DNA from: Bradymonadia bacterium
GTDB lineage: Bacteria > Myxococcota_A > Bradymonadia > UBA7976 > UBA1532
Length of the DNA: 64,000 bases
Direction: 5' to 3'
Assembly: GCA_046290225.1 (NCBI GenBank)
Contig: JBKAGE010000008.1
Location: forward strand, 1 to 64,000
The notes beneath the pieces were generated by a model. It did no database searches, had not been told where the DNA came from, and saw only the letters and a program-made list of their open reading frames with translations. The translations under genes and the position numbers were made by a program. Shown here in pieces: positions 1-64,000 of this stretch. Position 1 is the stretch's first letter, and every line of letters starts with the position of its first letter.

Positions 1-31
1 TCCTGGTTTGGCTTGTCCTCCGCTACACCAC

Positions 32-56
32 AAAACCTACCCTCAAAAGGGGGGTT
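32..56 (-). terminator. Possible intrinsic terminator downstream of lpdA
   Basis: On the minus strand AACCCCCC-TTTT-GAGGGTAGGTT forms an imperfect hairpin running into TTTT, about 45 nt past the lpdA stop. Confidence 0.35.
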
Positions 57-99
57 GCGAATTGATAGAGAGTCCGTGCCCGTGCCCGAAACTCTCTTT

Positions 100-1509
100 T
101 CAGATGTTGATCGACATGCCCACGGCGGCGCGGGTGGCCTCCATCACCGCCTCCGACAGCGTCGGGTGGGGGTGAATCGCCTCGAGCATCTCGTGGTAGG
201 TCGTCTCGAGCTCCATGGCCGTCACCGCCTCGGCGATCAGCTCCGTGGCGTCGTAGCCGATGATGTGACAGCCGAGCATCTCACCGTACTTGGCGTCGTA
301 GATCACCTTCACAAAGCCCTCGGTGTGGCCCGCGGCAGAGGCCTTGCCCGAAGCGGTGAAGGGGAACTTGCCCACCTTCACGTCGAAGCCCTTGTCCTTG
401 GCGGCAGCCTCGGTGAGACCCACGCTGGCGATCTGGGGCTGGCAGTAAGTGCAGCCGGGGATGCGATCGCGCTTCATCGGGTGGGGGTTTTTCCCGGCGA
501 TGGCCTCGACGCAGATGATGCCCTCGTGGCTGGCCTTGTGGGCGAGCCAGGGGGGGCCGGCCACGTCGCCGATGGCGTAGATGCCCTCGATGTTGGTGCG
601 GCCGAACTCGTCGATCACGATGCGACCGGGCTCGGTCTTCACGCCCACAGCCTCGAGGCCGAGGTTCTCGATGTTGCCCACCACGCCCACGGCGCTGATG
701 ACCTGATCAGCCTCAAGGACCTCTTCGCCCTTCTTGGTCTTCACGGTGACCTTGAGGGGGCTGGCGCTGGTGTCGACGGACTGCACCATGGCGCTGGTCA
801 TGATGTTGATGCCCATCTTCTTGTACGCCCGGGCGAGCTCCTTGGAGCAGTCGGCGTCTTCCACGGGCACGACGCGATCCTGGGCCTCGATGATGGTGAC
901 CTCGGAGCCCATGTGCTTGTAGAAGTAGGCGAACTCGACGCCGATGGCGCCGGCACCGCAGATGACGAGACGCTCGGGGCGCTCTTTCTGCAGCATGGCG
1001 TCTTTGTAGGTGACGATGTTCTTGCCGTCGACCGGCAGGGGCGGGATCTCCCGGGCCCGGGCGCCGGTGGCGATGATGATGTGCTTGGCCTCGACGGTCT
1101 GCTCGGTGCCGATCTCGTTGCCGTCCATGTCGGTGGAAGGCGTGACCTTGATCTTGCCGCCACCGATGAGGGTGCCGTGACCCTCGATGACGTCGATCTT
1201 GTTCTTCTTCATCAGGTAGGCGACGCCCTTGTTCATCTTGCCGGCCACGGCGCGGCTGCGGTCGATGACCTTGGGGAAGTCGGGGCTCACGGTGCCATCG
1301 ATGGTGAGGCCGTAGGCCTCGAGATGGCTGACGTTGTAGGCCATCTCGGCGCTCTTGAGCAGCGCCTTGGTGGGGATGCACCCGATGTTGAGGCAGACCC
1401 CGCCGAGCTTGTTCTTCTCGATCACGGCGGTCTTGAAGCCGAGCTGGGTGGCCCGGATTGCGGTCTCATAGCCCCCAGGGCCGGTCCCGATGACGACGAC
1501 GTCGTACAT
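100..1509 (-). CDS. lpdA: Dihydrolipoyl dehydrogenase (E3)
   Basis: GTGPGG FAD-binding motif, redox disulfide GGVCLNIGCIPTK, GAGAIG NAD motif, C-terminal HPHPTLSE; AGGAG RBS. Confidence 0.97.
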   Translation of the reverse strand: MYDVVVIGTGPGGYETAIRATQLGFKTAVIEKNKLGGVCLNIGCIPTKALLKSAEMAYNVSHLEAYGLTIDGTVSPDFPKVIDRSRAVAGKMNKGVAYLMKKNKIDVIEGHGTLIGGGKIKVTPSTDMDGNEIGTEQTVEAKHIIIATGARAREIPPLPVDGKNIVTYKDAMLQKERPERLVICGAGAIGVEFAYFYKHMGSEVTIIEAQDRVVPVEDADCSKELARAYKKMGINIMTSAMVQSVDTSASPLKVTVKTKKGEEVLEADQVISAVGVVGNIENLGLEAVGVKTEPGRIVIDEFGRTNIEGIYAIGDVAGPPWLAHKASHEGIICVEAIAGKNPHPMKRDRIPGCTYCQPQIASVGLTEAAAKDKGFDVKVGKFPFTASGKASAAGHTEGFVKVIYDAKYGEMLGCHIIGYDATELIAEAVTAMELETTYHEMLEAIHPHPTLSEAVMEATRAAVGMSINI

Positions 1510-1610
1510 ATGTGCGTCTCCTGTGTGCGCTGGCGTGTTTCTGTCGGCGGCAGACTACGGCGCCAGGGTGTTACGGGCAAGTGGGATGCCCGAAGCTCAC
1601 AGGCAGATGC

Positions 1611-1946
1611 TCAGTCCAGCAAGACGTAGACATAATATTGGAATGCCGGGTCGAGGGGCTCATCGGCATGGTGGATGCCGGTGAACTGACACGCGTAATG
1701 GGCCTCGCCGTGATCCACGAGGCCCTCTTCGACCTCGATGGCGAAACGAGAAGAGCGGGTCAGGTAGAGCAACACCATCCGTGACCAGCCTTCCGCCGTG
1801 CTGTCCTCAGCACAGCGACGTGGATCAGTGGTGGCGCCGATGGTGAAGTGGTGATGGTGGTTGGCGTATTGCCCCAACATGCGCCGGCGGGTCTTCAAGG
1901 CGTGTTGGGGTGCGGTGGTGCTGCATCGATCTTGGACAATCATCAT
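1611..1946 (-). CDS. Small hypothetical protein, possibly degenerate GIY-YIG-like fold
   Basis: AGGAG RBS before ATG; FTIGATTDP...W-x2-M...A-x3-E-x2-L pattern; apparent distant paralog at 22452-22799. Confidence 0.65.
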   Translation of the reverse strand: MMIVQDRCSTTAPQHALKTRRRMLGQYANHHHHFTIGATTDPRRCAEDSTAEGWSRMVLLYLTRSSRFAIEVEEGLVDHGEAHYACQFTGIHHADEPLDPAFQYYVYVLLD

Positions 1947-2034
1947 GTACTCCTGATCGAGGGGTGATCACACCGTATCGACCCCTTTCTCAGGTGACAA
2001 TTGTCTTTCTGTTCTTTTGTTCAGTGTTTTGGCG

Positions 2035-2919
2035 TTAGACCAGATCACCCTGGCGCCAGCGTCGCCTGATGCGCCACAGGTCAGCGACCCCGAGGCCGAT
2101 CATGCCCCACGGAGGGTGAGAGCCCGGGCGTTGGATCCAGGCCACGGGGAACTGGGCCACGCGGAAGGGGCCCTGGTTCAAGATCATCAGCCACTCGCAG
2201 TCCATCGTGACCTGATCGATGCGGGCCTTGGAGACGAGGTGGTGCGCGGCGGCGTTGCCGAAGATCTTCATGGGGGCGTTGGTGTCGAGGTGGCTGGCGA
2301 GGGGGGGCAGCAGCGTGCGGGCGAGGCGGCTGTAGACCTTGCTCTTGAAACGGCCCAGCGTGCCAGCGCCCACCACCGCACCGCCGTGTGCCGGGGCTCG
2401 GGTGCCCATGGCGGCGTCGCACACGTCATCGAGGAGCAGGGCCCGCAGCCCCGTGGCCATGTGCTGGGCGTTCACCTTCAGGTTCAGGTTCACGTACACC
2501 ACAGCGTCGAGATCGGGCTTCCAGGACATCGCGGCCTGCATGCCGTCGAGGAGAGCCCGGCCTTTGAGTCCGCCCGGCTGGCGAGGGCCCCCGGTGAGCG
2601 GTACGCAGTGCAGTCGATCTTCAGTGAGCAGGGTGGCGGGCGCTGCGGCGAAGCCTGCTCGGACGGCGTCGGCAAAGTGAGCGTCTTCTGGGAGATCGTC
2701 CACGATCCAGATCGACCAGCGGACGGCGCCCCACGGCCCCTCTGTGGGACCGAAGATGTCGGTGATCTCGTTGATTTTGCTCAGGACCTGCTCGGCGACA
2801 GGCTCGAAGTCGGTGTCGTAACTGCACGCCACCACCGCGATCTCCACAGGCCGGGGCAGATCGGTGGTGAGCACTGCGGCGTGGGCCCGGGCGTGGTTTC
2901 TCAGCAGCTCTGCGCGCAT
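2035..2919 (-). CDS. Glycosyltransferase family 2-like protein (Dol-P glycosyltransferase-like), atypical
   Basis: WIVDD, KGRALLDG, GTR, DTNAPMKIF and DCEWL match the DPM/DPG synthase pattern; the DxD position reads NLN. Confidence 0.7.
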   Translation of the reverse strand: MRAELLRNHARAHAAVLTTDLPRPVEIAVVACSYDTDFEPVAEQVLSKINEITDIFGPTEGPWGAVRWSIWIVDDLPEDAHFADAVRAGFAAAPATLLTEDRLHCVPLTGGPRQPGGLKGRALLDGMQAAMSWKPDLDAVVYVNLNLKVNAQHMATGLRALLLDDVCDAAMGTRAPAHGGAVVGAGTLGRFKSKVYSRLARTLLPPLASHLDTNAPMKIFGNAAAHHLVSKARIDQVTMDCEWLMILNQGPFRVAQFPVAWIQRPGSHPPWGMIGLGVADLWRIRRRWRQGDLV

Positions 2920-2976
2920 GGATGATTCACCGACACGTGATCTCGTCCGGCAGTCTGGGGGAAGCCCTCAGAAGCG

Positions 2977-4536
2977 TCAACGTCGCCTGCGATCGCCTCT
3001 GCGGGTGGCCAGGGCGAGGGGCACCAGCCACAGCAACCAGGCGCTGGGGCCCCGGGGGCCCTGAGTACAGTCGTCGCCTCCGCCGCCACCACCAGAGACG
3101 CCACCATCATTGAAGCCGGCGTCTTGAGGAGGTGCGTCGCCGCCAGAGCCACCAGCGGGGGCGCCGCCCATGGCGCCTGAGCCACCTGTGGGCGCGCCGC
3201 CAGCGCCACCCGTCTGACCACCACCAGCACCGCCGGCAGGGTTGGCGTCTGGCGGGTCTACACCTGCATCTGCGTTTAGATCGGCGTCGGGGCGATCGGG
3301 CCCTGCGTCGGGTGTACCGGGGCCGGCATCGGGCATCATCCCGGCATCGGGCTGGTTGAAGGGGATCTCGCACTCCGCAGGGGGCGGCTCGGGTGAGGCG
3401 TCGTCACATATGCCGCCCACGGGCACGCCAGGGCAGAGGCTGTCGCAACACTGCCGTGCTTGATCCTCAGGGGCACACTGCCAGCGGCTGTCGATCAGTT
3501 CGAAGCGGGTGAAGATGGGCTGCCACGTCTCGCCGAAGTCGTCACTGGCGCCGAGCACCCACGGACCGCCGAAGAACACATTGCTGCAGCCCCAGAGTCG
3601 ATCGCTCCCTGCTTCCCGGTCGAGGCAGAGCAATGGGGTGACCTCCGGCGCGGGGTTGAAGGTGCGACCGCCGTCTTCGCTCAACAGCGGATCACCAAAC
3701 GCCGACACCACCAGCGCGCGCTCGCCGGCCTGATCGAAGACCATCTTCACGGGGAAGTCGGTGAGCTCCTGCACGGTGACCCAGTCCTGCCCCAGGTTGT
3801 CGGAGCGGATCAGGTACGAGGTGGGGAAGCGCTCGATGATGGCATAGAGCTCGTTTTGATGGTTCGCCGGTGCCGCCAGCAGCACCATCTCTTGCAGGGT
3901 GGCGTTGAGCGCTGGGGGGCCGAGCTTCATGGGCTCGAAGGCGCGGCCGCCGTCTTCACTGACGAAGGCGCCGCCCTGACCGATCAGATAGAGATGGTTG
4001 GGATCAGTCTCCGAGCGCACGAGTTGCCAGAGCGGCCCACGTAGATCGAGACCGGCGCCAGTCCAGGTTTCACCACCGTCTTCGGTGACATAGACGTCGT
4101 TGCGCTCTCCGAAGGTGTCGGTGGCCACGGCGAGCTCGAGGGGACGATCAGGCCGGGGCGAGATGGTCACCGGGCGCACTGTGTCCACCGGGGCAGGGGC
4201 CCGCTCGAAGTTACAGCCGCCATCCGTGGTGATGTATAGGCCCGCGGCGGTGGCCAGCACCCACCGATCAGCAGTGAGCGGAGCCACCCCCAGAATGCCG
4301 GCGCTCGGGGCCACTGAGTCTTCACAGAGCCATTCAATGGTGTAGCCCTCGCCCTCGGGGCGCGCCACATAGACCCCCTGGTTGTCGGTGAGGGCCCAGG
4401 CGCTCCCGGGGAACTGAGAGGGGAAGATGATGCGCGTGACCTGTGGCTGACCGCCATGGGCCATGGCACTGGTCGTCATCGTACAGGGCAGGAGCGCTGC
4501 GCAGAGGAAGGGAGCGAGGGCAGACAGTCTGATCAC
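2977..4536 (-). CDS. Secreted BNR/Asp-box beta-propeller protein with MYXO-CTERM-like tail
   Basis: Signal peptide; repeated [ST]-x-D-G-G-x-[TS]-[WF] Asp-boxes; PDAG/Gly-rich linker; Cys + TM + poly-Arg C-terminus. Confidence 0.85.
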   Translation of the reverse strand: MIRLSALAPFLCAALLPCTMTTSAMAHGGQPQVTRIIFPSQFPGSAWALTDNQGVYVARPEGEGYTIEWLCEDSVAPSAGILGVAPLTADRWVLATAAGLYITTDGGCNFERAPAPVDTVRPVTISPRPDRPLELAVATDTFGERNDVYVTEDGGETWTGAGLDLRGPLWQLVRSETDPNHLYLIGQGGAFVSEDGGRAFEPMKLGPPALNATLQEMVLLAAPANHQNELYAIIERFPTSYLIRSDNLGQDWVTVQELTDFPVKMVFDQAGERALVVSAFGDPLLSEDGGRTFNPAPEVTPLLCLDREAGSDRLWGCSNVFFGGPWVLGASDDFGETWQPIFTRFELIDSRWQCAPEDQARQCCDSLCPGVPVGGICDDASPEPPPAECEIPFNQPDAGMMPDAGPGTPDAGPDRPDADLNADAGVDPPDANPAGGAGGGQTGGAGGAPTGGSGAMGGAPAGGSGGDAPPQDAGFNDGGVSGGGGGGDDCTQGPRGPSAWLLWLVPLALATRRGDRRRR

Positions 4537-4588
4537 AGGCGGGCACTCATAGGCTGAACGTCAGGTGCTGATCATCAACCGCTGATGA

Positions 4589-6916
4589 TCAGGGCATGAT
4601 GCCCATGTCGGGCATCTCTTCAGGATCCGCGTCCGCCTCGTCGGGCACGCCAGCATCCTCATCAATGATGCCCATGTCGTCTTCTGGGATGCCCATGTCT
4701 GCATCATCGGGCACACCGGCGTCTTCATCAGGGCCGCCGAGCGCCGGGCGACACAGCGGGGCGAAGTCGATGGGGGCCAGAGGCTCTTCGACCTCGTCGT
4801 TGGGTACCACGTCGAGATCGTCGCCGGTGATGGTCACTCGGGCCCGGCCGGAGTTGTTGGTGTAGTCGAGCTCGTACAGCTCGTCGCAGGGGTTGGTGGT
4901 CACCACCAGGTCGTAGGTGCCGTCGGGCACGTCGGTGATGTCGATCCACTGACACTGCAGGTTGCGGGAGTAAGTGTCCTGGCAGCCGGCGGTGATGCCC
5001 TGGTTGCGGCCGTTGTAGCCCACGCAGCCATCGACGGCGATCTCGGGGTCGTACACCCCAATGTCGATGACGGAGAAGCCGTTCTTCGAGCCGATGGGCA
5101 GCAACTCACCCGTCTCGACGTTCACCAGATCGTATCGGGCGTAGGCCTCGAAGTGGAAGTGGCCGTGGCACTCGTCCCAGTACCAGAAGTCGAGGCCGGC
5201 GTCGGGGGTGCCCAGCTGCAAGTCTTCGTTGCCCACGTTGGCGATGCGGGTGCCGAAGCGCAGGATCTTACGGCGCCCGGTGCCCCGGACGCAGCGCTCG
5301 TTCACCAGACACTGATCTTCGACGTCGAGGTATTCGATGCCCGCGGTGTTGGCGAGGTAGGGCTGATCGATGAGGAGATCGGGGCCCTGGGGGCAGGCCT
5401 CGGCGTCGGAGGGCTCCAGCCCGGTGTCACCACCGACACAGACGCCGCACACATCCTCGTACGCTTCACCAAAGCAGACGCCGTTGCAGTCCATGTCGGC
5501 ATTGGCCACCTGACCCGTGGCGCCGCCGGTGCAGGCGCCACACTCGTCCTCCACGGCGAGGCCACCGCGCATGCCGGAGCAGTCCGGCTGGCAGGAGCGC
5601 ACCTGAGAGACGGCATAGATGTAGACCTCACCGGCGCCTCGGGTGGGGTTGAGATCATCCCAGAAGGGGGCCAGCGTGGGGCCGATGTTCCCCACGGGGA
5701 ACACCTCGTTCGAGTAGCCGCCAATGCGCTCGCTGAGACTGACCAGGCCGTTGGCGCTGATGTTGATCTGGTCGTAATTGCCCCCATAGAAGGGGAACTC
5801 GAAGTTCAGCTCCTGCACCACGGTGCCGTCGTCGGCGAGCTCGAGGGGGATGCCCACGTCGCGGATGTCCACCCAGGGGTGTTGGATGGCGTAATCCACC
5901 TCGGCGCGGCCATCTTCGGGGCGGTGGAAGAAGTAGACCACCGGGTGATCAGTGACGAACTCGTTGTTGTGGCTCAGGTTGATGGGTCGATCACCCGCAT
6001 CGCCCTGAATGCCCACGGTGGCCGAGGCCCCGAAGGGCTGCACCTGGTTGTACAAGAACGCGAAGTCGCCGTTTTCGTAGAGCACCAGCTGGAACGTGTA
6101 GGGGCCATGATCGCCACGGAAGGGCCGAATGTCGGTCCATTGGATGACATAGCGGGCGGCCTCCATGTGGCAGAGGTCACACACATCAGGGATCTCGTCA
6201 CCATCTCGATCATCGACAAAAGGCTCGCGACCTGTGGTGCCACCCACACAGCGGGTGCAGCCATCTTCATAGGCCTCACCAAAGCAGACACCCACACAGT
6301 CCATATCGGCGTTGCGGCCGGCACACACACCGCATTGGTCGGTGTCGTTGGTCGTACAGAAGGGCTCTGGATCGCCGCCCTCGGCGACGAAGCCCTCGGG
6401 CTGCTCGCAACTCTCGATGCGGGAGAGATCGTCACCGAGGCCATCGTCATCTTGGTCGGCAAACCAGGCCGTCACGCCGGCGCCACCACACACACCGCAT
6501 TGATCAGTGTCGTCGGTGGCGCATTCCGGTTGAGGATCGCCACCTTCGGCGACGAAGCCCTCGGGCTGAGCGCAGGCTTCTACGGTGATGCGATCGTCGC
6601 CAGCGCCGTCATCGTCTTGATCGGCATACCAGGTCGACGGACCGTCACCACCACACACACCACACATGTCTTCTGGTGCATCAGGAGGACAACCCTCAGG
6701 CTCAGGCTCTGCATCAGGTGTCGGGAGGGCCGCGTCTGGATCGGGCTCAGGCTCGGGGGTGGCGTCAGGCGCTGGTGGGGTGGTGCTGGCGTCACCTTCG
6801 ACGGTACTCGCGTCCGCGCCTCCTGCGTCGTCAGAAGTGGGATCATCCGACTCTTCGACACATCCCTGAGCGCTCAGAGCCAGCGCAAGGGACATCAACA
6901 GCAATCTCCACCTCAT
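4589..6916 (-). CDS. Lysyl oxidase family lipoprotein with Cys/Asp-rich repeats and NIDO-like domain
   Basis: GGAGG RBS; lipobox AQGC; DxCGVCGG and WYADQDDDG repeats; LOX motifs LRF, WYWDECHGHFH, GSKNGF, QGITAGCQDTY, CQWIDITDV, ELDYTNN. Confidence 0.88.
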   Translation of the reverse strand: MRWRLLLMSLALALSAQGCVEESDDPTSDDAGGADASTVEGDASTTPPAPDATPEPEPDPDAALPTPDAEPEPEGCPPDAPEDMCGVCGGDGPSTWYADQDDDGAGDDRITVEACAQPEGFVAEGGDPQPECATDDTDQCGVCGGAGVTAWFADQDDDGLGDDLSRIESCEQPEGFVAEGGDPEPFCTTNDTDQCGVCAGRNADMDCVGVCFGEAYEDGCTRCVGGTTGREPFVDDRDGDEIPDVCDLCHMEAARYVIQWTDIRPFRGDHGPYTFQLVLYENGDFAFLYNQVQPFGASATVGIQGDAGDRPINLSHNNEFVTDHPVVYFFHRPEDGRAEVDYAIQHPWVDIRDVGIPLELADDGTVVQELNFEFPFYGGNYDQINISANGLVSLSERIGGYSNEVFPVGNIGPTLAPFWDDLNPTRGAGEVYIYAVSQVRSCQPDCSGMRGGLAVEDECGACTGGATGQVANADMDCNGVCFGEAYEDVCGVCVGGDTGLEPSDAEACPQGPDLLIDQPYLANTAGIEYLDVEDQCLVNERCVRGTGRRKILRFGTRIANVGNEDLQLGTPDAGLDFWYWDECHGHFHFEAYARYDLVNVETGELLPIGSKNGFSVIDIGVYDPEIAVDGCVGYNGRNQGITAGCQDTYSRNLQCQWIDITDVPDGTYDLVVTTNPCDELYELDYTNNSGRARVTITGDDLDVVPNDEVEEPLAPIDFAPLCRPALGGPDEDAGVPDDADMGIPEDDMGIIDEDAGVPDEADADPEEMPDMGIMP

Positions 6917-7223
6917 AGCAGGGCCTCCAATCTGGTGACATGGCTCTCCCATGGACCAGCTTTCACAACGAACAGGTGGTAGGCGAAGTGAAGTTTATTA
7001 CCCATCTTCATATGTGAGCGTTCGTGGCACTGCTGCGTCTTCTGATCATGGCGGTGATCGAACAACATCTGTGCACCCACCTGCTCGGAGCAGTGGCTCG
7101 TGTCATCGAGCCTCGACACGGTATCGGCAGCTGCGCAATCGCCGCCAAAGGTGGGGACTTAAACTTTGATAGGGCAAGGGCGGAGGGGGCAACATCTGGA
7201 CTGGCGATGTCACCAGGGCAGGA

Positions 7224-8840
7224 TCAGAGCTTCTCGAGATCAGTCTTGCGATTGGGGATCGGTGCCGGTGTGAGCACCAGCTGCTCTCGATAGCGCGACT
7301 CCAGGTCGTCCCATTCCACTGCGAAAGAGCCCCCTGTGGATTCTTGTTGTCGCTGTGCGCTGGCCAGCAGCTCGAGGCAGGCGTGGTCGATGTAGGCCAG
7401 CGAGCCGGCGTGTACGTGCACCTCGGTGCCTCGGGGCAGGGCTTCGAGGGCCTCGGCGAGGGTGGGCAGGGCCACGAAGGTCGCGGCGCCGTGCAGGTGC
7501 AGGTCGACCCGGTTGCCTGTCTGGGACTGCTTCACGTCGAGGCGGGAGAACTTGAGCAGCAACTTCGCCGCGGCGAGGGCGATGCCCACCAGCACACCCG
7601 TGAGCAGATCAGAGGCCACGATGAGGGCTACGGTGACCGCGTAGATGGCCATCTCGCCCTTGGAGAAGCGCCAGAGCTTCAGGGCCGCCTTGGGGTTCAT
7701 CAGTTTGTAGCCCGTGTAGACGAGGATCGCCCCCAGGCTGGCCCGGGGGATGGCCTCGAGTACGAAGGGCAGAGCCACAACGAGGATCAACAACCAGAGG
7801 CCGTGGGCCACGGCGGAGATGCGGGTCTGTGCGCCGGCGTCGACGTTGGCGGAGCTGCGGACGATGACCCCGGTCATGGGCAGGGCACCGAAGACGCCAC
7901 AGATGAGGTTGCCCACGCCCTGGGCAGCCAGCTCGCGATCGTAATTGGTGCGGGCCCCTTCGTGCATCTGATCCACCGCTGAGGCGCAGAGCAGTGTCTC
8001 GGCGCTGGCGATCACTGCGATGCCCACCACCGTGAGGAAGAAGTCGTGATCGAGCAGCATCACGAAGTCGGCGGGGTTGGGGAAGTTCAGGCTCTCGACG
8101 AAGTTGGCGGGGATCTCGACGTAGTTGATGCTCTCGAGCTGGAAGAAGTGCGCCGCGAGGCTTGCCGCCACAACAGCGATGAGGGCCCCAGGCAGGGCCT
8201 TGAGGGCCTTCGGGCGGAACGTGTTCCACAGCACGAGGGTGACCAGCGTGAGCATGCCGATGGCGGCGGCGATGTGATGACTTGACCCCTCGATGGGGAT
8301 CACGCCCTTCTGAATGGCTTCGGGGATCGAGAGCAGGTTGTCGATCCCGGTCTTGCGCGGGGCGTCATCCACCATGAAGTGGAACTGACTGGCGAAGATG
8401 AGTACCCCGATGCCGGCGAGCATGCCTTGAATCACCGCTGGTGATGTGGCCCGGAACCATCGCCCCAACTTGAGCCAGCCAGCGATGAACTGCATGGCCC
8501 CTGCAGAGAACACGGCCACCCCGAGCATGGGGACGCCGTGGGTGGTGACGAACTCGAGGACCAGCACCGCGAGGCCCGCAGCAGGGCCGCTCACCTGGAG
8601 AGGGGAGCCGGTGATGAAGCCCACCACCAGACCACCGACGATGCCTGTGATCAGGCCCAGAGATTCCGGGACCCCCGAGGCGCCGGCAATGCCCATGCAC
8701 AGAGGAAGGGCCACCAGGAACACCACCACCGAGGCCATGAGCTCTCGGGCAGGGGCGAGCTTGAAACCTGGCTGATGGAACTCGAAGAACATTTTCTTCA
8801 TGGAAGAAGACGCTGGTTTGTCAGGAAGGGGTTGGTTCAT
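7224..8840 (-). CDS. SulP/SLC26 inorganic anion transporter
   Basis: VVFLVALPLCMGIA, QVSGPAAGL, QGVGN, PMTGVIVRSSAN; many TM helices; reduced STAS-like C-terminus; start chosen by GAGGA RBS. Confidence 0.93.
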   Translation of the reverse strand: MNQPLPDKPASSSMKKMFFEFHQPGFKLAPARELMASVVVFLVALPLCMGIAGASGVPESLGLITGIVGGLVVGFITGSPLQVSGPAAGLAVLVLEFVTTHGVPMLGVAVFSAGAMQFIAGWLKLGRWFRATSPAVIQGMLAGIGVLIFASQFHFMVDDAPRKTGIDNLLSIPEAIQKGVIPIEGSSHHIAAAIGMLTLVTLVLWNTFRPKALKALPGALIAVVAASLAAHFFQLESINYVEIPANFVESLNFPNPADFVMLLDHDFFLTVVGIAVIASAETLLCASAVDQMHEGARTNYDRELAAQGVGNLICGVFGALPMTGVIVRSSANVDAGAQTRISAVAHGLWLLILVVALPFVLEAIPRASLGAILVYTGYKLMNPKAALKLWRFSKGEMAIYAVTVALIVASDLLTGVLVGIALAAAKLLLKFSRLDVKQSQTGNRVDLHLHGAATFVALPTLAEALEALPRGTEVHVHAGSLAYIDHACLELLASAQRQQESTGGSFAVEWDDLESRYREQLVLTPAPIPNRKTDLEKL

Positions 8841-8979
8841 ACCACACGTCCTCATTTGCACGAATTAGGGTTCGTGCATGAGTGTGCGCCCATAGAACAG
8901 TGCTTACAACTGATTCGGCAAAAAAAGATATGCCTGAGGCAAGTAAGGCGAGGGGCCCCTCACAGAAGGTGAGCTGGAC

Positions 8980-10260
8980 CTATATACGATCCAGGATGAG
9001 CGGCTCGTCTTTCGGGGGGGTGTCCGAGAAAGTGAACGCACGCTCGAACCATTGCTTTGCCTCGGCCCAGTCGCCTTCACGGCGGTGGGTGTCGAGCAGT
9101 GGCTGCCCCACCTGGATCTCGTCGCCCACGCGGGCGGCCATCATCACCCCTACGGCGGGGTCGACGTCCTGGTCCTTGCGGCTGCGGCCGGCGCCGAGGG
9201 CCATGGCGCCCATGCCGATGGCCCGGGCATCGATGGCGCTCACATAACCTGATTGGGTGGCGAGGAATGGCTCCACGACAGGGGCGCTGGGGAGCACGTC
9301 GAGATCATCGCACACACGCGGATCACCACCCTGGGCTTCGATCATCTCTCGGAAGCGTGCCAGAGCTCTGCCGTCGTCGAGGGCCTTGACGGCCTCGGTG
9401 GGATCGAGGCCGGCGAGGGTGAGCATCTCTTCTGCGAGGGCCAGGGTGAGGGCGCGGGTGTCTGCAGGACCTTCGCCCCGGAGCAGCTCGATGGACTCGC
9501 GCACCTCAAGGGCGTTGCCCACGGCGACGCCGAGAGGCTGGCTCATGTTGGTGAGCAGGGCGACGACCTTTTTGCCGAGGCGCTCACCGATGGCCTTCAT
9601 CGTGTGGGCGAGATCTCGGGCCTGGTCGAGGGACTTCATGAAGGCCCCCTGGCCCACCTTCACATCGAGCACGAGGCCGTCGACACCCTCAGCCATCTTC
9701 TTCGACATGATCGAGCTGGCGATGAGTGGGATGGACTCGATGGTGCCGGTGACGTCTCGCAGTGCATAGAGTCGCTTGTCTGCAGGGGCGATCTCTTCGG
9801 TTTGCCCCATGATGATCGCGCCGAGGCTGCTCAGCTGCGCCTTCATCTGCTCGACGGAGCGGTACACGCTGAAGCCGGGGATGGACTCCAGCTTGTCGAG
9901 GGTGCCGCCGGTGTGGGCGAGACCCCGGCCGGCGATCATAGGCACGGTGGCGCCACACACGGCCACGAGGGGAGCCAGGGGCAGGCTGATCTTGTCGCCC
10001 ACACCACCAGTGCTGTGCTTGTCCACCTTGAAGCCCGGCAGATCGCCGAGGTCGAGGACCATGCCCGAGTGCAGCATGGCGTCGGTCCATGGTGCCAGCT
10101 CTTCTGGGGGCATACCCTTGAAGAAGATGGCCATGAGCAGCGCCGACATCTGGTAGTCGGGCACCTCGTCACGGGTGTAGGACTCGACGATCCAACGGAG
10201 ATCGTCGGGGGATATGGGCTCTCCTTCGCGTTTGCGACGGATCAACTCCACAATGCGCAT
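8980..10260 (-). CDS. pdp: Pyrimidine-nucleoside/thymidine phosphorylase
   Basis: DKHSTGGVGDK, GRGLAHTGGTLDKLESIPGF, LYALRDVT, SIMSKK, LDVKVGQGAFMK. Confidence 0.96.
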   Translation of the reverse strand: MRIVELIRRKREGEPISPDDLRWIVESYTRDEVPDYQMSALLMAIFFKGMPPEELAPWTDAMLHSGMVLDLGDLPGFKVDKHSTGGVGDKISLPLAPLVAVCGATVPMIAGRGLAHTGGTLDKLESIPGFSVYRSVEQMKAQLSSLGAIIMGQTEEIAPADKRLYALRDVTGTIESIPLIASSIMSKKMAEGVDGLVLDVKVGQGAFMKSLDQARDLAHTMKAIGERLGKKVVALLTNMSQPLGVAVGNALEVRESIELLRGEGPADTRALTLALAEEMLTLAGLDPTEAVKALDDGRALARFREMIEAQGGDPRVCDDLDVLPSAPVVEPFLATQSGYVSAIDARAIGMGAMALGAGRSRKDQDVDPAVGVMMAARVGDEIQVGQPLLDTHRREGDWAEAKQWFERAFTFSDTPPKDEPLILDRI

Positions 10261-10299
10261 CGCGGACCTGTCTTTCTGAGCGTCGTCGGGTCAGACGCT

Positions 10300-13125
10300 T
10301 CAGGTGGGTTCCAGAGACTCGTCGAGGATCTCGAGTGCCTCGTCATCTTCGGCGCGTTCATTCGCCTCGGCGCTCTCGGCATCATCTGCCGGATCTGCGT
10401 CGGCGATCTCGATGTCGATGTTTTCACTGACATCTTTTTCACCGGCATCTTCTTCACTGGCATCGGCACCAGTCTCGGCGAGCTGAGCATCTTCTGCTGC
10501 GTCGCCCGCCTCCCCCTCGGGGGGCTCTTCTGCTGGGTCTTCTTCTACATCGTCTGCAGATGCTTCATCAGCAGCCTCTTGGGCTGTGACTGCTGCCTCT
10601 GCACTCTCTTCCTCTGCGCTCTCTTCCTCTGAAGGTGACTCGTCAGCAGGTGGGGCATCGACGGAGTCGATGGCGTTGACGGTCTCGCCCACGCCTTCCT
10701 CTGCGTCTTCGTGAGGGGCATCTTCATGAGGGGATTCGACGATTTCCATCTCACCTTCCATGGCCTCGGGCAACGGGGTGAGAGGGCCCCCTTCCGTGGG
10801 GATCTCACGGGCCGGGGGCATCTTGGGGCCATTGAGCAACAGCGATTGAGTGCTCTGGTAGGCGAGCTGAACGGCGTCGAGGGCTGCGAGTGCCTCTGCT
10901 CGGGTCTCGCCGAGGGCCTTGATGTGACCTTCGAGATCACCCACCCGCTCTTCGAGGGCTCTGATGGTGGCGGCGCGGCCACGCAGCCGGGCGTCTCGGG
11001 CCCTGATCTCGTCGTTGAGGCCTTCGATGGAGCGATCTTGCGCGGCGTTCTGACTCTGTAGCTCGCTCAGCTGTGCCTGCAGATCGGCGGCACGGGCGTC
11101 GCGCTCGGCGACGTCGTCGGCGCGGCCCTTCTGTTCATCGGCGAGGCGGGCCTCGAGAGCGGCCTGAGCGTCGCTGGCGGCCTTGCTCTCTTCTTCGAGC
11201 AGATCCTGGCTGGCCTTCAGCTCACCGGTAAGGCGCTCCACCTCGTTCTCTGCGGCGTCGGCGCGGCTCTTGTGTGCATCGCGCTCGTCGGCCACGCCCT
11301 CGATCATGGTGGCATGATCGGCGTTGACGCGATCGAGCTGCGTTTTGAGCTCGTCACGGGCCTTCTCGGTCTCGGTGAGCTGACGCTCCAAGCGCGCCTG
11401 GGTGCTCCGGGCCGTCCGCTGCTCCTGGTCGAGGACCTGGGCTGCCCGGGCGGCCTTGGCCTCGACGCTGGCGAGAGCGATGGTGTGCTCCTGCTCCATG
11501 CGGGCGATGTCGTTGGTGAGGCGAGACTCGGTCTCTCGGGCGGCCTCGACGCTCTCCTCGTGGGTGAGTTTGACGTCGGCGAGCTCAACGCGCACGCGCT
11601 CGAGCTCTTTGTCGGCCTCGTCGAGGGCCCCCTGGCCCGCTGTGGAGCGCGCCTCGAGGGTCTTCAGCTGCCGCTGCAGGGTGTTGTGCTCGTCCCGCAA
11701 CCCCTCAAGCTCGTCGGTGAGCTCGAGGTTGCTCATCTCTTTCTGGGTGATCTGCTCGCGGAGCTCGAGGATCTCCCGCTCTTTACGGTTGAGCGTGTCG
11801 CGGGTCTCGAGGAGGGCCCGCCGGGTGTTGGCGTCGCCCTGTCGTGCGGAGGAGCGCTCGGAGCGCTTCTGCGACAGCTCTTCGCGCAACGTGGTGAGCT
11901 GCTGCTCGAGACCCGTGGTCTTGGTCTTGAGGCGGCGGTTCTCGTTGGCGAGCTGCGCGTTCTGCCGGGCGAGGCTCTCTGCGTGCGTGTGCTCGGGGGA
12001 GCCCAGACGCTCTGGTGGATGGACTGAAACACCCGCGACACCTTCGGGGCCGGGATCGTCGTCATCGTCGTCGAGCACGCTGTTGAGATCGTCCATGAGG
12101 TCCTGGACCTCGTCGAGCTCTGGCGTGGGCATCGTGTTCTTGATGTTGTCCCGGGCCAGGGGGATCTCCCCGGTGGGGCGGCTCACCAGGCGCTCGGCAG
12201 GGATGGGGGTCGAGGGCTCGTCTGAGACGTTTTCTGAGACGTCTTCTGGGGCGTCTTCTGCCTCTGCAGCGCCCTCGTTGGGCACGTCGTCAGGGGCCGG
12301 GGTGCCACCCAGCGCCTCGAGGGTGGCCATCTGCTCATCGCTGAGCGACTGCATCACCGTGACGTCCATGGGGCCGGTGAGGGCCGGCGCTGGCTCTTCG
12401 TCGTCTTCGTCGAGCTCCACGGGGATGGGGGTGATCTCGTCGTTGCCCCCCACCTCTTCACCTTCGGTGATGGCCGGCAGCTGCATGGTGCCTTGATCTT
12501 CGATGGCGATGCTGGCGGTGACGGCCGATGCCCCGGTGGGGTCACTTTCGAGGGCCTCGGTCTCGATGATGGCCTCGAGCTCGACATCATCGTCGTCGAG
12601 CTCGATCTCGCCCGCATCACCACCCAGTGATCCCAAAGACAGTCCAGCGCCGAGCTCCTCGAGCTCGTCGTCGTCGAAGAGCCGAACCCCTTCGAAGCTG
12701 CTGTCGCTGGCGCCGAGGGTTTCGTCTGCGGACCCTTCGGGGGCTTGCAGGCTCTTGTTGACGAGCTGACCCAGGGCTTCGGCGAACTCGCCGAGGACCA
12801 GGGGGCGGATCAAGTACTGATCAGCGCGGTTGCGCAGGCCCTTGTGCCGCTTGAGCCGATCGGCGCCGAGCTCGTCCTCTTCGAGGATCATGGCGATGGG
12901 CAGCTCGGGCAGCTTGCGCCGCAGTCGAGTCACGAGGCCGTAGCCCGAGCCTTTCTCGTCCATCAACCCCACCAGCACCGCGGCGACATCGTCACCTTGG
13001 GCGAGGCGTAAGCCCTCTTCGTCGTTCACCGTGGTCTCTGCAGAGACACCGAGGCGCTCGATCGCCTGCTGCAGTTGCTCACCGAAGGTCAGGTCAGCGT
13101 CGATGATCAGGACTTTGTCGGCCAT
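10300..13125 (-). CDS. Pseudo-receiver domain + acidic linker + long coiled-coil protein (AglZ/FrzS-like architecture)
   Basis: N-terminal KVLIID receiver fold without the phospho-Asp; long heptad coiled coil; acidic disordered tail. Confidence 0.8.
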   Translation of the reverse strand: MADKVLIIDADLTFGEQLQQAIERLGVSAETTVNDEEGLRLAQGDDVAAVLVGLMDEKGSGYGLVTRLRRKLPELPIAMILEEDELGADRLKRHKGLRNRADQYLIRPLVLGEFAEALGQLVNKSLQAPEGSADETLGASDSSFEGVRLFDDDELEELGAGLSLGSLGGDAGEIELDDDDVELEAIIETEALESDPTGASAVTASIAIEDQGTMQLPAITEGEEVGGNDEITPIPVELDEDDEEPAPALTGPMDVTVMQSLSDEQMATLEALGGTPAPDDVPNEGAAEAEDAPEDVSENVSDEPSTPIPAERLVSRPTGEIPLARDNIKNTMPTPELDEVQDLMDDLNSVLDDDDDDPGPEGVAGVSVHPPERLGSPEHTHAESLARQNAQLANENRRLKTKTTGLEQQLTTLREELSQKRSERSSARQGDANTRRALLETRDTLNRKEREILELREQITQKEMSNLELTDELEGLRDEHNTLQRQLKTLEARSTAGQGALDEADKELERVRVELADVKLTHEESVEAARETESRLTNDIARMEQEHTIALASVEAKAARAAQVLDQEQRTARSTQARLERQLTETEKARDELKTQLDRVNADHATMIEGVADERDAHKSRADAAENEVERLTGELKASQDLLEEESKAASDAQAALEARLADEQKGRADDVAERDARAADLQAQLSELQSQNAAQDRSIEGLNDEIRARDARLRGRAATIRALEERVGDLEGHIKALGETRAEALAALDAVQLAYQSTQSLLLNGPKMPPAREIPTEGGPLTPLPEAMEGEMEIVESPHEDAPHEDAEEGVGETVNAIDSVDAPPADESPSEEESAEEESAEAAVTAQEAADEASADDVEEDPAEEPPEGEAGDAAEDAQLAETGADASEEDAGEKDVSENIDIEIADADPADDAESAEANERAEDDEALEILDESLEPT

Positions 13126-13280
13126 ATTTCGCCCTGTGGTGGGTTGGGATCATGGGGGTGATTCGCACGCTATTGCAGTGCAGGTCTCAGAGCAACAGGG
13201 TCGACTCGATCACGGCGACCTTGTTGCTCCAGCGATGGGTAGGGCACACACTGGCCCTCAAATTACGGAGATCGTCCTCT

Positions 13281-14873
13281 ATGCGTCGTGCCTTTTTCGT
13301 CGCTGCCCTCGTCGTGCTGGCCATCAACGCGGTGTGTGCCTTCGTCTACCCGCCGGTGTGCTGGTCGATGATCCTCTTCGGGCCGCTCATCATCCTGGGG
13401 GTGCGTGACGCGCTGCAGACGCGCCACGCTGTGCTCAGGAATTTCCCCGTGCTCGGCCATTTCAGGTACCTGTTCGAGACCATCCGGCCGGAGATCAACC
13501 AGTACTTCATCGAGTCGGACACTGATGGGCGCCCGTTCTCCAGAGAGATGAGATCTCTGGTCTACCAGCGAGCCAAAGAGGTCACCGACACGGTGCCTTT
13601 CGGCACTAAAGAACATGTGTACGACGAGGGGTACGAGTGGGTGAACCACTCCCTTGATCCCAAACACGTCGATCCCGAGACGCTGCGCATCACCATCGGC
13701 GGCCCTGACTGTACCCAGCCTTACACCTGCTCCATCTTGAACATCAGCGCCATGAGCTATGGCTCCCTGAGCTCTGCGGCGGTGAAGGCGCTTAATGGCG
13801 GCGCCCGCATCGGCGGCTTCGCACACAACACAGGTGAGGGCGGCATCAGCCCCCACCACCTCGAGAAGGGCGGCGATCTCATCTGGCAGATCGGCACCGG
13901 GTATTTCGGGTGTCGTACGGCTGAGGGGGGCTTCGACCCCGACCTCTTTGCCGAGGGGGCCCGGCAGAAGTCGGTGAAGATGATCGAGATCAAGTTGTCT
14001 CAGGGGGCCAAGCCGGGCCACGGCGGCATCTTGCCTGCCTCGAAGCTCACCCCCGAGCTGTCGGCGATCCGCAAGGTGCCCATGGGCAAAGACGTGATCT
14101 CACCGCCGGCCCACACGGCCTTTCAGGGTCCTGAAGGGTTGATGCGCTTCGTGGCGCAGCTGCGAACCCTCTCGGGGGGCAAGCCCGTGGGCTTCAAGCT
14201 CTGTGTGGGCAAACGGCGGGAGTTCTTCGCCTTGTGCAAGGCCATGCTCAGCACCGGCATCACCCCCGACTTCATCACCGTCGATGGTGCTGAAGGGGGT
14301 ACCGGGGCGGCTCCGCTCGAGTTTTCGAACCACATGGGCACCCCCCTCGCCGAGGGGTTGATCCTGGTGCACAACGGCCTCGTGGGCATCGGCGTGCGCG
14401 ACAAGGTGAAGGTGCTCTCTGCGGGGCGGGTGATGACCGGCTTCGATCTCATCAAGCGCCTCGCCCTCGGCGCCGATGCCTGTTACTCCGCTCGAGCCAT
14501 GATGTTCGCCCTGGGGTGTATTCAGGCGTTGCGGTGCAACAGCAACCACTGCCCTGTGGGTGTGGCCACCCAGAACCCCGAGCTGGTGAAGGGGCTGCAC
14601 GTCGGTGACAAGATGCAGCGCGTGGCCCACTTCCATCGCAACACTGTCGAGAGCGCCGCAGAGATGGTGGGGGCCATGGGGTTGCATCACTCCGACGATC
14701 TGCGCCCCTGGCACGTGATGCGGCGGGTGAGCCCGCACGAAGTGCATCACTATGGTGAGCTGTACGACTTCCTGGAGTCCGGCGAGCTGTTGAGCGCACC
14801 GGTCCCCGACGACTATCGCCGCGCATGGGAAGCTGCCCAGGCCGGATCTTTTGACCACGCCAACCCCGACTGA
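13281..14873 (+). CDS. FMN-binding glutamate synthase family protein
   Basis: NISAMSYGSLS, NTGEGG, EIKLSQGAKPGHGG, DGAEGGTGAAP, 3Fe-4S motif CIQALRCNSNHCP; N-terminal TM helices. Confidence 0.95.
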   Translation: MRRAFFVAALVVLAINAVCAFVYPPVCWSMILFGPLIILGVRDALQTRHAVLRNFPVLGHFRYLFETIRPEINQYFIESDTDGRPFSREMRSLVYQRAKEVTDTVPFGTKEHVYDEGYEWVNHSLDPKHVDPETLRITIGGPDCTQPYTCSILNISAMSYGSLSSAAVKALNGGARIGGFAHNTGEGGISPHHLEKGGDLIWQIGTGYFGCRTAEGGFDPDLFAEGARQKSVKMIEIKLSQGAKPGHGGILPASKLTPELSAIRKVPMGKDVISPPAHTAFQGPEGLMRFVAQLRTLSGGKPVGFKLCVGKRREFFALCKAMLSTGITPDFITVDGAEGGTGAAPLEFSNHMGTPLAEGLILVHNGLVGIGVRDKVKVLSAGRVMTGFDLIKRLALGADACYSARAMMFALGCIQALRCNSNHCPVGVATQNPELVKGLHVGDKMQRVAHFHRNTVESAAEMVGAMGLHHSDDLRPWHVMRRVSPHEVHHYGELYDFLESGELLSAPVPDDYRRAWEAAQAGSFDHANPD

Positions 14874-14880
14874 GGTGAGG

Positions 14881-16926
14881 ATGAACCCCTTCTTCGACGA
14901 GAGCCCGCTCTCTTATCAGATGCCCCCCTTCGATCAGATCGAGAGCGAGCACTTCGAGCCTGCCCTCGAGAAGGGCATGGCGGACCATCTGGCAGAGATC
15001 GCAGCCATCACGGCTCAGCGCGAGGCGCCGACCTTCGAAAACACCTTCGTGCCCCTGCAAAAAGCCGGGCAGCTGCTCGATCGGGCCGCCCGGGTGTTCT
15101 ACAGCCTGGTGAGCGCTCATACGAACGACGATCTCGAGGCCGTGCGTACGCGGATGGCCCCGAAGCTCGCCGCGCACTGGGACGCCATTGCGCTCGACGG
15201 CGCCCTCTTCGATCGCATCAAGGCCATCTATGACGCCCGGGCCGATCTGGGCCTCGACGCCGAGTCGTTGCGCCTCGTGGAGATCAGCCACCGCGACTTC
15301 GTGCTCGCTGGGGCCAACCTCGACGCCGAGCAGAAAGAGCAGCTCAAGGCCATCAACGGCGAGCTGGCCATGCTGCAGACCCGCTTCAGCCAGAACGTGC
15401 TCAAAGAGGTGAACGAGAAGGCCATCGTGGTGGACGATCGCGCCAGCCTCGCGGGTCTGCCCGAGGGAGAGATCGAGGCCGCAGCAGCCGAGGCGGCCAA
15501 GCGCGACCTCGAAGGCAAGTACGTCATCGCCCTGCTGAACACCAGTGGCCACCCGGCCTTGAGCGTGCTCGAAAACCGTGAGCTGCGCCGTCGTATTCAC
15601 GAGACCTCGCTCTCTCGGGGGAGCAGCGGGGGTGAGTTCGACAACCGCGAGATCTTCACCGAGACCATGCGGTTGCGGGCCCGCCGGGCGAAGCTGCTCG
15701 GCTTCGAGCACCACGCGGCGTACAGCCTCGCGAACCAGACCGCCCGCACCGCCGAGGCGGTGAACGCCCGCCTGCAGATGCTGGCGCCACCCACGATGGC
15801 CAACGCCCACAAAGAGCTCGAGGCGCTGAAGGCCATGGCCGCTGAAGACGGCGTGGAAGACTTCGCCAGCTGGGACTGGGCCTACTACACCGAGAAGGTC
15901 CGCGCCGCGCGGTTCGCCTTCGACGCCAGCCAGCTCAAGCCCTATCTCGAGCTCTACTCTGTTCTGGAGAAGGGGGTGTTCTATGCCGCGGAGCAGCTCT
16001 TCGGCATCACCTTCCAGCTGCGGACCGATTTGCCGGTCTATCAGGAGGATGTGAAGGTCTACGAGGTCTTCAACGCCGACGGCAGTCCCCTGGCGTTGTT
16101 CCTCTTCGACCCCTACGCCAGGCCTTCGAAGCGGGGCGGTGCCTGGATGAACGCCTACGTTTCCCAAAGCGGGCTGTCGGGCAAGCGCCCCGTGGTGGCC
16201 AACCACCTCAATGTGCCCAAGCCCTCTGAGGGGCAGCCGGCGCTGATCACCTTCGACGAGGTGACCACGCTGTTCCACGAGTTCGGCCACGCCCTGCACG
16301 GCATGTTCTCCGACGTGCAGTACCCCGAGTTCTCGGGGACCAGCGTGCCCCGCGACTTCGTGGAGTTCCCCTCGCAGGTCAACGAGATCTGGGCCACGTG
16401 GCCCGAGGTGCTGTCGAACTACGCCCGGCACCACGAGACCAGCGTGCCGATGCCCCGAGAGCTGCTCGACAAGGTGCTCGCCACCCAGACCTTCAATCAG
16501 GGCTTCGCCACCCTCGAGTATCTCGCCGCGGCGTTGCTCGATCAGGCCTGGCATCAGCTGAGCCCCGACGAGGTGCCCGACGCCGATGGAGCGCTGGCCT
16601 TCGAGGCTGCAGCCCTGGAGAAGGCTGGGGTACAAATGGCCCAGGTGCCCCCGCGCTACCGCAGCATGTACTTCGCTCACATCATGGGGGGCTACTCTGC
16701 GGGGTACTACGCGTACATCTGGAGCGAGGTCCTCGACGCCGACACCGAGGAATGGTTCAAGGCCAACGGCGGCCTCGAGCGGGCCAACGGCGATCGGTTC
16801 CGGTCGATGGTGCTCTCTCGCGGTGGGGCCCAAGACGCCATGGAGATGTACCTGGACTTCCGCGGCCAGGAGCCCGCCATCGAGCCGCTGCTCGTGCGCC
16901 GTGGTCTCGCCGAAGGTGCTGCGTGA
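14881..16926 (+). CDS. dcp: Peptidyl-dipeptidase Dcp, M3 metallopeptidase
   Basis: NPFF...PPFDQI start, KRGGAWM, HEFGHALH zinc motif, DFVEFPSQ, GYSAGYYAYIWSEVLD. Confidence 0.95.
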   Translation: MNPFFDESPLSYQMPPFDQIESEHFEPALEKGMADHLAEIAAITAQREAPTFENTFVPLQKAGQLLDRAARVFYSLVSAHTNDDLEAVRTRMAPKLAAHWDAIALDGALFDRIKAIYDARADLGLDAESLRLVEISHRDFVLAGANLDAEQKEQLKAINGELAMLQTRFSQNVLKEVNEKAIVVDDRASLAGLPEGEIEAAAAEAAKRDLEGKYVIALLNTSGHPALSVLENRELRRRIHETSLSRGSSGGEFDNREIFTETMRLRARRAKLLGFEHHAAYSLANQTARTAEAVNARLQMLAPPTMANAHKELEALKAMAAEDGVEDFASWDWAYYTEKVRAARFAFDASQLKPYLELYSVLEKGVFYAAEQLFGITFQLRTDLPVYQEDVKVYEVFNADGSPLALFLFDPYARPSKRGGAWMNAYVSQSGLSGKRPVVANHLNVPKPSEGQPALITFDEVTTLFHEFGHALHGMFSDVQYPEFSGTSVPRDFVEFPSQVNEIWATWPEVLSNYARHHETSVPMPRELLDKVLATQTFNQGFATLEYLAAALLDQAWHQLSPDEVPDADGALAFEAAALEKAGVQMAQVPPRYRSMYFAHIMGGYSAGYYAYIWSEVLDADTEEWFKANGGLERANGDRFRSMVLSRGGAQDAMEMYLDFRGQEPAIEPLLVRRGLAEGAA

Positions 16927-17016
16927 GCGCATTTGCTGTGAGCTTGGATAAGCGCCTGTAAGATCGCCTGGGGTCTCATGTCAGGTGTGTCGTCTTCACG
17001 ATCACCAGACCACGAA

Positions 17017-18732
17017 ATGGACCCGAACATGCTCACCCGACTCACCCGAGCGATCATCGTCCTCCTGGCCGCCGCTCCAAGCCTCGCCGCAGCCTGCGGA
17101 GGCTTCTTCTGCGATGCCGCACAGCCTGTGAATCAGGCCGCAGAGCGGATCTTGTTCGCGAGACACCCCGATGACGCCACGCGCATGCAGATGCACGTGC
17201 AGATCAACTACCAGGGTCCACCCACAGAGTTCGGATGGTTGCTCCCTGTGCCCCCCGACGTGGAGACCATGGTGGGCCTCGATGACATCTTCACCCAGCT
17301 CGATGTGTTCTCAGCGCCTTTCTTCAGCCTGCAGACCGAGAACCATTGCGAACAGCCCGAGCCCGAAGACGCATTCGAAGAGGAGTGGGGCGCAGGTGGT
17401 GCGGGTGGTGCCGTGGGCGGGGCTGGAGGTGGAGGAGGTGACTTCGGCCCCCCACCGGTGCAGGTGCTCAGCAGGGAAGAGGTGGGACCATACGATCAGG
17501 TGGTGTTGGACGCGGTTTCCGTAGAGGCCTTGCTCGAGTGGCTCGGAGAGAACGACTTCGTGGTGCCCGAGGGCAGCGAAGATCGACTGCAGCCCTACCT
17601 GGATCAGGGATCAGTGTTTCTGGCGCTCAAGCTGCTGCCCGACAGCGACGCCGGCGATATCCAGCCCCTGATACTCAACTTCACCAGCGAGCGCCCAGGC
17701 ATCCCGATCCAGCCCACAGCGGTGGCCGCCACCGCTGACATGGGCGTGCTCGTCTATGTGCTCGACGAAGCTCGGGCAGTGCCATTGAACTATCACCACG
17801 TGGAGATCAACGACGCCCTCATCGAATGGAGCAATGGGGGACAGAACTACCCGGATGTGGTGAGCCACGCCGTAGATGTTGTCGAGGGCGGCCGTGCCTT
17901 CGTCACCGACGCAGCTCGGGTGATCGACAACCCCTTCCAAGATTACAGGTTTTGGGTTGAGCACATGCGCGAGTTCTGGCTGCCGGGTCTCGAAGAGCCG
18001 CTCACAGTGGAGCGATGGCGCAGGCTGATCGACGAGGGGAATTTCGACAACGAGATGGGGTTGACGATCCAGCGCCACATCATCGAGCCGGACTGGTTCG
18101 CTGGCGCCGACACCGGTTACATGTGGCCAGAATTGCTGCTCTGCTCGACCTGTTGGCGATCTCTCGGGCTCGATCCCAACCAGCCCATCGAAGGTGGCGA
18201 GGCGCTCCGTGCCGAAATGGAAGATCGCTTGATCGCGATCTACACGCTGATTGATCGCACCGCTGAGTCCTGGCCCTACCTGACGCGCCTGTACACCACG
18301 TTGTCGCCGTCGGAGATGACCGTCGATCCGATTTTCGGCATCAACGCCGACATGCCCGAGGTGCTTCCGGGGCGTGTCGCAGAGCGTCATATCTTCTGTG
18401 ACGCCGCGGGGATGCCCGATTGGAGTCGAGGCTATGTCACCACGCCCAGCGGGCTGACCTATCGAGAAGAAGGCAGCGCCAACCCTTACGCGGTGATGCG
18501 CCAGGATGGTGAGACCATTCGTGGCGGCGGGGGCCCTGCTGCCTTGCTGGTGGTTCGGGTGACCGAGCAGGGGCCCCCCATGGTCGTGAGCGATCTGCGT
18601 GACGAGGCCGCAGCGGCTTTCCCCAGCGGCAGAAGCAGCGAGAGCGGATGTGCTTGTGACGCCAGCGGTGGTGGCAGCGCGGGCACGCTGTGGCTGCTGA
18701 TGCTTATGGGGCTTCGTATACGCCGCCCCTGA
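17017..18732 (+). CDS. DUF2330 domain protein with MYXO-CTERM tail
   Basis: Signal peptide followed by ACGGFFC, VNQAAERILF, FGWLLPVP, YLTRLYTTLSP; GCAC + TM + Arg-rich end; start uncertain (17017 or 17029). Confidence 0.85.
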   Translation: MDPNMLTRLTRAIIVLLAAAPSLAAACGGFFCDAAQPVNQAAERILFARHPDDATRMQMHVQINYQGPPTEFGWLLPVPPDVETMVGLDDIFTQLDVFSAPFFSLQTENHCEQPEPEDAFEEEWGAGGAGGAVGGAGGGGGDFGPPPVQVLSREEVGPYDQVVLDAVSVEALLEWLGENDFVVPEGSEDRLQPYLDQGSVFLALKLLPDSDAGDIQPLILNFTSERPGIPIQPTAVAATADMGVLVYVLDEARAVPLNYHHVEINDALIEWSNGGQNYPDVVSHAVDVVEGGRAFVTDAARVIDNPFQDYRFWVEHMREFWLPGLEEPLTVERWRRLIDEGNFDNEMGLTIQRHIIEPDWFAGADTGYMWPELLLCSTCWRSLGLDPNQPIEGGEALRAEMEDRLIAIYTLIDRTAESWPYLTRLYTTLSPSEMTVDPIFGINADMPEVLPGRVAERHIFCDAAGMPDWSRGYVTTPSGLTYREEGSANPYAVMRQDGETIRGGGGPAALLVVRVTEQGPPMVVSDLRDEAAAAFPSGRSSESGCACDASGGGSAGTLWLLMLMGLRIRRP

Positions 18733-18735
18733 AGC

Positions 18736-20607
18736 CTACTCCTGGGGCTGATGCCCGTCGTTGTAGCGAATCTGCCCTGTGATCAAGCTCTGAAACGGCA
18801 AGTTGGCGTGCGGGTAGTCGGCGATGCAGGCGATCTCCACCGTGGGATAGAGGTTGAGCCGATTGCGCAGGGCGTTGTAGCTCGGGGCCACGTACGAGAA
18901 GGGGATGTCGTAGAAGTGCATCTGATACAGGTACTTGCGGCAGGCGTTCGACACCGGCTGCTCTTCGCCCTGGTGATCTCGGATGCCCAGCTCTTCACAG
19001 CCATCGACGGTGCCCCGGAGGGTGAAGGCGTACATGCGACGATCATACGCTGGCCAGCCGTTGAGGCTGGGGCAGGTGCACCCATTGCGCCGCTCACACT
19101 CAGGATCTTGGTTGGTGCGTTCGACATGGCGGGCCACATAGTAGGCGCCGGGCTCACCCTCGAAGAAGACGAAGCAACCGCCGTCTTGGAAGTAGCCTCC
19201 ACCGTCATCGAAGCGAGCCCATGCGGCCACTGAGGCTGGGGGGGCGTCATTTTCACAGCGCCAGTTGGGCACCTGCACCTCTGCGGGGGCTGATTCGGGG
19301 CAGGCCTCGTCACCAGCCTCGCAGTCATCATCGACATTGTCACCACACACACCAGGCGCGCCGGGGTACTGCAGCGGATCGTCCGGGCCACAGTCACCGG
19401 TCTCTGCTGCGGCGCCATCAGGCAGCGGGTCACCCTGCATCAGGCAGTACTCCTGAGGCGCTTCGAGTACCCCGAAGCCGTCGCCGTCCTCGTCGGCGTA
19501 GAGCGTGACGTCGACGCACATCGGCAGAGCCTCGATGCCCACCTCGAGGGTGTAGCTCGCACGGGTCTCGCCATCGGCGCCGCGAATGCGGAGCAAGCGG
19601 GGACCAGGCCCAGGGGCCTGCCAGGAGAGCGCCCCCGTCTCGTCGGCCACCACCGCAGGATCACCTGCAGGATTGTCGGCATCGAAGAGCTCGATCACCA
19701 GGGTGGACTCTGCGGTGTTGTACGCCACGGTCACGGTGACCGTGTCGTCGGTGGCGAGGTCGATCAGGAACAAATCCTCATCGCCCTCGCACACCGTGAG
19801 ATCGCGATAGACGCCCGCTTCGGTGCGGTTGAGCACCTCGCCGAGCTCACCCTCGAGGGCGTCGGGCTGGCAGGGCGCCTCTCGGGCCACGCACCGCATC
19901 GCCTCTTCGTTGCACTCGTCATTGATCCCGCAGTCGTCGTCGTTGCGGCAGGCCACCCCTCGAACCAGACATGCATGATCGAGGCACAGCTCACCGCCGA
20001 GGCAGTCACCATCTTCGCGACAACCCGGCGCGCAGCTGATTGTCTCGTCATTGCACCATTCGCCTGGGGGGCATTCATCATCGCTCCGGCACCCTGGTCG
20101 GCAGATCTCGTCACAGATCTGGGTGTCGGGGCAGGTCTCGTCGTTGCGGCAACCGTCGATGCACTCGCCCTGCTCGCAGATGGTGGCCGGCGGGCAGCCG
20201 CTGTCGCCGCGGCAGCCCGGCACACACTCGATGCCGTCGCAGATGGTGCCGAGCACGCAATCATTGTCGTCGCGACAGCCTACACAGGTGCCCATGTCGC
20301 AGATCTGGCCCTCTTCACAGTCGGCGCTGTCAGTGCAGAACGGAGCTGCGCCCCCAGCACCGCCCACTTCACCACCGGCACCAGCCGCGCCACCGGCGCC
20401 AGCCACGCCACCAGCACCGGCTACACCACCTCCGCCAGCTTCACCTGCAGCCCCGCCAGCCCCAGCCTCACCGCCGGCACCTGCCTCACCACCAACACCG
20501 GCTTCGCCGCCAGCGCCAGCTTCGCCACCCGTGGAGTCATTACCGCCATCGTCACACCCCCACACCATGAAAACTGTCATCGCTAAAAAGAGAGGAGCAC
20601 GTCTCAT
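18736..20607 (-). CDS. Cys-rich lipoprotein (tandem Cys repeats, PPC-like domain, MopE-like repeat, unknown C-terminal domain)
   Basis: Lipobox VWGC; GGEAGA repeats; CRxDxDC repeats; YADEDGDGFG...GDC...PGAPGVCGDNVDDDC. Confidence 0.85.
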   Translation of the reverse strand: MRRAPLFLAMTVFMVWGCDDGGNDSTGGEAGAGGEAGVGGEAGAGGEAGAGGAAGEAGGGGVAGAGGVAGAGGAAGAGGEVGGAGGAAPFCTDSADCEEGQICDMGTCVGCRDDNDCVLGTICDGIECVPGCRGDSGCPPATICEQGECIDGCRNDETCPDTQICDEICRPGCRSDDECPPGEWCNDETISCAPGCREDGDCLGGELCLDHACLVRGVACRNDDDCGINDECNEEAMRCVAREAPCQPDALEGELGEVLNRTEAGVYRDLTVCEGDEDLFLIDLATDDTVTVTVAYNTAESTLVIELFDADNPAGDPAVVADETGALSWQAPGPGPRLLRIRGADGETRASYTLEVGIEALPMCVDVTLYADEDGDGFGVLEAPQEYCLMQGDPLPDGAAAETGDCGPDDPLQYPGAPGVCGDNVDDDCEAGDEACPESAPAEVQVPNWRCENDAPPASVAAWARFDDGGGYFQDGGCFVFFEGEPGAYYVARHVERTNQDPECERRNGCTCPSLNGWPAYDRRMYAFTLRGTVDGCEELGIRDHQGEEQPVSNACRKYLYQMHFYDIPFSYVAPSYNALRNRLNLYPTVEIACIADYPHANLPFQSLITGQIRYNDGHQPQE

Positions 20608-20683
20608 TCACCAGCCTCCGATACATTCGCCGCAGGCAGAGTAACGTAAAGCGCCGGTCAGAAACTGAGGCTGTCTGAAAAAT

Positions 20684-21472
20684 CTAATCTTTGAGTGTGA
20701 GCACCTGTGGGGCGTGATCGGAGATGGTGATGCCCGCCTCGCGGCGCACTTCGATCTCCTCGAGGCGGCTCGCTGCCGCGGCATTGCACAGCAGATAGTC
20801 GATGCGCCAGCCTCGATCGAGCTCTCGGGCACGGCCTCGCATGGACCACCACGTGTACGGCCCCTTTTGATCACCGAGCAGGGCCCGCAGGGCGTCGGTC
20901 CAACCGTCGCCGAGCAGATCGGAGAAGAAGTCGCGCTCGTGGGGCAGGAAGCCCGAGGTCTTTTTGTTGCCCGTGGGGTTGTGGATGTCGTTCGCCGTGT
21001 GGGCGATGTTGAGATCACCGGCGACGATGACCGGCTCGTCTATGGTCAGGAACTGCTTCAGCCAATCGCGCCACTGAGCCATCCAGTCCTCTTTGAAGGT
21101 CTGTCGCGGGCCGCCCGTGGTGCCTGAGGGCAGGTAGGTGCAGATGAACTGCATGCCCGCGGTGCGCACGCGTATGACCCGGCCCTCAGGATCAGCTTCG
21201 TAATCACCGCCGACACCGGTCATGCCCGTGGTGACTTCGTCGATGGGGTGCTTCGACCAGATGCCCACCCCCGAGTAGCCTTTCTTCTCGGCGGGATTCC
21301 AGGCCACGTGCCAGTCAGTTGGGCGGGCGATGTGTCCGGGCAGCTGCTCTTCCAGGGCGCGGACCTCCTGCAACATGATCACATCTGGATCCATCTGCGC
21401 GAGCTCGGCCTCGAAGCCTTTTTTGAGCGCAGATCGCAAAGAGTTCACATTCCATGTGGCGACTTTGAACAT
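20684..21472 (-). CDS. xth: Exodeoxyribonuclease III / AP endonuclease
   Basis: TWNVNSLR, LQEVR, KKGYSGV, EGR, GDLNIAH, YTWW, GWRIDY, SDHAP. Confidence 0.95.
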   Translation of the reverse strand: MFKVATWNVNSLRSALKKGFEAELAQMDPDVIMLQEVRALEEQLPGHIARPTDWHVAWNPAEKKGYSGVGIWSKHPIDEVTTGMTGVGGDYEADPEGRVIRVRTAGMQFICTYLPSGTTGGPRQTFKEDWMAQWRDWLKQFLTIDEPVIVAGDLNIAHTANDIHNPTGNKKTSGFLPHERDFFSDLLGDGWTDALRALLGDQKGPYTWWSMRGRARELDRGWRIDYLLCNAAAASRLEEIEVRREAGITISDHAPQVLTLKD

Positions 21473-21560
21473 TCGAGACTCTCTTATGGGTGAAAGTTGC
21501 CCTCTGGCGTACCAATGGAGCACCTTCGGGGCAACACCGAATGCAGCACATCGAGGGCCT

Positions 21561-22370
21561 ATGTCGATCACGGTGAGCGCGATGTACGTCTACCCCGTCA
21601 AAGGGTGTCGAGGCGTCCCTGTTTCAGAGGCTGAAGTCGGCCCCAGAGGTCTCGCCGGCGACCGTCTCTGGATGTGGGTCGACGCCGATGGCCGGTTCTT
21701 GTCACAGCGGAGCCACCCGCAGATGGCGCAGGTCGACACCGAGATCATCGAGGGCGGGGTGAAGTTGAGCGCACCTGGCATCGGCGCGGTCAGCGTGAGT
21801 GCGCCTGCCGGTGATGGTCTCAAGCGCACCGTGCAGGTCTGGTCCAGCACACTCGAGGCCCTCGTGGCACCCGAAGCAGAGGCATGGGGCAAGGCCCTCT
21901 TTGGCGTCGAGGCCCACCTAGTGCATCTGGGTGAAGGCTGCAAGCGGCCGCTCAAGCCAAGCCGTGGGCAGCCCGGCGACGAGGTGAGTTTTGCCGACGG
22001 GTATCCGGTGTTGTTGGCCAGTGAGGCGTCTCTCGCGGCTCTCAATGGATGGATCGCTGAAACAGGCCGGGATCCAGTCCCCATGGCCCGTTTTCGGCCC
22101 AATGTGGTCATCACGGGTGAGATCGAGCCTTTTGCTGAAGATGAATGGCCTGTCCTTGAGCTCGGAGGCGTGCGTTTTCAGGGCGGGGCACCGTGTGAGC
22201 GCTGTACCGTCACCACCCTCGACCAGCAAACCGGTCAAAAACACGATGGAGAGCCTTTGATTACGCTGGCGCGTCATCGTCGGTGGGACAACAAGGTCTT
22301 TTTCGGTGTCAATCTCGTACCGAGAGCCTACGGCATGTTGAGGCGTGGCGATGCGTGTGTGCTGAATTGA
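21561..22370 (+). CDS. MOSC domain protein (YcbX/mARC-like)
   Basis: YPVKGC, GDRLWM, FADGYPVLL, RFRPNVVI, CERCTVTT, FGVNL. Confidence 0.93.
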   Translation: MSITVSAMYVYPVKGCRGVPVSEAEVGPRGLAGDRLWMWVDADGRFLSQRSHPQMAQVDTEIIEGGVKLSAPGIGAVSVSAPAGDGLKRTVQVWSSTLEALVAPEAEAWGKALFGVEAHLVHLGEGCKRPLKPSRGQPGDEVSFADGYPVLLASEASLAALNGWIAETGRDPVPMARFRPNVVITGEIEPFAEDEWPVLELGGVRFQGGAPCERCTVTTLDQQTGQKHDGEPLITLARHRRWDNKVFFGVNLVPRAYGMLRRGDACVLN

Positions 22371-22451
22371 CTCATCTTTGACTCAAAAAGGGTCGATGGT
22401 TTAACGTGAGTCTCATATCTGGGGTGTTGAATGTATGGGGGAGGGGGTCTG

Positions 22452-22799
22452 ATGCTGGTCGAGCACTGTGCAGCAACCGAGGCGCACGATTTGGAACAGA
22501 CGATTCGCGATCTGCTTCGGCGTCGTGGTCGACAGTCCCGGGTCACTGTGGGCTTCAGCGCGAACATCGACACCATCATCGAGCAGTGTCAGGCCGATCG
22601 CCTCTGGCACGAGATGATCATCATCGATACTGAGGTCTCATTTGAAGAAGCCATGTCGATGCGCATGCGCCTCATCAGTACGGGCTTCCCGACCTATTTA
22701 CAGAGAGACGCTGGCATTGAGGGCGCGTCGATTGCGACCTATGACACGATGCGCCGCCTGGGGCGTTGTGTGCCGTTTCTGCTCATCGCCTGCATGTGA
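22452..22799 (+). CDS. Small hypothetical protein, apparent paralog of 1611-1946
   Basis: GGAGG RBS; fills the intergenic gap; residue pattern shared with the 111-aa ORF. Confidence 0.6.
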   Translation: MLVEHCAATEAHDLEQTIRDLLRRRGRQSRVTVGFSANIDTIIEQCQADRLWHEMIIIDTEVSFEEAMSMRMRLISTGFPTYLQRDAGIEGASIATYDTMRRLGRCVPFLLIACM

Positions 22800-23480
22800 T
22801 CATGCCTCGGTGGTCAACACCAGGCGAATGAACTGACCCCCACCCCGGGCTTCCTCGTGACATGCCGTGAAGCCTGTCTGGCTCAAGATGAAGAGCAGGT
22901 CGTCACGGCTGAACTTGTTGTGCTCCATGAAGTGATCGAAGCGCCTCACTCGGGCATCGGCCTCGACCTCGAAGACGTTGCCATCGAACCGCTCGAGGTA
23001 TTGTGAGAGCGGCACGCGCACCCAGTCCATCAAGACAAGGCGCCCGCCGGGCTTGAGCACCCGCTTGATCTCTCGCATCAGCCCCACGGGCTCGCCCATC
23101 TCGTGGACCACCATCGACAGCAACGCGGCATCGACGCTGTGATCGGGCAGATCGAGGACGAGGGTCTGGAGATCTGCGGCGTGGATGGTGCCGTCGACCT
23201 CTTTGGCGATGGCCCGAGCGGTGGCGAGCATGTACGGCTGTAGCTCGACGCCGTGCAGCTGTGCATTGGGGAACCGCTGACGCCAGGCACGCAGCATGAG
23301 TCCGGGACCACAGCCAAGATCGACATAGGTGGGGGCGTCGCCGTGATGATCACCCACGTGTTGCTGCCAGAATGACCAGAAGCTGTCGTCGAAGCGGCCT
23401 TCGAAGCTGCTGACCATGACATCGTGGAACTGGGCGCCCCGGTGGTGCTTGTCGAGGCGCTCCTGGGTTTCATGGCTCAT
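22800..23480 (-). CDS. Class I SAM-dependent methyltransferase
   Basis: VDLGCGPG motif I, LPDHSVD, VLKPGGRLVLMDW; AGGAG RBS. Confidence 0.92.
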   Translation of the reverse strand: MSHETQERLDKHHRGAQFHDVMVSSFEGRFDDSFWSFWQQHVGDHHGDAPTYVDLGCGPGLMLRAWRQRFPNAQLHGVELQPYMLATARAIAKEVDGTIHAADLQTLVLDLPDHSVDAALLSMVVHEMGEPVGLMREIKRVLKPGGRLVLMDWVRVPLSQYLERFDGNVFEVEADARVRRFDHFMEHNKFSRDDLLFILSQTGFTACHEEARGGGQFIRLVLTTEA

Positions 23481-23658
23481 GAGATCTCCTGTGGCTGCCG
23501 ATTGCCTGCACTTCATGTGTACCGTCGCTCACCCTCTGGGGTCACGTCTTTAAGGCTGATTAAGCATCAGAGAATTGCGACGATTCTGGGTGAATCCCTA
23601 TAAAACGATCCAAGCCGGTCTGGTGACGTCCGGCATGTCGAGGAGACAAGGGAGAATC

Positions 23659-24576
23659 ATGAAGAAGCTGCTCATCACCAGTGCTGTGCTCTCTGGTGCG
23701 TTCATCGCCACCGAGTCCATGGCCCGCCCGAACTACCCGGCCACCATCCCCACGCCGTTCAGCTGCTCCACATGCCACCTGAACCCTGGTGGTGGTGGTG
23801 CCCGCAACCCATTTGGCGACGCATACCGTAACAACGGGCGTATCTGGTCTGGTGTGTGCGCCGTCGACTCTGATGGTGATGGCTTCACCAACGGCGCCGA
23901 GCTGGGTGATCCCGACTGCATGTGGGGTCCCGGCGATCCTCTGCCCGATGTCATGGCCACCCGCCCAGGTGACGATCAGGACTTCCCCCCGCCACCCATG
24001 GGCGGCATGGGCGGCGAAGGTGGCATGGGCGGCATGGGTGGTGAAGGCGGTATGGGCGGCGAGCCCATGGGCGGCATGATGCCCGGTGGTGCTGGCGGTG
24101 CCGGCGGCGATGAAGACATGGGTGTCGGCGGCGCTGGTGGTGATGAAGACATGGGCGTTGGCGGTGCCGGCGGTGAGGCTGGCGGCGGCGGCATGGGCGG
24201 TGAGCCCGCTGGCGGTGCTGGCGGCGAGGCCGGCGGCGGTGGCATGGGTGGCGAAGGTGGCGCTGGCGGTGAGCCCGCTGGCGGCGCTGGTGGCGAGCCC
24301 GCCGGTGGTGCCGGTGGTGAGCCTGCTGGCGGCGCTGGCGGTGAGCCGGCCGGTGGTGCCGGTGGTGAGCCCGCTGGTGGCGCAGGTGGTGAGCCTGCCG
24401 GTGGCTCCGGTGGCGAGCCTGTGGGCGGTGGTGACACCGGCGCCGATGGTGGCGTCGACGGTGGCGGCGGTGGTGATGACGACGACAGCGGCTGTCAGAC
24501 CTCTGCAGGCCGCAGCGGCGCCACCTGGATGTTGATGCTGCTCGCCCTCGGCGGCTTCATCCGTCGCCGGCGCTGA
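23659..24576 (+). CDS. Secreted temptin-like/CxxCH protein with Gly-rich stalk and MYXO-CTERM tail
   Basis: GGAG RBS; signal peptide; CSTCH; GGGARNPFG...W...C.VDSDGDGFTNGAELGDPDC.W; SGC + TM + RRRR. Confidence 0.85.
   Translation: MKKLLITSAVLSGAFIATESMARPNYPATIPTPFSCSTCHLNPGGGGARNPFGDAYRNNGRIWSGVCAVDSDGDGFTNGAELGDPDCMWGPGDPLPDVMATRPGDDQDFPPPPMGGMGGEGGMGGMGGEGGMGGEPMGGMMPGGAGGAGGDEDMGVGGAGGDEDMGVGGAGGEAGGGGMGGEPAGGAGGEAGGGGMGGEGGAGGEPAGGAGGEPAGGAGGEPAGGAGGEPAGGAGGEPAGGAGGEPAGGSGGEPVGGGDTGADGGVDGGGGGDDDDSGCQTSAGRSGATWMLMLLALGGFIRRRR
24265..24430 (+). repeat. Coding tandem repeat, 24-bp unit encoding GGEPAGGA, about 7 copies
   Basis: Visible in the translation, with synonymous variation between units. 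Confidence 0.85.
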
Positions 24577-25576
24577 GCGGCGAAGCCCCTGGTGCTCTGA
24601 AGCGGGCTCGATAGGCTCCGGGTGAGACCCCAACCACCCGGATGAAGGTCCGCCTCAGCGTCTCCAACGTGCCGAACCCACACACCTCGGCCACCCACTC
24701 CAGGGTGGCGTCTTCTTGCAACATCAACCGTTGAGCGGCTTCGACCCGGGCTCGGGCCACGAAGGCCGCAGGGGTCGTCCCGGTCTGGGTGCGGAATACC
24801 CGGGCGAAGTTGCGTGGGCTCATGCCCACGTGGCCTGCGAGCGTGTCCACACGATGATCCGCTGCAGGGTTCACGAGCACACGGTTGATCACCTTGTTGA
24901 TCATCTCGTCCTGGCCCGGACCCAGCCGCAGCGCGGTGCTGAACTGAGACTGGCCACCAGGGCGTTGGGTGAACATCACCAGCGCCCGGGCGACGGCGAG
25001 GGCCAGTGACGATCCGCCGTCCTGGCGGATCAGATGCAAGGCCAGATCGATCCCTGCAGTGGCCCCTGCCGAGGTGTAGATCGGGCCGTCCTCGGTATAC
25101 AGCGCATCGGCTTCTACCTGAGCCTTCGGGTATCGCTGGCGCAGGGGCTTCAGGGCCAGCCAGTGGGTGGTGCACCGGCGTCCGTCGAGCAGGCCCACGG
25201 CGCCGAGGGTGAAGGCTCCAGTGCAGATGGAGACCACCCGACTTGCCTTGGAAGAGAGCCGCTGCACCGCCTCAAGCATGGCAGCGGTCGGGCACATCTC
25301 GCTCTGGGGTGGCAGGCCACCCATCACCAGCGTGTGGGTGTCTTCGATCTGGTCGAGGGGGGTGGTGCTCAGGGTGGGCCCGGAGCTGACACGGACCCGA
25401 TCGCTCAGGCCAGCCAGAGACACTGCGTACAGTGGCGGCTTGTCGTGGGCCAGGCGCATGCGGTTCGCGGTGTCGAGGGCCTCGAAGCAGCCCATGATGC
25501 CCATAAGCTGGCCGCCGTCGGGCACCACGCACACCACGTGTCGAGGCTTTGGCAGAATCTGTGGAGTCTTTGTCAT
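24557..25576 (-). CDS. GlxA-family transcriptional regulator (DJ-1/PfpI + AraC HTH)
   Basis: SICTGAF, GLLDGRRCTTHW, TSAGATAGIDLAL, RPGGQSQFS, MSPRNFARVF; divergent from a GST gene. Confidence 0.95.
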   Translation of the reverse strand: MTKTPQILPKPRHVVCVVPDGGQLMGIMGCFEALDTANRMRLAHDKPPLYAVSLAGLSDRVRVSSGPTLSTTPLDQIEDTHTLVMGGLPPQSEMCPTAAMLEAVQRLSSKASRVVSICTGAFTLGAVGLLDGRRCTTHWLALKPLRQRYPKAQVEADALYTEDGPIYTSAGATAGIDLALHLIRQDGGSSLALAVARALVMFTQRPGGQSQFSTALRLGPGQDEMINKVINRVLVNPAADHRVDTLAGHVGMSPRNFARVFRTQTGTTPAAFVARARVEAAQRLMLQEDATLEWVAEVCGFGTLETLRRTFIRVVGVSPGAYRARFRAPGASPLSAGDG

Positions 25577-25622
25577 TTCGGACAGCGTAGCAGCTTCCTA
25601 GTCTGAATGCAGGAGGTTGAAC

Positions 25623-26267
25623 ATGCACGAACACACGCTCTACACATTTCCGTTTTCCTCTGCGCTCTCAGTGCGTTGGACACTCTTGCAGTATCAGGTC
25701 CCCTCTCGGGTGGTGTGGTTGCAGCGCGGTCAGGATCGACGGATGCATGAGCCGTCTCTGACGGCCATGAACGCCAAACAGAAAGTACCCGTGCTGGTCT
25801 CGCCTGATGGAGAGGTGCTCACCGAGCTGGTGGGCATCCTCCTGTATCTCGAAGAGACATACGGCCCGGAGCGCACTCCGCCGATGCGCCGCCGGTTGAT
25901 CGAGTGTCTGGCTCACCTGGCCACTGACCTGCATCAGCAGATCCTCGGACCCCTCTTCGATCCCGGCACGCCGCCAGAGGCCCAGGCGCACGCACGTCAG
26001 CGGCTGTTGCCTCAGGTGCTGGACACATTCGAAGATCTCCTCAGCGCGCAGGAGACCCTGCTCGGCGGGCCGGCGGGGGCCGCCGACAACTATCTGATGT
26101 GGGGGTTGGTGTTGTTGGGTTACAGGTGGCCCGAGCTGGTCCAGCGACCGGCCATCGGTGCCTTCATGCAGCGCATGATGCAGTCACCCTGGGTGCTGGA
26201 GGGGCTGACTGCAGAGCGCGAGCAATATGCTCAGCAGGAGAGCGCCCTCAGCGCTTCTCAAGGTTGA
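25623..26267 (+). CDS. Glutathione S-transferase family protein
   Basis: N-x3-KVPVL, LTELVGILLYL, ATDLH, AADNYL; GGAGG RBS. Confidence 0.85.
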   Translation: MHEHTLYTFPFSSALSVRWTLLQYQVPSRVVWLQRGQDRRMHEPSLTAMNAKQKVPVLVSPDGEVLTELVGILLYLEETYGPERTPPMRRRLIECLAHLATDLHQQILGPLFDPGTPPEAQAHARQRLLPQVLDTFEDLLSAQETLLGGPAGAADNYLMWGLVLLGYRWPELVQRPAIGAFMQRMMQSPWVLEGLTAEREQYAQQESALSASQG

Positions 26268-28470
26268 GGCCGCCCGTGTAGGCATAGCTCACGTAATCGT
26301 CAAAGGCATACACCAGGATCCCGAAGGGGGCGTTCCCCTGAATGCGGTGAGGGCCGTCGGCGATCTGCAAGTGCATGTAGACCCGGGTGCTGCCCGGCAC
26401 CAGGGTCGCATTTGCCAGATCCACCGGCACCCCGTTCAGATCGATGCGGGCGTCCGGATCAGCCACCACCGTCACATAGTCACGGGCGTAGGTGTCGGGC
26501 GTCAGGAACGCATAGGTCGTACGGTACTGGCGATCAGGGGGCAGCAGGAAGATCGCGGGATCACCGGCGGAGGCACCGTCAGGCACGTTGTTCCCCGTGG
26601 ACACCTGCCCGCTGATGATGCCCATCACCATCACCGGTGCGCTCGAGGTCGCCAGCACGGGCATCGCGGAGCCGAACTCGCAGACCTGACCCTCGTTCAG
26701 GGAGAAGGTGCGATCGTCCACCATGAAGTCACCGCAGTAGGGCACACCGAGGAACCCGGGTCGTTTCGGATCGAGGTTCGCCAGGGGCTCGCTGAGGGTG
26801 ATCTCGGTGGCCACCGCCTGTGAGGCGAACTTCCAGTACACCGCCTCTTCGCTCCGTGACGGATCAGAGCGGGGTGCTGTGGGGACGAGCGCGTACTCCT
26901 GGCCCCAGGTGTTGATGGGGAACAGTTGCTCTTCGAGGTGATCGCAGGCGTTGAGGTCATATGGGTAGAACGTGCACTGGTGGCTCGAGAAGACCGAGAC
27001 CGGGCGACTGGTGGTGATGCGGGCGCCGCTGAGATCGGGGCCGATGGGATCACCATTCACCAGCTGAATGTCGCCGGACTGAAGCGTCAGTACCTGGTTG
27101 GCCTGCAGCGTCGTGGTGATGCGCTGCCCCTGTCGCTCGATGGCCCCGTCGATGGGGCGGATGTCGGCCCCCTCGGGCAGATCGACCTGCACCTGGGTGC
27201 CCGGCTCCGAGGCTGCCACCACGAGGGCTGCAGGGAAGCCGTAGGGCGGGCCCACAGGAGGCGGGTTCGGATCACCAGGATCACGCTCGTCATCGGGCCT
27301 GGGCCAGCTGGGCACACCGAGGAACATGTAATCCGTGCCGAGGGCGCTCGTAGGCAGCAGCAGGCTGGCGTCGTTGGAGAAGCTGAAGTTACAGCAGTAA
27401 GGGTTGAACTGGTACACCGCCACGGGCTGGTCGGAGACCACTCGGCGCGCCTCGGCGCGAATGTACGAGGTCTCCACGGGGGCGGGTGGCCGGGGCAGAT
27501 GCAGCGTGGCCAGACCCCCTGGGGGGATCTCGAGGTTCTCCGCCCGATCGAAGGCCATCTGCACCACCATGCCGTCGGCGTCGCGCACCTGCGTCTCCAG
27601 CGTCTCGGGCTGGGCAAAGGGGGCCGTGAGGGGTGGGTTGATGGTCACCTCGGCCACGAGGGGGGCCGGATCACCATTGAACCCTTCGAGGGTCACCTGC
27701 ACCGGCCGGGTGGTGTCGGGGTTGGTCACCACCACGCTCGTGGGGGCATCGGGCGTCGATCCGCCGCCCACGGGGAAGTGACTCAGGTTGGGCAGGTTCA
27801 CCACCAGATAGTCGCAACCCAGGTAGCTGCTGCGGGTCTCCGCCTGAGCGCAGGCACGGCTCAGGCAACGGCCGGCGCCGGCGCAGACCTCTTCAGGGCC
27901 GCAGGGATCACCGGGTACAAAGCCGGTGCCCGGCTCGCAAATGCCTGGCTGCTCGGCAGTGAGACAGGTGCGATCGCCGAGGCTGCAGTCTTGAGGATCC
28001 TGCTCGCAGCGGCCGCCGAAGCAGAGTTGCCCTTCGGGGCAGGGCGAGATCGACCAGCGACCGCCGTCATCGGTGTCCTGGCAAATCTCCAGAACACCAT
28101 CGCCTTCTCTCAAGCAGCGTTGCATGCCCGGCGTGCACTCATCCATGCCGCCTTCACCGCCCATGCCGCCGTCTCCACCCATGGGCTCACCGCCGGCGCC
28201 GCCCACACCGCCTTCACCACCTACACCACCCACAGGGGCTGCGTCAGGCATCGGCGCCATGTCGGGCACGATGTCGCGATTGAGCATGGCATCAGTGGTG
28301 GGGGCAGGATCATCACTCGAGGCATCGTCGTCACAGGCCACCAGCACGGTGGTGAGCAGGCAGGCGATGGAGAGATGAAGGAGCGAGGGGCGTGAGCTGC
28401 GGGGGATCAGGCCGCTCTCACCCGCACCTGCTCGGCGAGGGTCTTTACATTGGCGCCAATGGTCTCGCAC
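26248..28470 (-). CDS. IgGFc-binding-domain lipoprotein
   Basis: Lipobox LVAC; SYLGCDY, YQFNP, SNDASLLLPTSALG, CDHLEEQLFP, GDPA, PFGILVY, SYAYTGG; true start probably near 28410. Confidence 0.88.
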   Translation of the reverse strand: MRDHWRQCKDPRRAGAGESGLIPRSSRPSLLHLSIACLLTTVLVACDDDASSDDPAPTTDAMLNRDIVPDMAPMPDAAPVGGVGGEGGVGGAGGEPMGGDGGMGGEGGMDECTPGMQRCLREGDGVLEICQDTDDGGRWSISPCPEGQLCFGGRCEQDPQDCSLGDRTCLTAEQPGICEPGTGFVPGDPCGPEEVCAGAGRCLSRACAQAETRSSYLGCDYLVVNLPNLSHFPVGGGSTPDAPTSVVVTNPDTTRPVQVTLEGFNGDPAPLVAEVTINPPLTAPFAQPETLETQVRDADGMVVQMAFDRAENLEIPPGGLATLHLPRPPAPVETSYIRAEARRVVSDQPVAVYQFNPYCCNFSFSNDASLLLPTSALGTDYMFLGVPSWPRPDDERDPGDPNPPPVGPPYGFPAALVVAASEPGTQVQVDLPEGADIRPIDGAIERQGQRITTTLQANQVLTLQSGDIQLVNGDPIGPDLSGARITTSRPVSVFSSHQCTFYPYDLNACDHLEEQLFPINTWGQEYALVPTAPRSDPSRSEEAVYWKFASQAVATEITLSEPLANLDPKRPGFLGVPYCGDFMVDDRTFSLNEGQVCEFGSAMPVLATSSAPVMVMGIISGQVSTGNNVPDGASAGDPAIFLLPPDRQYRTTYAFLTPDTYARDYVTVVADPDARIDLNGVPVDLANATLVPGSTRVYMHLQIADGPHRIQGNAPFGILVYAFDDYVSYAYTGGLNLEKR

Positions 28471-29279
28471 AGGCCCTCCAAGGGCAGATCGTTGGGGTCG
28501 GTTCCGAATGGGTCCTCGATCTCTACCCCAATGTCCTCGATGCCCAACAGCCCAAAGCTGATCAAGAAGACCGCGGGCACGGTGAGCCAGTCCATCCGAT
28601 GGACGAGCACGAAGGGCAGGGTGGCGAGGTACAGGCTGAGCAGCTGTCGGATATGGGCCACATAGGCGAAGGGCACCGGGGTCTTCAAGATGCGCTCGCA
28701 GGCTCCCTGATGATCGAGCATCTCACCGATGTAGCTCTCCAGAGCTCGGGCGAGATCGGGATTCAGTTTGCCGGATTTGACTTCCTGGACCACCCAGTCG
28801 CTCATCCACTGAGCGATGATCATGGGCGGGTTGGACTGCCCCTCGAGACGCTTCATCAGATGATCGGGCAGCATGCCCTCAAGAGACGGGATCGAGGGCT
28901 CGCGCCGCAGGTGTTGCCGCAGCGAGACCACATACGCTGCCACCAGAGGGTAGAGCTCATCCGCTTGGCCGGCATAGCTCGTCGCCGAGCGGACGAGGTT
29001 GCGCGAGGCGTTCACCAGCCCGCCCCAACGCTTGCGCCCTTCCCAGAATCGGTCATAGGCAGAATTGGTGCGAAAGACCAGCAACAGCCCCAGCGGTACC
29101 CCGAGGACTGTGTGGGCGAGCTGATCGAGCTCATCGATGCGATAGTAGTTCTTATTCCACCAGACCACGCCGACGGCGATCCAGACGAGCACCAGCACCC
29201 TCAACAAGATGCGGGGCAGCACCGTGCCCTTCCAGGACATCAACAGCGGGAACCATTTGCTCTTTGGATAGTCGATCAT
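28407..29279 (-). CDS. Bestrophin family ion channel
   Basis: LLVFRTNSAYDRFWEGRKRWG, CERILKTPVPFAY, EIEDPFGTDPNDLPL. Confidence 0.96.
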   Translation of the reverse strand: MIDYPKSKWFPLLMSWKGTVLPRILLRVLVLVWIAVGVVWWNKNYYRIDELDQLAHTVLGVPLGLLLVFRTNSAYDRFWEGRKRWGGLVNASRNLVRSATSYAGQADELYPLVAAYVVSLRQHLRREPSIPSLEGMLPDHLMKRLEGQSNPPMIIAQWMSDWVVQEVKSGKLNPDLARALESYIGEMLDHQGACERILKTPVPFAYVAHIRQLLSLYLATLPFVLVHRMDWLTVPAVFLISFGLLGIEDIGVEIEDPFGTDPNDLPLEGLCETIGANVKTLAEQVRVRAA

Positions 29280-29426
29280 GAGAGGCTCGCGGGGCAGGTG
29301 CGATTGGAGATCTGTACGTCACACATATTGTCTCAACATGGCGGGACGATGTGTGCCTGTGTAACAGATCTCCAGGGGGCGGTGTAACCCCCCAGGTCAC
29401 CTCATGGCATCGAAGATGTGCTGAGA

Positions 29427-30614
29427 TCAGCGGCAGCGTACCCGCTGAACGAAGGCCCCGTTCTCTGCCTTCGTGTTGTCACCGCCGGGCCAGATCTGTG
29501 CCCAGAGGCGGTGGGGACCCACACCGAGACCCTTCTGCCGCGCCGCACGACAGACGTCGTAGAGATCGAAGTAGGCGTAGACGTTGTTGTTGTTCGGATG
29601 GTTCCGAGGAGCCGCCCGGCGATGCACGTAGGTGCCCACCCCGCCATTGCCGTCGTCGACCACCACGAATTGGGTGTAATCGTTCACCCCATTCACCGGG
29701 CTCCACTCGAGGTAGGCCCAGCGGTCGACGAGCTCGGTGCGCTTGATGACCGGTCGAGTGCCGTCGGCCCGAGGCGGGGTGTTGCCGCCGCCCTGGTTGC
29801 CGCCCTGATTGCCACCACCCTGGTCGCCACCTTGATCGTTGCCCTGGTCGAAGCCCCGGGACCACTCGTCGGCCTGGCCGTTGAGCTGCCCCACGCGGGC
29901 CACTAGGTCACCGAAGATGTCACCGCCGGGGATCGCGTACCCGCTGGTGACCCGGAACACTCCACCGTCGTTGCCCACCACCGTGGGGCCGCCGGAGTCT
30001 CCAGGGCAGCTGTTGTCGGACTGCTGCAGGTTGAAGACCAGACGCTGTTTGCGGAACGTGTTGGGATCGTTCTGACTGTTCCGGCGGCCGCAGCCATAGC
30101 CATACCAGCTCACGAGATCACCCTGGTTGGGCGTGCGGGAGGCGATGGTGGTGGGTCGGGCGACGTTGGAGGGCACCGGCCGCGACAGGCGAGCGAGGGC
30201 GATGTCGTTGCTGTTCACCCCGCTGCGGGAATACGAAATGTAGGCGTCGATGGGGAAGCTCTGCTTGTTCCCCGCGCCGAGGTCGATGTTGAACTCGCCG
30301 AGCTGGCCGCCTTGTCGGGTTTGATAGTCCACGCAGTGGGCTGCGGTGACGATGACATTGGTGCGGATCAAGGTGGCGGTGCAGAAGCCGCCGCCCACCC
30401 GGATCGACCCGATCTCGGGCCGGTCGAAGGTGAAGCTCCCGTTGATGAGCTTGTCCTCGTAGTCGAGGGCTTCTTCTTCTGGAAGATCAGCGGCGAGATC
30501 GAGGGGCACATCCTGCCAGGCCTCTTCGTCGACCTCGCTGGCGCAGCCACCGAGGGCACCACCAAAAGCCATGGTGCCGAGTGTGATCAACATCATGCTG
30601 CGCAAGGGCTTCAT
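29427..30614 (-). CDS. Trypsin-like (S1) serine protease lipoprotein with C-terminal accessory domain
   Basis: Lipobox LGGC; catalytic triad motifs TAAHC, NDIAL, GDSGGP; Gly/Asn/Gln linker; GAGGAGG RBS. Confidence 0.92.
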   Translation of the reverse strand: MKPLRSMMLITLGTMAFGGALGGCASEVDEEAWQDVPLDLAADLPEEEALDYEDKLINGSFTFDRPEIGSIRVGGGFCTATLIRTNVIVTAAHCVDYQTRQGGQLGEFNIDLGAGNKQSFPIDAYISYSRSGVNSNDIALARLSRPVPSNVARPTTIASRTPNQGDLVSWYGYGCGRRNSQNDPNTFRKQRLVFNLQQSDNSCPGDSGGPTVVGNDGGVFRVTSGYAIPGGDIFGDLVARVGQLNGQADEWSRGFDQGNDQGGDQGGGNQGGNQGGGNTPPRADGTRPVIKRTELVDRWAYLEWSPVNGVNDYTQFVVVDDGNGGVGTYVHRRAAPRNHPNNNNVYAYFDLYDVCRAARQKGLGVGPHRLWAQIWPGGDNTKAENGAFVQRVRCR

Positions 30615-30701
30615 CTCCACCTCCTCGAGTGTCGGCCTCAGCGTCAGCGGTGTATTTCACAGGCCGTGCCAATGGCAGGAGGCTGATGAATGGGTGAGCT
30701 G

Positions 30702-30751
30702 TGTGACATCGATGGCACGCTTGATATGTGACTTCGAATGTAAATGTCACA
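30702..30751. promoter_or_regulatory. Two adjacent palindromic operator-like sites upstream of the protease gene
   Basis: GTGACATCGATGGCAC near-palindrome (30703-30718) and TGTGAC-N13-GTCACA (30727-30751) in an AT-richer intergenic region. Confidence 0.35.
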
Positions 30752-30790
30752 CTCTCGAATCACCCACGGGTGCAGTGGTGCGACCTCGAG

Positions 30791-32041
30791 TCAGCGCTTC
30801 ACGGTGATCTGGGGGGTGAGGGCCGCCACGCGGGTCGCAGCGCCGGCGGCTTCGAGGCTGACCACCACGGGCTCGATGGCTTTGTAGGCCTTGGGGTGCT
30901 CTTCGTAGAGCAGCTCGGCATTGTCGCAAATCACCCGGCCGCCGAGGGCGGTGCGCCGCAGGTCGGCCCGCTTGAAGCGCTGCTTCAGCTTCGCTGTGGC
31001 CTCTCCGCGACCCATCCGGCGTCCGGCACCATGGGCCACGGAGCACAGCGACTCGGCCTGGCCAGCGCCTTCCATCACCCACGTAGGCGCCCCGCGGCTG
31101 CCGAGCACCGCGGTGAGGGTGCCAGCGTCGGCTGGGGCGGCTCCCTTGCGGTGCAGCCAGACGGGTGCGTCACCATACCGCGCGGGTTGCACGTGATTAT
31201 GGACCACGTCGAACCAGCCACCCACGCGATCGGGGCGGGCGTTCCCCATGGCGTCGAGGGCGCGCCAGACCAGAGCCCAGCGGTTGGCCCGGGCGTAGCG
31301 CACCGCCCCGAGCAGCTCGCCGCGATAGCGCGCCTGGGTCTCGGCGTCGCTCAGGATCTGCCCTGCCCAGGCGCGACCGACGATGCCGCCGAGGCCCCGT
31401 GATCCCGAGTGGGCGATGATGGCCCCGCCTTTCTCCACAAGGCCCGCCTGTGAGGCGCGATCGCTGACGATTTCGGTGACGGCGCTGATCTCCAGGAAGT
31501 GGTTGCCGCCACCCACTGTGCCCAGCTGCCGGGCAAAGACCTCGGCACCGTCGATGATCGCTTGAGGCATCGGACCGCTGGGCACGTCGTCTTCCTCGGA
31601 GACTGTCTCCGAGGTGAAGGTCTCCACCAATTCGACAAGCCCCTCAGGCACCCAGTCCACCTCGAGCAGCCCCCGTGGGCCGTGATCCCAGACCGCCTTC
31701 ACCAGTTCGAGGGGGTCGCAGTCGTCGAAGATCGGCTTCTGGGTGAGCTTGTCGACGCGCTTGACCAGGGCGTCGCCTCGACGGCGGGGGGCGGGGACCC
31801 CGATGACGAGCACCCCACAGCCCGCATCTCCGCCCACAAGGGTCGGGCGGATCTCACCATCGAAGGCAAAGGCGGCGCCCACGGGGATCCCCCGGCCAGG
31901 GTGCAGATCGGGCATGCCCACGGCTCGGAGACAGCAGGGGCAATTGGCCACGTGGCTGAGTTGATCGATGGCGGCGGTCTCCATCCAGACATCGGAAGAG
32001 GCGATGATCTGTGCGTGATCAGGCAGGGTGGGCATCGGCAT
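30791..32041 (-). CDS. rtcB: RNA ligase RtcB family, release factor H-coupled (RtcB2) type
   Basis: IASSDVWMETAAIDQL N-terminus, GMPDLHPGRG, GGDAGCG, GTVGGGNHFLE, HSGSRG, HNH, HRKGA, HGAGR, EEHPKAYK; start 32035-32065 uncertain. Confidence 0.92.
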   Translation of the reverse strand: MPMPTLPDHAQIIASSDVWMETAAIDQLSHVANCPCCLRAVGMPDLHPGRGIPVGAAFAFDGEIRPTLVGGDAGCGVLVIGVPAPRRRGDALVKRVDKLTQKPIFDDCDPLELVKAVWDHGPRGLLEVDWVPEGLVELVETFTSETVSEEDDVPSGPMPQAIIDGAEVFARQLGTVGGGNHFLEISAVTEIVSDRASQAGLVEKGGAIIAHSGSRGLGGIVGRAWAGQILSDAETQARYRGELLGAVRYARANRWALVWRALDAMGNARPDRVGGWFDVVHNHVQPARYGDAPVWLHRKGAAPADAGTLTAVLGSRGAPTWVMEGAGQAESLCSVAHGAGRRMGRGEATAKLKQRFKRADLRRTALGGRVICDNAELLYEEHPKAYKAIEPVVVSLEAAGAATRVAALTPQITVKR

Positions 32042-32143
32042 CTCACTGTGAAGTTTGGCGGGCATGGTACGGAAAACGCCGGTGAGCAGCCAATCACAGG
32101 GCAATCCGGGGCAATCGCGCTGGGTCGTGGTATACACACAGGT

Positions 32144-33904
32144 ATGTCTGAGCGCCGGGCCAGCATCTGGCCGCTCCCTGGCGGCGTGTTGCACTATGTC
32201 GACACCCTCACGGCCCTCACCGAGGCTGTGGCGAAGCCCCCAGGCGGTGGCCCTCTCACCCGTGAAGAGTTCTACGACCTGCTCGAGGCCGCCTATGGCG
32301 TCACCGGCCTCAAAATGCGGGAGACCTACCTCAAGGTGCTCGAGGTCCTCGGCTTTGCCACCGTGGGCGGAGATGCCATCGAGATCACCCCTGCAGGCAC
32401 CGAATGGCTCGACACGCATGCGCCCGAATTCGTCTTCGAGGCCCTGCACCGCAACTTCGTGGGGGTGCTTGAGACCCTCGTGCTCATGGAGACCCTGGGG
32501 CTGGCCCAGGGGGTCGAGCTGCATCATCTGCTCAGCGCCCTGTGCGACATCGAGTGGCGCAGCACCAAACAGGGCGATTTTCGCCGGAACTGGCTCGTAG
32601 GCCTCGGCTATGCAGAGCGTCACCCAGAAGGCGATCGCATCACCGCGGCGGGGGTGGCGCTGCTCGACACTTGGCAGGGCGAGGCCGACGAGATCAGAGC
32701 GCGAGTGTCCCAGCTCGATCTGCCCGTGGAGTATCCCGATGCCCATGAGGGGCTCGACGGCAGATGGGCAGAGGAGGCCTCTGCCCCCGGCGCGTTGAGC
32801 ATCGACACTCCAGAGGTCACCACCTCGGGGCCCGCAACCACAGAAGGGGTGACAGAAGAGACAGCAGAGCTCGAGCCCGCAGATGCTGACGAGGATGCCG
32901 AAGGCGAGATGGCAGATGATGATCTGCCCTGGGATCGACCTGTGCTCCCTGTGGACGCGGTGATGACCCGCTTGGGCCCGCTGGCATTGTCCCAGTCGGT
33001 GGTGGCGCAGATTTGTGCGGCCATCTCCGCGGGGCAACACGTGCTCCTCGTGGGCCCGCCGGGCACGGGCAAGACCGAGCTTGCGGAGCGGGTGGCTCAG
33101 GCCGCAGCCGTCGAGGGGTGGTGTCGCGGAGGCCTCACCGCCACCGCCTCTGCTGACTGGACCACTTACGAGACCGTCGGGGGCTACGCCCTGGGCCGAG
33201 ATCAGGCCCTCAGCTTTCGCCCGGGGGTGTTTTTGCAGGCCGTCGACGAGTCGAAGTGGTTGATCATCGACGAGTTCAACCGCGCCGATCTCGATCGGGC
33301 CTTTGGTGAGCTGATGACTGTGCTCTCGGGCAAAGGAGTACGCACCCCCTTCGTCGACGACGCCGGGCGCCCTGTCACTGTGGGCCCGGGTCGAACGCAT
33401 CGTTATCCCGTGCCCTGGACGTTCCGGGTGCTGGCCACCATGAACACATGGGACAAGACTTCGCTGTTCAGGCTGTCTCACGCGCTGCAGCGGCGCTTTG
33501 CCACGGTGCACGTCGGACCCCCTGGGGGTTCGATCTACGCCGAGGTGCTCAAGCAGGCGGCTCTGGCCCCTGATCGGGTGCCCGCGCTCCCCGAAGACGT
33601 CACCCGTCGACTCGCGGCTCTCTTCAGTGAGGGGGCTCTGTTGTCGATCCGGCCTGTGGGGCCGGCGATCCCCTTGGACATGATCAAATACATGCGCCAC
33701 AGAGGGATCGGCGGCGACTCTGGTGGAGATGCCCTCGCCGAGGCCTTCGAGATGTACCTGCTGCCTCAGCTCGAGGGCCTCGATCGAGGCCCCGCCGATC
33801 GAGCCTGGTCCGTGCTGGTCCGCGCCCTCGAAGGGGTGGCGTCTCCAGGCAGAGTGGCCGACTTGAGGGCCCGCTTCGATGAGCTCTTCCCCCACCTCCG
33901 CTGA
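32144..33904 (+). CDS. McrB-like AAA+ NTPase with N-terminal tandem winged-helix-like domains
   Basis: Walker A GPPGTGKT, Walker B LIIDEFNRAD, McrB signature TMNTWD, RRF; two N-terminal L-x2-LG-[FY]...IT-x-AG repeats. Confidence 0.88.
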   Translation: MSERRASIWPLPGGVLHYVDTLTALTEAVAKPPGGGPLTREEFYDLLEAAYGVTGLKMRETYLKVLEVLGFATVGGDAIEITPAGTEWLDTHAPEFVFEALHRNFVGVLETLVLMETLGLAQGVELHHLLSALCDIEWRSTKQGDFRRNWLVGLGYAERHPEGDRITAAGVALLDTWQGEADEIRARVSQLDLPVEYPDAHEGLDGRWAEEASAPGALSIDTPEVTTSGPATTEGVTEETAELEPADADEDAEGEMADDDLPWDRPVLPVDAVMTRLGPLALSQSVVAQICAAISAGQHVLLVGPPGTGKTELAERVAQAAAVEGWCRGGLTATASADWTTYETVGGYALGRDQALSFRPGVFLQAVDESKWLIIDEFNRADLDRAFGELMTVLSGKGVRTPFVDDAGRPVTVGPGRTHRYPVPWTFRVLATMNTWDKTSLFRLSHALQRRFATVHVGPPGGSIYAEVLKQAALAPDRVPALPEDVTRRLAALFSEGALLSIRPVGPAIPLDMIKYMRHRGIGGDSGGDALAEAFEMYLLPQLEGLDRGPADRAWSVLVRALEGVASPGRVADLRARFDELFPHLR

Positions 33905-35171
33905 GGCGGCCGCCTTCGAGCCTGCCTGGGAGACGTTCCTCAGGTCCGAGGCCATGGGGTGGCTGTTGCCCTCTGCGTGCAGGCAGGCCATGAGCCCGCA
34001 CCTCGCTGCACGGTTTCTCCGGCGCCTCACGGGCCGCCCTGATCAGCTCGAGCTGCTGCACGAGAGCAGCCTCATCTCGGCGCACTTGAACGAGATCATC
34101 GACTTCGTACGGCGAGCGCTCCCTGCCTGGGTGCGGATCATGCCGTCGGTGAGCGAGCGTCTGCGAGAGGTGCACGAGGGTGTGGTGCCGGGGCCCCTCG
34201 ACATACCGGCGACTCTGGCGCTCCGGCGTCGCGGTCAGCACACGCGATTCGTGACGCGGCGACCCATACGGCGTTTCGACCGACCCGAGAACATTCTGGT
34301 GGCGGCGGTGGCCCGCCGGCTGCTGGCCATTCTGGTCCGGTTGAGGTCAGAGGGGGTCATCCGTCAAAAGAACTGGGGGGCCGAGGCCCTGGCCTGTGAG
34401 GGAGTTCTGCGCCACGTGTTCCGCCAGAGCACCTTGCGCCAGGTACCCGAAGTGCCCATCACCGCGGTCCATCTGCAAGGCGCCATCGAGGCCCCGATGC
34501 CCATTTATGAGCAGGCGAGGGCGCTCTGGGCGCCGCTCTCCGCCATCACCGCCCCCACTCGACCTGATGCCGTGGCCCGGCTGGTGGCTGAAGGGGCCCT
34601 GGCCCCCCTCGAGCCTCACCGACGCTTCGAATATGCGGTGTGTGTCGCTCTCATCGCAGGCCTGTGGCGCACCCTCGACGAGGCCGAGCCTCACCGGTGG
34701 CGCCTCGAGCGGTCTCTGGTCATCGAGGGCCGCGACGAGATCGCCGCCCTGGTTCGCCCCGCAGATGGCGCCCGCCTGCGGGTGTACTACGACACCACCG
34801 CGCAGCTGCCTGCGGGTCCGCGAGATCTCGGCGTGCAGCGCTACCTCGGCGTCAGCGGGCGGTTGAGGCCCGACATCACGGTCTGGTGCGAGATCCCGGG
34901 TCAGAAGCCCCGGGCGGTGGTGGTGGAGGTGAAGCTCTCGGTGGATCGCGAATACCTCGCCTCGGGTTTTCAAGAGGCCCTGGCCTACGTAAATGAGTAC
35001 CGGCCAGTGCTGTGGGGATGGCCCAAGGCGATCCTGGTGACCTCGGCGGCGATCCCCGGCGCCCCTGCTCGTGATGACGACGCCGTGGCCATTGATTGGG
35101 ATCGCTGGCCCTCTGCGGATTTGCTCCATGGCATCACCGAAGGTGTGTCGCACGACACATCAGAGGGTTGA
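33879..35171 (+). CDS. McrC-like / DUF2357-type PD-(D/E)XK nuclease
   Basis: Overlaps the McrB-like stop; G-x-LDIPAT, FDRPENILV, RFEY, LRPDITV...VVEVK nuclease motif, AYV. Confidence 0.8.
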   Translation: MSSSPTSAEAAAFEPAWETFLRSEAMGWLLPSACRQAMSPHLAARFLRRLTGRPDQLELLHESSLISAHLNEIIDFVRRALPAWVRIMPSVSERLREVHEGVVPGPLDIPATLALRRRGQHTRFVTRRPIRRFDRPENILVAAVARRLLAILVRLRSEGVIRQKNWGAEALACEGVLRHVFRQSTLRQVPEVPITAVHLQGAIEAPMPIYEQARALWAPLSAITAPTRPDAVARLVAEGALAPLEPHRRFEYAVCVALIAGLWRTLDEAEPHRWRLERSLVIEGRDEIAALVRPADGARLRVYYDTTAQLPAGPRDLGVQRYLGVSGRLRPDITVWCEIPGQKPRAVVVEVKLSVDREYLASGFQEALAYVNEYRPVLWGWPKAILVTSAAIPGAPARDDDAVAIDWDRWPSADLLHGITEGVSHDTSEG

Positions 35172-35366
35172 TCCCATCTTCGTCGCTCCGCTCAACTGAA
35201 TCTGGTCTCCATGCCGATGAAGAGATTCTGAGGCAAATGAGTCTCGACGGTGACCGTCAAGGTGTTCTCAGCATCTTGATCTCAGCTCGCCTCGCGCACC
35301 ACGGCATCACGCCACGGGTCCCTCACGATGAGTGGCTCCGATGCCATGGATCACAAGGAGTCTGTG

Positions 35367-36569
35367 ATGAAGCCATTGCCATTAGTCGAAGAGCAGATCT
35401 GGCTCCTGAGTGCCCTCGGTGAGCTGATCGAGCGCTGTGGGCCCGAGTCGCTGACGCGATCACCCATTCCCACACCATCGTCACGTTACTTACCTGATCC
35501 CATCGAATCAGATCTGATCAGTGTACACACACTGTGTCGCCGTCTCTTGCTCTACGCAGGTCTACGCAATTTCGAGGTCACACTCGCAGATCGACACCAC
35601 GCCACCCAGGGCCCTGTGGCCGGTGGCCGTGGTGGGCTCTGGCTCGCCGAGATCGAAGACACCTCGATCACCTTCGGCTTCGAGCCCCGTCGCATCGAAG
35701 ACATCGACGATTTGCTCGCTCAGATGGCCCGAGCGGTGGCCCAGGCCTGGCGCGCGCATCATGATCTCGTCGACGACGACGCATACGAAGAAGCCCGCCT
35801 CGTAGATGTCACCGCGATGTACCTCGGCTTCGGCGTCTTCATGCTCAACGGTGCGCATCGGGCGAGCACGCCAAAGGCGGCCCACGAGATGATCGGCGGC
35901 TGGTGGTCTTCGGCCCCCACGGGATATCTGAGCCCCCAGAGCGCGGCCTGGCTGCTCACGGCTCAGCTGCGCATCAGAGAAGAAGACGCCCGCACGGTGG
36001 CGGCCATCGAGCGCACTCTGGGCCCAATTCAGCAAGTGTGCTTCCGCGCGAGCCGAGCAGAGCACGATGGCCGGGGGAGCAATTTGCGCCGAGACCTGGG
36101 CATCTACGCCCCGGAGACCTGGGACCCAGCGCCGCCGCTGAGCATGTTCACGGCACCCCTGAAGCCTGCTCACGTGGGCGACTCGGCCCCCGAATTGAGC
36201 CCCGACGAGCCTCATACGGTGTTCCGCATCATCCAGACGGGCATGCACCGCAACCTGTTGATTCAGATGGCGGTGATCAACATCGTGGCGGCGATCATGG
36301 TGGTCAAAGGAGGCCGCCTCGGGGTGATGGCGGCGATGATGACTCTGGGTGTCACTGCGGTGATGGCGCTTCGGGGTCGCCGCCGGGAGCACTGCTCGCA
36401 TTGCAAGCACGCTTTGAATCACAGCCACGTCGAGTGTCCGGGCTGCGGAGGCATGATCAGAGGCCGCATCGAAGACCGCGGGCGCGGTCGTCGCATTGAT
36501 CAACTGCTCTCCGAGAAAGCGCCGGGCGACGAGAAGGGTGGTCGGGGGCGCGGTGAGCGAGTGCCGTGA
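35367..36569 (+). CDS. Hypothetical membrane protein with zincin-like core (HExxH absent), two TMs and zinc ribbon
   Basis: AAGGAG RBS; EEARLVDVTAMYLGFG, GYLS; two hydrophobic helices; CSHC-x9-CPGCG. Confidence 0.75.
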   Translation: MKPLPLVEEQIWLLSALGELIERCGPESLTRSPIPTPSSRYLPDPIESDLISVHTLCRRLLLYAGLRNFEVTLADRHHATQGPVAGGRGGLWLAEIEDTSITFGFEPRRIEDIDDLLAQMARAVAQAWRAHHDLVDDDAYEEARLVDVTAMYLGFGVFMLNGAHRASTPKAAHEMIGGWWSSAPTGYLSPQSAAWLLTAQLRIREEDARTVAAIERTLGPIQQVCFRASRAEHDGRGSNLRRDLGIYAPETWDPAPPLSMFTAPLKPAHVGDSAPELSPDEPHTVFRIIQTGMHRNLLIQMAVINIVAAIMVVKGGRLGVMAAMMTLGVTAVMALRGRRREHCSHCKHALNHSHVECPGCGGMIRGRIEDRGRGRRIDQLLSEKAPGDEKGGRGRGERVP

Positions 36570-36577
36570 GCTCGCGT

Positions 36578-36598
36578 GTAGCGGACGGCCGTCCGCTC
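36578..36598. repeat. Single GTAG-type REP-like palindrome between convergent genes
   Basis: GTAGCGGACGGCCGTCCGCTC contains a perfect 18-bp palindrome and the same core as the element at 55667-56036. Confidence 0.75.
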
Positions 36599-37622
36599 AA
36601 TCCAGCGGATAGCCTCGCTCACCCCACACATAGAACCCCTCGTCCAGCACCGCGATGCGGGTGAAGCCCACCGCCGCCAGGGCATCATAGGCCTGACCCG
36701 AGACCGCGTGAGGGCAGCCACAATACGTGACGATCCATGTGTCTTTCGGCAGATCTTCGGCGTACTCGCTCACCACATAAAAGGGCAGGTTGATCGCCCC
36801 AGTGATGTGGGACTGCACGTAGTCCGAGGTCGGGCGGGCATCGAGCAAGATCACCCGGGCCCCAGCGTCGAGGGCTGCCTTCACCTGATCAGCAGGCACG
36901 AAGCGGTCCTCGCGGAGCGTGAAGTCGGGCTCGGGGCCGTCGGGGTTGATCACCATGTCGGTGAGATCAGGTGTGTAGGGCATCTCCGGGGCAGCGTCAG
37001 GGTCTCGGGCCTGACTGCGGAGCCAGACCACGACATCTCGGATCGCCTGACCTGTGAGCTCGTCTTTGTAGGCAGGCATGGCCGTGCCCTCACGGCCTTC
37101 GGTGATGGCGTATTGCAGGAAGCCATCACTCGCCGTGGCCAGAAACCATGGGTTGGTCAGGCTCAAGGCGGTGATCCCCTCGCCGTTTTCACCGTGGCAG
37201 CCGGCGCATCGGGCGGCGTAGACCGGAGCACCTCGTTGGGCCACCCCTTCGACGACCTCATCGTGCACGTCGAGGGGATCATCGGTTTGCCAACTGCGCA
37301 GGTGGGCCACGATGGCGTCTACCTGGGCGTCGTCCAGGGGGCCCTGGTTGGCCTCGCCCCAGGGAGACATCGGCGTGCCGGGGCGGCCGTGCACGATGCC
37401 CGCTCGGAGGAAATCGTCAGTGGCTGTACGGAGGAAGGCCGGGTGGCTCAGGGCGTTGGCGTTGTCGGCGAGGTAGCCCTCGCCGCGCTCGCCGTGACAG
37501 AAGGCACAATATTGAGTGTAGAGGGCCGCCCCGTCGTGGGTGGGGGTGGTGCTCGCGTCGTCAGAGCCACAACCGGCGAGCGTGATCGGCAACGTCAGAG
37601 ACAAGACCAGCGCCCACCGCAT
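36597..37622 (-). CDS. Diheme cytochrome c - rhodanese fusion lipoprotein
   Basis: Lipobox LAGC; CAFCH and CAGCH heme motifs each followed by GR-x-GT-x-M; LDARP...HITGAINLP, YCGCPH, LDEG rhodanese motifs. Confidence 0.92.
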   Translation of the reverse strand: MRWALVLSLTLPITLAGCGSDDASTTPTHDGAALYTQYCAFCHGERGEGYLADNANALSHPAFLRTATDDFLRAGIVHGRPGTPMSPWGEANQGPLDDAQVDAIVAHLRSWQTDDPLDVHDEVVEGVAQRGAPVYAARCAGCHGENGEGITALSLTNPWFLATASDGFLQYAITEGREGTAMPAYKDELTGQAIRDVVVWLRSQARDPDAAPEMPYTPDLTDMVINPDGPEPDFTLREDRFVPADQVKAALDAGARVILLDARPTSDYVQSHITGAINLPFYVVSEYAEDLPKDTWIVTYCGCPHAVSGQAYDALAAVGFTRIAVLDEGFYVWGERGYPLD

Positions 37623-37625
37623 CGA

Positions 37626-38366
37626 TCACTCTCCCAGGGCCTCGAGCACGGCGTTCTTGAGGTTGGCGTAGCCTTCCTCGTTGGCGAGGGTGGTGTTCAC
37701 CTCACCGCCGTTGGGCAGCCACGTCACCAGCACCCCGCTCTCGTCGTAGACGTAATAATCGCTCAGGCCGCCCTGGTGCATGCCCCAGGCGTTGGTGCCC
37801 TCGGTGTCCTGGAACATGGGGAAGGCGGCGCGGTTGGTCAGCTCTGCCTGGAGCGACTCGCGACCCATGAGGTTCACGGCGACGAACCAGACCTCGTGGC
37901 CTTCTGCCTCGAGCTCGATCCGCATCTGCTCCATCTTCTCTGCCTGAGCCTGACAGTAAGGGCAGCCGGCGTTGAAGAGGGCCACCAGGGTCACCCGGCC
38001 CAGGAAGCTGTCGAGTCCGTGGGTGGCGCCGTAGCCGCAGCTCTGAGGCTGGAAGTCGTAGAGCTGCCACTTGGGCATCTCGGCACCAGGGCAGTGGGTG
38101 CAGGTTTCTTCGGAGATGTCGGCGATGGTCTCTGCCGTCGGTGGGCTCTCACCCTGCTCCGGGCCGATGCACTCGCCGGGGGGCAGACGCTCAGGGGTCT
38201 CCATGACCTCGCCACCTGCACCACCCGCCATGGCTGCACCTGCGCCGCCGGCGCCGCCTGCACCTGCCACTGCACCACCTGCGGCAGGTGCGCCGGAGCC
38301 TTCATCTTCAGTGCCGCACCCCCAGACAGAGAGGGCGAGGGTGATCATCAGCAGGGTGGCTTTCAT
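37626..38366 (-). CDS. Thioredoxin-fold (redoxin) lipoprotein
   Basis: Lipobox VWGC; VALFNAGCPYC, VAVN, FPMFQD, YYVYDESG; 3 bp from the cytochrome gene. Confidence 0.85.
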   Translation of the reverse strand: MKATLLMITLALSVWGCGTEDEGSGAPAAGGAVAGAGGAGGAGAAMAGGAGGEVMETPERLPPGECIGPEQGESPPTAETIADISEETCTHCPGAEMPKWQLYDFQPQSCGYGATHGLDSFLGRVTLVALFNAGCPYCQAQAEKMEQMRIELEAEGHEVWFVAVNLMGRESLQAELTNRAAFPMFQDTEGTNAWGMHQGGLSDYYVYDESGVLVTWLPNGGEVNTTLANEEGYANLKNAVLEALGE

Positions 38367-38499
38367 GAGGCGTCTCCAGTGTCGTCGTGAAGCACGATGT
38401 CAAAGAGACCCGTGGTGGGTCAAGATGGCCGAGTCGACTCCCTTGGCGTGTCGAGCGGGCTCGTGCCATGCTCGAACACTCACATGTATCGGAGTGCTC

Positions 38500-40413
38500 A
38501 TGCGTGCCATCGCGTTGTTGTCGCTTGCCCTGATCATCACAGCACCCGCTCAGGCGCTGGCCATCGGCAACCCGCTCTCGTCGAACCCTGTTTACGTCTG
38601 GGAAGGCAACACCGACTACTCAGCCACCGCAGGCTCGTTGCTGCAGTGTGGGGGCCTCGCCTGCGGGATCGGGGGAGCGAACTGTGATGGTCTGAGCACC
38701 TCCACGGCCACCCTCGACGACATCCCCGAGACCGACACGCTGCGCATCGTCTATGCCCAGCTCACCTGGGCTGCGAGCACGCCCTCAGGCGCTGCACCCG
38801 ACATGCAGGTCACGCTCGTGCCGCCTGGTGGTGATCCCATCGCTGTAGATGCAGATCCAGAACGGACCGAGGCTTTCACCGATGCTGCAGACCAGTCTGC
38901 GGCCCTGATCATCGGCGGCGCGTGCCCCACAGGGGCCAACTTCAGCCCCGAGGTGAGCTTCTATGCCACGGCCACCGAGGTCACCGGGGCGCTGCGGGCT
39001 CATCGTGAGGCCGGCGGCACCCTCAACGGCCTCTGGACTCTGCAAGATGCCGACATCCCAGGGGCTCGGGACAATGATCCCGACACTGTGGCCGCGGCGG
39101 TGGCCAGCATCGTGGTGGGGGCGTGGTCGCTGCTCGTGGTCTACGAAGATGAGCCCGGCAACCTGCCTTTACGGCGGGTGTACTACTACCAGGGCTTCGA
39201 GCTGAACGTGGGTCAGGATCGAGAGATCACCACTCGGGGCTTCCTCGCCCCGCCTGATCCGGTGGTGGATGTGACCTATCTGGTCTTCGAAGGGGACGAC
39301 AACATCCAGGGCGACTCGCTCGAGGTGAACGGTCGTCCGGTGCAGAACGGCTGCAACCCCCAGAACAACGTCTTCAACGACACGGTGAGCAGTGGCCGGG
39401 CAGACGGCGAGTGTGTGCGCGGTGTCCGTGGGGTGGATCTCGACACCTACCGTGTCGAGGGGGCCATCAACGCAGGTGACGAAGAGGCCAGGGTGCGGTT
39501 CCGCGTGCCCCAGGGCAACCTGCTCAGCCCGGGGGAGCAGATCTTCACGCACTGGCTGGTGCTGGCCTTCGATCACCGCCTGCCTGACTTCGACTCGGTG
39601 AAGCCCGAGAAAGAGGCGTTGCCTCCGAGCGGGAGCGAGGTGTCTCCGGGCTCGATCATCGAATACGCCATCGTGGTGGAGAACGAGGGTGGCGACGTGG
39701 CCACCAACACGATCGTCACCGACGACGCCCCAGAAGGTTCGACCTACGTCATGGGCAGCGCTCGGCTGAACAACCGACCCCTGCCGGAGCCTCAGCCCGG
39801 CATCAACCCCCTCGCCGGTGGCCTGAACCTGGGTCAGATCCCTGAGGTGGGGGCCATCGCGCCGGGGGAGCGCCACTTGCTGCAGTTCCAGGTGCAGGTG
39901 GACTGGGAGACCCCCGAAGACACCGAGCTGGTGAACATCGCCCGCATCGTCGCCGACGGCATTGAAGAGGTGGAGACTGATCCGGTGACGCACACTGTGG
40001 GCCCGCTGCCAGATGGTGGGATCCCCGACATGCTGCCGCCTCCGGAAGACGCTGGGGTCGATCTCGATATGTCGCTCGACCCAGCAGATGCCGGCGTCGG
40101 CGCCCCTGACATGTCGATGGCTCGGGACATGGGCCCGATTTTGTCCCGCGACGACGCGATGCCCGACCCCTGTGGCCGAGGCACCCGCCTCGACCCCGAG
40201 ACGGGGCAGTGCGTGTCACTGTGCGGCCCGGGCCTGCGCTGGGACCCCTTCTGCGTGGACGGTGGCCAGTGCGTGCAGGAGAACGATCCACCCTGCAACG
40301 CCGAGGGTGGCTCAGGAGACAACGGCTGTGATTGTCAGTCGAGCGGAGGCACGGGCGTCTGGCTCTGGGCCGTCGCGCTACTGGGCCTGCTTCGCCGTCG
40401 CCGTGCGATCTGA
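38500..40413 (+). CDS. Secreted DUF11 (conserved repeat) domain protein with MYXO-CTERM tail
   Basis: GGAG RBS; signal peptide; GAWSLLVVY, EGD; PGSIIEYAIVVENEG...TDDAPEGSTYV; GCDC + TM + RRRR. Confidence 0.85.
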   Translation: MRAIALLSLALIITAPAQALAIGNPLSSNPVYVWEGNTDYSATAGSLLQCGGLACGIGGANCDGLSTSTATLDDIPETDTLRIVYAQLTWAASTPSGAAPDMQVTLVPPGGDPIAVDADPERTEAFTDAADQSAALIIGGACPTGANFSPEVSFYATATEVTGALRAHREAGGTLNGLWTLQDADIPGARDNDPDTVAAAVASIVVGAWSLLVVYEDEPGNLPLRRVYYYQGFELNVGQDREITTRGFLAPPDPVVDVTYLVFEGDDNIQGDSLEVNGRPVQNGCNPQNNVFNDTVSSGRADGECVRGVRGVDLDTYRVEGAINAGDEEARVRFRVPQGNLLSPGEQIFTHWLVLAFDHRLPDFDSVKPEKEALPPSGSEVSPGSIIEYAIVVENEGGDVATNTIVTDDAPEGSTYVMGSARLNNRPLPEPQPGINPLAGGLNLGQIPEVGAIAPGERHLLQFQVQVDWETPEDTELVNIARIVADGIEEVETDPVTHTVGPLPDGGIPDMLPPPEDAGVDLDMSLDPADAGVGAPDMSMARDMGPILSRDDAMPDPCGRGTRLDPETGQCVSLCGPGLRWDPFCVDGGQCVQENDPPCNAEGGSGDNGCDCQSSGGTGVWLWAVALLGLLRRRRAI

Positions 40414-40451
40414 TATGACGACGGGCACACTCAACCGACAAGGAGCGCCAG

Positions 40452-40706
40452 ATGGCCCTCAAAGATGATTTCGATGCAGCACAGAGCCGGGTGAAGACCC
40501 TCAGCAGCCGCCCCTCCAACGCTGATCTGCTCAACCTCTACGCGCTGTTCAAGCAGGGCTCCGCAGGTGACGTGAGCGGCAAGAAGCCCGGCCGCCTCGA
40601 TCTCAAGGGTCGGGCGAAGTACGAGGCTTGGGAGAGCAAGAAGGGCATGTCTGCGGACGCGGCGATGCAGGCCTACGTCGATCTGGTCAACCGCCTGGTG
40701 GGCTGA
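40452..40706 (+). CDS. Acyl-CoA-binding protein (ACBP)
   Basis: LYALFKQGSAGD, GRAKYEAW, KGMS, AMQAYVDLV; AAGGAG RBS. Confidence 0.95.
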   Translation: MALKDDFDAAQSRVKTLSSRPSNADLLNLYALFKQGSAGDVSGKKPGRLDLKGRAKYEAWESKKGMSADAAMQAYVDLVNRLVG

Positions 40707-40724
40707 AGCCCCATCTGATCAGCC

Positions 40725-42011
40725 TCATGGCCTGAAGATCAGGTTGCACGGCGCCGAGCGTCCGCCAGGCGTCGTCTCGTCGGGCTCTGAGCAGATGAAG
40801 AACACACCCTTGTTGTTCAACGTCGTCCCACCCCAATACACGGTGCCGGGCTGAGCTGTGGTCAGTTGATGACACGGCCCTGGCCGATCGAGCACACGGC
40901 ATCGTCCCGTGGCCTCGCCAGTGACTGGTTTGTCAGAGAGTTCGAGCCAGCGCCTCACTTTCTTCAACTCGGCAAGCCCTGCTTTCTGAGCGGCCTCGAA
41001 AGTCTCTGCTTCGAACCACTTCAGATTGGTCGAGGGGTGACATGTAATGGTTTGATCTGGGTGTGCCCGACACCCCCCAGGCAAAGCGAGGGTGGCACCA
41101 GCGATCTTCACTGAGCCTTGAGCGCCCCTCTCCAAGTCGCGCTGAGTGAAGCCACAGCTCTCAAGGTTGAACCGCCCACAGGTGGTGGTGAAGTGCACGC
41201 AGGAGAGGTGATCACCGTCGAGGCAGAGATCCCGCAGCCAGCGGGTGGGTTTCTCGACGCCTCGAACGCCCGGCAAGTTGTTCAAGGTGTTCACGGCGAC
41301 ATGACGTCGGTTGTCTGTGAGTGCTGCTGAGCATCGGCGACCATCTTGCTGCTCATCATCGGCCTGGCGACAGCCTGGATCAGAGAATAAAAAGAGCGTC
41401 TCGGGCCCCTCTAAGCCATCGCCCCTCTTCGCCGCGTCGCGCACGAGAGCCCGCCCATGAGCGAGCGCACTGGCGGAGCACGCTGCTGCATCGCCTGCGG
41501 CGCACACGGCGCGGTAAATCGCTTCACCTGCGCTCGGCTGCGCCGGCGGATATACCCCCTTCGTCACCATCTCGCCGATGCGGGTGCAGGCCCGCAAAAC
41601 GCCGGCCTCACATGCTCGCGTCACCATCTCCAGCCCCGCGGTGGGCGTACCGGAGTTGCGCGCCAGCCCTCGACTGATCAGGTCCCCACCAAAGTAGCAC
41701 CCCAGCGGTACGCCGGCCTCGCAGGCCTTCACGTGCAGCTTCACACGAGCGTCCCACGCCGCGTCGGCCCGACCGGGTGGCAGTGGCTCCTGCAGCGCCA
41801 GGGCAAAGCACGCCTCACCCACACCGCGCTCGCAGTCTTGCTGCATTCTGCCGGTGACCTCCATGCGCACCCGAGGCCGCCGCAGCCAGTGAGGCCCCGG
41901 CGACTTCGCTGCCACAATGGCCAGATCACGAGCCGAGGGCTTCTCCGGTCCGGTCGTCTGCGCACCACCGCACCCACCCAGCCCCAGCAACAAAATCACA
42001 ACCCAACGCAT
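40725..42011 (-). CDS. Cys-rich Sel1-like repeat lipoprotein
   Basis: Lipobox LGGC; repeated [KR]ACEAG-x3-[GA]C units. Confidence 0.78.
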   Translation of the reverse strand: MRWVVILLLGLGGCGGAQTTGPEKPSARDLAIVAAKSPGPHWLRRPRVRMEVTGRMQQDCERGVGEACFALALQEPLPPGRADAAWDARVKLHVKACEAGVPLGCYFGGDLISRGLARNSGTPTAGLEMVTRACEAGVLRACTRIGEMVTKGVYPPAQPSAGEAIYRAVCAAGDAAACSASALAHGRALVRDAAKRGDGLEGPETLFLFSDPGCRQADDEQQDGRRCSAALTDNRRHVAVNTLNNLPGVRGVEKPTRWLRDLCLDGDHLSCVHFTTTCGRFNLESCGFTQRDLERGAQGSVKIAGATLALPGGCRAHPDQTITCHPSTNLKWFEAETFEAAQKAGLAELKKVRRWLELSDKPVTGEATGRCRVLDRPGPCHQLTTAQPGTVYWGGTTLNNKGVFFICSEPDETTPGGRSAPCNLIFRP

Positions 42012-42020
42012 CACACCTCA

Positions 42021-42357
42021 CTCCAAGATATGCAGCCTCAGGCTGCACTGTCAGGTCAAACAGTGGCCAGCCCTACGGGTGCCTTTCCGCTCCCTGCGGC
42101 CGGCTAGCCGGCTCCACTCGCTCCAAGACATGCAGCCTCAGGCTGCACTGTCAGGTCAAACAGTGGCCAGCCCTACGGGTGCCTTTCCGCTCCCTGCGGC
42201 CGGCTACGCCGGCCTCCACTCGCTCCAAGACATGCAGCCTCAGGCTGCACTGTCAGTACCCAACAGTGGCCAGCCCTACGGGTGCCTTTCCGCTCCCTGC
42301 GGCCGGCTACGCCGGCCTCCACTCGCTCCAAGACATGCAGCCTCAGGCTGCACTGTC
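42021..42357. repeat. Intergenic tandem repeat, 100-103-bp unit, about 3.3 copies, palindrome-rich
   Basis: Units start at 42021, 42121, 42223 and 42326 (CTCCAAGA[TC]ATGCAGCCTCAGGCTGCACTGTC...) and are nearly identical. Confidence 0.95.
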
Positions 42358-42373
42358 CACCCCCGTAAAACTC

Positions 42374-42414
42374 GTGCCCGTGCCCGTGCCCGTGCCCTTG
42401 CCCGAAACTCTCTT
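42374..42414. repeat. (GTGCCC)n-GAAACTCTCTT dispersed motif, second copy at 76-98
   Basis: GTGCCC x4 + TTGCCC + GAAACTCTCTT here; GTGCCC x2 + GAAACTCTCTT just past the lpdA stop. Confidence 0.7.
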
Positions 42415-42459
42415 CCTTTCCGCTATACTCCCTCATCCCCAAAACACCCGGGAGTTTTC

Positions 42460-44622
42460 ATGCGCGCGCTCACCCTCGCTGCTCTGCTGATCACCCCCAT
42501 GGTCGCTGCCGAGGCGGCCCCCGGTCCGCAGATCGTCGACGCCGTCACTGGCCACCCGCTCCCCGGAGCCACGGTCCGCGGTGTGGGCACTGGCCGCATG
42601 GCCCGCACGGATGCCAACGGGCGCTTCGAACTGTCACTGCCCGAGGGCTTCGAGTGGGTCGAGGTCACCTCGCCGGGTCGGGTACCTGCGCAGATCCCCA
42701 TCTGGAGCCCTGACACCCTCGAGCTGTGGCCGACGGAGATCGACGACATCTCCGTCGATCATGTCTTCCGGAGGCGGGCGGGTCTGCCCGTTCAAGATGA
42801 TCCCGATGATCCCGCCCTGCGCCCCGCGGCGCGGCAGCTGATCCTCGACGGCGCCCGCTTCGCCCCCCAGCCCAAACAGAACGGGCTGCCCGAGATGATC
42901 AGGGTCTGGCGACGCCCCGAGGGGGTGACCAGCGATCGATCGTGTGATGGCCCCATCGAGGTGTACGACGTCGACGAGTACACCCGGGGGGTGGTGCCCC
43001 ACGAGTGGATCCCCAGCTGGGACATCGAGAGCATGAAAGCCGGGGCCCTCGCCGCCCGCACCTATGGCGCGTGGTGGGCCAACCGCGGCGGCAAATACGA
43101 CTGCGCTGATCTCGACGACACCACCCGCAGCCAAGTGTATCGCGACGGCCGCAACGCCCGGGGCGACGAGGCGGTCATGGCCACCGCTGGTGAGTTCATC
43201 CTCGATCCCGGCGGCGCGCTGGTGTTCTCCGAGTACTCCGCCGAGAACAGCGATCCCACGGAGTACGGCGTCGAGGAGCCGCTGTGCACAGGCCGGGAGC
43301 TCTTCGGTCATGGTCGGGGCATGTGTCAGTGGGGCACCCAGCGCTGGGCCACCCAGCGGGGCCAGACCTACGATTGGATGGTGGAGCACTACTACCCCGA
43401 CGCCTCGGTGGGCGGCGGCGCGTCGCCGAACCCCAGCGTGGCCCTCGCGCAGAACATCGAGCGGCTCGACCCGTGGGACTGCGCTGATCCGGCGAACACG
43501 TTCCAGTGCGCCGATTTCGTGCCTCAGGGCTGGAGCCAGGGGGTCCTCGACCTGTTCGTGGGCCAGAGGGCCCGCTGGACCCTCAGCGTGTCCAACCAGG
43601 GGGGCGCCGAGGTGCCCGCCGGGGCGCAGATCTATCTCGAGCTGCCCCGTGAGTTGCTGGCCCTCGACGCCACCCTCGATGGCCGAGGGCTGACGCCGCC
43701 TGACTCTGGCGATCTCGCGGTGATTCAGCTGCCTGCTGTGGCGCCAGGATCCACCGCGGTCATCGCCCTCACGCTTCAGGTGCAGCAAGGCAGCGTGAGC
43801 CGAGGAGCTCCTGCGCCTCTGCGCAGCTGGGTCCGGAGCATCGATGGCCTCTACGACAAGATCACTTGGGCTGATCCGCCCACGGTGAACGCGGGGCAGA
43901 CCTTCAATGATGGTGAGCTACGGGCCCTCTTCGAGTTCGACTTCTATGATCCGCAGCGTTGGGGCTGGGACTCTGCCGATGACGAGATGGCCGAGGGCTG
44001 GTATGGCCCTGCAGGCGCGCTGCAGATCTCTGGTGGGGCGCTGCAGTTCGAAGGCGAAGCGCTGAGCCCGTTCACCCGCATCGACGCTGGCCAGCTCACG
44101 GCGCTGCGCTACGAGGGCGACGGCGCCCGTATTTGGTGGCGGAGTGCGGGGGAGTCTTTTGAGCAGACACGGTCGATCTCCCTCGTGGGCGATGGCGAGC
44201 CATACGATCTGTCTACGCTGCCCTGGCAGGGCACCATCGAGCAAATCAGGATCACCAGCCAGGGCCCGAGTGAGGCGTCGCTGTTGTCTTTCGAGGTCGC
44301 TGGCGCGTCCCCACCCGATGCTGCGTTGCCCCCACCTGACGCTGGCGTAGGCCCAAGCGATGCCATGGTGGGTGGTGGAGATCGCCCCGATGCTCGACCG
44401 CTGAGCCCTGCGGACGCCTTTGTCTCTGGTCCTGGAGGTGCCGGCGGCGCTGGTGGCCCGGGCGGCGCCGGTGGCGCAGGCGGTCCCGGGGTGACCCCTG
44501 GTCAGGATACAGCCCCCAGCCGGGTGGCACACTCCGGGGGGTGCGAGAGCCGGCCTGGAGCAGCCTCTCTGCTCTGGCTATTGGGGTTGCTGGGCCTCTT
44601 GAGCGTCAGACGCCCTCGATGA
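42460..44622 (+). CDS. SpoIID/LytB domain protein with N-terminal carboxypeptidase-regulatory-like domain and MYXO-CTERM tail
   Basis: GGAG RBS; VDAVTGHPLPGATV...TDANGRF; EYTRGVVPHE, KAGALAARTY, SQVY, GHGRGMCQWG, HYY; GGC + TM + RR. Confidence 0.9.
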   Translation: MRALTLAALLITPMVAAEAAPGPQIVDAVTGHPLPGATVRGVGTGRMARTDANGRFELSLPEGFEWVEVTSPGRVPAQIPIWSPDTLELWPTEIDDISVDHVFRRRAGLPVQDDPDDPALRPAARQLILDGARFAPQPKQNGLPEMIRVWRRPEGVTSDRSCDGPIEVYDVDEYTRGVVPHEWIPSWDIESMKAGALAARTYGAWWANRGGKYDCADLDDTTRSQVYRDGRNARGDEAVMATAGEFILDPGGALVFSEYSAENSDPTEYGVEEPLCTGRELFGHGRGMCQWGTQRWATQRGQTYDWMVEHYYPDASVGGGASPNPSVALAQNIERLDPWDCADPANTFQCADFVPQGWSQGVLDLFVGQRARWTLSVSNQGGAEVPAGAQIYLELPRELLALDATLDGRGLTPPDSGDLAVIQLPAVAPGSTAVIALTLQVQQGSVSRGAPAPLRSWVRSIDGLYDKITWADPPTVNAGQTFNDGELRALFEFDFYDPQRWGWDSADDEMAEGWYGPAGALQISGGALQFEGEALSPFTRIDAGQLTALRYEGDGARIWWRSAGESFEQTRSISLVGDGEPYDLSTLPWQGTIEQIRITSQGPSEASLLSFEVAGASPPDAALPPPDAGVGPSDAMVGGGDRPDARPLSPADAFVSGPGGAGGAGGPGGAGGAGGPGVTPGQDTAPSRVAHSGGCESRPGAASLLWLLGLLGLLSVRRPR

Positions 44623-45232
44623 GGCCGATTTTCTCTGGCTGACTCATCCGCCAGAATCGCCTGATCTCTCGCCACATCGGCTCGAGCCGATCGGGTTGCA
44701 AGAACCTTCGGTACAGCGAGCGACAGTAGCGTCGGGCCAGACGGTTCGCGGCGCGGTAACGGCCTGCCTCTGCGCCACGGGCGGTGATGTGCACGTGATC
44801 GAACAGCCGCACGAGCAAGCCGTCGAGCTCGAGGGGGGCTCGGGCGTCGTGGTGGGTGCGCCACGTGGCGAGGAACTTGTCCACCTCGGCCTGAATCTCG
44901 AGCTCGAGCTGTGAGACCCGCTGATCCCGCCCCGCGCGGTGCAATACGTAGAGCAGGTGACTGACACCTTCGATGACCACGCTGTGCCGATCGAGATCCT
45001 CAGGGCAGGTGGGGTCGACGTGATGCAGCTCGTCGTCGAGGTAGAGGGCGACGGAGAGGCCTGCTTGATCTTCCGTGACCCACAAAGTCTCTCTGCCGCC
45101 GTCGAGGGGGCCGAGGACCTGTTCGATCTGAGCCCGCTGACGTCGACCGACGATGAACTCGCCGACGTCGACACCGGGCTCGAGGCCGTAGAGGGCCTGG
45201 AGGGTGGCTTGTACCCGCCGCGGCGCCTTCAC
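44606..45232 (-). CDS. Hypothetical protein (EGVSH / LELEIQAEVDKF motif)
   Basis: 4-bp overlap with the upstream gene; typical codon usage; globular sequence. Confidence 0.8.
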   Translation of the reverse strand: MKAPRRVQATLQALYGLEPGVDVGEFIVGRRQRAQIEQVLGPLDGGRETLWVTEDQAGLSVALYLDDELHHVDPTCPEDLDRHSVVIEGVSHLLYVLHRAGRDQRVSQLELEIQAEVDKFLATWRTHHDARAPLELDGLLVRLFDHVHITARGAEAGRYRAANRLARRYCRSLYRRFLQPDRLEPMWREIRRFWRMSQPEKIGLIEGV

Positions 45233-45849
45233 TGAAGGACGGCGCCATCACCGGGGAGCACCACGCCGAGGGTGGTCAGCCGGGCGGCGAGGCGGGGCTC
45301 GCCGGTCTCGAGGAACCGATCGTAGAGCCGCAAGATGTCGGGATCTCGATTGAAGCAGTCCTCGCTGATGGCGTTGATCACTTCGACGAGCTCGTCGAAG
45401 CGCACGGCGAGGTTGCGGAACAACGCCACGAAGGGGTTGTCCCCCGTGCGGTCGTTCAGGCTCCGAGCCGCCCGCATGTAGGCGCCGCCACCGACGTCCA
45501 TGTAGTAGCTGGGGCTCACCGGCTTGCGATGCAGGGCCTGGTGAAAAAAGCCTGTCAGGTAGAGGCAGTAATCGCCGATGTGCTTGAGGGCTTTGAAGCG
45601 TCGCCCTGGAGGCGCGCTCATGGCCTCGGAGAGCTGCAGCGCCACAGGTCTATCCATGAGGGTGCCCAGATCGGGCCGGGCCTCTGGTCGCGCGTCGGAG
45701 AAGCCGAATAAAAGCTCCGCCAGGTAGGATTGAGTATGATCGTCGAGTTCGACCCTCTGGCTCTTCGACGCGCTCTCGATGGCGTCGACGAAGTATTGCC
45801 GCAGGTCGGTCGAGTAGAGTTTCAGGTCTTCAACAGCCGGCTTCCCCAT
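45229..45849 (-). CDS. Hypothetical all-helical protein
   Basis: AAGGAG RBS; GDYCLYLTGFF, YYMDVGGGAY; coupled to the downstream gene. Confidence 0.85.
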   Translation of the reverse strand: MGKPAVEDLKLYSTDLRQYFVDAIESASKSQRVELDDHTQSYLAELLFGFSDARPEARPDLGTLMDRPVALQLSEAMSAPPGRRFKALKHIGDYCLYLTGFFHQALHRKPVSPSYYMDVGGGAYMRAARSLNDRTGDNPFVALFRNLAVRFDELVEVINAISEDCFNRDPDILRLYDRFLETGEPRLAARLTTLGVVLPGDGAVLQ

Positions 45850-46120
45850 ATGTCACTCCTTGCTCCGACGTGACATCAGTGTTGTGTGAGGACCTGTTGA
45901 AAGGCCTGTTGTTTTGCCAGGGCCTCTCACAGGTTGCATTTTTTCCAACGGAGCGAGCGTGCGACTCCTTGAACACTCACCCTGACGAAGTTCAGGCACA
46001 GGCCTTCACGGGCGGATGTTCGAGGGCCGGGGCGGCACCGTAATGATCACGTTAAATGGGGGCCGCCGATTGCTTCAAACCCGCTTTACGCCACCAGGGC
46101 GCATCGTTAAGGTCCCGTTC

Positions 46121-47749
46121 ATGCACATCACCCCCTTGACCAGGGCTTCTCGCAAGGCCTTGGCTGCCTGCCTGATCTTCGCCCTCTCGAGCCTCTCCGC
46201 CTGTGGCGGTGGGGGGGGTCAAACGAGACCCACCGACCGACAAAACCCACGGGCGCTGAGGGCGTTTGCCGAAGCAGGCGTTCTGGTCGAAGCCGGCCAG
46301 GTGGCCGAGGGCGCGAAGCGCTACGACGAAGCGGCGGCCCTCGATCCCGAGTCGGCCCGCATCTGGCACAAGGCTGCCCTGGCCCATGAGCAGCTCGGCG
46401 CATGGCCCGAGGCCCGGGCGCGCATCGACAAGGCCAGGGCGCTGGCCCCAGACGATGGGCAGATTTTCCAAGATTATGTGGGCATCCTCGAAGGCTCCGG
46501 CGAGAAGACCCTGGCCCGAGAGGCGCTGCTGGCGCGCACCACGAGCCACCCTGAAGACGTCAAAGCATGGCTGGCCCTCGGCAAGCGTCAGGCGCAATCG
46601 GGTGATCTCGAGGGGAGCGAGCGGTCACTGCTGAAGGCCACAGCCCTCGACAAGGGCCTCGCCGATGCCTGGGAGCTCATGGGGCAGGTCCGTATGCGAC
46701 AGGGTCGCAATGGTCCCGCCGCCGAGGCCTACAACCAGGCTGCAGAGCAGGCGCCTGCTCGGGCCTACCTCAACAAACTGATTTTGCGCCTCGCCCTCGA
46801 GTCCGGGGAGCGTGACGCCGCGCGCTCTACCTTGAGCCGGATGTCTGGTGAGAAGGCGACGCCAGGGATGGCGGAGATGCGCCTCTCGGCCCTGCTCATG
46901 GATCGAGGCGACTCCTTCGCCGCCGCCGACGAGCTCGAGCGCCTGCTTGAGAAGCAGCCCGACCTGCATCAGGCTCGGGTCATGCTGGCGGTGATCCTGG
47001 TGCAGGTGGGTCGCGACGCCGAGGCGGTGTCCCAGCTCGATCAGGTGCCACCAGAGGCCGCGGCGGCAAGCGATGCTCTGAGGCTGCGGGTGCAGCTGCT
47101 GATCAAGGCTGACCGCCTCGACGACGCGGCTCAGCTCATCGACGAGGCGCTGGCCCGCGATCCCGAGCAGATCGACCTGACCCTCGATCTGGTACAGGTC
47201 CGCCGCCGCCAGGGCCGCACCGACGACGCCTTCAAGCTGCTGGTCGAAGGCCAGAAGCGCTGGCCCCGCTCGGTGCCGATTCACTACCTGACGGGCATCT
47301 TCTTGCAGGAGCGCGGGGACGAAGACGGCGCCGTGGCCCAGATGAAGCGCATCCTGACCATCGAGCCCACCCACGCCGGGGCGCTGAACTTCATCGGGTT
47401 CACCTGGGCGGAGCGCAACGAGAACCTCGACGAGGCTGAGCGGTACATCCGCATGGCCCTGCTCCGTCGCCCTGAAGACGGCGCCATCATCGACTCGCTG
47501 GGTTGGGTGCTCTACCGCACAGGCCGCTTCGACGAGGCGGAGGTGGCTCTGAGCAAGGCCCTGAGCAAGAACCCCAAAGAGGGGGAGATCATGTACCACC
47601 TCGCCGAGGTGCAGTGGTCGAAGGGGGATCGCACCCAGGCCATCGAGACGCTGGGCAAGGCCATCGAGTTCGCCCGGGACAAGGCCACGGCGAAGCAGTA
47701 TGGCAAGCGTCTGAAGGTGATGCGTCGGAAGGCCCGTAAAAAGCGCTGA
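46121..47749 (+). CDS. Tetratricopeptide repeat lipoprotein
   Basis: Lipobox LSAC; many TPR units; ALNFIGFTWAER...IIDSLGWVLYR signature. Confidence 0.9.
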   Translation: MHITPLTRASRKALAACLIFALSSLSACGGGGGQTRPTDRQNPRALRAFAEAGVLVEAGQVAEGAKRYDEAAALDPESARIWHKAALAHEQLGAWPEARARIDKARALAPDDGQIFQDYVGILEGSGEKTLAREALLARTTSHPEDVKAWLALGKRQAQSGDLEGSERSLLKATALDKGLADAWELMGQVRMRQGRNGPAAEAYNQAAEQAPARAYLNKLILRLALESGERDAARSTLSRMSGEKATPGMAEMRLSALLMDRGDSFAAADELERLLEKQPDLHQARVMLAVILVQVGRDAEAVSQLDQVPPEAAAASDALRLRVQLLIKADRLDDAAQLIDEALARDPEQIDLTLDLVQVRRRQGRTDDAFKLLVEGQKRWPRSVPIHYLTGIFLQERGDEDGAVAQMKRILTIEPTHAGALNFIGFTWAERNENLDEAERYIRMALLRRPEDGAIIDSLGWVLYRTGRFDEAEVALSKALSKNPKEGEIMYHLAEVQWSKGDRTQAIETLGKAIEFARDKATAKQYGKRLKVMRRKARKKR

Positions 47750-47852
47750 TGTTCAGGCCTCCGGTCAGGAGGTTCGGGCGAAAGGGAAGAATCCCTGCAT
47801 CCCCGAGGCGTTTAGGGTAGATGACTCTGGCGATTCACCCAAAGGCACGCCC

Positions 47853-48626
47853 ATGCTTCAGCACCTCAAGCTCGTCTCCCTCTCCATGCTGTGTCTGCTC
47901 TTCGCGGCGTGCCCCGGGCGCTTCACCCGCCCCGAGCAGTCCGTCACCGCCGACGAGGCCCTCGCGGCCTTGAAGGCCAGAGGCGAGGCGATCCAGACCG
48001 TGAATGCCATGGCCTCTCTCGAGGCGTGGCGTGAAGACGACCGGGTGAAATTTCGACAATTTTTGCTGATGCAGCGGCCCGACAAGCTGCGGGTCGACAC
48101 CCTGTCACCCTTCGACCAGCCCCTGGTGATCACCACCAGCGATGGTCAGACTGTTTCGGTCTACAGCCTCGAGAAGAAACAGTTCCTTCAAGGGCCTGCC
48201 ACCCCTCAGAACCTCGCTCGGCTGCTCAACCTCAAGATGGATGGTGAAGAGCTCGTGGCCCTGGTCGGTGGGGGGGTGCCTCTGGTGACCCCTGTACGCA
48301 AGTCCATCACCTGGGATGCCGACGAAGGGAGGTGGCGGCTGGAGATCGAAGGGGTCCGGCGCCGGCAGCACCTCGAGCTCGAGCCAGAGCGTTTGCGGGT
48401 CACCTCGACCACCGTCTGGCAGGGCGACGCGGTGCAGTACACGGTCAAGATGGGCCAGTACGGTGGTACGCCCCCGGCAGAGGTGCCTCAGCGACTGCGC
48501 GTCGAGGTGCCCTCCGAGAAGCTGCGGGTGGACATCACGGTGAAGGATTTCACCCTCAACGAGGAGATGGATCCTGAAGCATTCACCCTGACACCGCCGG
48601 GGGGCATCACCGTCGAACCCCTTTGA
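47853..48626 (+). CDS. LolA/LolB-fold-like (DUF4292-like) lipoprotein
   Basis: Lipobox FAAC; RPDKLRVDTLSPF, beta-rich, C-terminal F-x-L-x-PP; follows the TPR gene. Confidence 0.7.
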   Translation: MLQHLKLVSLSMLCLLFAACPGRFTRPEQSVTADEALAALKARGEAIQTVNAMASLEAWREDDRVKFRQFLLMQRPDKLRVDTLSPFDQPLVITTSDGQTVSVYSLEKKQFLQGPATPQNLARLLNLKMDGEELVALVGGGVPLVTPVRKSITWDADEGRWRLEIEGVRRRQHLELEPERLRVTSTTVWQGDAVQYTVKMGQYGGTPPAEVPQRLRVEVPSEKLRVDITVKDFTLNEEMDPEAFTLTPPGGITVEPL

Positions 48627-48672
48627 GCCAGAGCCCTCCGTCAAGGCGGGTCTCTCTGATGGGAAGGTGCAT

Positions 48673-49521
48673 ATGGGCGCTCGACAGTCTCTGTCCGACA
48701 TCCTCACTCGAGCGCGCGTGGTCGATCCCATTCGGCTGCATCGAATCACTCAACAGATGCGAGCCAGCGAAGATCTCAGCGATTTGCTGGTGCAGCGGGG
48801 CATCATCGACGAGGACACCCTGCTCGGGGTGATCAGCAGCGCCCTCAACGTGTCGACGGTGCGCCTCGACAGCATCAAGCCCAAGCCCGAGGCCCTCGCC
48901 CAGGTCTCCGCCGAGACCTGCACGGCCTATCTGGCGCTGCCCCTCGCCGTGGAGCAGGGGCCCACAGGACGGCAGGTGTTGCAGGTGGCCATGGCCAACC
49001 CGACCCGAGAAGACGCGCTCAAGGCGTTGATCCGGTCGGCGCGTATGCCCATCCAGCCTCTCGTGGCTTCTGCCCGCTCGATCAGGCAGGCGCTGTTGCA
49101 ACACTTCGACGACGCCACGAGCGACACGGATGCGCACGAAACCATTTCGAGTCCCGACGCGCTGTCCAGGACATCTCCACCCATGGAGGCGCTGCCACCA
49201 TTGCCGGACATCCCCGCGCGGGTGGTGGAGCGCACCAGCGATGGCGCGTTGCCACCGCCGGTGATGACGCCTCTGCCGCTCATGGGCTTGCCTCCGACCC
49301 CACCGTCGGAGGTACACTCGCCGCCACCCGAGCTCGCCGCACCGGTGCTTACTCAGGTGAACGATGCATCTCTTCAAGGCCTGATCGACGCCCTCGATCG
49401 ACGCCTGATGGCCACCCCGGAGTCCGCAGTGAGCGTGCTCAGGGTGTTGATTCACCGCATGATCGCCGAGGGGCAGCTCTCCGAAGAGAGTCTCCAGGCG
49501 ATGCTTGATGCCCCCACCTGA
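48673..49521 (+). CDS. GspE/PilB N-terminal (MshEN-like) domain protein without ATPase
   Basis: LLVQRGIIDEDTL, LALPL, LQVAMANP; Pro-rich linker; no Walker motifs. Confidence 0.8.
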   Translation: MGARQSLSDILTRARVVDPIRLHRITQQMRASEDLSDLLVQRGIIDEDTLLGVISSALNVSTVRLDSIKPKPEALAQVSAETCTAYLALPLAVEQGPTGRQVLQVAMANPTREDALKALIRSARMPIQPLVASARSIRQALLQHFDDATSDTDAHETISSPDALSRTSPPMEALPPLPDIPARVVERTSDGALPPPVMTPLPLMGLPPTPPSEVHSPPPELAAPVLTQVNDASLQGLIDALDRRLMATPESAVSVLRVLIHRMIAEGQLSEESLQAMLDAPT

Positions 49522-50476
49522 CCTTGTCCTAGACGTCGAAAATCTCTCCATTGCCTTCGATGCCCCAGAGGGCCCCGTCGAAGTGGTTCGCGAGGTTTCG
49601 TTGCAGCTGGCCGCTGGCGAGGCCCTGGCCATCGTCGGTGAGAGCGGGTGCGGCAAGAGCGTCACCGCTCGATCGCTGTTGAGGCTGCTCCCAGAGCCCC
49701 CCGCTCGGGTGCGGGCAGAGCGACTTTCTGTGGCCGGTGTGTCTGTGCTCGACGCAGACGCCAGGGGGCTCAGAGCCCTACGTGGCCGGTCCGTGGGCTT
49801 CGTGTTCCAAGATCCGATGTCGGCGTTGAACCCCGCCATGACCATCGGGGCCCAGATCGTCGAGCGCCTGCGGCGACATCGCGGGATGGATCGGCGAGCG
49901 GCGAAGCAGGAGGCGGCTTCTCTGTTGAGCCAGGTGGGCATCCCCGATGCCGAAGGCCGCCTCAAGGCATGGCCACATCAGCTCAGCGGGGGCCAGCGCC
50001 AACGTGTGGTCATCGCCATCGCCCTTGCCGCTGATCCCGCGTTGCTCATCGCCGACGAGCCCACCACGGCCCTCGACGTCACCGTGCAGGCGCAAATCCT
50101 GACCCTGCTCGACGAGCTGCGACGGGCGAGGGGCATGGCGGTGCTGCTCATCACCCATGATTTGGGTGTCGTGGCACAGGGCGTGGACCGGGTGGCGGTG
50201 ATGTACGCCGGTCAGGTGGTGGAGCAGGGCGCCGTGGCTGATCTATTCGCTGCACCTCGGCACCCCTACACCGCGGGATTGCTGCAAGCGGTGCCTGGAT
50301 CTCGCCCTGGTGAGCTGTACGCCATCCCAGGTCGAGTGCCGGCGCCGAGAGATTTCCCCGCCCATTGCCGGTTCGCTGATCGGTGCGATCGGGCTCAGAG
50401 TCCATGTCGCGCAGAGCAGATAGAGCTGAGCGATACGGGTGTGCGGTGCCTCTACCCGTTGCAGGAGGCACGGTGA
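49505..50476 (+). CDS. Oligopeptide/dipeptide ABC transporter ATP-binding protein (OppD/DppD-like)
   Basis: [40 protein letters not shown]-terminal Cys motif. Confidence 0.95.
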
Positions 50477-51480
50477 TGACACCCTCTATAATCGAGCCTC
50501 TGTTGCAGGCCGAAAACATCAAGGTGCATTACCCCGCCCCTGGCGGTCAGGTGGTCCGGGCTGTCGATGGTGTGTCTCTGTCGTTGTTGCCCGGTGAGAT
50601 CCTGGGCCTGGTGGGAGAAAGCGGCTGTGGCAAGTCGAGCCTCGGCCGGGCCATGTTGCGCCTCGAGCCCCTCGCCGGCGGCACCCTGAAGGCCTTCGGT
50701 GAAGATGTGAGTCATCTGCCACCACGGCGTCTGCAGGCCCTCAGGGCCCGCACGAGCATGATCTTCCAGGACCCGTACGCCAGCTTGAACCCCCGCATGA
50801 GCATCGCCGAGGCTGTAGAGGAGCCCCTGAGGGTGCACCGGCGCGATGAGCGGATGGCTCAGGTGGCCGCCCTCGTCGAGCGTGTGGGTTTGCCCCTCGA
50901 TGTGCTGGGTCGAAAGCCGCACCAGCTCAGTGGTGGTCAGCTGCAGCGCGTGGGTATAGCCCGGGCCCTGGCCCTCGGTCCCGACGTCATCGTTGCCGAC
51001 GAGCCCGTGAGCGCTCTCGACGTGAGCGTGCAGGCAGGGGTGGTGAACCTGATGGCTGATCTGTGCCGGGAGCGGGGGCTGTCGTGGCTCTTCGTGGCCC
51101 ACGATCTCAAGGTGGTGGAGCACATCAGCGATCGGGTGGCGGTGATGTACCTTGGTCGCGTGGTGGAGCAGGGCCCCGCTGCGCAGGTCTTCAGCGAGCC
51201 GGCGCACCCGTACACCGCAGCCCTGCTCGACGCAGTGCCCGTGGCTGATCCCACGGTGTCCCGTCGGCCGCCTGCGCTCTCCGGGGAGGTGCCCAGCCCC
51301 ATCGATCCACCACCCGGCTGCCCTTTTCATCCGCGATGTCCTCGGGCTGTGGATCGATGCCGCCGGGAACCTCCAGCGCTGACTGCGGTCCAAGAATCAC
51401 CTGAACCGTCTCAAGAAAAACCTGACCATCGGGTCGCATGTCACCTGCCCTTGCGGGAATCCCAGCCCGCCGCGATCTGA
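50476..51480 (+). CDS. Oligopeptide/dipeptide ABC transporter ATP-binding protein (OppF/DppF-like)
   Basis: [54 protein letters not shown]. Confidence 0.95.
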   Translation: MTPSIIEPLLQAENIKVHYPAPGGQVVRAVDGVSLSLLPGEILGLVGESGCGKSSLGRAMLRLEPLAGGTLKAFGEDVSHLPPRRLQALRARTSMIFQDPYASLNPRMSIAEAVEEPLRVHRRDERMAQVAALVERVGLPLDVLGRKPHQLSGGQLQRVGIARALALGPDVIVADEPVSALDVSVQAGVVNLMADLCRERGLSWLFVAHDLKVVEHISDRVAVMYLGRVVEQGPAAQVFSEPAHPYTAALLDAVPVADPTVSRRPPALSGEVPSPIDPPPGCPFHPRCPRAVDRCRREPPALTAVQESPEPSQEKPDHRVACHLPLRESQPAAI

Positions 51481-51677
51481 TTGTTGAGCAGTGAGCATCT
51501 GCGCGGACCGCTGCCGGACCTTCGCCGGCTCGCCGCTCTCGAAAAAAAGAGAATCTCGAACCCCTCAGAATTGAAGGTGGATCCAAAAACCTTGGCGGTT
51601 AAAATGCGGCCCGGTAGATCTCGACGACACCCCCGCACGTATCAGGAGCCCGAGAGACGATGTTCGGTCTGATCCTC

Positions 51678-52340
51678 ATGGCCTTCGGCAAACGCCGGGC
51701 CCAACGCCCCAAGGGGCAGACAGATGAGGATCTGATGGAGCGGTTCAGGGATCAAGGAGACACCGCCGCCTTCGAGGAGCTGCTTCGGCGCCACGAGCGG
51801 CCAGTGTTCAACTTCATCCGCAGGATGGTGCGCGACGACGAGCTGGCGAACGACCTGCTACAGGAGACCTTTCTCCGCGTGGTGAAGAGCGCCAAGGTCT
51901 ACAGTCGAAAGGCCAAATTTACGACCTGGCTGTACACCATCGCCCGCAACCAGAGCATCGACTCTCTGAGAAAAGCGAAACACCGCCGCACCGTGAGCCT
52001 CGATGCCCCGGTGAAAGGCGGAGAAGAGGGAGACCGCACGCTCATGGAGCGCATCCCCGGGAAGAGTGAAGACGCACATACGCGTCTCGATGCCCGAGAG
52101 ATGACCGAGCGCATCCAGACGGCGGTCAACCAGCTCAGTGACGAGCAACGGGAGGTGTTCATGATGCGCCAGTTCCAGGGTCTACCCTTCAAGGAGATCG
52201 CCTCGGTGGTGGGCGTCTCCGAGAACACCATCAAGAGTCGCATGCGGTACGCGCTGGAGAACCTGCGCCTGGCCCTCGCCGACTACGCAGAATCGATGCC
52301 GGGGCAGGTGAACCCCATCCCGGCCCGCAGTCGGGTGTGA
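51678..52340 (+). CDS. ECF RNA polymerase sigma factor
   Basis: TDEDLM, DLLQETF, FTTWLYTIARN (region 2); QREVF, EIASVVGVSENTIKSRMRYA (region 4). Confidence 0.95.
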   Translation: MAFGKRRAQRPKGQTDEDLMERFRDQGDTAAFEELLRRHERPVFNFIRRMVRDDELANDLLQETFLRVVKSAKVYSRKAKFTTWLYTIARNQSIDSLRKAKHRRTVSLDAPVKGGEEGDRTLMERIPGKSEDAHTRLDAREMTERIQTAVNQLSDEQREVFMMRQFQGLPFKEIASVVGVSENTIKSRMRYALENLRLALADYAESMPGQVNPIPARSRV

Positions 52341-52343
52341 GCC

Positions 52344-54632
52344 GTGTCCAGCAAGACGCCATCTTCAGATCCCAAGCTCGACCAGCACCTCGTAGAGCTG
52401 CTGTTCGAAGACGAGCTGCCGCCGGAGAAAGCCACCGCGCTCCACACGGCGCTCGCCTCAGATCCCGAGGCGCAGGCGCGCTTTGAGGCCTGGCAGAACG
52501 TACTCCGGCTCACCGCCGAGCTCCCCGAGGCGGATCCTGATCCTCAGGTGCACTACGAGATTTTGCGGGCGGCCCGTACGGCCGCTGCAGTAAAAACCGA
52601 GAAGAAGGGCTTCTGGGCCTGGCTCGAAGGCTTCATGGCCTCACCGGCTCTGGCCACGGCGGGCTTGCTCGTCGTCGCCGCCGGCTCGGCCTTCTTCGTG
52701 AGCCGCATGGGTGATCAAGCCCCTGAGTCGGGCAGCGCCGTAGAGGTGGGTTATCGCGAAGAAGCCCCCGTTCAGAGCCCCCCTGCTGCGAAGGCGGTGA
52801 GTGGCGAGCAGCTGAAGAGCGAGAAGACAGGCAAGAAGGCGAAGATCAAGGCGCCAGAGGCGGAGAGGCCGGTCGCCTACGAGTGGGATGTCGATGGCGA
52901 GCAGGCGGACAATGAAGGTGCCTTCGCCCTGAACGACTCACCTGCGGAGCCGCTCGAGGCCAAGAAGAAGGGTGCTCTCGACCAGGCCAGGCTCGAGCCC
53001 GGCAGTGAAGATCCCAAGGCGGATGGCAAGCCCTTGGAGCTGGCGCTCAAGAAGGATGCGCTGGGCGGCCTGCCTGGTCAGGCGACCACCGCACCCGTAC
53101 CCGACGTGGAGGCTGTGTTGCCCAGCGGGGGCGACGCCAACGCGCCGAGCAATGGGCTCATCGCCGACACCCTCACGGAGCAGAGGCCGCAAAGCGAGAC
53201 TGCAGGAGACGGCATCGTCGAAGACGGCGCTGGGATGGGCAACCCCATGGGGAACGTCGCTGGGAGCGGCGCCCTGGGACGCAAAGGCCTCTCCAGTCTG
53301 GGCTCCAAGGGCAAGTCGAAGAATGCCAGGGGCCCTCGTGCCTCTCGTGATGATGCGGATGGCCGCTTCAAGCAAGAGGCACGCGCGCCCGAGGACAGCG
53401 CTGAGCGCCGCCTCACGGGCAAGGGCCGGGTTGAGCGGGACAAAGAGGCTCTCGAGGATGGTGAGACCAGGATCAACCTTGGCGATCTGACCGTGGAGTC
53501 CAATGCCGGTGGCCGGAAGACCCCCAAGGGCAAGTCGGCGACCCGCACATCTACAGCACAGCGAAAGGCGCCCAGGAAAGAGCAGACCAAGCGTCGAAAG
53601 AACAAGCGCCCAAGCAAGAAGCTGACGATTGGCGACTTCAGAGGCGATGCCGAGGGTGAAGCCGCCGTTGACGGTCTGGCCACTGATGAAACCAGCAACC
53701 GAGGCGAGTTCGCCGACGTGCCACCGAGCGTACCCCCTGCAGATGTGGGTGGAATGGCTGTCGAGGGTACAGGTCGTGGCGGTGGTGGCAGCGCTGATGC
53801 GAATCAGGACCGGGCTGCGCCCGAGCCGTTCCCCGCACAGGCCGAGGAGGACATCGCCACGAACGCCGCGCCAGCGAAGCCCCAGCGCACTCCGCCGAGG
53901 GAGGCTCAGGCTGCCGAGCGTCGACGCAATGACATGGCTCAAGAAGATGCCTTCGACACTGATGATCTGGTGCAGGGCGCTGACGTCGCCAATGCAGAGC
54001 CAGAGCTGCCAGATCCTGTGGCCGAGCCCATGCCGGAGCCTGCGCCAGAGCCTGTGCCGGAGCCCGTCGCGGTGGAGGCACCGCCTGCGACCGCTGCTGT
54101 TGCAGAGAAGGCGCCTGCGCCTACACAGGCGGCCGATCCGCCTCCGCCCCCCAAGGTGCAGAAGCCTCGCACCCGTCGCAGCAATGCCGCCTCGGGTTAT
54201 GGCGATGTGATCACGGGTGTCGAGGAGGCCCAGAAGGTCGCCGAGGCCGAAGAGACCGCCGCGCCCCCTGCCCGGACAGATCGTCTCGCCGCAGCCCGTA
54301 ACTACCGGGCTGAGGGCAAGCACCCGCTCGCCGTGCAGGCGTTCAACGAGTACATCTCGGCGAACCGTGGCACGGGGGTCTCCCTCGGGGCGGTCTACCT
54401 CGAGATCGGTCAGAGCTATGAGGCCATGGGCGACTTCGACCGGGCCCTGCAGATGTACCGCCTCGCCCGCAGCCAGGGTGGTGCGGTCCGCGGGAAGGCT
54501 CTGAAGCTGATGAAGCGCATCGAGTCACGCCGCGCAGGCCCTCAGGGCACATCAAAGAGCCAGCCCGTGGCCGCACCCAGCGCAGACGAGATCAACCTCG
54601 ACGCCGCCGAGCCCGCCAGCCCCAAAGAGTGA
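52344..54632 (+). CDS. Putative anti-sigma factor: N-terminal ASD-like helix, single TM, long disordered region, C-terminal TPR
   Basis: 3 bp after the sigma stop; LLFEDELPPE...H; one hydrophobic helix; low-complexity middle; TPR-like end. Confidence 0.75.
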   Translation: MSSKTPSSDPKLDQHLVELLFEDELPPEKATALHTALASDPEAQARFEAWQNVLRLTAELPEADPDPQVHYEILRAARTAAAVKTEKKGFWAWLEGFMASPALATAGLLVVAAGSAFFVSRMGDQAPESGSAVEVGYREEAPVQSPPAAKAVSGEQLKSEKTGKKAKIKAPEAERPVAYEWDVDGEQADNEGAFALNDSPAEPLEAKKKGALDQARLEPGSEDPKADGKPLELALKKDALGGLPGQATTAPVPDVEAVLPSGGDANAPSNGLIADTLTEQRPQSETAGDGIVEDGAGMGNPMGNVAGSGALGRKGLSSLGSKGKSKNARGPRASRDDADGRFKQEARAPEDSAERRLTGKGRVERDKEALEDGETRINLGDLTVESNAGGRKTPKGKSATRTSTAQRKAPRKEQTKRRKNKRPSKKLTIGDFRGDAEGEAAVDGLATDETSNRGEFADVPPSVPPADVGGMAVEGTGRGGGGSADANQDRAAPEPFPAQAEEDIATNAAPAKPQRTPPREAQAAERRRNDMAQEDAFDTDDLVQGADVANAEPELPDPVAEPMPEPAPEPVPEPVAVEAPPATAAVAEKAPAPTQAADPPPPPKVQKPRTRRSNAASGYGDVITGVEEAQKVAEAEETAAPPARTDRLAAARNYRAEGKHPLAVQAFNEYISANRGTGVSLGAVYLEIGQSYEAMGDFDRALQMYRLARSQGGAVRGKALKLMKRIESRRAGPQGTSKSQPVAAPSADEINLDAAEPASPKE

Positions 54633-54718
54633 TCCACGTGCTCTGAACTGCGCGCGACATCACAGATAAAGTCACAAAACTTCACACACCGAACGCCTGC
54701 CTTCACCATCTTGTGTGC

Positions 54719-55666
54719 ATGCGCATTCGAACTTCTGAAGTCTTCGGCCTCGCCGCGCTGGCCCTCATGGTGTCGAGCGCGTGTGGTCCGCTGCCCGAGC
54801 AGACCCACGAGGCCGCCCTCTATCGCGATCTCGACAAGGTGATCCGCACCCGCACCCGCACGCAGTGGCTCAGCGACGAGTACGAGCTGCAGGCCTCGGA
54901 GCCCTACGCGCTGAGGAGTGTATGTCGCGCCGACGTTGCCACCCGCGAGGGGGTACATCGCTGGATCAACGCTCGAATCGAGCTCCAGGGTGGCCCCGCA
55001 AAGCTGCAGTACCAAAAGAACGGTGGTGATCTCGACGCGGTGGAAGACACGCTGCACCTCGAGCGCGTCGATGCCCTGCTGACCCGCGCCGAGGGCAGCA
55101 TGGAGACGCAGTGTCCGTTCTGGGTGAAGCCCACTGCGAGCTTCAATGGCATCGAGGCCCCTGGGGGCGGGCGCTTCGCCATGTTGCTCGAGACGCAGGG
55201 CGGGCTCACCTTCACCAGGACCACCGACGACATCGTCACTGTAGGGGGTGGGGGTGGCTTTCGGATGTTGCCGGGCTATGCCCTCGACGAGGGCTGGTTG
55301 CTCGCTGCAGGTCTGGAGTTCGGCGGTGGCACACTGCTCCCCCGAGACGAGGACGGCGAAGGCCGGCGCCTGAGAGCACGCTGGGAGTTCGGGATCCCGG
55401 TGGTCATGCGCTACCAGCAGGGCGTGATCTTCTGGGATCTCGAAGCGGCGCTCATCAACCGCGCCCCCGAGAATAAGCCTGAAGATTTCCGTATGGGTCT
55501 GCGTACGGCGACGAGCTTTGGCTTCAGCGGCCTGCGCATTGGCGAGTTGATGCCCTACGCAGGTTTCTGGGTAGGCTACGAGTATCTTGAGGCGGATCCA
55601 GCAGAGCAGCTGTCGCCGAGCGCGTTCAGGCTGGGCACGAAGGTGGGGGTGGATTGGGGACCGTAG
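54719..55666 (+). CDS. Hypothetical lipoprotein with C-terminal beta-strand-rich region
   Basis: Lipobox SSAC; helical N-terminal half, amphipathic strands ending KVGVDW. Confidence 0.75.
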   Translation: MRIRTSEVFGLAALALMVSSACGPLPEQTHEAALYRDLDKVIRTRTRTQWLSDEYELQASEPYALRSVCRADVATREGVHRWINARIELQGGPAKLQYQKNGGDLDAVEDTLHLERVDALLTRAEGSMETQCPFWVKPTASFNGIEAPGGGRFAMLLETQGGLTFTRTTDDIVTVGGGGGFRMLPGYALDEGWLLAAGLEFGGGTLLPRDEDGEGRRLRARWEFGIPVVMRYQQGVIFWDLEAALINRAPENKPEDFRMGLRTATSFGFSGLRIGELMPYAGFWVGYEYLEADPAEQLSPSAFRLGTKVGVDWGP

Positions 55667-56036
55667 GAGCGGACGGCCGTGCCTTCGGCACCGCCTGTAG
55701 CGGACGCCTGAACCAGCTGCGCTGGCTCAGAGCTGTAGCGGACGCCGAGTCTGCCTTCGGCAGCCTGAGCTGTAGCTTTCTAAGAGAGTTATGGTGCACC
55801 TGGTGGGCTTCTCAACCCCGATTGGGGCTTACGCTGAAACTGAGCCGTCAGTCGCCAGCAGCGTTCGCGGTGGATGAACCTACGCCCCCAAACTGATCTT
55901 CAAAATAGCTACAGGGAATTTGCCGTAGGCAAATGAGCGTCCGCTACAGCTCTGCGAAGCAGGCGTCCGCTACAGGCTGTCGCCAAAGGCGATGACCGTC
56001 CGCTACAGGCGGTGCCGAAGGCACGGCCGTCCGCTC
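55667..56036. mobile_element. REPIN/MITE-like non-autonomous element with perfect 40-bp terminal inverted repeats
   Basis: 55667-55706 is the exact reverse complement of 55997-56036; internal CTGTAGCGGACG units face inward from both arms; no transposase. Confidence 0.75.
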
Positions 56037-56044
56037 AAATCGAG

Positions 56045-57553
56045 CTACGGTGTGTAACGGGCCAACGCCAGCAAGATCGCATCCTGTACCTTCCAGGCCT
56101 TCCAAGCGGGTCCCTCCAGGTCGTTGAGCAAGATGCTGAAGGCCGCCATCTTGCCCCCCTTCATCGTCAGATAACCCGTGAGGCAGACCACCCCATCGAG
56201 CGTGCCCGTCTTTGCCCGGACCGTACCCGGAGGCAGCTCTTTCAAGCGGCGGCGCAGCGTGCCGTCCACCCCGTTCATGGGCAGCGACGCCGCAAACTCC
56301 GGCAGAGGGGGCCGCAGTGTGTGCATGTGGCGCATCAGCTGCACGAGCTGGGCGGCAGAGAAGGCTGTGTTGCCGAAGAGACCCGAGCCGTTCACGTAGC
56401 GGAAGTCACCCTTGAGGCCGACCTCCTGGGTGAGGAATCGACGGACCACCTTGGCGCCGGAGGCCCAATCCCCTTGGGCGCCCTTTCGCACCCCGAGCGT
56501 GCGCAGCACCTGCTCTGCCATGAAGTTGTTCGAGAGCTTGTTGATGTCCACCGCGGCGAGGGCCAGAGTGCGGGAGACCTCTCGGGAGAGCAGGCGGCGC
56601 TTCTTCGGCGCGGCTTCGACGCGTACTTTGCCCTTCACCTGAATGCCCGCCTCTTCGAGGAACATCTTCAGGCCATAGCCCGCGAACAGGGCGGGGTTGT
56701 CGATGCGCTTGCGCACCGTGGCCCCCTTGCTCTTGAGCGGGATGCGGCCGCTCACGCGGATCAAGGTGCGATCTTTGTAGGCCCCGGCCTTCACCGCCAC
56801 GCTCGTGCGGCCTTTGCTCGTGGTGGTGGCGGTGTTCTCGATCACCGCATAGCCAGAGTCCGGGCGCAGAGTCACCTTGGGGGACTCACCGGCTGCTTTC
56901 CCGGGCTTCACCTGGATGACCATGCTGTTGAAGTTGAGGCTCATGGCCCCCGAGGCCGCGCGGTAGGCGTCGTCCTGGTTCTTGTCGTCGAAGCCTGGGG
57001 CCATGCGATCGGCGGTAAAGCGGGTGTCGTCGACGACGATGTCGCCGGTCACCTCGGTGAGGCCTTTTCGCTTGGCTTTGGTCACCAGGGACCACAGCGA
57101 CTCGTTTACGAAGCGCGGATCCCCCCGGCCAATGAGGTAGAGGTCGCTGACTTTGCCGCCGGTTTCGTCCTTTGGCGCGGCGAGATCGGTGTTCCAGGTG
57201 TGTGCCGGGCTCAGCAGAGAGAGGGCCGCCGAGGTGGTCACCACCTTCGTGTTCGAAGCAGGGTGCAGTGCCAGATCCGGGTTCACCGCGAAGAGCCGGC
57301 TCTTCTTTCGGCGATCGAGGCGCTCCACGACGATGCTCACTTTCGCGCCCTTGAGGATCTCCTCGTCGAGGATGGGCTTGAGGCGCTTCACCAGGGCGGG
57401 TACACCGCTGATCTGCAGGTCGCGTGTGCGGGGGGGTTGAGGGGCTGCCTTCGCAGGGGGTGCGTCTTCATCTGGCGCAGGCTGGCTCCACGCTGTGAGC
57501 GGGGTGAGCGAGGCGAAGGCCAGCACGGTGAGCAGAGGGGGCGAGAGCGGCAT
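56045..57553 (-). CDS. dacB: D-alanyl-D-alanine carboxypeptidase/endopeptidase (PBP4, peptidase S13)
   Basis: PASNTK (SxxK), GRGDP, SNNFMAE (SxN), NGSGL, GVDGTL, AKTGTL; signal peptide; start uncertain (57553-57625). Confidence 0.94.
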   Translation of the reverse strand: MPLSPPLLTVLAFASLTPLTAWSQPAPDEDAPPAKAAPQPPRTRDLQISGVPALVKRLKPILDEEILKGAKVSIVVERLDRRKKSRLFAVNPDLALHPASNTKVVTTSAALSLLSPAHTWNTDLAAPKDETGGKVSDLYLIGRGDPRFVNESLWSLVTKAKRKGLTEVTGDIVVDDTRFTADRMAPGFDDKNQDDAYRAASGAMSLNFNSMVIQVKPGKAAGESPKVTLRPDSGYAVIENTATTTSKGRTSVAVKAGAYKDRTLIRVSGRIPLKSKGATVRKRIDNPALFAGYGLKMFLEEAGIQVKGKVRVEAAPKKRRLLSREVSRTLALAAVDINKLSNNFMAEQVLRTLGVRKGAQGDWASGAKVVRRFLTQEVGLKGDFRYVNGSGLFGNTAFSAAQLVQLMRHMHTLRPPLPEFAASLPMNGVDGTLRRRLKELPPGTVRAKTGTLDGVVCLTGYLTMKGGKMAAFSILLNDLEGPAWKAWKVQDAILLALARYTP

Positions 57554-57699
57554 GGATGGCACAACGTTCATGGCGGGCATTGTATGCCCGAAAACTTTCT
57601 CGCGCTTTTTTTGCCATTGCCCCAAGGCATGGTGTCACACGTTGCAGAATTGGATGAAACACTGACTGGCTGATGCCAACCCATTTGGAGAACACAGAG

Positions 57700-58287
57700 A
57701 TGATGCTTGATACCAAAAACCTGCTCGTGGCCCTGGTTGCCGCTTTCTCCCTCTCCACCTTCGGCTGCAACGTCGAGGCCGACATCTCCGGCGAAGGCGC
57801 CGTCGACGCCGCCATCGAGGAGGGCGCCGAAGGCGAAGCCCCCGAGGAGGGCTGGGAGGAAATGGAGGGGGCAGACGGCGCTGACGCCGAAGCCCCCGAG
57901 GATGATGAAGATGCTGAGCCTGATCCTGAGGTGGCCCCTGAAGGTGAGGGGGACGACGAGGATGAGGACGACGAGGACGAGGATGAGGACGGCGAAGAGG
58001 GTGATGAGGAGGAGGACGACGATGAGGACGACGACGACGAGGATGACGATGACGACGCCGATGGCGACGTAGACGAGGGCGAAGACGACGAGGAAGACGA
58101 CGACGAGGATGAGGACGGCGAGGATGAGGACGGCGACGACGACGATGACGACGCCGAGGATGACGACGAAGACGGCGAGGAGGATGAGGACGACGACGAG
58201 GATGATGACGAAGAGGGCGAAGACGACGATGATGACGGCGACGAGGAAGATGGTGACGAGGAGGCCGAGCCCCAGGCTGGCGCCTGA
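57700..58287 (+). CDS. Extremely acidic (Asp/Glu-rich) lipoprotein
   Basis: GGAG RBS; signal peptide with lipobox TFGC; the rest is dominated by D/E runs with mixed codons. Confidence 0.85.
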   Translation: MMLDTKNLLVALVAAFSLSTFGCNVEADISGEGAVDAAIEEGAEGEAPEEGWEEMEGADGADAEAPEDDEDAEPDPEVAPEGEGDDEDEDDEDEDEDGEEGDEEEDDDEDDDDEDDDDDADGDVDEGEDDEEDDDEDEDGEDEDGDDDDDDAEDDDEDGEEDEDDDEDDDEEGEDDDDDGDEEDGDEEAEPQAGA

Positions 58288-58327
58288 GGCTCACGTGGCC
58301 TGCTGACCAGAAAGAGAAGACCCGCCC

Positions 58328-58840
58328 ATGCTCTTTGCCAGCCTGCTCAGGCAGCGATCTGCGGCCCTCGACATCGACCAGCTTTACCGGCGTCACGCCG
58401 GGCTGGTGGTGCGTCGGGCCCGCAGGTTTTTCCCTGACGAGGCCGAAGAGGTGGCCCACGAGGTCTTTTTGAGGGTGATCGAGAAAGCCCACACGTTCCG
58501 GGGCGAAGCATCGCCGACGACGTGGCTGTATCAGCTGACCACCCGACACTGTCTCAATCGACTTCGGTCCAGCCGCCGCCGCTCGGCGGCTCTGGCCCTC
58601 TATCGCGAAGACCCCTGGGGTGCCCCCGTGGGCAAGGATCCCGAGGTGCAGCTGTTCCTCGAGCAGGCCTGGGCCACGCTCGATCCAGAGCTGGCCACCC
58701 TGGGGGTGTATTACTTCGTCGATGATCTCACCCACCAACAGATCGCTGACATGACGGGGGTCTCCCGTCGGACTGTGGGCAACCGGATCGATGATCTGCG
58801 GGCCCATATCCAGAGGATCGCTGGAGGGAAGCACGTATGA
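58328..58840 (+). CDS. ECF RNA polymerase sigma factor (caspase-operon associated)
   Basis: LYRRH, AEEVAHEVF, FRGEASPTTWLYQLTTRHCLNRLR, QQIADMTGVSRRTV. Confidence 0.92.
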   Translation: MLFASLLRQRSAALDIDQLYRRHAGLVVRRARRFFPDEAEEVAHEVFLRVIEKAHTFRGEASPTTWLYQLTTRHCLNRLRSSRRRSAALALYREDPWGAPVGKDPEVQLFLEQAWATLDPELATLGVYYFVDDLTHQQIADMTGVSRRTVGNRIDDLRAHIQRIAGGKHV

Positions 58841-59595
58841 ACACTGAACTGAGCGCACGGCTGCTGCGCCGTGATGGGCGGTGCAGTGATCTGGCCCTCG
58901 AGCTGTGGGTGGCCGGGGAGCTGTCGACCGAGGAGCGGTTGGCCCTTGAGGCCCACTTCGAACAACACCCCGACGATCTCGCCCGGGCGGAGGCGATTCA
59001 AAGACATCAGGATCGAGTGACCTTGTCGCCCCCGGAGGCCAAGGTGCTGCGGTTCCCGTTCTGGGTGACGGGCACCCTCGCCGCTGCGCTGGCCGCGGCG
59101 CTCACGCTCATCGTCATCCGTGGGCCAGCAAACACGGTCACCACACCCACCGTGGACGATGGGATCCGCATCAAGGCCGGCGCCCTCGACTTCGAGGTCT
59201 TCGCCCACGATGGGGAGAGCAGTCGCCCGGTGACCGATGGCGGTGCGGTGAAGGCCGGTGAGCGCATCGGGTTTCGACTGAAGGCTCGACACGAGGGCTA
59301 TGTCCTCGTGGCCGGGGTCGACGAGGCCGGCGCACCCTACCCGTGCTGGCCTGCAGGTGACGCCCCCGAGGGGGCTCGCTGGACCGAAAAAGAGCCTGTG
59401 AAGCTTGATCAGGCCATGCGCCTCGATAATACCCCTGGCTCAGAGCGCTTCGTGGCGGTCTTTTGCCCTCAGCCGGTGAAGTTCACCGAGGTGAGTACGG
59501 CTCTGGTGAAAGCCCGAGCCGATCAATGGAAGGGCGATGTGCCCTTGTCCGAAGGGTGTGTCTCTCGAGTGGTCCGTTTGGAGAAGCAAAAATGA
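58837..59595 (+). CDS. Putative anti-sigma factor with TM and DUF4384-like periplasmic domain
   Basis: ATGA overlap; SDLALE...GEL...EAH zf-HC2-like N-terminus; TM; GERIGF, GYVLVAGVD, LDNTPGSERFVAVFCPQP. Confidence 0.82.
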   Translation: MNTELSARLLRRDGRCSDLALELWVAGELSTEERLALEAHFEQHPDDLARAEAIQRHQDRVTLSPPEAKVLRFPFWVTGTLAAALAAALTLIVIRGPANTVTTPTVDDGIRIKAGALDFEVFAHDGESSRPVTDGGAVKAGERIGFRLKARHEGYVLVAGVDEAGAPYPCWPAGDAPEGARWTEKEPVKLDQAMRLDNTPGSERFVAVFCPQPVKFTEVSTALVKARADQWKGDVPLSEGCVSRVVRLEKQK

Positions 59596-61187
59596 GCGCC
59601 CGTGCGTCACAGTCGCGCCTGCTCCCCATGATCTCACTGTGGATCATCGCGCTGTTGACGACTTCTTTGTGGAGCCTCGATGCCGCCGAGGCGGGCGGCC
59701 AGGTGCGGTACGCCGTGGTGGTGGGGGCCGACGAAGGCCTCGCCGACGAGGTTTCGCTGCGGTTTGCTGAGCGTGACGCCGCCCGCATCGCCGATGTGCT
59801 CACGCGTTTTGGTCAGGTCCCCGAAGAGAACCTGATCCTGCTCAAGGGCCGGAGCGCCGACGACGTCACTCGAGTGCTCGGAGAGCTCGGCAAGCGCCTC
59901 GCAGCCGACGAGGCGGCCGATCGAGAGAGCCTGCTCTTCTTCTTCTACAGCGGCCACGCCGACGCCAACGAGCTGCACCTGTACGGCTCGCGGCTGCCTC
60001 TGAAAGAACTCAAATCTCTCGTCGACGACAGCCAGGCCAAGCTGAGGGTCATGGTGGTCGATGCGTGCCGAAGTGGCGCCCTCACGCGGCTCAAAGGCGC
60101 CACCCCCGCGGAGCCCTTCGCCATCGACGCCGAAGATCGTCTCGCCAGCGAGGGCATGGCCATCATCACCAGCAGCGCCCCCGGTGAAGACGCTCAGGAG
60201 TCCGATCAGATCAAGGGCGGCATCTTCACTCATCACTTCATCGGTGGGTTGCTCGGCGCCGCAGACGCCTCCTCTGATCAGCGGGTGACCCTCAACGAGG
60301 CCTACCGCTACGCGTATGAGCAGACGCTGCGCAGCACCAGCAGAGCGCGCTTCGTGCAGCACCCGACCTACAGCTTCAGGATGAGGGGGCGGGAAGATCT
60401 CGTGCTCACCCGCCTCAAGGAGACCCGAGGTTTGGGTCGGATGGCGCTGCAGGTCGATGGCCGTTACCTGCTGTTGCCCCAGGACGACGATGGTCGGGTG
60501 GTGGAGCTGAGCACCGAGGGGCGCACCCTGGTGCTGCTCGAGCCGGGCCAGTGGCTGGTGCGCCGACGCACTGACAAGACCGTCTACGAGGCCAGGCAGC
60601 AGGTGAGCCCTGGCGAGACCACTGAGGTGATGGCCGCGGCCATGTCGCCGGTGCCTTTTGGCCAGACCGTGCGCCGAGGCGACGCCTTGAGCCGGCAGTC
60701 CGCCTGGGTGCTCACCACGGGCTTCGAGGCCGCCGGCTCGTACCAAACTCAGATCGGCCCCACCTTCGGCCCCACCCTCGGGCTGCGCGTCGATCTGGCC
60801 CCGGTGAGCCTGGAAGCCCGTGTGCGGTGGGGCCGGACCTCGTCGAGCAACACCGACGTTGATCTGACCCAGGACACCCTCGGCTTCGATCTCGGGGCCC
60901 TCAAGCTCTACGACGTGGCGCCTCCGGTGGCCCTGGGCTTCGGGGTGCGCCTCGGTGTCGACGCCGTCAATCAACGGTTCGAAACCACCGGCAGCGGCCC
61001 GGCAAGGACCGCCTATGCCGGGCGACTGAGCCCGGTCTTGCGTGCTGAATGGAACCTCGCGGCCTGGCTCACCCTGGGCCTCGAAGCAGGCGCCGACATG
61101 CGGTGGGTGCAGCTCGAAGGCGAGCTCGACGCGAGCTTTAACGCCGTCCCCGTCGGGGGCCTCACCCTCGGAGGTTACCTGCCATGA
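59592..61187 (+). CDS. Secreted caspase-family (C14) peptidase with C-terminal outer-membrane beta-barrel-like domain
   Basis: ATGA overlap; signal peptide; LRFAERDA, FYSGHAD (His), VDACRSG (Cys), AQES...FTH, Q-H-P; C-terminal amphipathic strands. Confidence 0.9.
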   Translation: MSARASQSRLLPMISLWIIALLTTSLWSLDAAEAGGQVRYAVVVGADEGLADEVSLRFAERDAARIADVLTRFGQVPEENLILLKGRSADDVTRVLGELGKRLAADEAADRESLLFFFYSGHADANELHLYGSRLPLKELKSLVDDSQAKLRVMVVDACRSGALTRLKGATPAEPFAIDAEDRLASEGMAIITSSAPGEDAQESDQIKGGIFTHHFIGGLLGAADASSDQRVTLNEAYRYAYEQTLRSTSRARFVQHPTYSFRMRGREDLVLTRLKETRGLGRMALQVDGRYLLLPQDDDGRVVELSTEGRTLVLLEPGQWLVRRRTDKTVYEARQQVSPGETTEVMAAAMSPVPFGQTVRRGDALSRQSAWVLTTGFEAAGSYQTQIGPTFGPTLGLRVDLAPVSLEARVRWGRTSSSNTDVDLTQDTLGFDLGALKLYDVAPPVALGFGVRLGVDAVNQRFETTGSGPARTAYAGRLSPVLRAEWNLAAWLTLGLEAGADMRWVQLEGELDASFNAVPVGGLTLGGYLP

Positions 61188-62071
61188 AATCGATCGCGAT
61201 CCTGACCGCGGGGCTGGCCCTCGTTGGGGCCCTGGTGGCCTGTGGCGACGCCCTCGTCGAAGGCACCTATCGCGGAGAGGCCCTCTTCATCGCCGAGGGT
61301 CGTGTGGAGGTGTTGCTCGACACCGAGGCCTTGGAGCACTGCTACGAGGCCGAGGGGCAATGCGAGCAGCAGGCCACCACGGAAGACGAAGAAGACGTGT
61401 GCGAGGCGGCGTTGCGAGAGTGCATCACCGGCGCCACCGACACGGAGAGACCCTGGGAGCGGACGCCAGACCGGCTACGCCTGGCCCTCTTCTGGACCCG
61501 TGATGGTCTCAGCAGTGGCATCGGCGGCGCCGGCCTTGTAGAGCAGGGTGGGCAGACCATCGGCCGGTTCCCCGGGCTCTTCGATCTGCGCATCTACCGA
61601 CCCCCGAGCCCTGATGTGTTGCGCTCGGCGAGTGATGGTGGGCAATACGCCATCGCCGTGGTGGCGTTGTACCTCGACGACGACCGCGACGAGCTCTGGA
61701 ACGCCACCCGAGACCGTCTGGTGGGCGGTGCGCGAAGCCAGACGGTGATCTACACCCCCGAGGGCTTCAATGACGAGCGCATCGGCGCCTTTGGCCCTGG
61801 CTGGCATCGACTGAGCTTCGAACTGGACTGCGAAGCGCAGATGCTCTCCATTGGTGATCCGGAGCCTGGCCCCATGCGGCTGGGGCTCACGGAGCGGTTG
61901 CCGGTGCTGCAGCAGGTGCTCATCGACTTCGACTGTGACGGCAGCTATGAAGACACCTGTGAAGATCCCGAGGTGCAGGCGGAGTGTGCCGCCGGCTCGA
62001 TGGAGACCATCTGCCTGATCTGCGCTGATGAAGAGGAAGACGACGATGAGGAGGAAGACGACGACGATTGA
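61184..62071 (+). CDS. Hypothetical lipoprotein with Cys pairs and acidic tail
   Basis: ATGA overlap with the caspase stop; GGAGG RBS; lipobox LVAC; ends DEEEDDDEEEDDDD. Confidence 0.85.
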   Translation: MKSIAILTAGLALVGALVACGDALVEGTYRGEALFIAEGRVEVLLDTEALEHCYEAEGQCEQQATTEDEEDVCEAALRECITGATDTERPWERTPDRLRLALFWTRDGLSSGIGGAGLVEQGGQTIGRFPGLFDLRIYRPPSPDVLRSASDGGQYAIAVVALYLDDDRDELWNATRDRLVGGARSQTVIYTPEGFNDERIGAFGPGWHRLSFELDCEAQMLSIGDPEPGPMRLGLTERLPVLQQVLIDFDCDGSYEDTCEDPEVQAECAAGSMETICLICADEEEDDDEEEDDDD

Positions 62072-63644
62072 GGCTCGCCACTGGGCTCTCCTCGCGCTCA
62101 TCTTCTCTCTCGCCGCGTGTCGTGGCGACGTCAGCCCCTCTGCTCAGCTGCCCCGAGACCAGCAAATCGTCGTGTCGGTGCCCGTGGCCCTGCAAGGGCC
62201 ACTCGACCCTCGCCTGAACACCAGAGCCTGGACGGGCAAGGTCATCCAGCTGATGTTCGAGGGGGTCACCACCGTGGCCAACCCTCAGAGCGTCGCCGAG
62301 CCCGCCCTGGCGGCGCGCATCGAGCAGCCCTCACCAGAGATCTACGACATCTACCTGCGCCCCGAGGCGAAGTTCCACGACGGCACCGACGTCACCGCTG
62401 AAGATGTCGCCGCCACATGGCGCAGCACGCAGAACAAAGCCCTCAAGAGCCCGCTCAAGGGGTACTACGAGCGCGTCAAGGACATCGAGATCCTGGGCCC
62501 GAAGCATCTGAAGGTCACCCTCGATGGGCCCCACTCCACCTTCTTGAGTGATATGTCCATGGGCATCGTGCCGGCGCGACTCATCGGCCCCGACGGCAAG
62601 TTGACTGCCCCTGTAGGTGCTGGCCCCTATCAGCTCCACGCCCGATCAGGTGAGCAGGAGATTGTACTCGCCCGGAGCGGGCACTATCACCGCGGCCAGC
62701 CCGCGAGCCCCTACCTGACCTTTCGGGCCATCGCAGATCAGAACACCCGCCTGCTCGCGCTGCTCGGGGGCTCGGTGGATGTCATCCAGAACGCCGTGAG
62801 CCCGGTGCTTGCCGACGCCATGGCCAAACGCCCGGGCGTCGCCGTCGACCACAGCGCCGGGGTGGCCTATGCCTATCTCGGCTTCAACCTGCGACACCCC
62901 CCGCTCGACGACATACGGGTGCGTCAGGCCATCGCCTACGCCCTCGATCGAGACCGGCTCATCACCCACAAGTTCAAGGGTATGGCTCAAGCAGCCACGG
63001 GCATGCTCGCCGAGGGTCACTGGGCCTACTCCGACGAGATCCAGCGTTACCCACTCGACCGGGGGAAGGCCAGAGCCCTGCTCGATGCTGCGGGGTTCCC
63101 GCGGCCGGCAGACGGCGGCCCGCGCCTGCGCCTCACCTGGACCACGAGCACCGACAAGTTCCGCCGGAACATCGTCGAGCTGCTCGCCGACGATCTCAAG
63201 CACGTGGGCGTCGAGGTCAAGGTGCAGGCTTTCGAGCTGGGCACGCTGCTCGCCGACATCAAATCAGGCAACTTCCAGATGGTCAGCCTGATGTGGTCCG
63301 ATCCGAGCGAGCCGCACATGTACGACTGGATCTTTCACAGTGGTCGGATCCCAACGGCAGATGCCCCCAACAGGGGTGGAAATCGCGGGGCATATCGAAA
63401 CCCCGAGGTGGATCGGCTCATCGAAGCGGGGCGGGTGGCCGGTCGACCAGAGGCCCGCAGGCCCTTTTACGTGCAGATTCAGAGTATCCTTGCCGAGGAG
63501 CTGCCGTATATCAGTCTGTGGCACGAAGATGTGGTCGTGGTCCGCCGGTCAGAGGTGACGGGCTTCACTGTGCTGCCGAACAACAGCATGTTCGGGTTGT
63601 GGCAGGCACGACGCGTTGGAGATCGAGATGAACCTGACCCCTGA
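62046..63644 (+). CDS. Peptide/nickel ABC transporter substrate-binding lipoprotein (family 5)
   Basis: Lipobox LAAC; KFHDGTDVTAEDV, VGAGPY, YLGFN, VRQAIAYALDR, YRNPEVDRLI; overlaps the upstream gene. Confidence 0.93.
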   Translation: MRRKTTTIEARHWALLALIFSLAACRGDVSPSAQLPRDQQIVVSVPVALQGPLDPRLNTRAWTGKVIQLMFEGVTTVANPQSVAEPALAARIEQPSPEIYDIYLRPEAKFHDGTDVTAEDVAATWRSTQNKALKSPLKGYYERVKDIEILGPKHLKVTLDGPHSTFLSDMSMGIVPARLIGPDGKLTAPVGAGPYQLHARSGEQEIVLARSGHYHRGQPASPYLTFRAIADQNTRLLALLGGSVDVIQNAVSPVLADAMAKRPGVAVDHSAGVAYAYLGFNLRHPPLDDIRVRQAIAYALDRDRLITHKFKGMAQAATGMLAEGHWAYSDEIQRYPLDRGKARALLDAAGFPRPADGGPRLRLTWTTSTDKFRRNIVELLADDLKHVGVEVKVQAFELGTLLADIKSGNFQMVSLMWSDPSEPHMYDWIFHSGRIPTADAPNRGGNRGAYRNPEVDRLIEAGRVAGRPEARRPFYVQIQSILAEELPYISLWHEDVVVVRRSEVTGFTVLPNNSMFGLWQARRVGDRDEPDP

Positions 63645-64000
63645 TCCACTGCCCCCGGAGGGCGAGGCCGCGAAGCCTCGACGCCCCTGGCCCCGCCGTC
63701 TGCTCACCATCGTGGGTCTGTGGGGTGTGATCTCGATCCTGGTCTTCGGCATCCTCGGCGGCGGCAACAAGGGTGGCCCGGAGGCGGGCTCACCTGCGGT
63801 GATGATGAAGGTGCCCCAGCTCGGCGCCTCGGCCCCCTTCGACATGGCAACGCTGAAGGGAAAGACGGTGTTGCTCGACTTCTGGGCGACTCACTGTGGC
63901 CCCTGTAAGAAGACGCTCCCAGCCCTGCAGACGGTGTATCAACGCTACAAGGATGATCCCGATGTGGTGATCATGTCGGTGAATCTGGACATGGGGGCCC
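63628..64000 (+). CDS. TlpA/ResA-family thiol:disulfide oxidoreductase (truncated by window end)
   Basis: Own translation from ATG 63628: N-terminal TM, then LKGKTVLLDFWATHCGPCKKTLP...VVIMSVNLD; no stop before 64000. Confidence 0.92.
   Translation, partial: MNLTPDPLPPEGEAAKPRRPWPRRLLTIVGLWGVISILVFGILGGGNKGGPEAGSPAVMMKVPQLGASAPFDMATLKGKTVLLDFWATHCGPCKKTLPALQTVYQRYKDDPDVVIMSVNLDMGA

Follow-up and report, generated by a model that had tools for sequence, protein, structure and literature searches.

A basic-Gly motif recurs at three positions of one gene cassette found in a 64,000-nucleotide stretch of DNA (hereafter, the window) from a Bradymonadia bacterium (GCA_046290225.1, contig JBKAGE010000008.1, forward strand, positions 1 to 64,000). 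The motif was found in the linker of a candidate anti-sigma factor, in the loop behind the catalytic cysteine of the exported caspase encoded next to it, and immediately before the predicted outer-membrane barrel of the same caspase. This recurrence, read from aligned sequences, is the new finding presented here, and it is considered reasonably likely that the caspase activates itself, cuts itself off its barrel and acts as the site-1 protease on the anti-sigma factor.

Organization of the cassette

The features of the locus are presented in Table 1. An earlier note on this DNA had described four genes chained by ATGA stop/start overlaps, and both the four open reading frames on the + strand and the overlaps at positions 58837, 59592 and 61184 were found. 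The chain itself stands, but the transcription unit probably begins farther upstream than 58328, so that it would include a fifth gene, encoding an acidic lipoprotein, and the promoter-like site that precedes it. The gene for this Asp/Glu-rich lipoprotein is probably the first of the operon and a target of the sigma factor. Among 48 loci, 21 have a lipoprotein gene of the same orientation immediately upstream, compared with 137 of all 694 called genes.

Table 1. Features of the cassette and of its upstream region (positions in the window).
Feature	Position	Strand	Description
ECF-type promoter-like site TTGCC-N16-GTGTC	57611..57636	+	Found de novo upstream of related operons
Asp/Glu-rich lipoprotein	57700..58287	+	119/195 residues D/E; Cys23; alternative start 57673
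ECF sigma factor (regions 2 and 4)	58328..58840	+	Pfam; TIGR02937 72.9 bits, cut-off 42.9
Anti-sigma factor candidate	58837..59595	+	Zinc-binding anti-sigma-like N-terminus, one transmembrane segment, flexible linker, DUF4384-like ectodomain
Anti-sigma transmembrane helix, residues 76-94	59062..59118	+	Hydropathy 2.11; family median 2.12
Anti-sigma linker motif R111-I-K113-A114 (family R-x-[KR]-G)	59167..59178	+	Predicted site-1 cut after K113
Exported caspase-fold protease (C14, metacaspase/orthocaspase type) with middle beta domain and C-terminal 8-stranded barrel	59592..61187	+	Pfam, conservation, AlphaFold, Foldseek, fold comparison
Signal peptide-like leader	59592..59693	+	Hydrophobic core 10-28; A-E-A at 32-34
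Caspase domain	59694..60416	+	H122 (59955), C159 (60066); acidic pocket D62 (59775), D157 (60060)
Post-catalytic loop motif R166-L-K168-G169	60087..60098	+	Predicted autoactivation site
Pre-barrel motif V360-R361-[KR]362-G363	60669..60680	+	Predicted release site
Eight-stranded outer-membrane beta-barrel, residues 371-529	60702..61178	+	AlphaFold; Foldseek best match OmpA, E 2.9e-8
Cys-rich lipoprotein	61184..62071	+	Cys20 (61241); one or two DxDxDG-type loops

The Cys-rich lipoprotein gene is located directly downstream of the caspase gene in 58 of 80 loci, and its product is a candidate sensor or regulator of the caspase. It gave no Pfam match, no Pfam family was common to 51 members, and Foldseek found no match at E<=0.001, which is no proof of a new fold. 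In fold comparisons its best Z value (7.0) concerned a helical hairpin only, and its Atlas matches were unnamed Myxococcota clusters. An apparent caspase-lipoprotein fusion in locus L033 looks like a frameshift and was left out.

The sigma factor and its candidate anti-sigma factor

The first protein of the chain (170 aa) contains only regions 2 and 4, with PF04542 and PF08281 above their cut-offs, as in ECF sigma factors. Caspases, metacaspases or peptidase C14 received no mention in part of one supplementary file of the ECF group classification (Casas-Pastor 2021).

The candidate anti-sigma factor is a protein of 252 aa, and hydropathy analysis confirmed its single transmembrane segment. Its zf-HC2 match (E 0.0026) falls under the Pfam cut-off; this family was matched by 28 of 67 homologs, and the HxxxCxxC signature, present in 62 of 68, is degenerate in the window copy (H40, H44, D47). 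By analogy with the family, this cytoplasmic zinc domain would hold the sigma factor. The ectodomain, of about 140 residues with two conserved cysteines, matched DUF4384 (PF14326) below the cut-off (E 0.0041, 17.6 bits, cut-off 27), while 34 of 67 homologs did so at E<=0.01 (best 8e-10). Comparison of its predicted structure with a DUF4384 cluster (TM 0.77) suggests that it is DUF4384-like. A profile search with the anti-sigma factor collected 5165 clusters at E<=1e-10, among which other DUF4384 proteins will be included, and word-index searches retrieved only 3 and 13 proteins. A site-2 protease is available in this bacterium, as two RseP genes (TIGR00054, above cut-off) are present in the genome.

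An exported caspase with a predicted outer-membrane barrel

The caspase matched Peptidase_C14 (PF00656) with an E value of 3.9e-11 (43.5 bits, cut-off 21.4), and its catalytic His and Cys, reported as intact in the earlier note, are both in place. These two residues and the acidic pair D62 and D157 are invariant in 117/117 caspase homologs. D62 is aligned to the Asp of the metacaspase LRGCxND motif, and such an Asp pair forms the Arg/Lys S1 pocket in metacaspases (PMC6426788), which points to the same specificity here. The proposed signal peptide was supported by an N-terminal hydrophobic helix in the AlphaFold model (pLDDT 88.5) and by the leader kept among the homologs (hydrophobic core in 69/70, AxA in 61/70, lipobox in 2/70).

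Fold comparison placed the caspase domain closest to pro-Sf-caspase-1 (Z 19.0) and AtMC4 (Z 18.4). Weaker neighbours were GPI transamidase (Z 16.7), legumain and asparaginyl ligase (Z 16.4 and 15.9), and a weak Peptidase_C13 match was also found. These neighbours, together with the identical P1-Gly junction on three segments, would suit a transpeptidase that swaps segments at Lys/Arg-Gly sites, the new N-terminal Gly being the nucleophile, so that pieces of the anti-sigma factor, barrel or caspase would become covalently joined across the envelope. Such an enzyme is very improbable: these Z values are lower than those for caspases and metacaspases (18-19), by sequence only metacaspases were matched (7/7), and we know of no ligation product.

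The small all-beta middle domain (about residues 282-346) and the C-terminal barrel that had been proposed were both seen in the AlphaFold model. The barrel consists of eight antiparallel amphipathic strands, as in OmpA and OmpX, with Z values of 17-18 to NspA, OmpA and a Dot/Icm porin; the OMP_b-brl match (1.5e-4) is below the Pfam cut-off. By the established topology of such OmpA-like barrels, the caspase domain should be located in the periplasm and not be itself an external receptor. The earlier note had regarded the outer-membrane-anchored caspase as the sensor of an external cue; the anchoring agrees with the predicted structure, but the surface-receptor reading was rejected on the number of strands. 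Autotransporters of type Va export their passenger through a 12-stranded translocator barrel, and this class was ruled out since the model has eight strands and matches OmpA, NspA and OmpX. A more likely sensor than the caspase domain is the swappable outer-membrane domain or the lipoprotein.

The basic-Gly motif and the relation between caspase and anti-sigma factor

Both caspase motifs are strictly conserved, with the Arg, the Lys/Arg and the Gly each present in 117/117 proteins in the post-catalytic loop as well as before the barrel. The post-catalytic motif lies in a loop (residues 161-200) modelled at a pLDDT of about 50-57. The pre-barrel motif differs in spacing (V-R-K-G vs R-x-K-G) and forms a helix of high confidence in the model; its [KR]G pair was found in 39/40 divergent paralogs and in 85/480 control windows, and the basic-Gly motif is retained across swaps of the outer-membrane domain. 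In the anti-sigma linker the Lys/Arg is present in 68/68 homologs, the Gly in 61/68 and the Arg in 57/68, and the motif was recovered in 138/140 members of a second set. It lies a median of 14 residues past the transmembrane segment, where site-1 cuts fall, and at the border of the folded ectodomain, whose structural alignments begin at residues 112-115. The window copy departs from its family by an Ala in place of the Gly after K113. The motif could be structural because it abuts the first ectodomain strand.

The linker motif was detected in 36 of 40 sigma-linked anti-sigma factors with a caspase and was absent from 2 of 3 without it, a control of 2-3 cases. One of the two motif-less proteins is followed by a TPR-CHAT protease, and the third caspase-less gene is located at a contig end. 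Concerning the four caspase-linked proteins that failed the automatic test, L122 carries the motif just outside the tested segment, the basic residue of L133 and L147 lacks the Gly, and L167 has none. When Arg occupies the post-catalytic site of the caspase, the anti-sigma factor also has Arg in 6/6 cases, from three lineages, compared with 11/95 otherwise; this covariation was not significant when relatedness was taken into account (sign test on 3 independent pairs, median p 0.5), nor was it at the second caspase site (p 0.5).

The earlier note proposed that the caspase either cleaves the anti-sigma factor or is held inactive by it, and the shared motif favours the first possibility. It is unlikely that the basic-Gly loops are instead pseudo-substrates or docking sites, with the anti-sigma linker or ectodomain filling the active site, the signal relayed by a change in binding and the anti-sigma factor destroyed by another protease or by none. 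An inhibitor loop would just as much be expected to have a conserved residue fitting the S1 pocket, the pre-barrel motif is ordered in the model, and DUF4384 frequently occurs in fusion with protease domains, which would suit a partner domain. Against this, the catalytic His and Cys are invariant, a cut site needs a small residue behind the basic one, and the linker would be short for reaching across the periplasm to a tethered enzyme. Complex prediction with caspase residues 35-366 and the anti-sigma ectodomain gave a score of 0.01, which favours neither possibility.

Distribution of the cassette

The gene-neighbourhood survey bore out the expected co-conservation, with the anti-sigma gene directly before the caspase gene in 78/80 related loci. 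Conversely, a caspase was encoded directly behind 103/108 independently found anti-sigma ectodomains, the reciprocal linkage amounts to 103/108 and 106/117, and pairing is near one-to-one in paralogous loci. Similar gene trios had been suspected to be common in the lineage, and the anti-sigma/caspase pair was indeed found in 59 of the 151 genomes sampled from the phylum. The earlier note knew of no characterization of this stand-alone architecture; its gene order was already in print in 2012, for four M. xanthus operons and without a mechanism (PMC3501461).

A function in cell death or phage defence is highly improbable, although autolysis was suggested for the myxobacterial metacaspases in 2012 (PMC3501461) and CRISPR systems of the Craspase or DdvA kind, which offer an analogy, contain caspase/anti-sigma/sigma trios. 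The Pfam scan covered 48 proteins (38 + 10) of the 49 called in the window, one 111-aa ORF being left out, and detected no Cas, SAVED or CHAT family, as the earlier note had said of CRISPR and SAVED genes; no CRISPR-like array was present among the direct repeats of the window. In addition, surface lipoproteins are found both among the neighbours, read by eye around related loci, and as candidate targets, and up to 8 ectodomain copies per genome fit parallel signalling.

The promoter-like site and the candidate regulon

The site at 57611 is a candidate target of the sigma factor encoded in the locus itself. In leave-one-out analysis the motif scored at least 9 in 18/43 regions, compared with 1.6% of shuffles and 0/43 reverse complements, and the 57611 site is the best-scoring one in the genome. 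The simple pattern alone is not rare (3 in the window vs 0.85 expected), and no enrichment was found genome-wide at spacer 16 (16 sites vs 6-14 at other spacers). In an automatic test only 3/16 spacer-16 sites preceded a lipobox, compared with 3/79 and a background of 114/3000. On these counts the regulon is a lead; the promoter-like site points to calcium-binding surface lipoproteins as possible targets. A first search in 99 regions yielded GGTGACA-N16-GTGTT (15 sites), the motif of another subfamily, which is absent at this locus.

The operon is probably self-induced because a conserved promoter-like site precedes it, which would also be expected if the caspase were an output: the regulon would then supply a protease and lipoproteins for the maturation or turnover of surface proteins, a general envelope protease cutting the anti-sigma factor. 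Loci L078 and L080, with a caspase containing both motifs and a lipoprotein but without sigma or anti-sigma genes, are in line with this proposal. It is nonetheless quite improbable, as it does not account for the caspase's own motif in the anti-sigma factor, or for the loss of this motif at loci that lack the C14 gene, and it leaves the near one-to-one pairing of paralogous loci unexplained.

Proposed mechanism and significance

In the favoured model, with the caspase as site-1 protease, the cytoplasmic zinc domain of the single-pass anti-sigma factor would keep the sigma factor bound, while the exported caspase would hang in the periplasm from its own eight-stranded barrel, as predicted from structure and OmpA topology. 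A cue, for which calcium or surface contact are candidates, would be sensed by the outer part of the barrel or by the partner lipoprotein. The caspase would then cut itself after Lys/Arg at two places, in the post-catalytic loop (K168), as in the autoactivation of MaOC1 at Arg219 (PMC7475262), and before the barrel (R362), by which the protease would be freed. On reaching the inner membrane it would cut the anti-sigma linker after K113 and remove the DUF4384-like ectodomain; DUF4384-type C-terminal domains of Csx30 offer a precedent for such a partner (10.1101/2022.08.17.504292). RseP would next cut within the membrane, as it cleaves truncated DdvA (PMC11506125), and the released sigma factor would use TTGCC-N16-GTGTC promoters to transcribe the operon that encodes it, together with a small number of surface lipoprotein genes.

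Several caspases per myxobacterial genome belong to this cassette; in M. xanthus the gene order is common to four of five caspases (PMC3501461). Were the model true, the myxobacterial cassette caspases would be dedicated site-1 proteases for envelope signalling, and the released protease would be a messenger between membranes. The usual answer to the role of most bacterial caspase homologs is cell death. The idea lends itself to point mutants at the three predicted sites and the catalytic residues and to a single reporter built on the promoter consensus, in a genetically tractable host should the M. xanthus operons prove homologous. More tentatively, the cassette could represent a distinct class of trans-envelope signalling whose outer-membrane receptor would itself be the zymogen of a caspase. 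An exchangeable sensing module (a plain barrel with a lipoprotein, or a barrel with LA_2272-type surface repeats) would lead to self-cleavage at two Lys/Arg-Gly sites, and the protease would drop off as a messenger, cross the periplasm and cut the anti-sigma factor at the same motif. With thousands of divergent copies, this class could be the stand-alone source of the CRISPR-linked caspase/anti-sigma/sigma modules with DUF4384.

Comparison with known systems

Sigma-70/metacaspase operons were reported in M. xanthus DK1622 (MXAN_4949-4951, 6681-6683, 7214-7216 and 7454-7456, ranges partly inferred from consecutive accession numbers), with the same order of ECF sigma factor, hypothetical protein (TM-annotated in two), metacaspase and, in two, lipoprotein, and likewise in Anaeromyxobacter, Haliangium, Sorangium, Ralstonia and Fibrobacter (Asplund-Samuelsson et al. 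2012, PMC3501461). That work leans to cell death and describes no anti-sigma factor, barrel, topology, motif, promoter or mechanism; gene order is what suggests homology of the M. xanthus operons to the cassette. The M. xanthus locus tags were found only in passing mentions in three papers, and the idea that M. xanthus ActD is a caspase was dropped because the literature search found no paper for it.

DdvS/DdvA of M. xanthus (PMC11506125, PMC6061681) shares the ECF sigma factor, the zinc-binding single-pass anti-sigma factor, a periplasmic caspase-fold domain and a proposed juxtamembrane linker cut followed by RseP, but in DdvA a TPR-CHAT domain is part of the protein itself, and a CBASS-CRISPR island is under its control. 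The present locus encodes the protease separately, as a C14 enzyme with an outer-membrane barrel, the 252-aa anti-sigma factor has no CHAT domain and no CRISPR/CBASS island was found in the window. A caspase-fold protease cutting a sigma-binding protein is also known from type III-B SAVED-CHAT/PCaspase systems. In the type III-E Craspase (Csx29/Csx30/RpoE) a caspase-fold protease likewise cuts a sigma-binding protein in its linker, and one group of Csx30 C-terminal domains is DUF4384 (10.1101/2022.08.17.504292). Both systems are cytoplasmic, RNA- or second-messenger-triggered and CRISPR-linked, whereas the cassette described here is exported and stand-alone.

MaOC1 and metacaspases (PMC7475262, PMC6426788) share with this caspase the His/Cys dyad, the acidic S1 pair and the self-cut, predicted here, after a basic residue behind the catalytic Cys. 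They differ in having neither a barrel anchor nor a known sigma/anti-sigma partner. In FecA/FecR/FecI cell-surface signalling an outer-membrane protein, an anti-sigma factor and an ECF sigma factor are also encoded by adjoining genes; here the four proteins contain no TonB-dependent receptor or FecR domain, and an eight-stranded barrel is fused to the protease. Regulated intramembrane proteolysis by RseA/DegS/RseP shares the single-pass anti-sigma factor with a bulky ectodomain, and RseP genes are present here, but its site-1 enzyme is an inner-membrane serine or metalloprotease, whereas the candidate in this cassette is a dedicated cysteine protease tethered to the outer membrane.

Organization of the cassette and its products

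The four open reading frames, the three ATGA overlaps between them and the His and Cys codons of the caspase were all found where the earlier note had placed them. Profile searches identified gene 1 as an ECF sigma factor, and gene 3 was assigned to the C14 peptidases by Pfam. The reading of gene 2 as a DUF4384-like anti-sigma factor stood as regards its single transmembrane segment (residues 76-94), the zf-HC2 and DUF4384 scores being weak for this copy; at E<=0.01 these domains were detected in 28 and 34, respectively, of 67 homologs. Gene 4 encodes a lipoprotein, with the Cys residue at position 20 kept in 53 of 54 homologs (98%), and a profile search for its family found none. The lipoprotein model is confident (pLDDT 84.7), and DxDxDG-type loops, which we take to be of the calcium-binding type, were present in 42 and 32 of the 54 homologs.

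Features of the cassette and of the rest of the window
Feature	Positions	Strand	Remarks
Protein matching lysyl-oxidase and NIDO	4592-6667		
AAA_5 ATPase, then two ORFs without Pfam match	32144-36566		Might be an McrBC-like or MoxR-like module
Intergenic repeat of ~100 bases	42059-42357		Three tandem copies, two identical over 96 bases
Second ECF sigma factor and 762-aa low-complexity anti-sigma-like protein	51660-54632		Unrelated to the cassette; sigma PRK12513-like, over cut-off; terminal TPRs in the second protein
TTGCC-N16-GTGTC promoter-like site	57611-57636	+	Top-scoring site of the genome
Upstream lipoprotein gene	57700-58287	+	Directly 5' of the cassette
ECF sigma factor	58328-58840	+	Gene 1
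Candidate anti-sigma factor	58837-59595	+	Gene 2
Caspase	59592-61187	+	Gene 3
Lipoprotein	61184-62071	+	Gene 4

The caspase leader resembles a cleavable signal peptide, as had been proposed, with a hydrophobic core in 69 of 70 homologs and AxA in 61 of 70. An AlphaFold2 model built with 117 of the 120 listed homologs (pLDDT 88.5, pTM 0.83) contains the expected C14 domain, small beta domain and C-terminal barrel strands, arranged as a leader helix, the caspase domain (35-275), the beta domain and eight strands at 371-529. In fold searches the caspase domain matched caspases and metacaspases (Z 18-19), and the barrel matched the 8-stranded OmpA, NspA and OmpX (Foldseek E 2.9e-8; Z 17-18). OmpA-type barrels have their N-terminus in the periplasm and lack an export pore, and therefore the modelled protease domain should lie on the periplasmic side of the outer membrane; the barrel anchor proposed in the earlier note is retained, and the caspase domain would not itself be an external receptor. 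H122, C159, D62 and D157 are invariant in the homolog alignment, and D62 aligns to the metacaspase Asp. This residue and an Asp two positions ahead of the catalytic Cys bind Arg/Lys substrates in metacaspases, according to PMC6426788, which together with PMC7475262 provides the orthocaspase background.

Linkage and distribution

Among the best 80 of 173 related loci, taken from species-representative genomes mostly titled Myxococcota, the ectodomain was encoded directly upstream of the caspase in 78, which bears out the expected co-conservation; the lipoprotein gene followed directly in 58 and the sigma gene was present in 66, with 11 of the 14 loci without it stopping at a contig edge. The source genome has four caspase paralogs, every one beside a sigma and an anti-sigma gene, and two with the lipoprotein. 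When ectodomain and caspase were searched separately in the same 151 genomes of the phylum, matches were obtained in 69 and 66 genomes, respectively, and the pair in at least 59. Among the matches listed, which include kin and hence are not independent, a caspase lay within 600 bases downstream in 103 of 108 strong ectodomain matches and an ectodomain upstream in 106 of 117 strong caspase matches, linkage among weak matches being 14/40 and 11/32; these counts omit 7 and 40 further matches and three rows that are pieces of split genes. The cassette is real, widespread and uncharacterised, and a role in death or defence is considered highly improbable.

The fourth position is occupied by another lipoprotein family, with a start like GC-x-x-x-x-N-x-x-F-x-E-D, in L132, L136-L144, L147, L158 and L161 (related loci). 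A subfamily with LA_2272-type repeats ahead of the caspase barrel comprises L142, L145, L146, L148-L152, L155-L157, L159, L160, L162, L163 and the source-genome locus G000:C79:152716-156223; most of these loci have no neighbouring lipoprotein gene, and the subfamily carries a promoter-like site of its own.

Promoter-like sites and candidate outputs

A co-directional lipoprotein gene directly upstream of the cassette was found in 21 of 48 loci, its product usually being rich in Asp or Cys and bearing no relation to that of other loci. A de novo motif search upstream of related operons yielded TTGCC-N16-GTGTC, scoring >=9 in 18 of 43 regions (leave-one-out), compared with 1.6% of shuffled sequences and none of the 43 reverse strands; genome-wide enrichment of the simple pattern was sought and none was found. 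The cassette's sigma factor would read the site in the window. The next three best sites precede genes labelled by eye as coding for a small CxxCH lipoprotein and for two very large lipoproteins with Asp/Cys-rich repeats, and a further one precedes a gene similarly labelled as a fasciclin-like lipoprotein, adjoining the C6 paralog. Another site (G000:C41:18478, - strand) precedes what appears to be a disrupted copy of the large lipoprotein gene at C41:30024. In a second subfamily the site is a different one, GGTGACA-N16-GTGTT, and mostly sits 35-70 bases ahead of the sigma gene, a position that fits self-induction. That the caspase is an output of the system and not its trigger is regarded as quite unlikely.

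A shared basic-Gly motif and the proposed mechanism

The anti-sigma linker is variable save for hydrophobic-R-x-[KR]-G (K/R in 68 of 68, G in 61, R in 57), located a median of 14 residues past the transmembrane segment, where the folded ectodomain begins. In 140 further representatives, retrieved by a profile including the motif and then positioned by a profile without it, [KR][GSA] fell within the 11 residues preceding the domain in 138, and R-x-[KR]-[GSA] was complete in 105, versus 2 in an adjacent control window. Two similar motifs are present in the caspase, each position being kept in 117 of 117 sequences: T-R166-x-[KR]168-G169, in a low-confidence loop nine residues past the catalytic Cys, and R361-[KR]362-G363, just ahead of the barrel. 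In a hand-picked set of 40 loci, most of them divergent, the loop site was kept in all 40 caspases and the pre-barrel site in 39 (control windows 85/480), and both persist though the outer-membrane part differs in 15 of these 40 and bears LA_2272-type repeats.

Within 60 fetched regions, the linker motif was found in 36 of 40 sigma-linked, transmembrane anti-sigmas accompanied by a caspase; of three without a caspase, two lack it, one of them being followed by TPR and CHAT ORFs, and the third stops at a contig edge. Arg at caspase position 168 (n=6, three lineages) coincided with Arg in the anti-sigma in 6/6 cases versus 11/95 otherwise, with three labels corrected by eye and a non-significant independent-pairs test. 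P0138 (758 aa), which combines two zinc-domain-like starts with a single transmembrane segment and four tandem ectodomains, lacks the motif after that segment.

Given a single enzyme specificity and three sites that match, sequential cleavage is the simplest reading, and we consider it moderately probable. The caspase would be activated by a cut at K168 and freed from its barrel by a cut at R362; the freed enzyme would then act as site-1 protease, cutting the anti-sigma at K113, after which RseP, for which the source genome has two genes, would cut and the sigma factor would be set free. Release is plausible because the linker is short, and an anti-sigma site about 5 nm away from the inner membrane would hardly be within reach of a tethered two-domain caspase. 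Three observations argue against this scheme: the linker site of the window itself is R-I-K-A, the L167 anti-sigma has no basic residue there, and L078 and L080 retain the caspase without sigma and anti-sigma. Binding of the anti-sigma without cutting is judged unlikely, and transpeptidation at these sites very improbable. In L078 and L080 the caspase, with both of its motifs, is accompanied by the lipoprotein and by an upstream Cys-rich lipoprotein. Most likely, the cassette works by regulated anti-sigma proteolysis, with a predicted site-1 enzyme of a new kind.

Comparison with known systems

No functional study of the cassette was found in the open literature, subscription journals being mostly outside the coverage, and a term search in the searched part of one supplementary file of the ECF reclassification (PMC7826278) returned no caspase entry. 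Four sigma/metacaspase operons of Myxococcus xanthus are mentioned, with no mechanism given in the available text, by Asplund-Samuelsson et al. 2012 (PMC3501461). The Craspase preprint (10.1101/2022.08.17.504292) places DUF4384 among the Csx30 C-terminal domains, often fused to proteases. In L128:3017-7305, the sigma and DUF4384-like anti-sigma genes are followed by TPR and CHAT ORFs where the C14 caspase would stand, an arrangement that possibly links the cassette to the DdvA/Csx30 systems. DdvA/DdvS (PMC11506125) is the closest mechanistic analogue, and the cassette itself is outside the DdvA, Craspase, autotransporter and TonB-type signalling classes.
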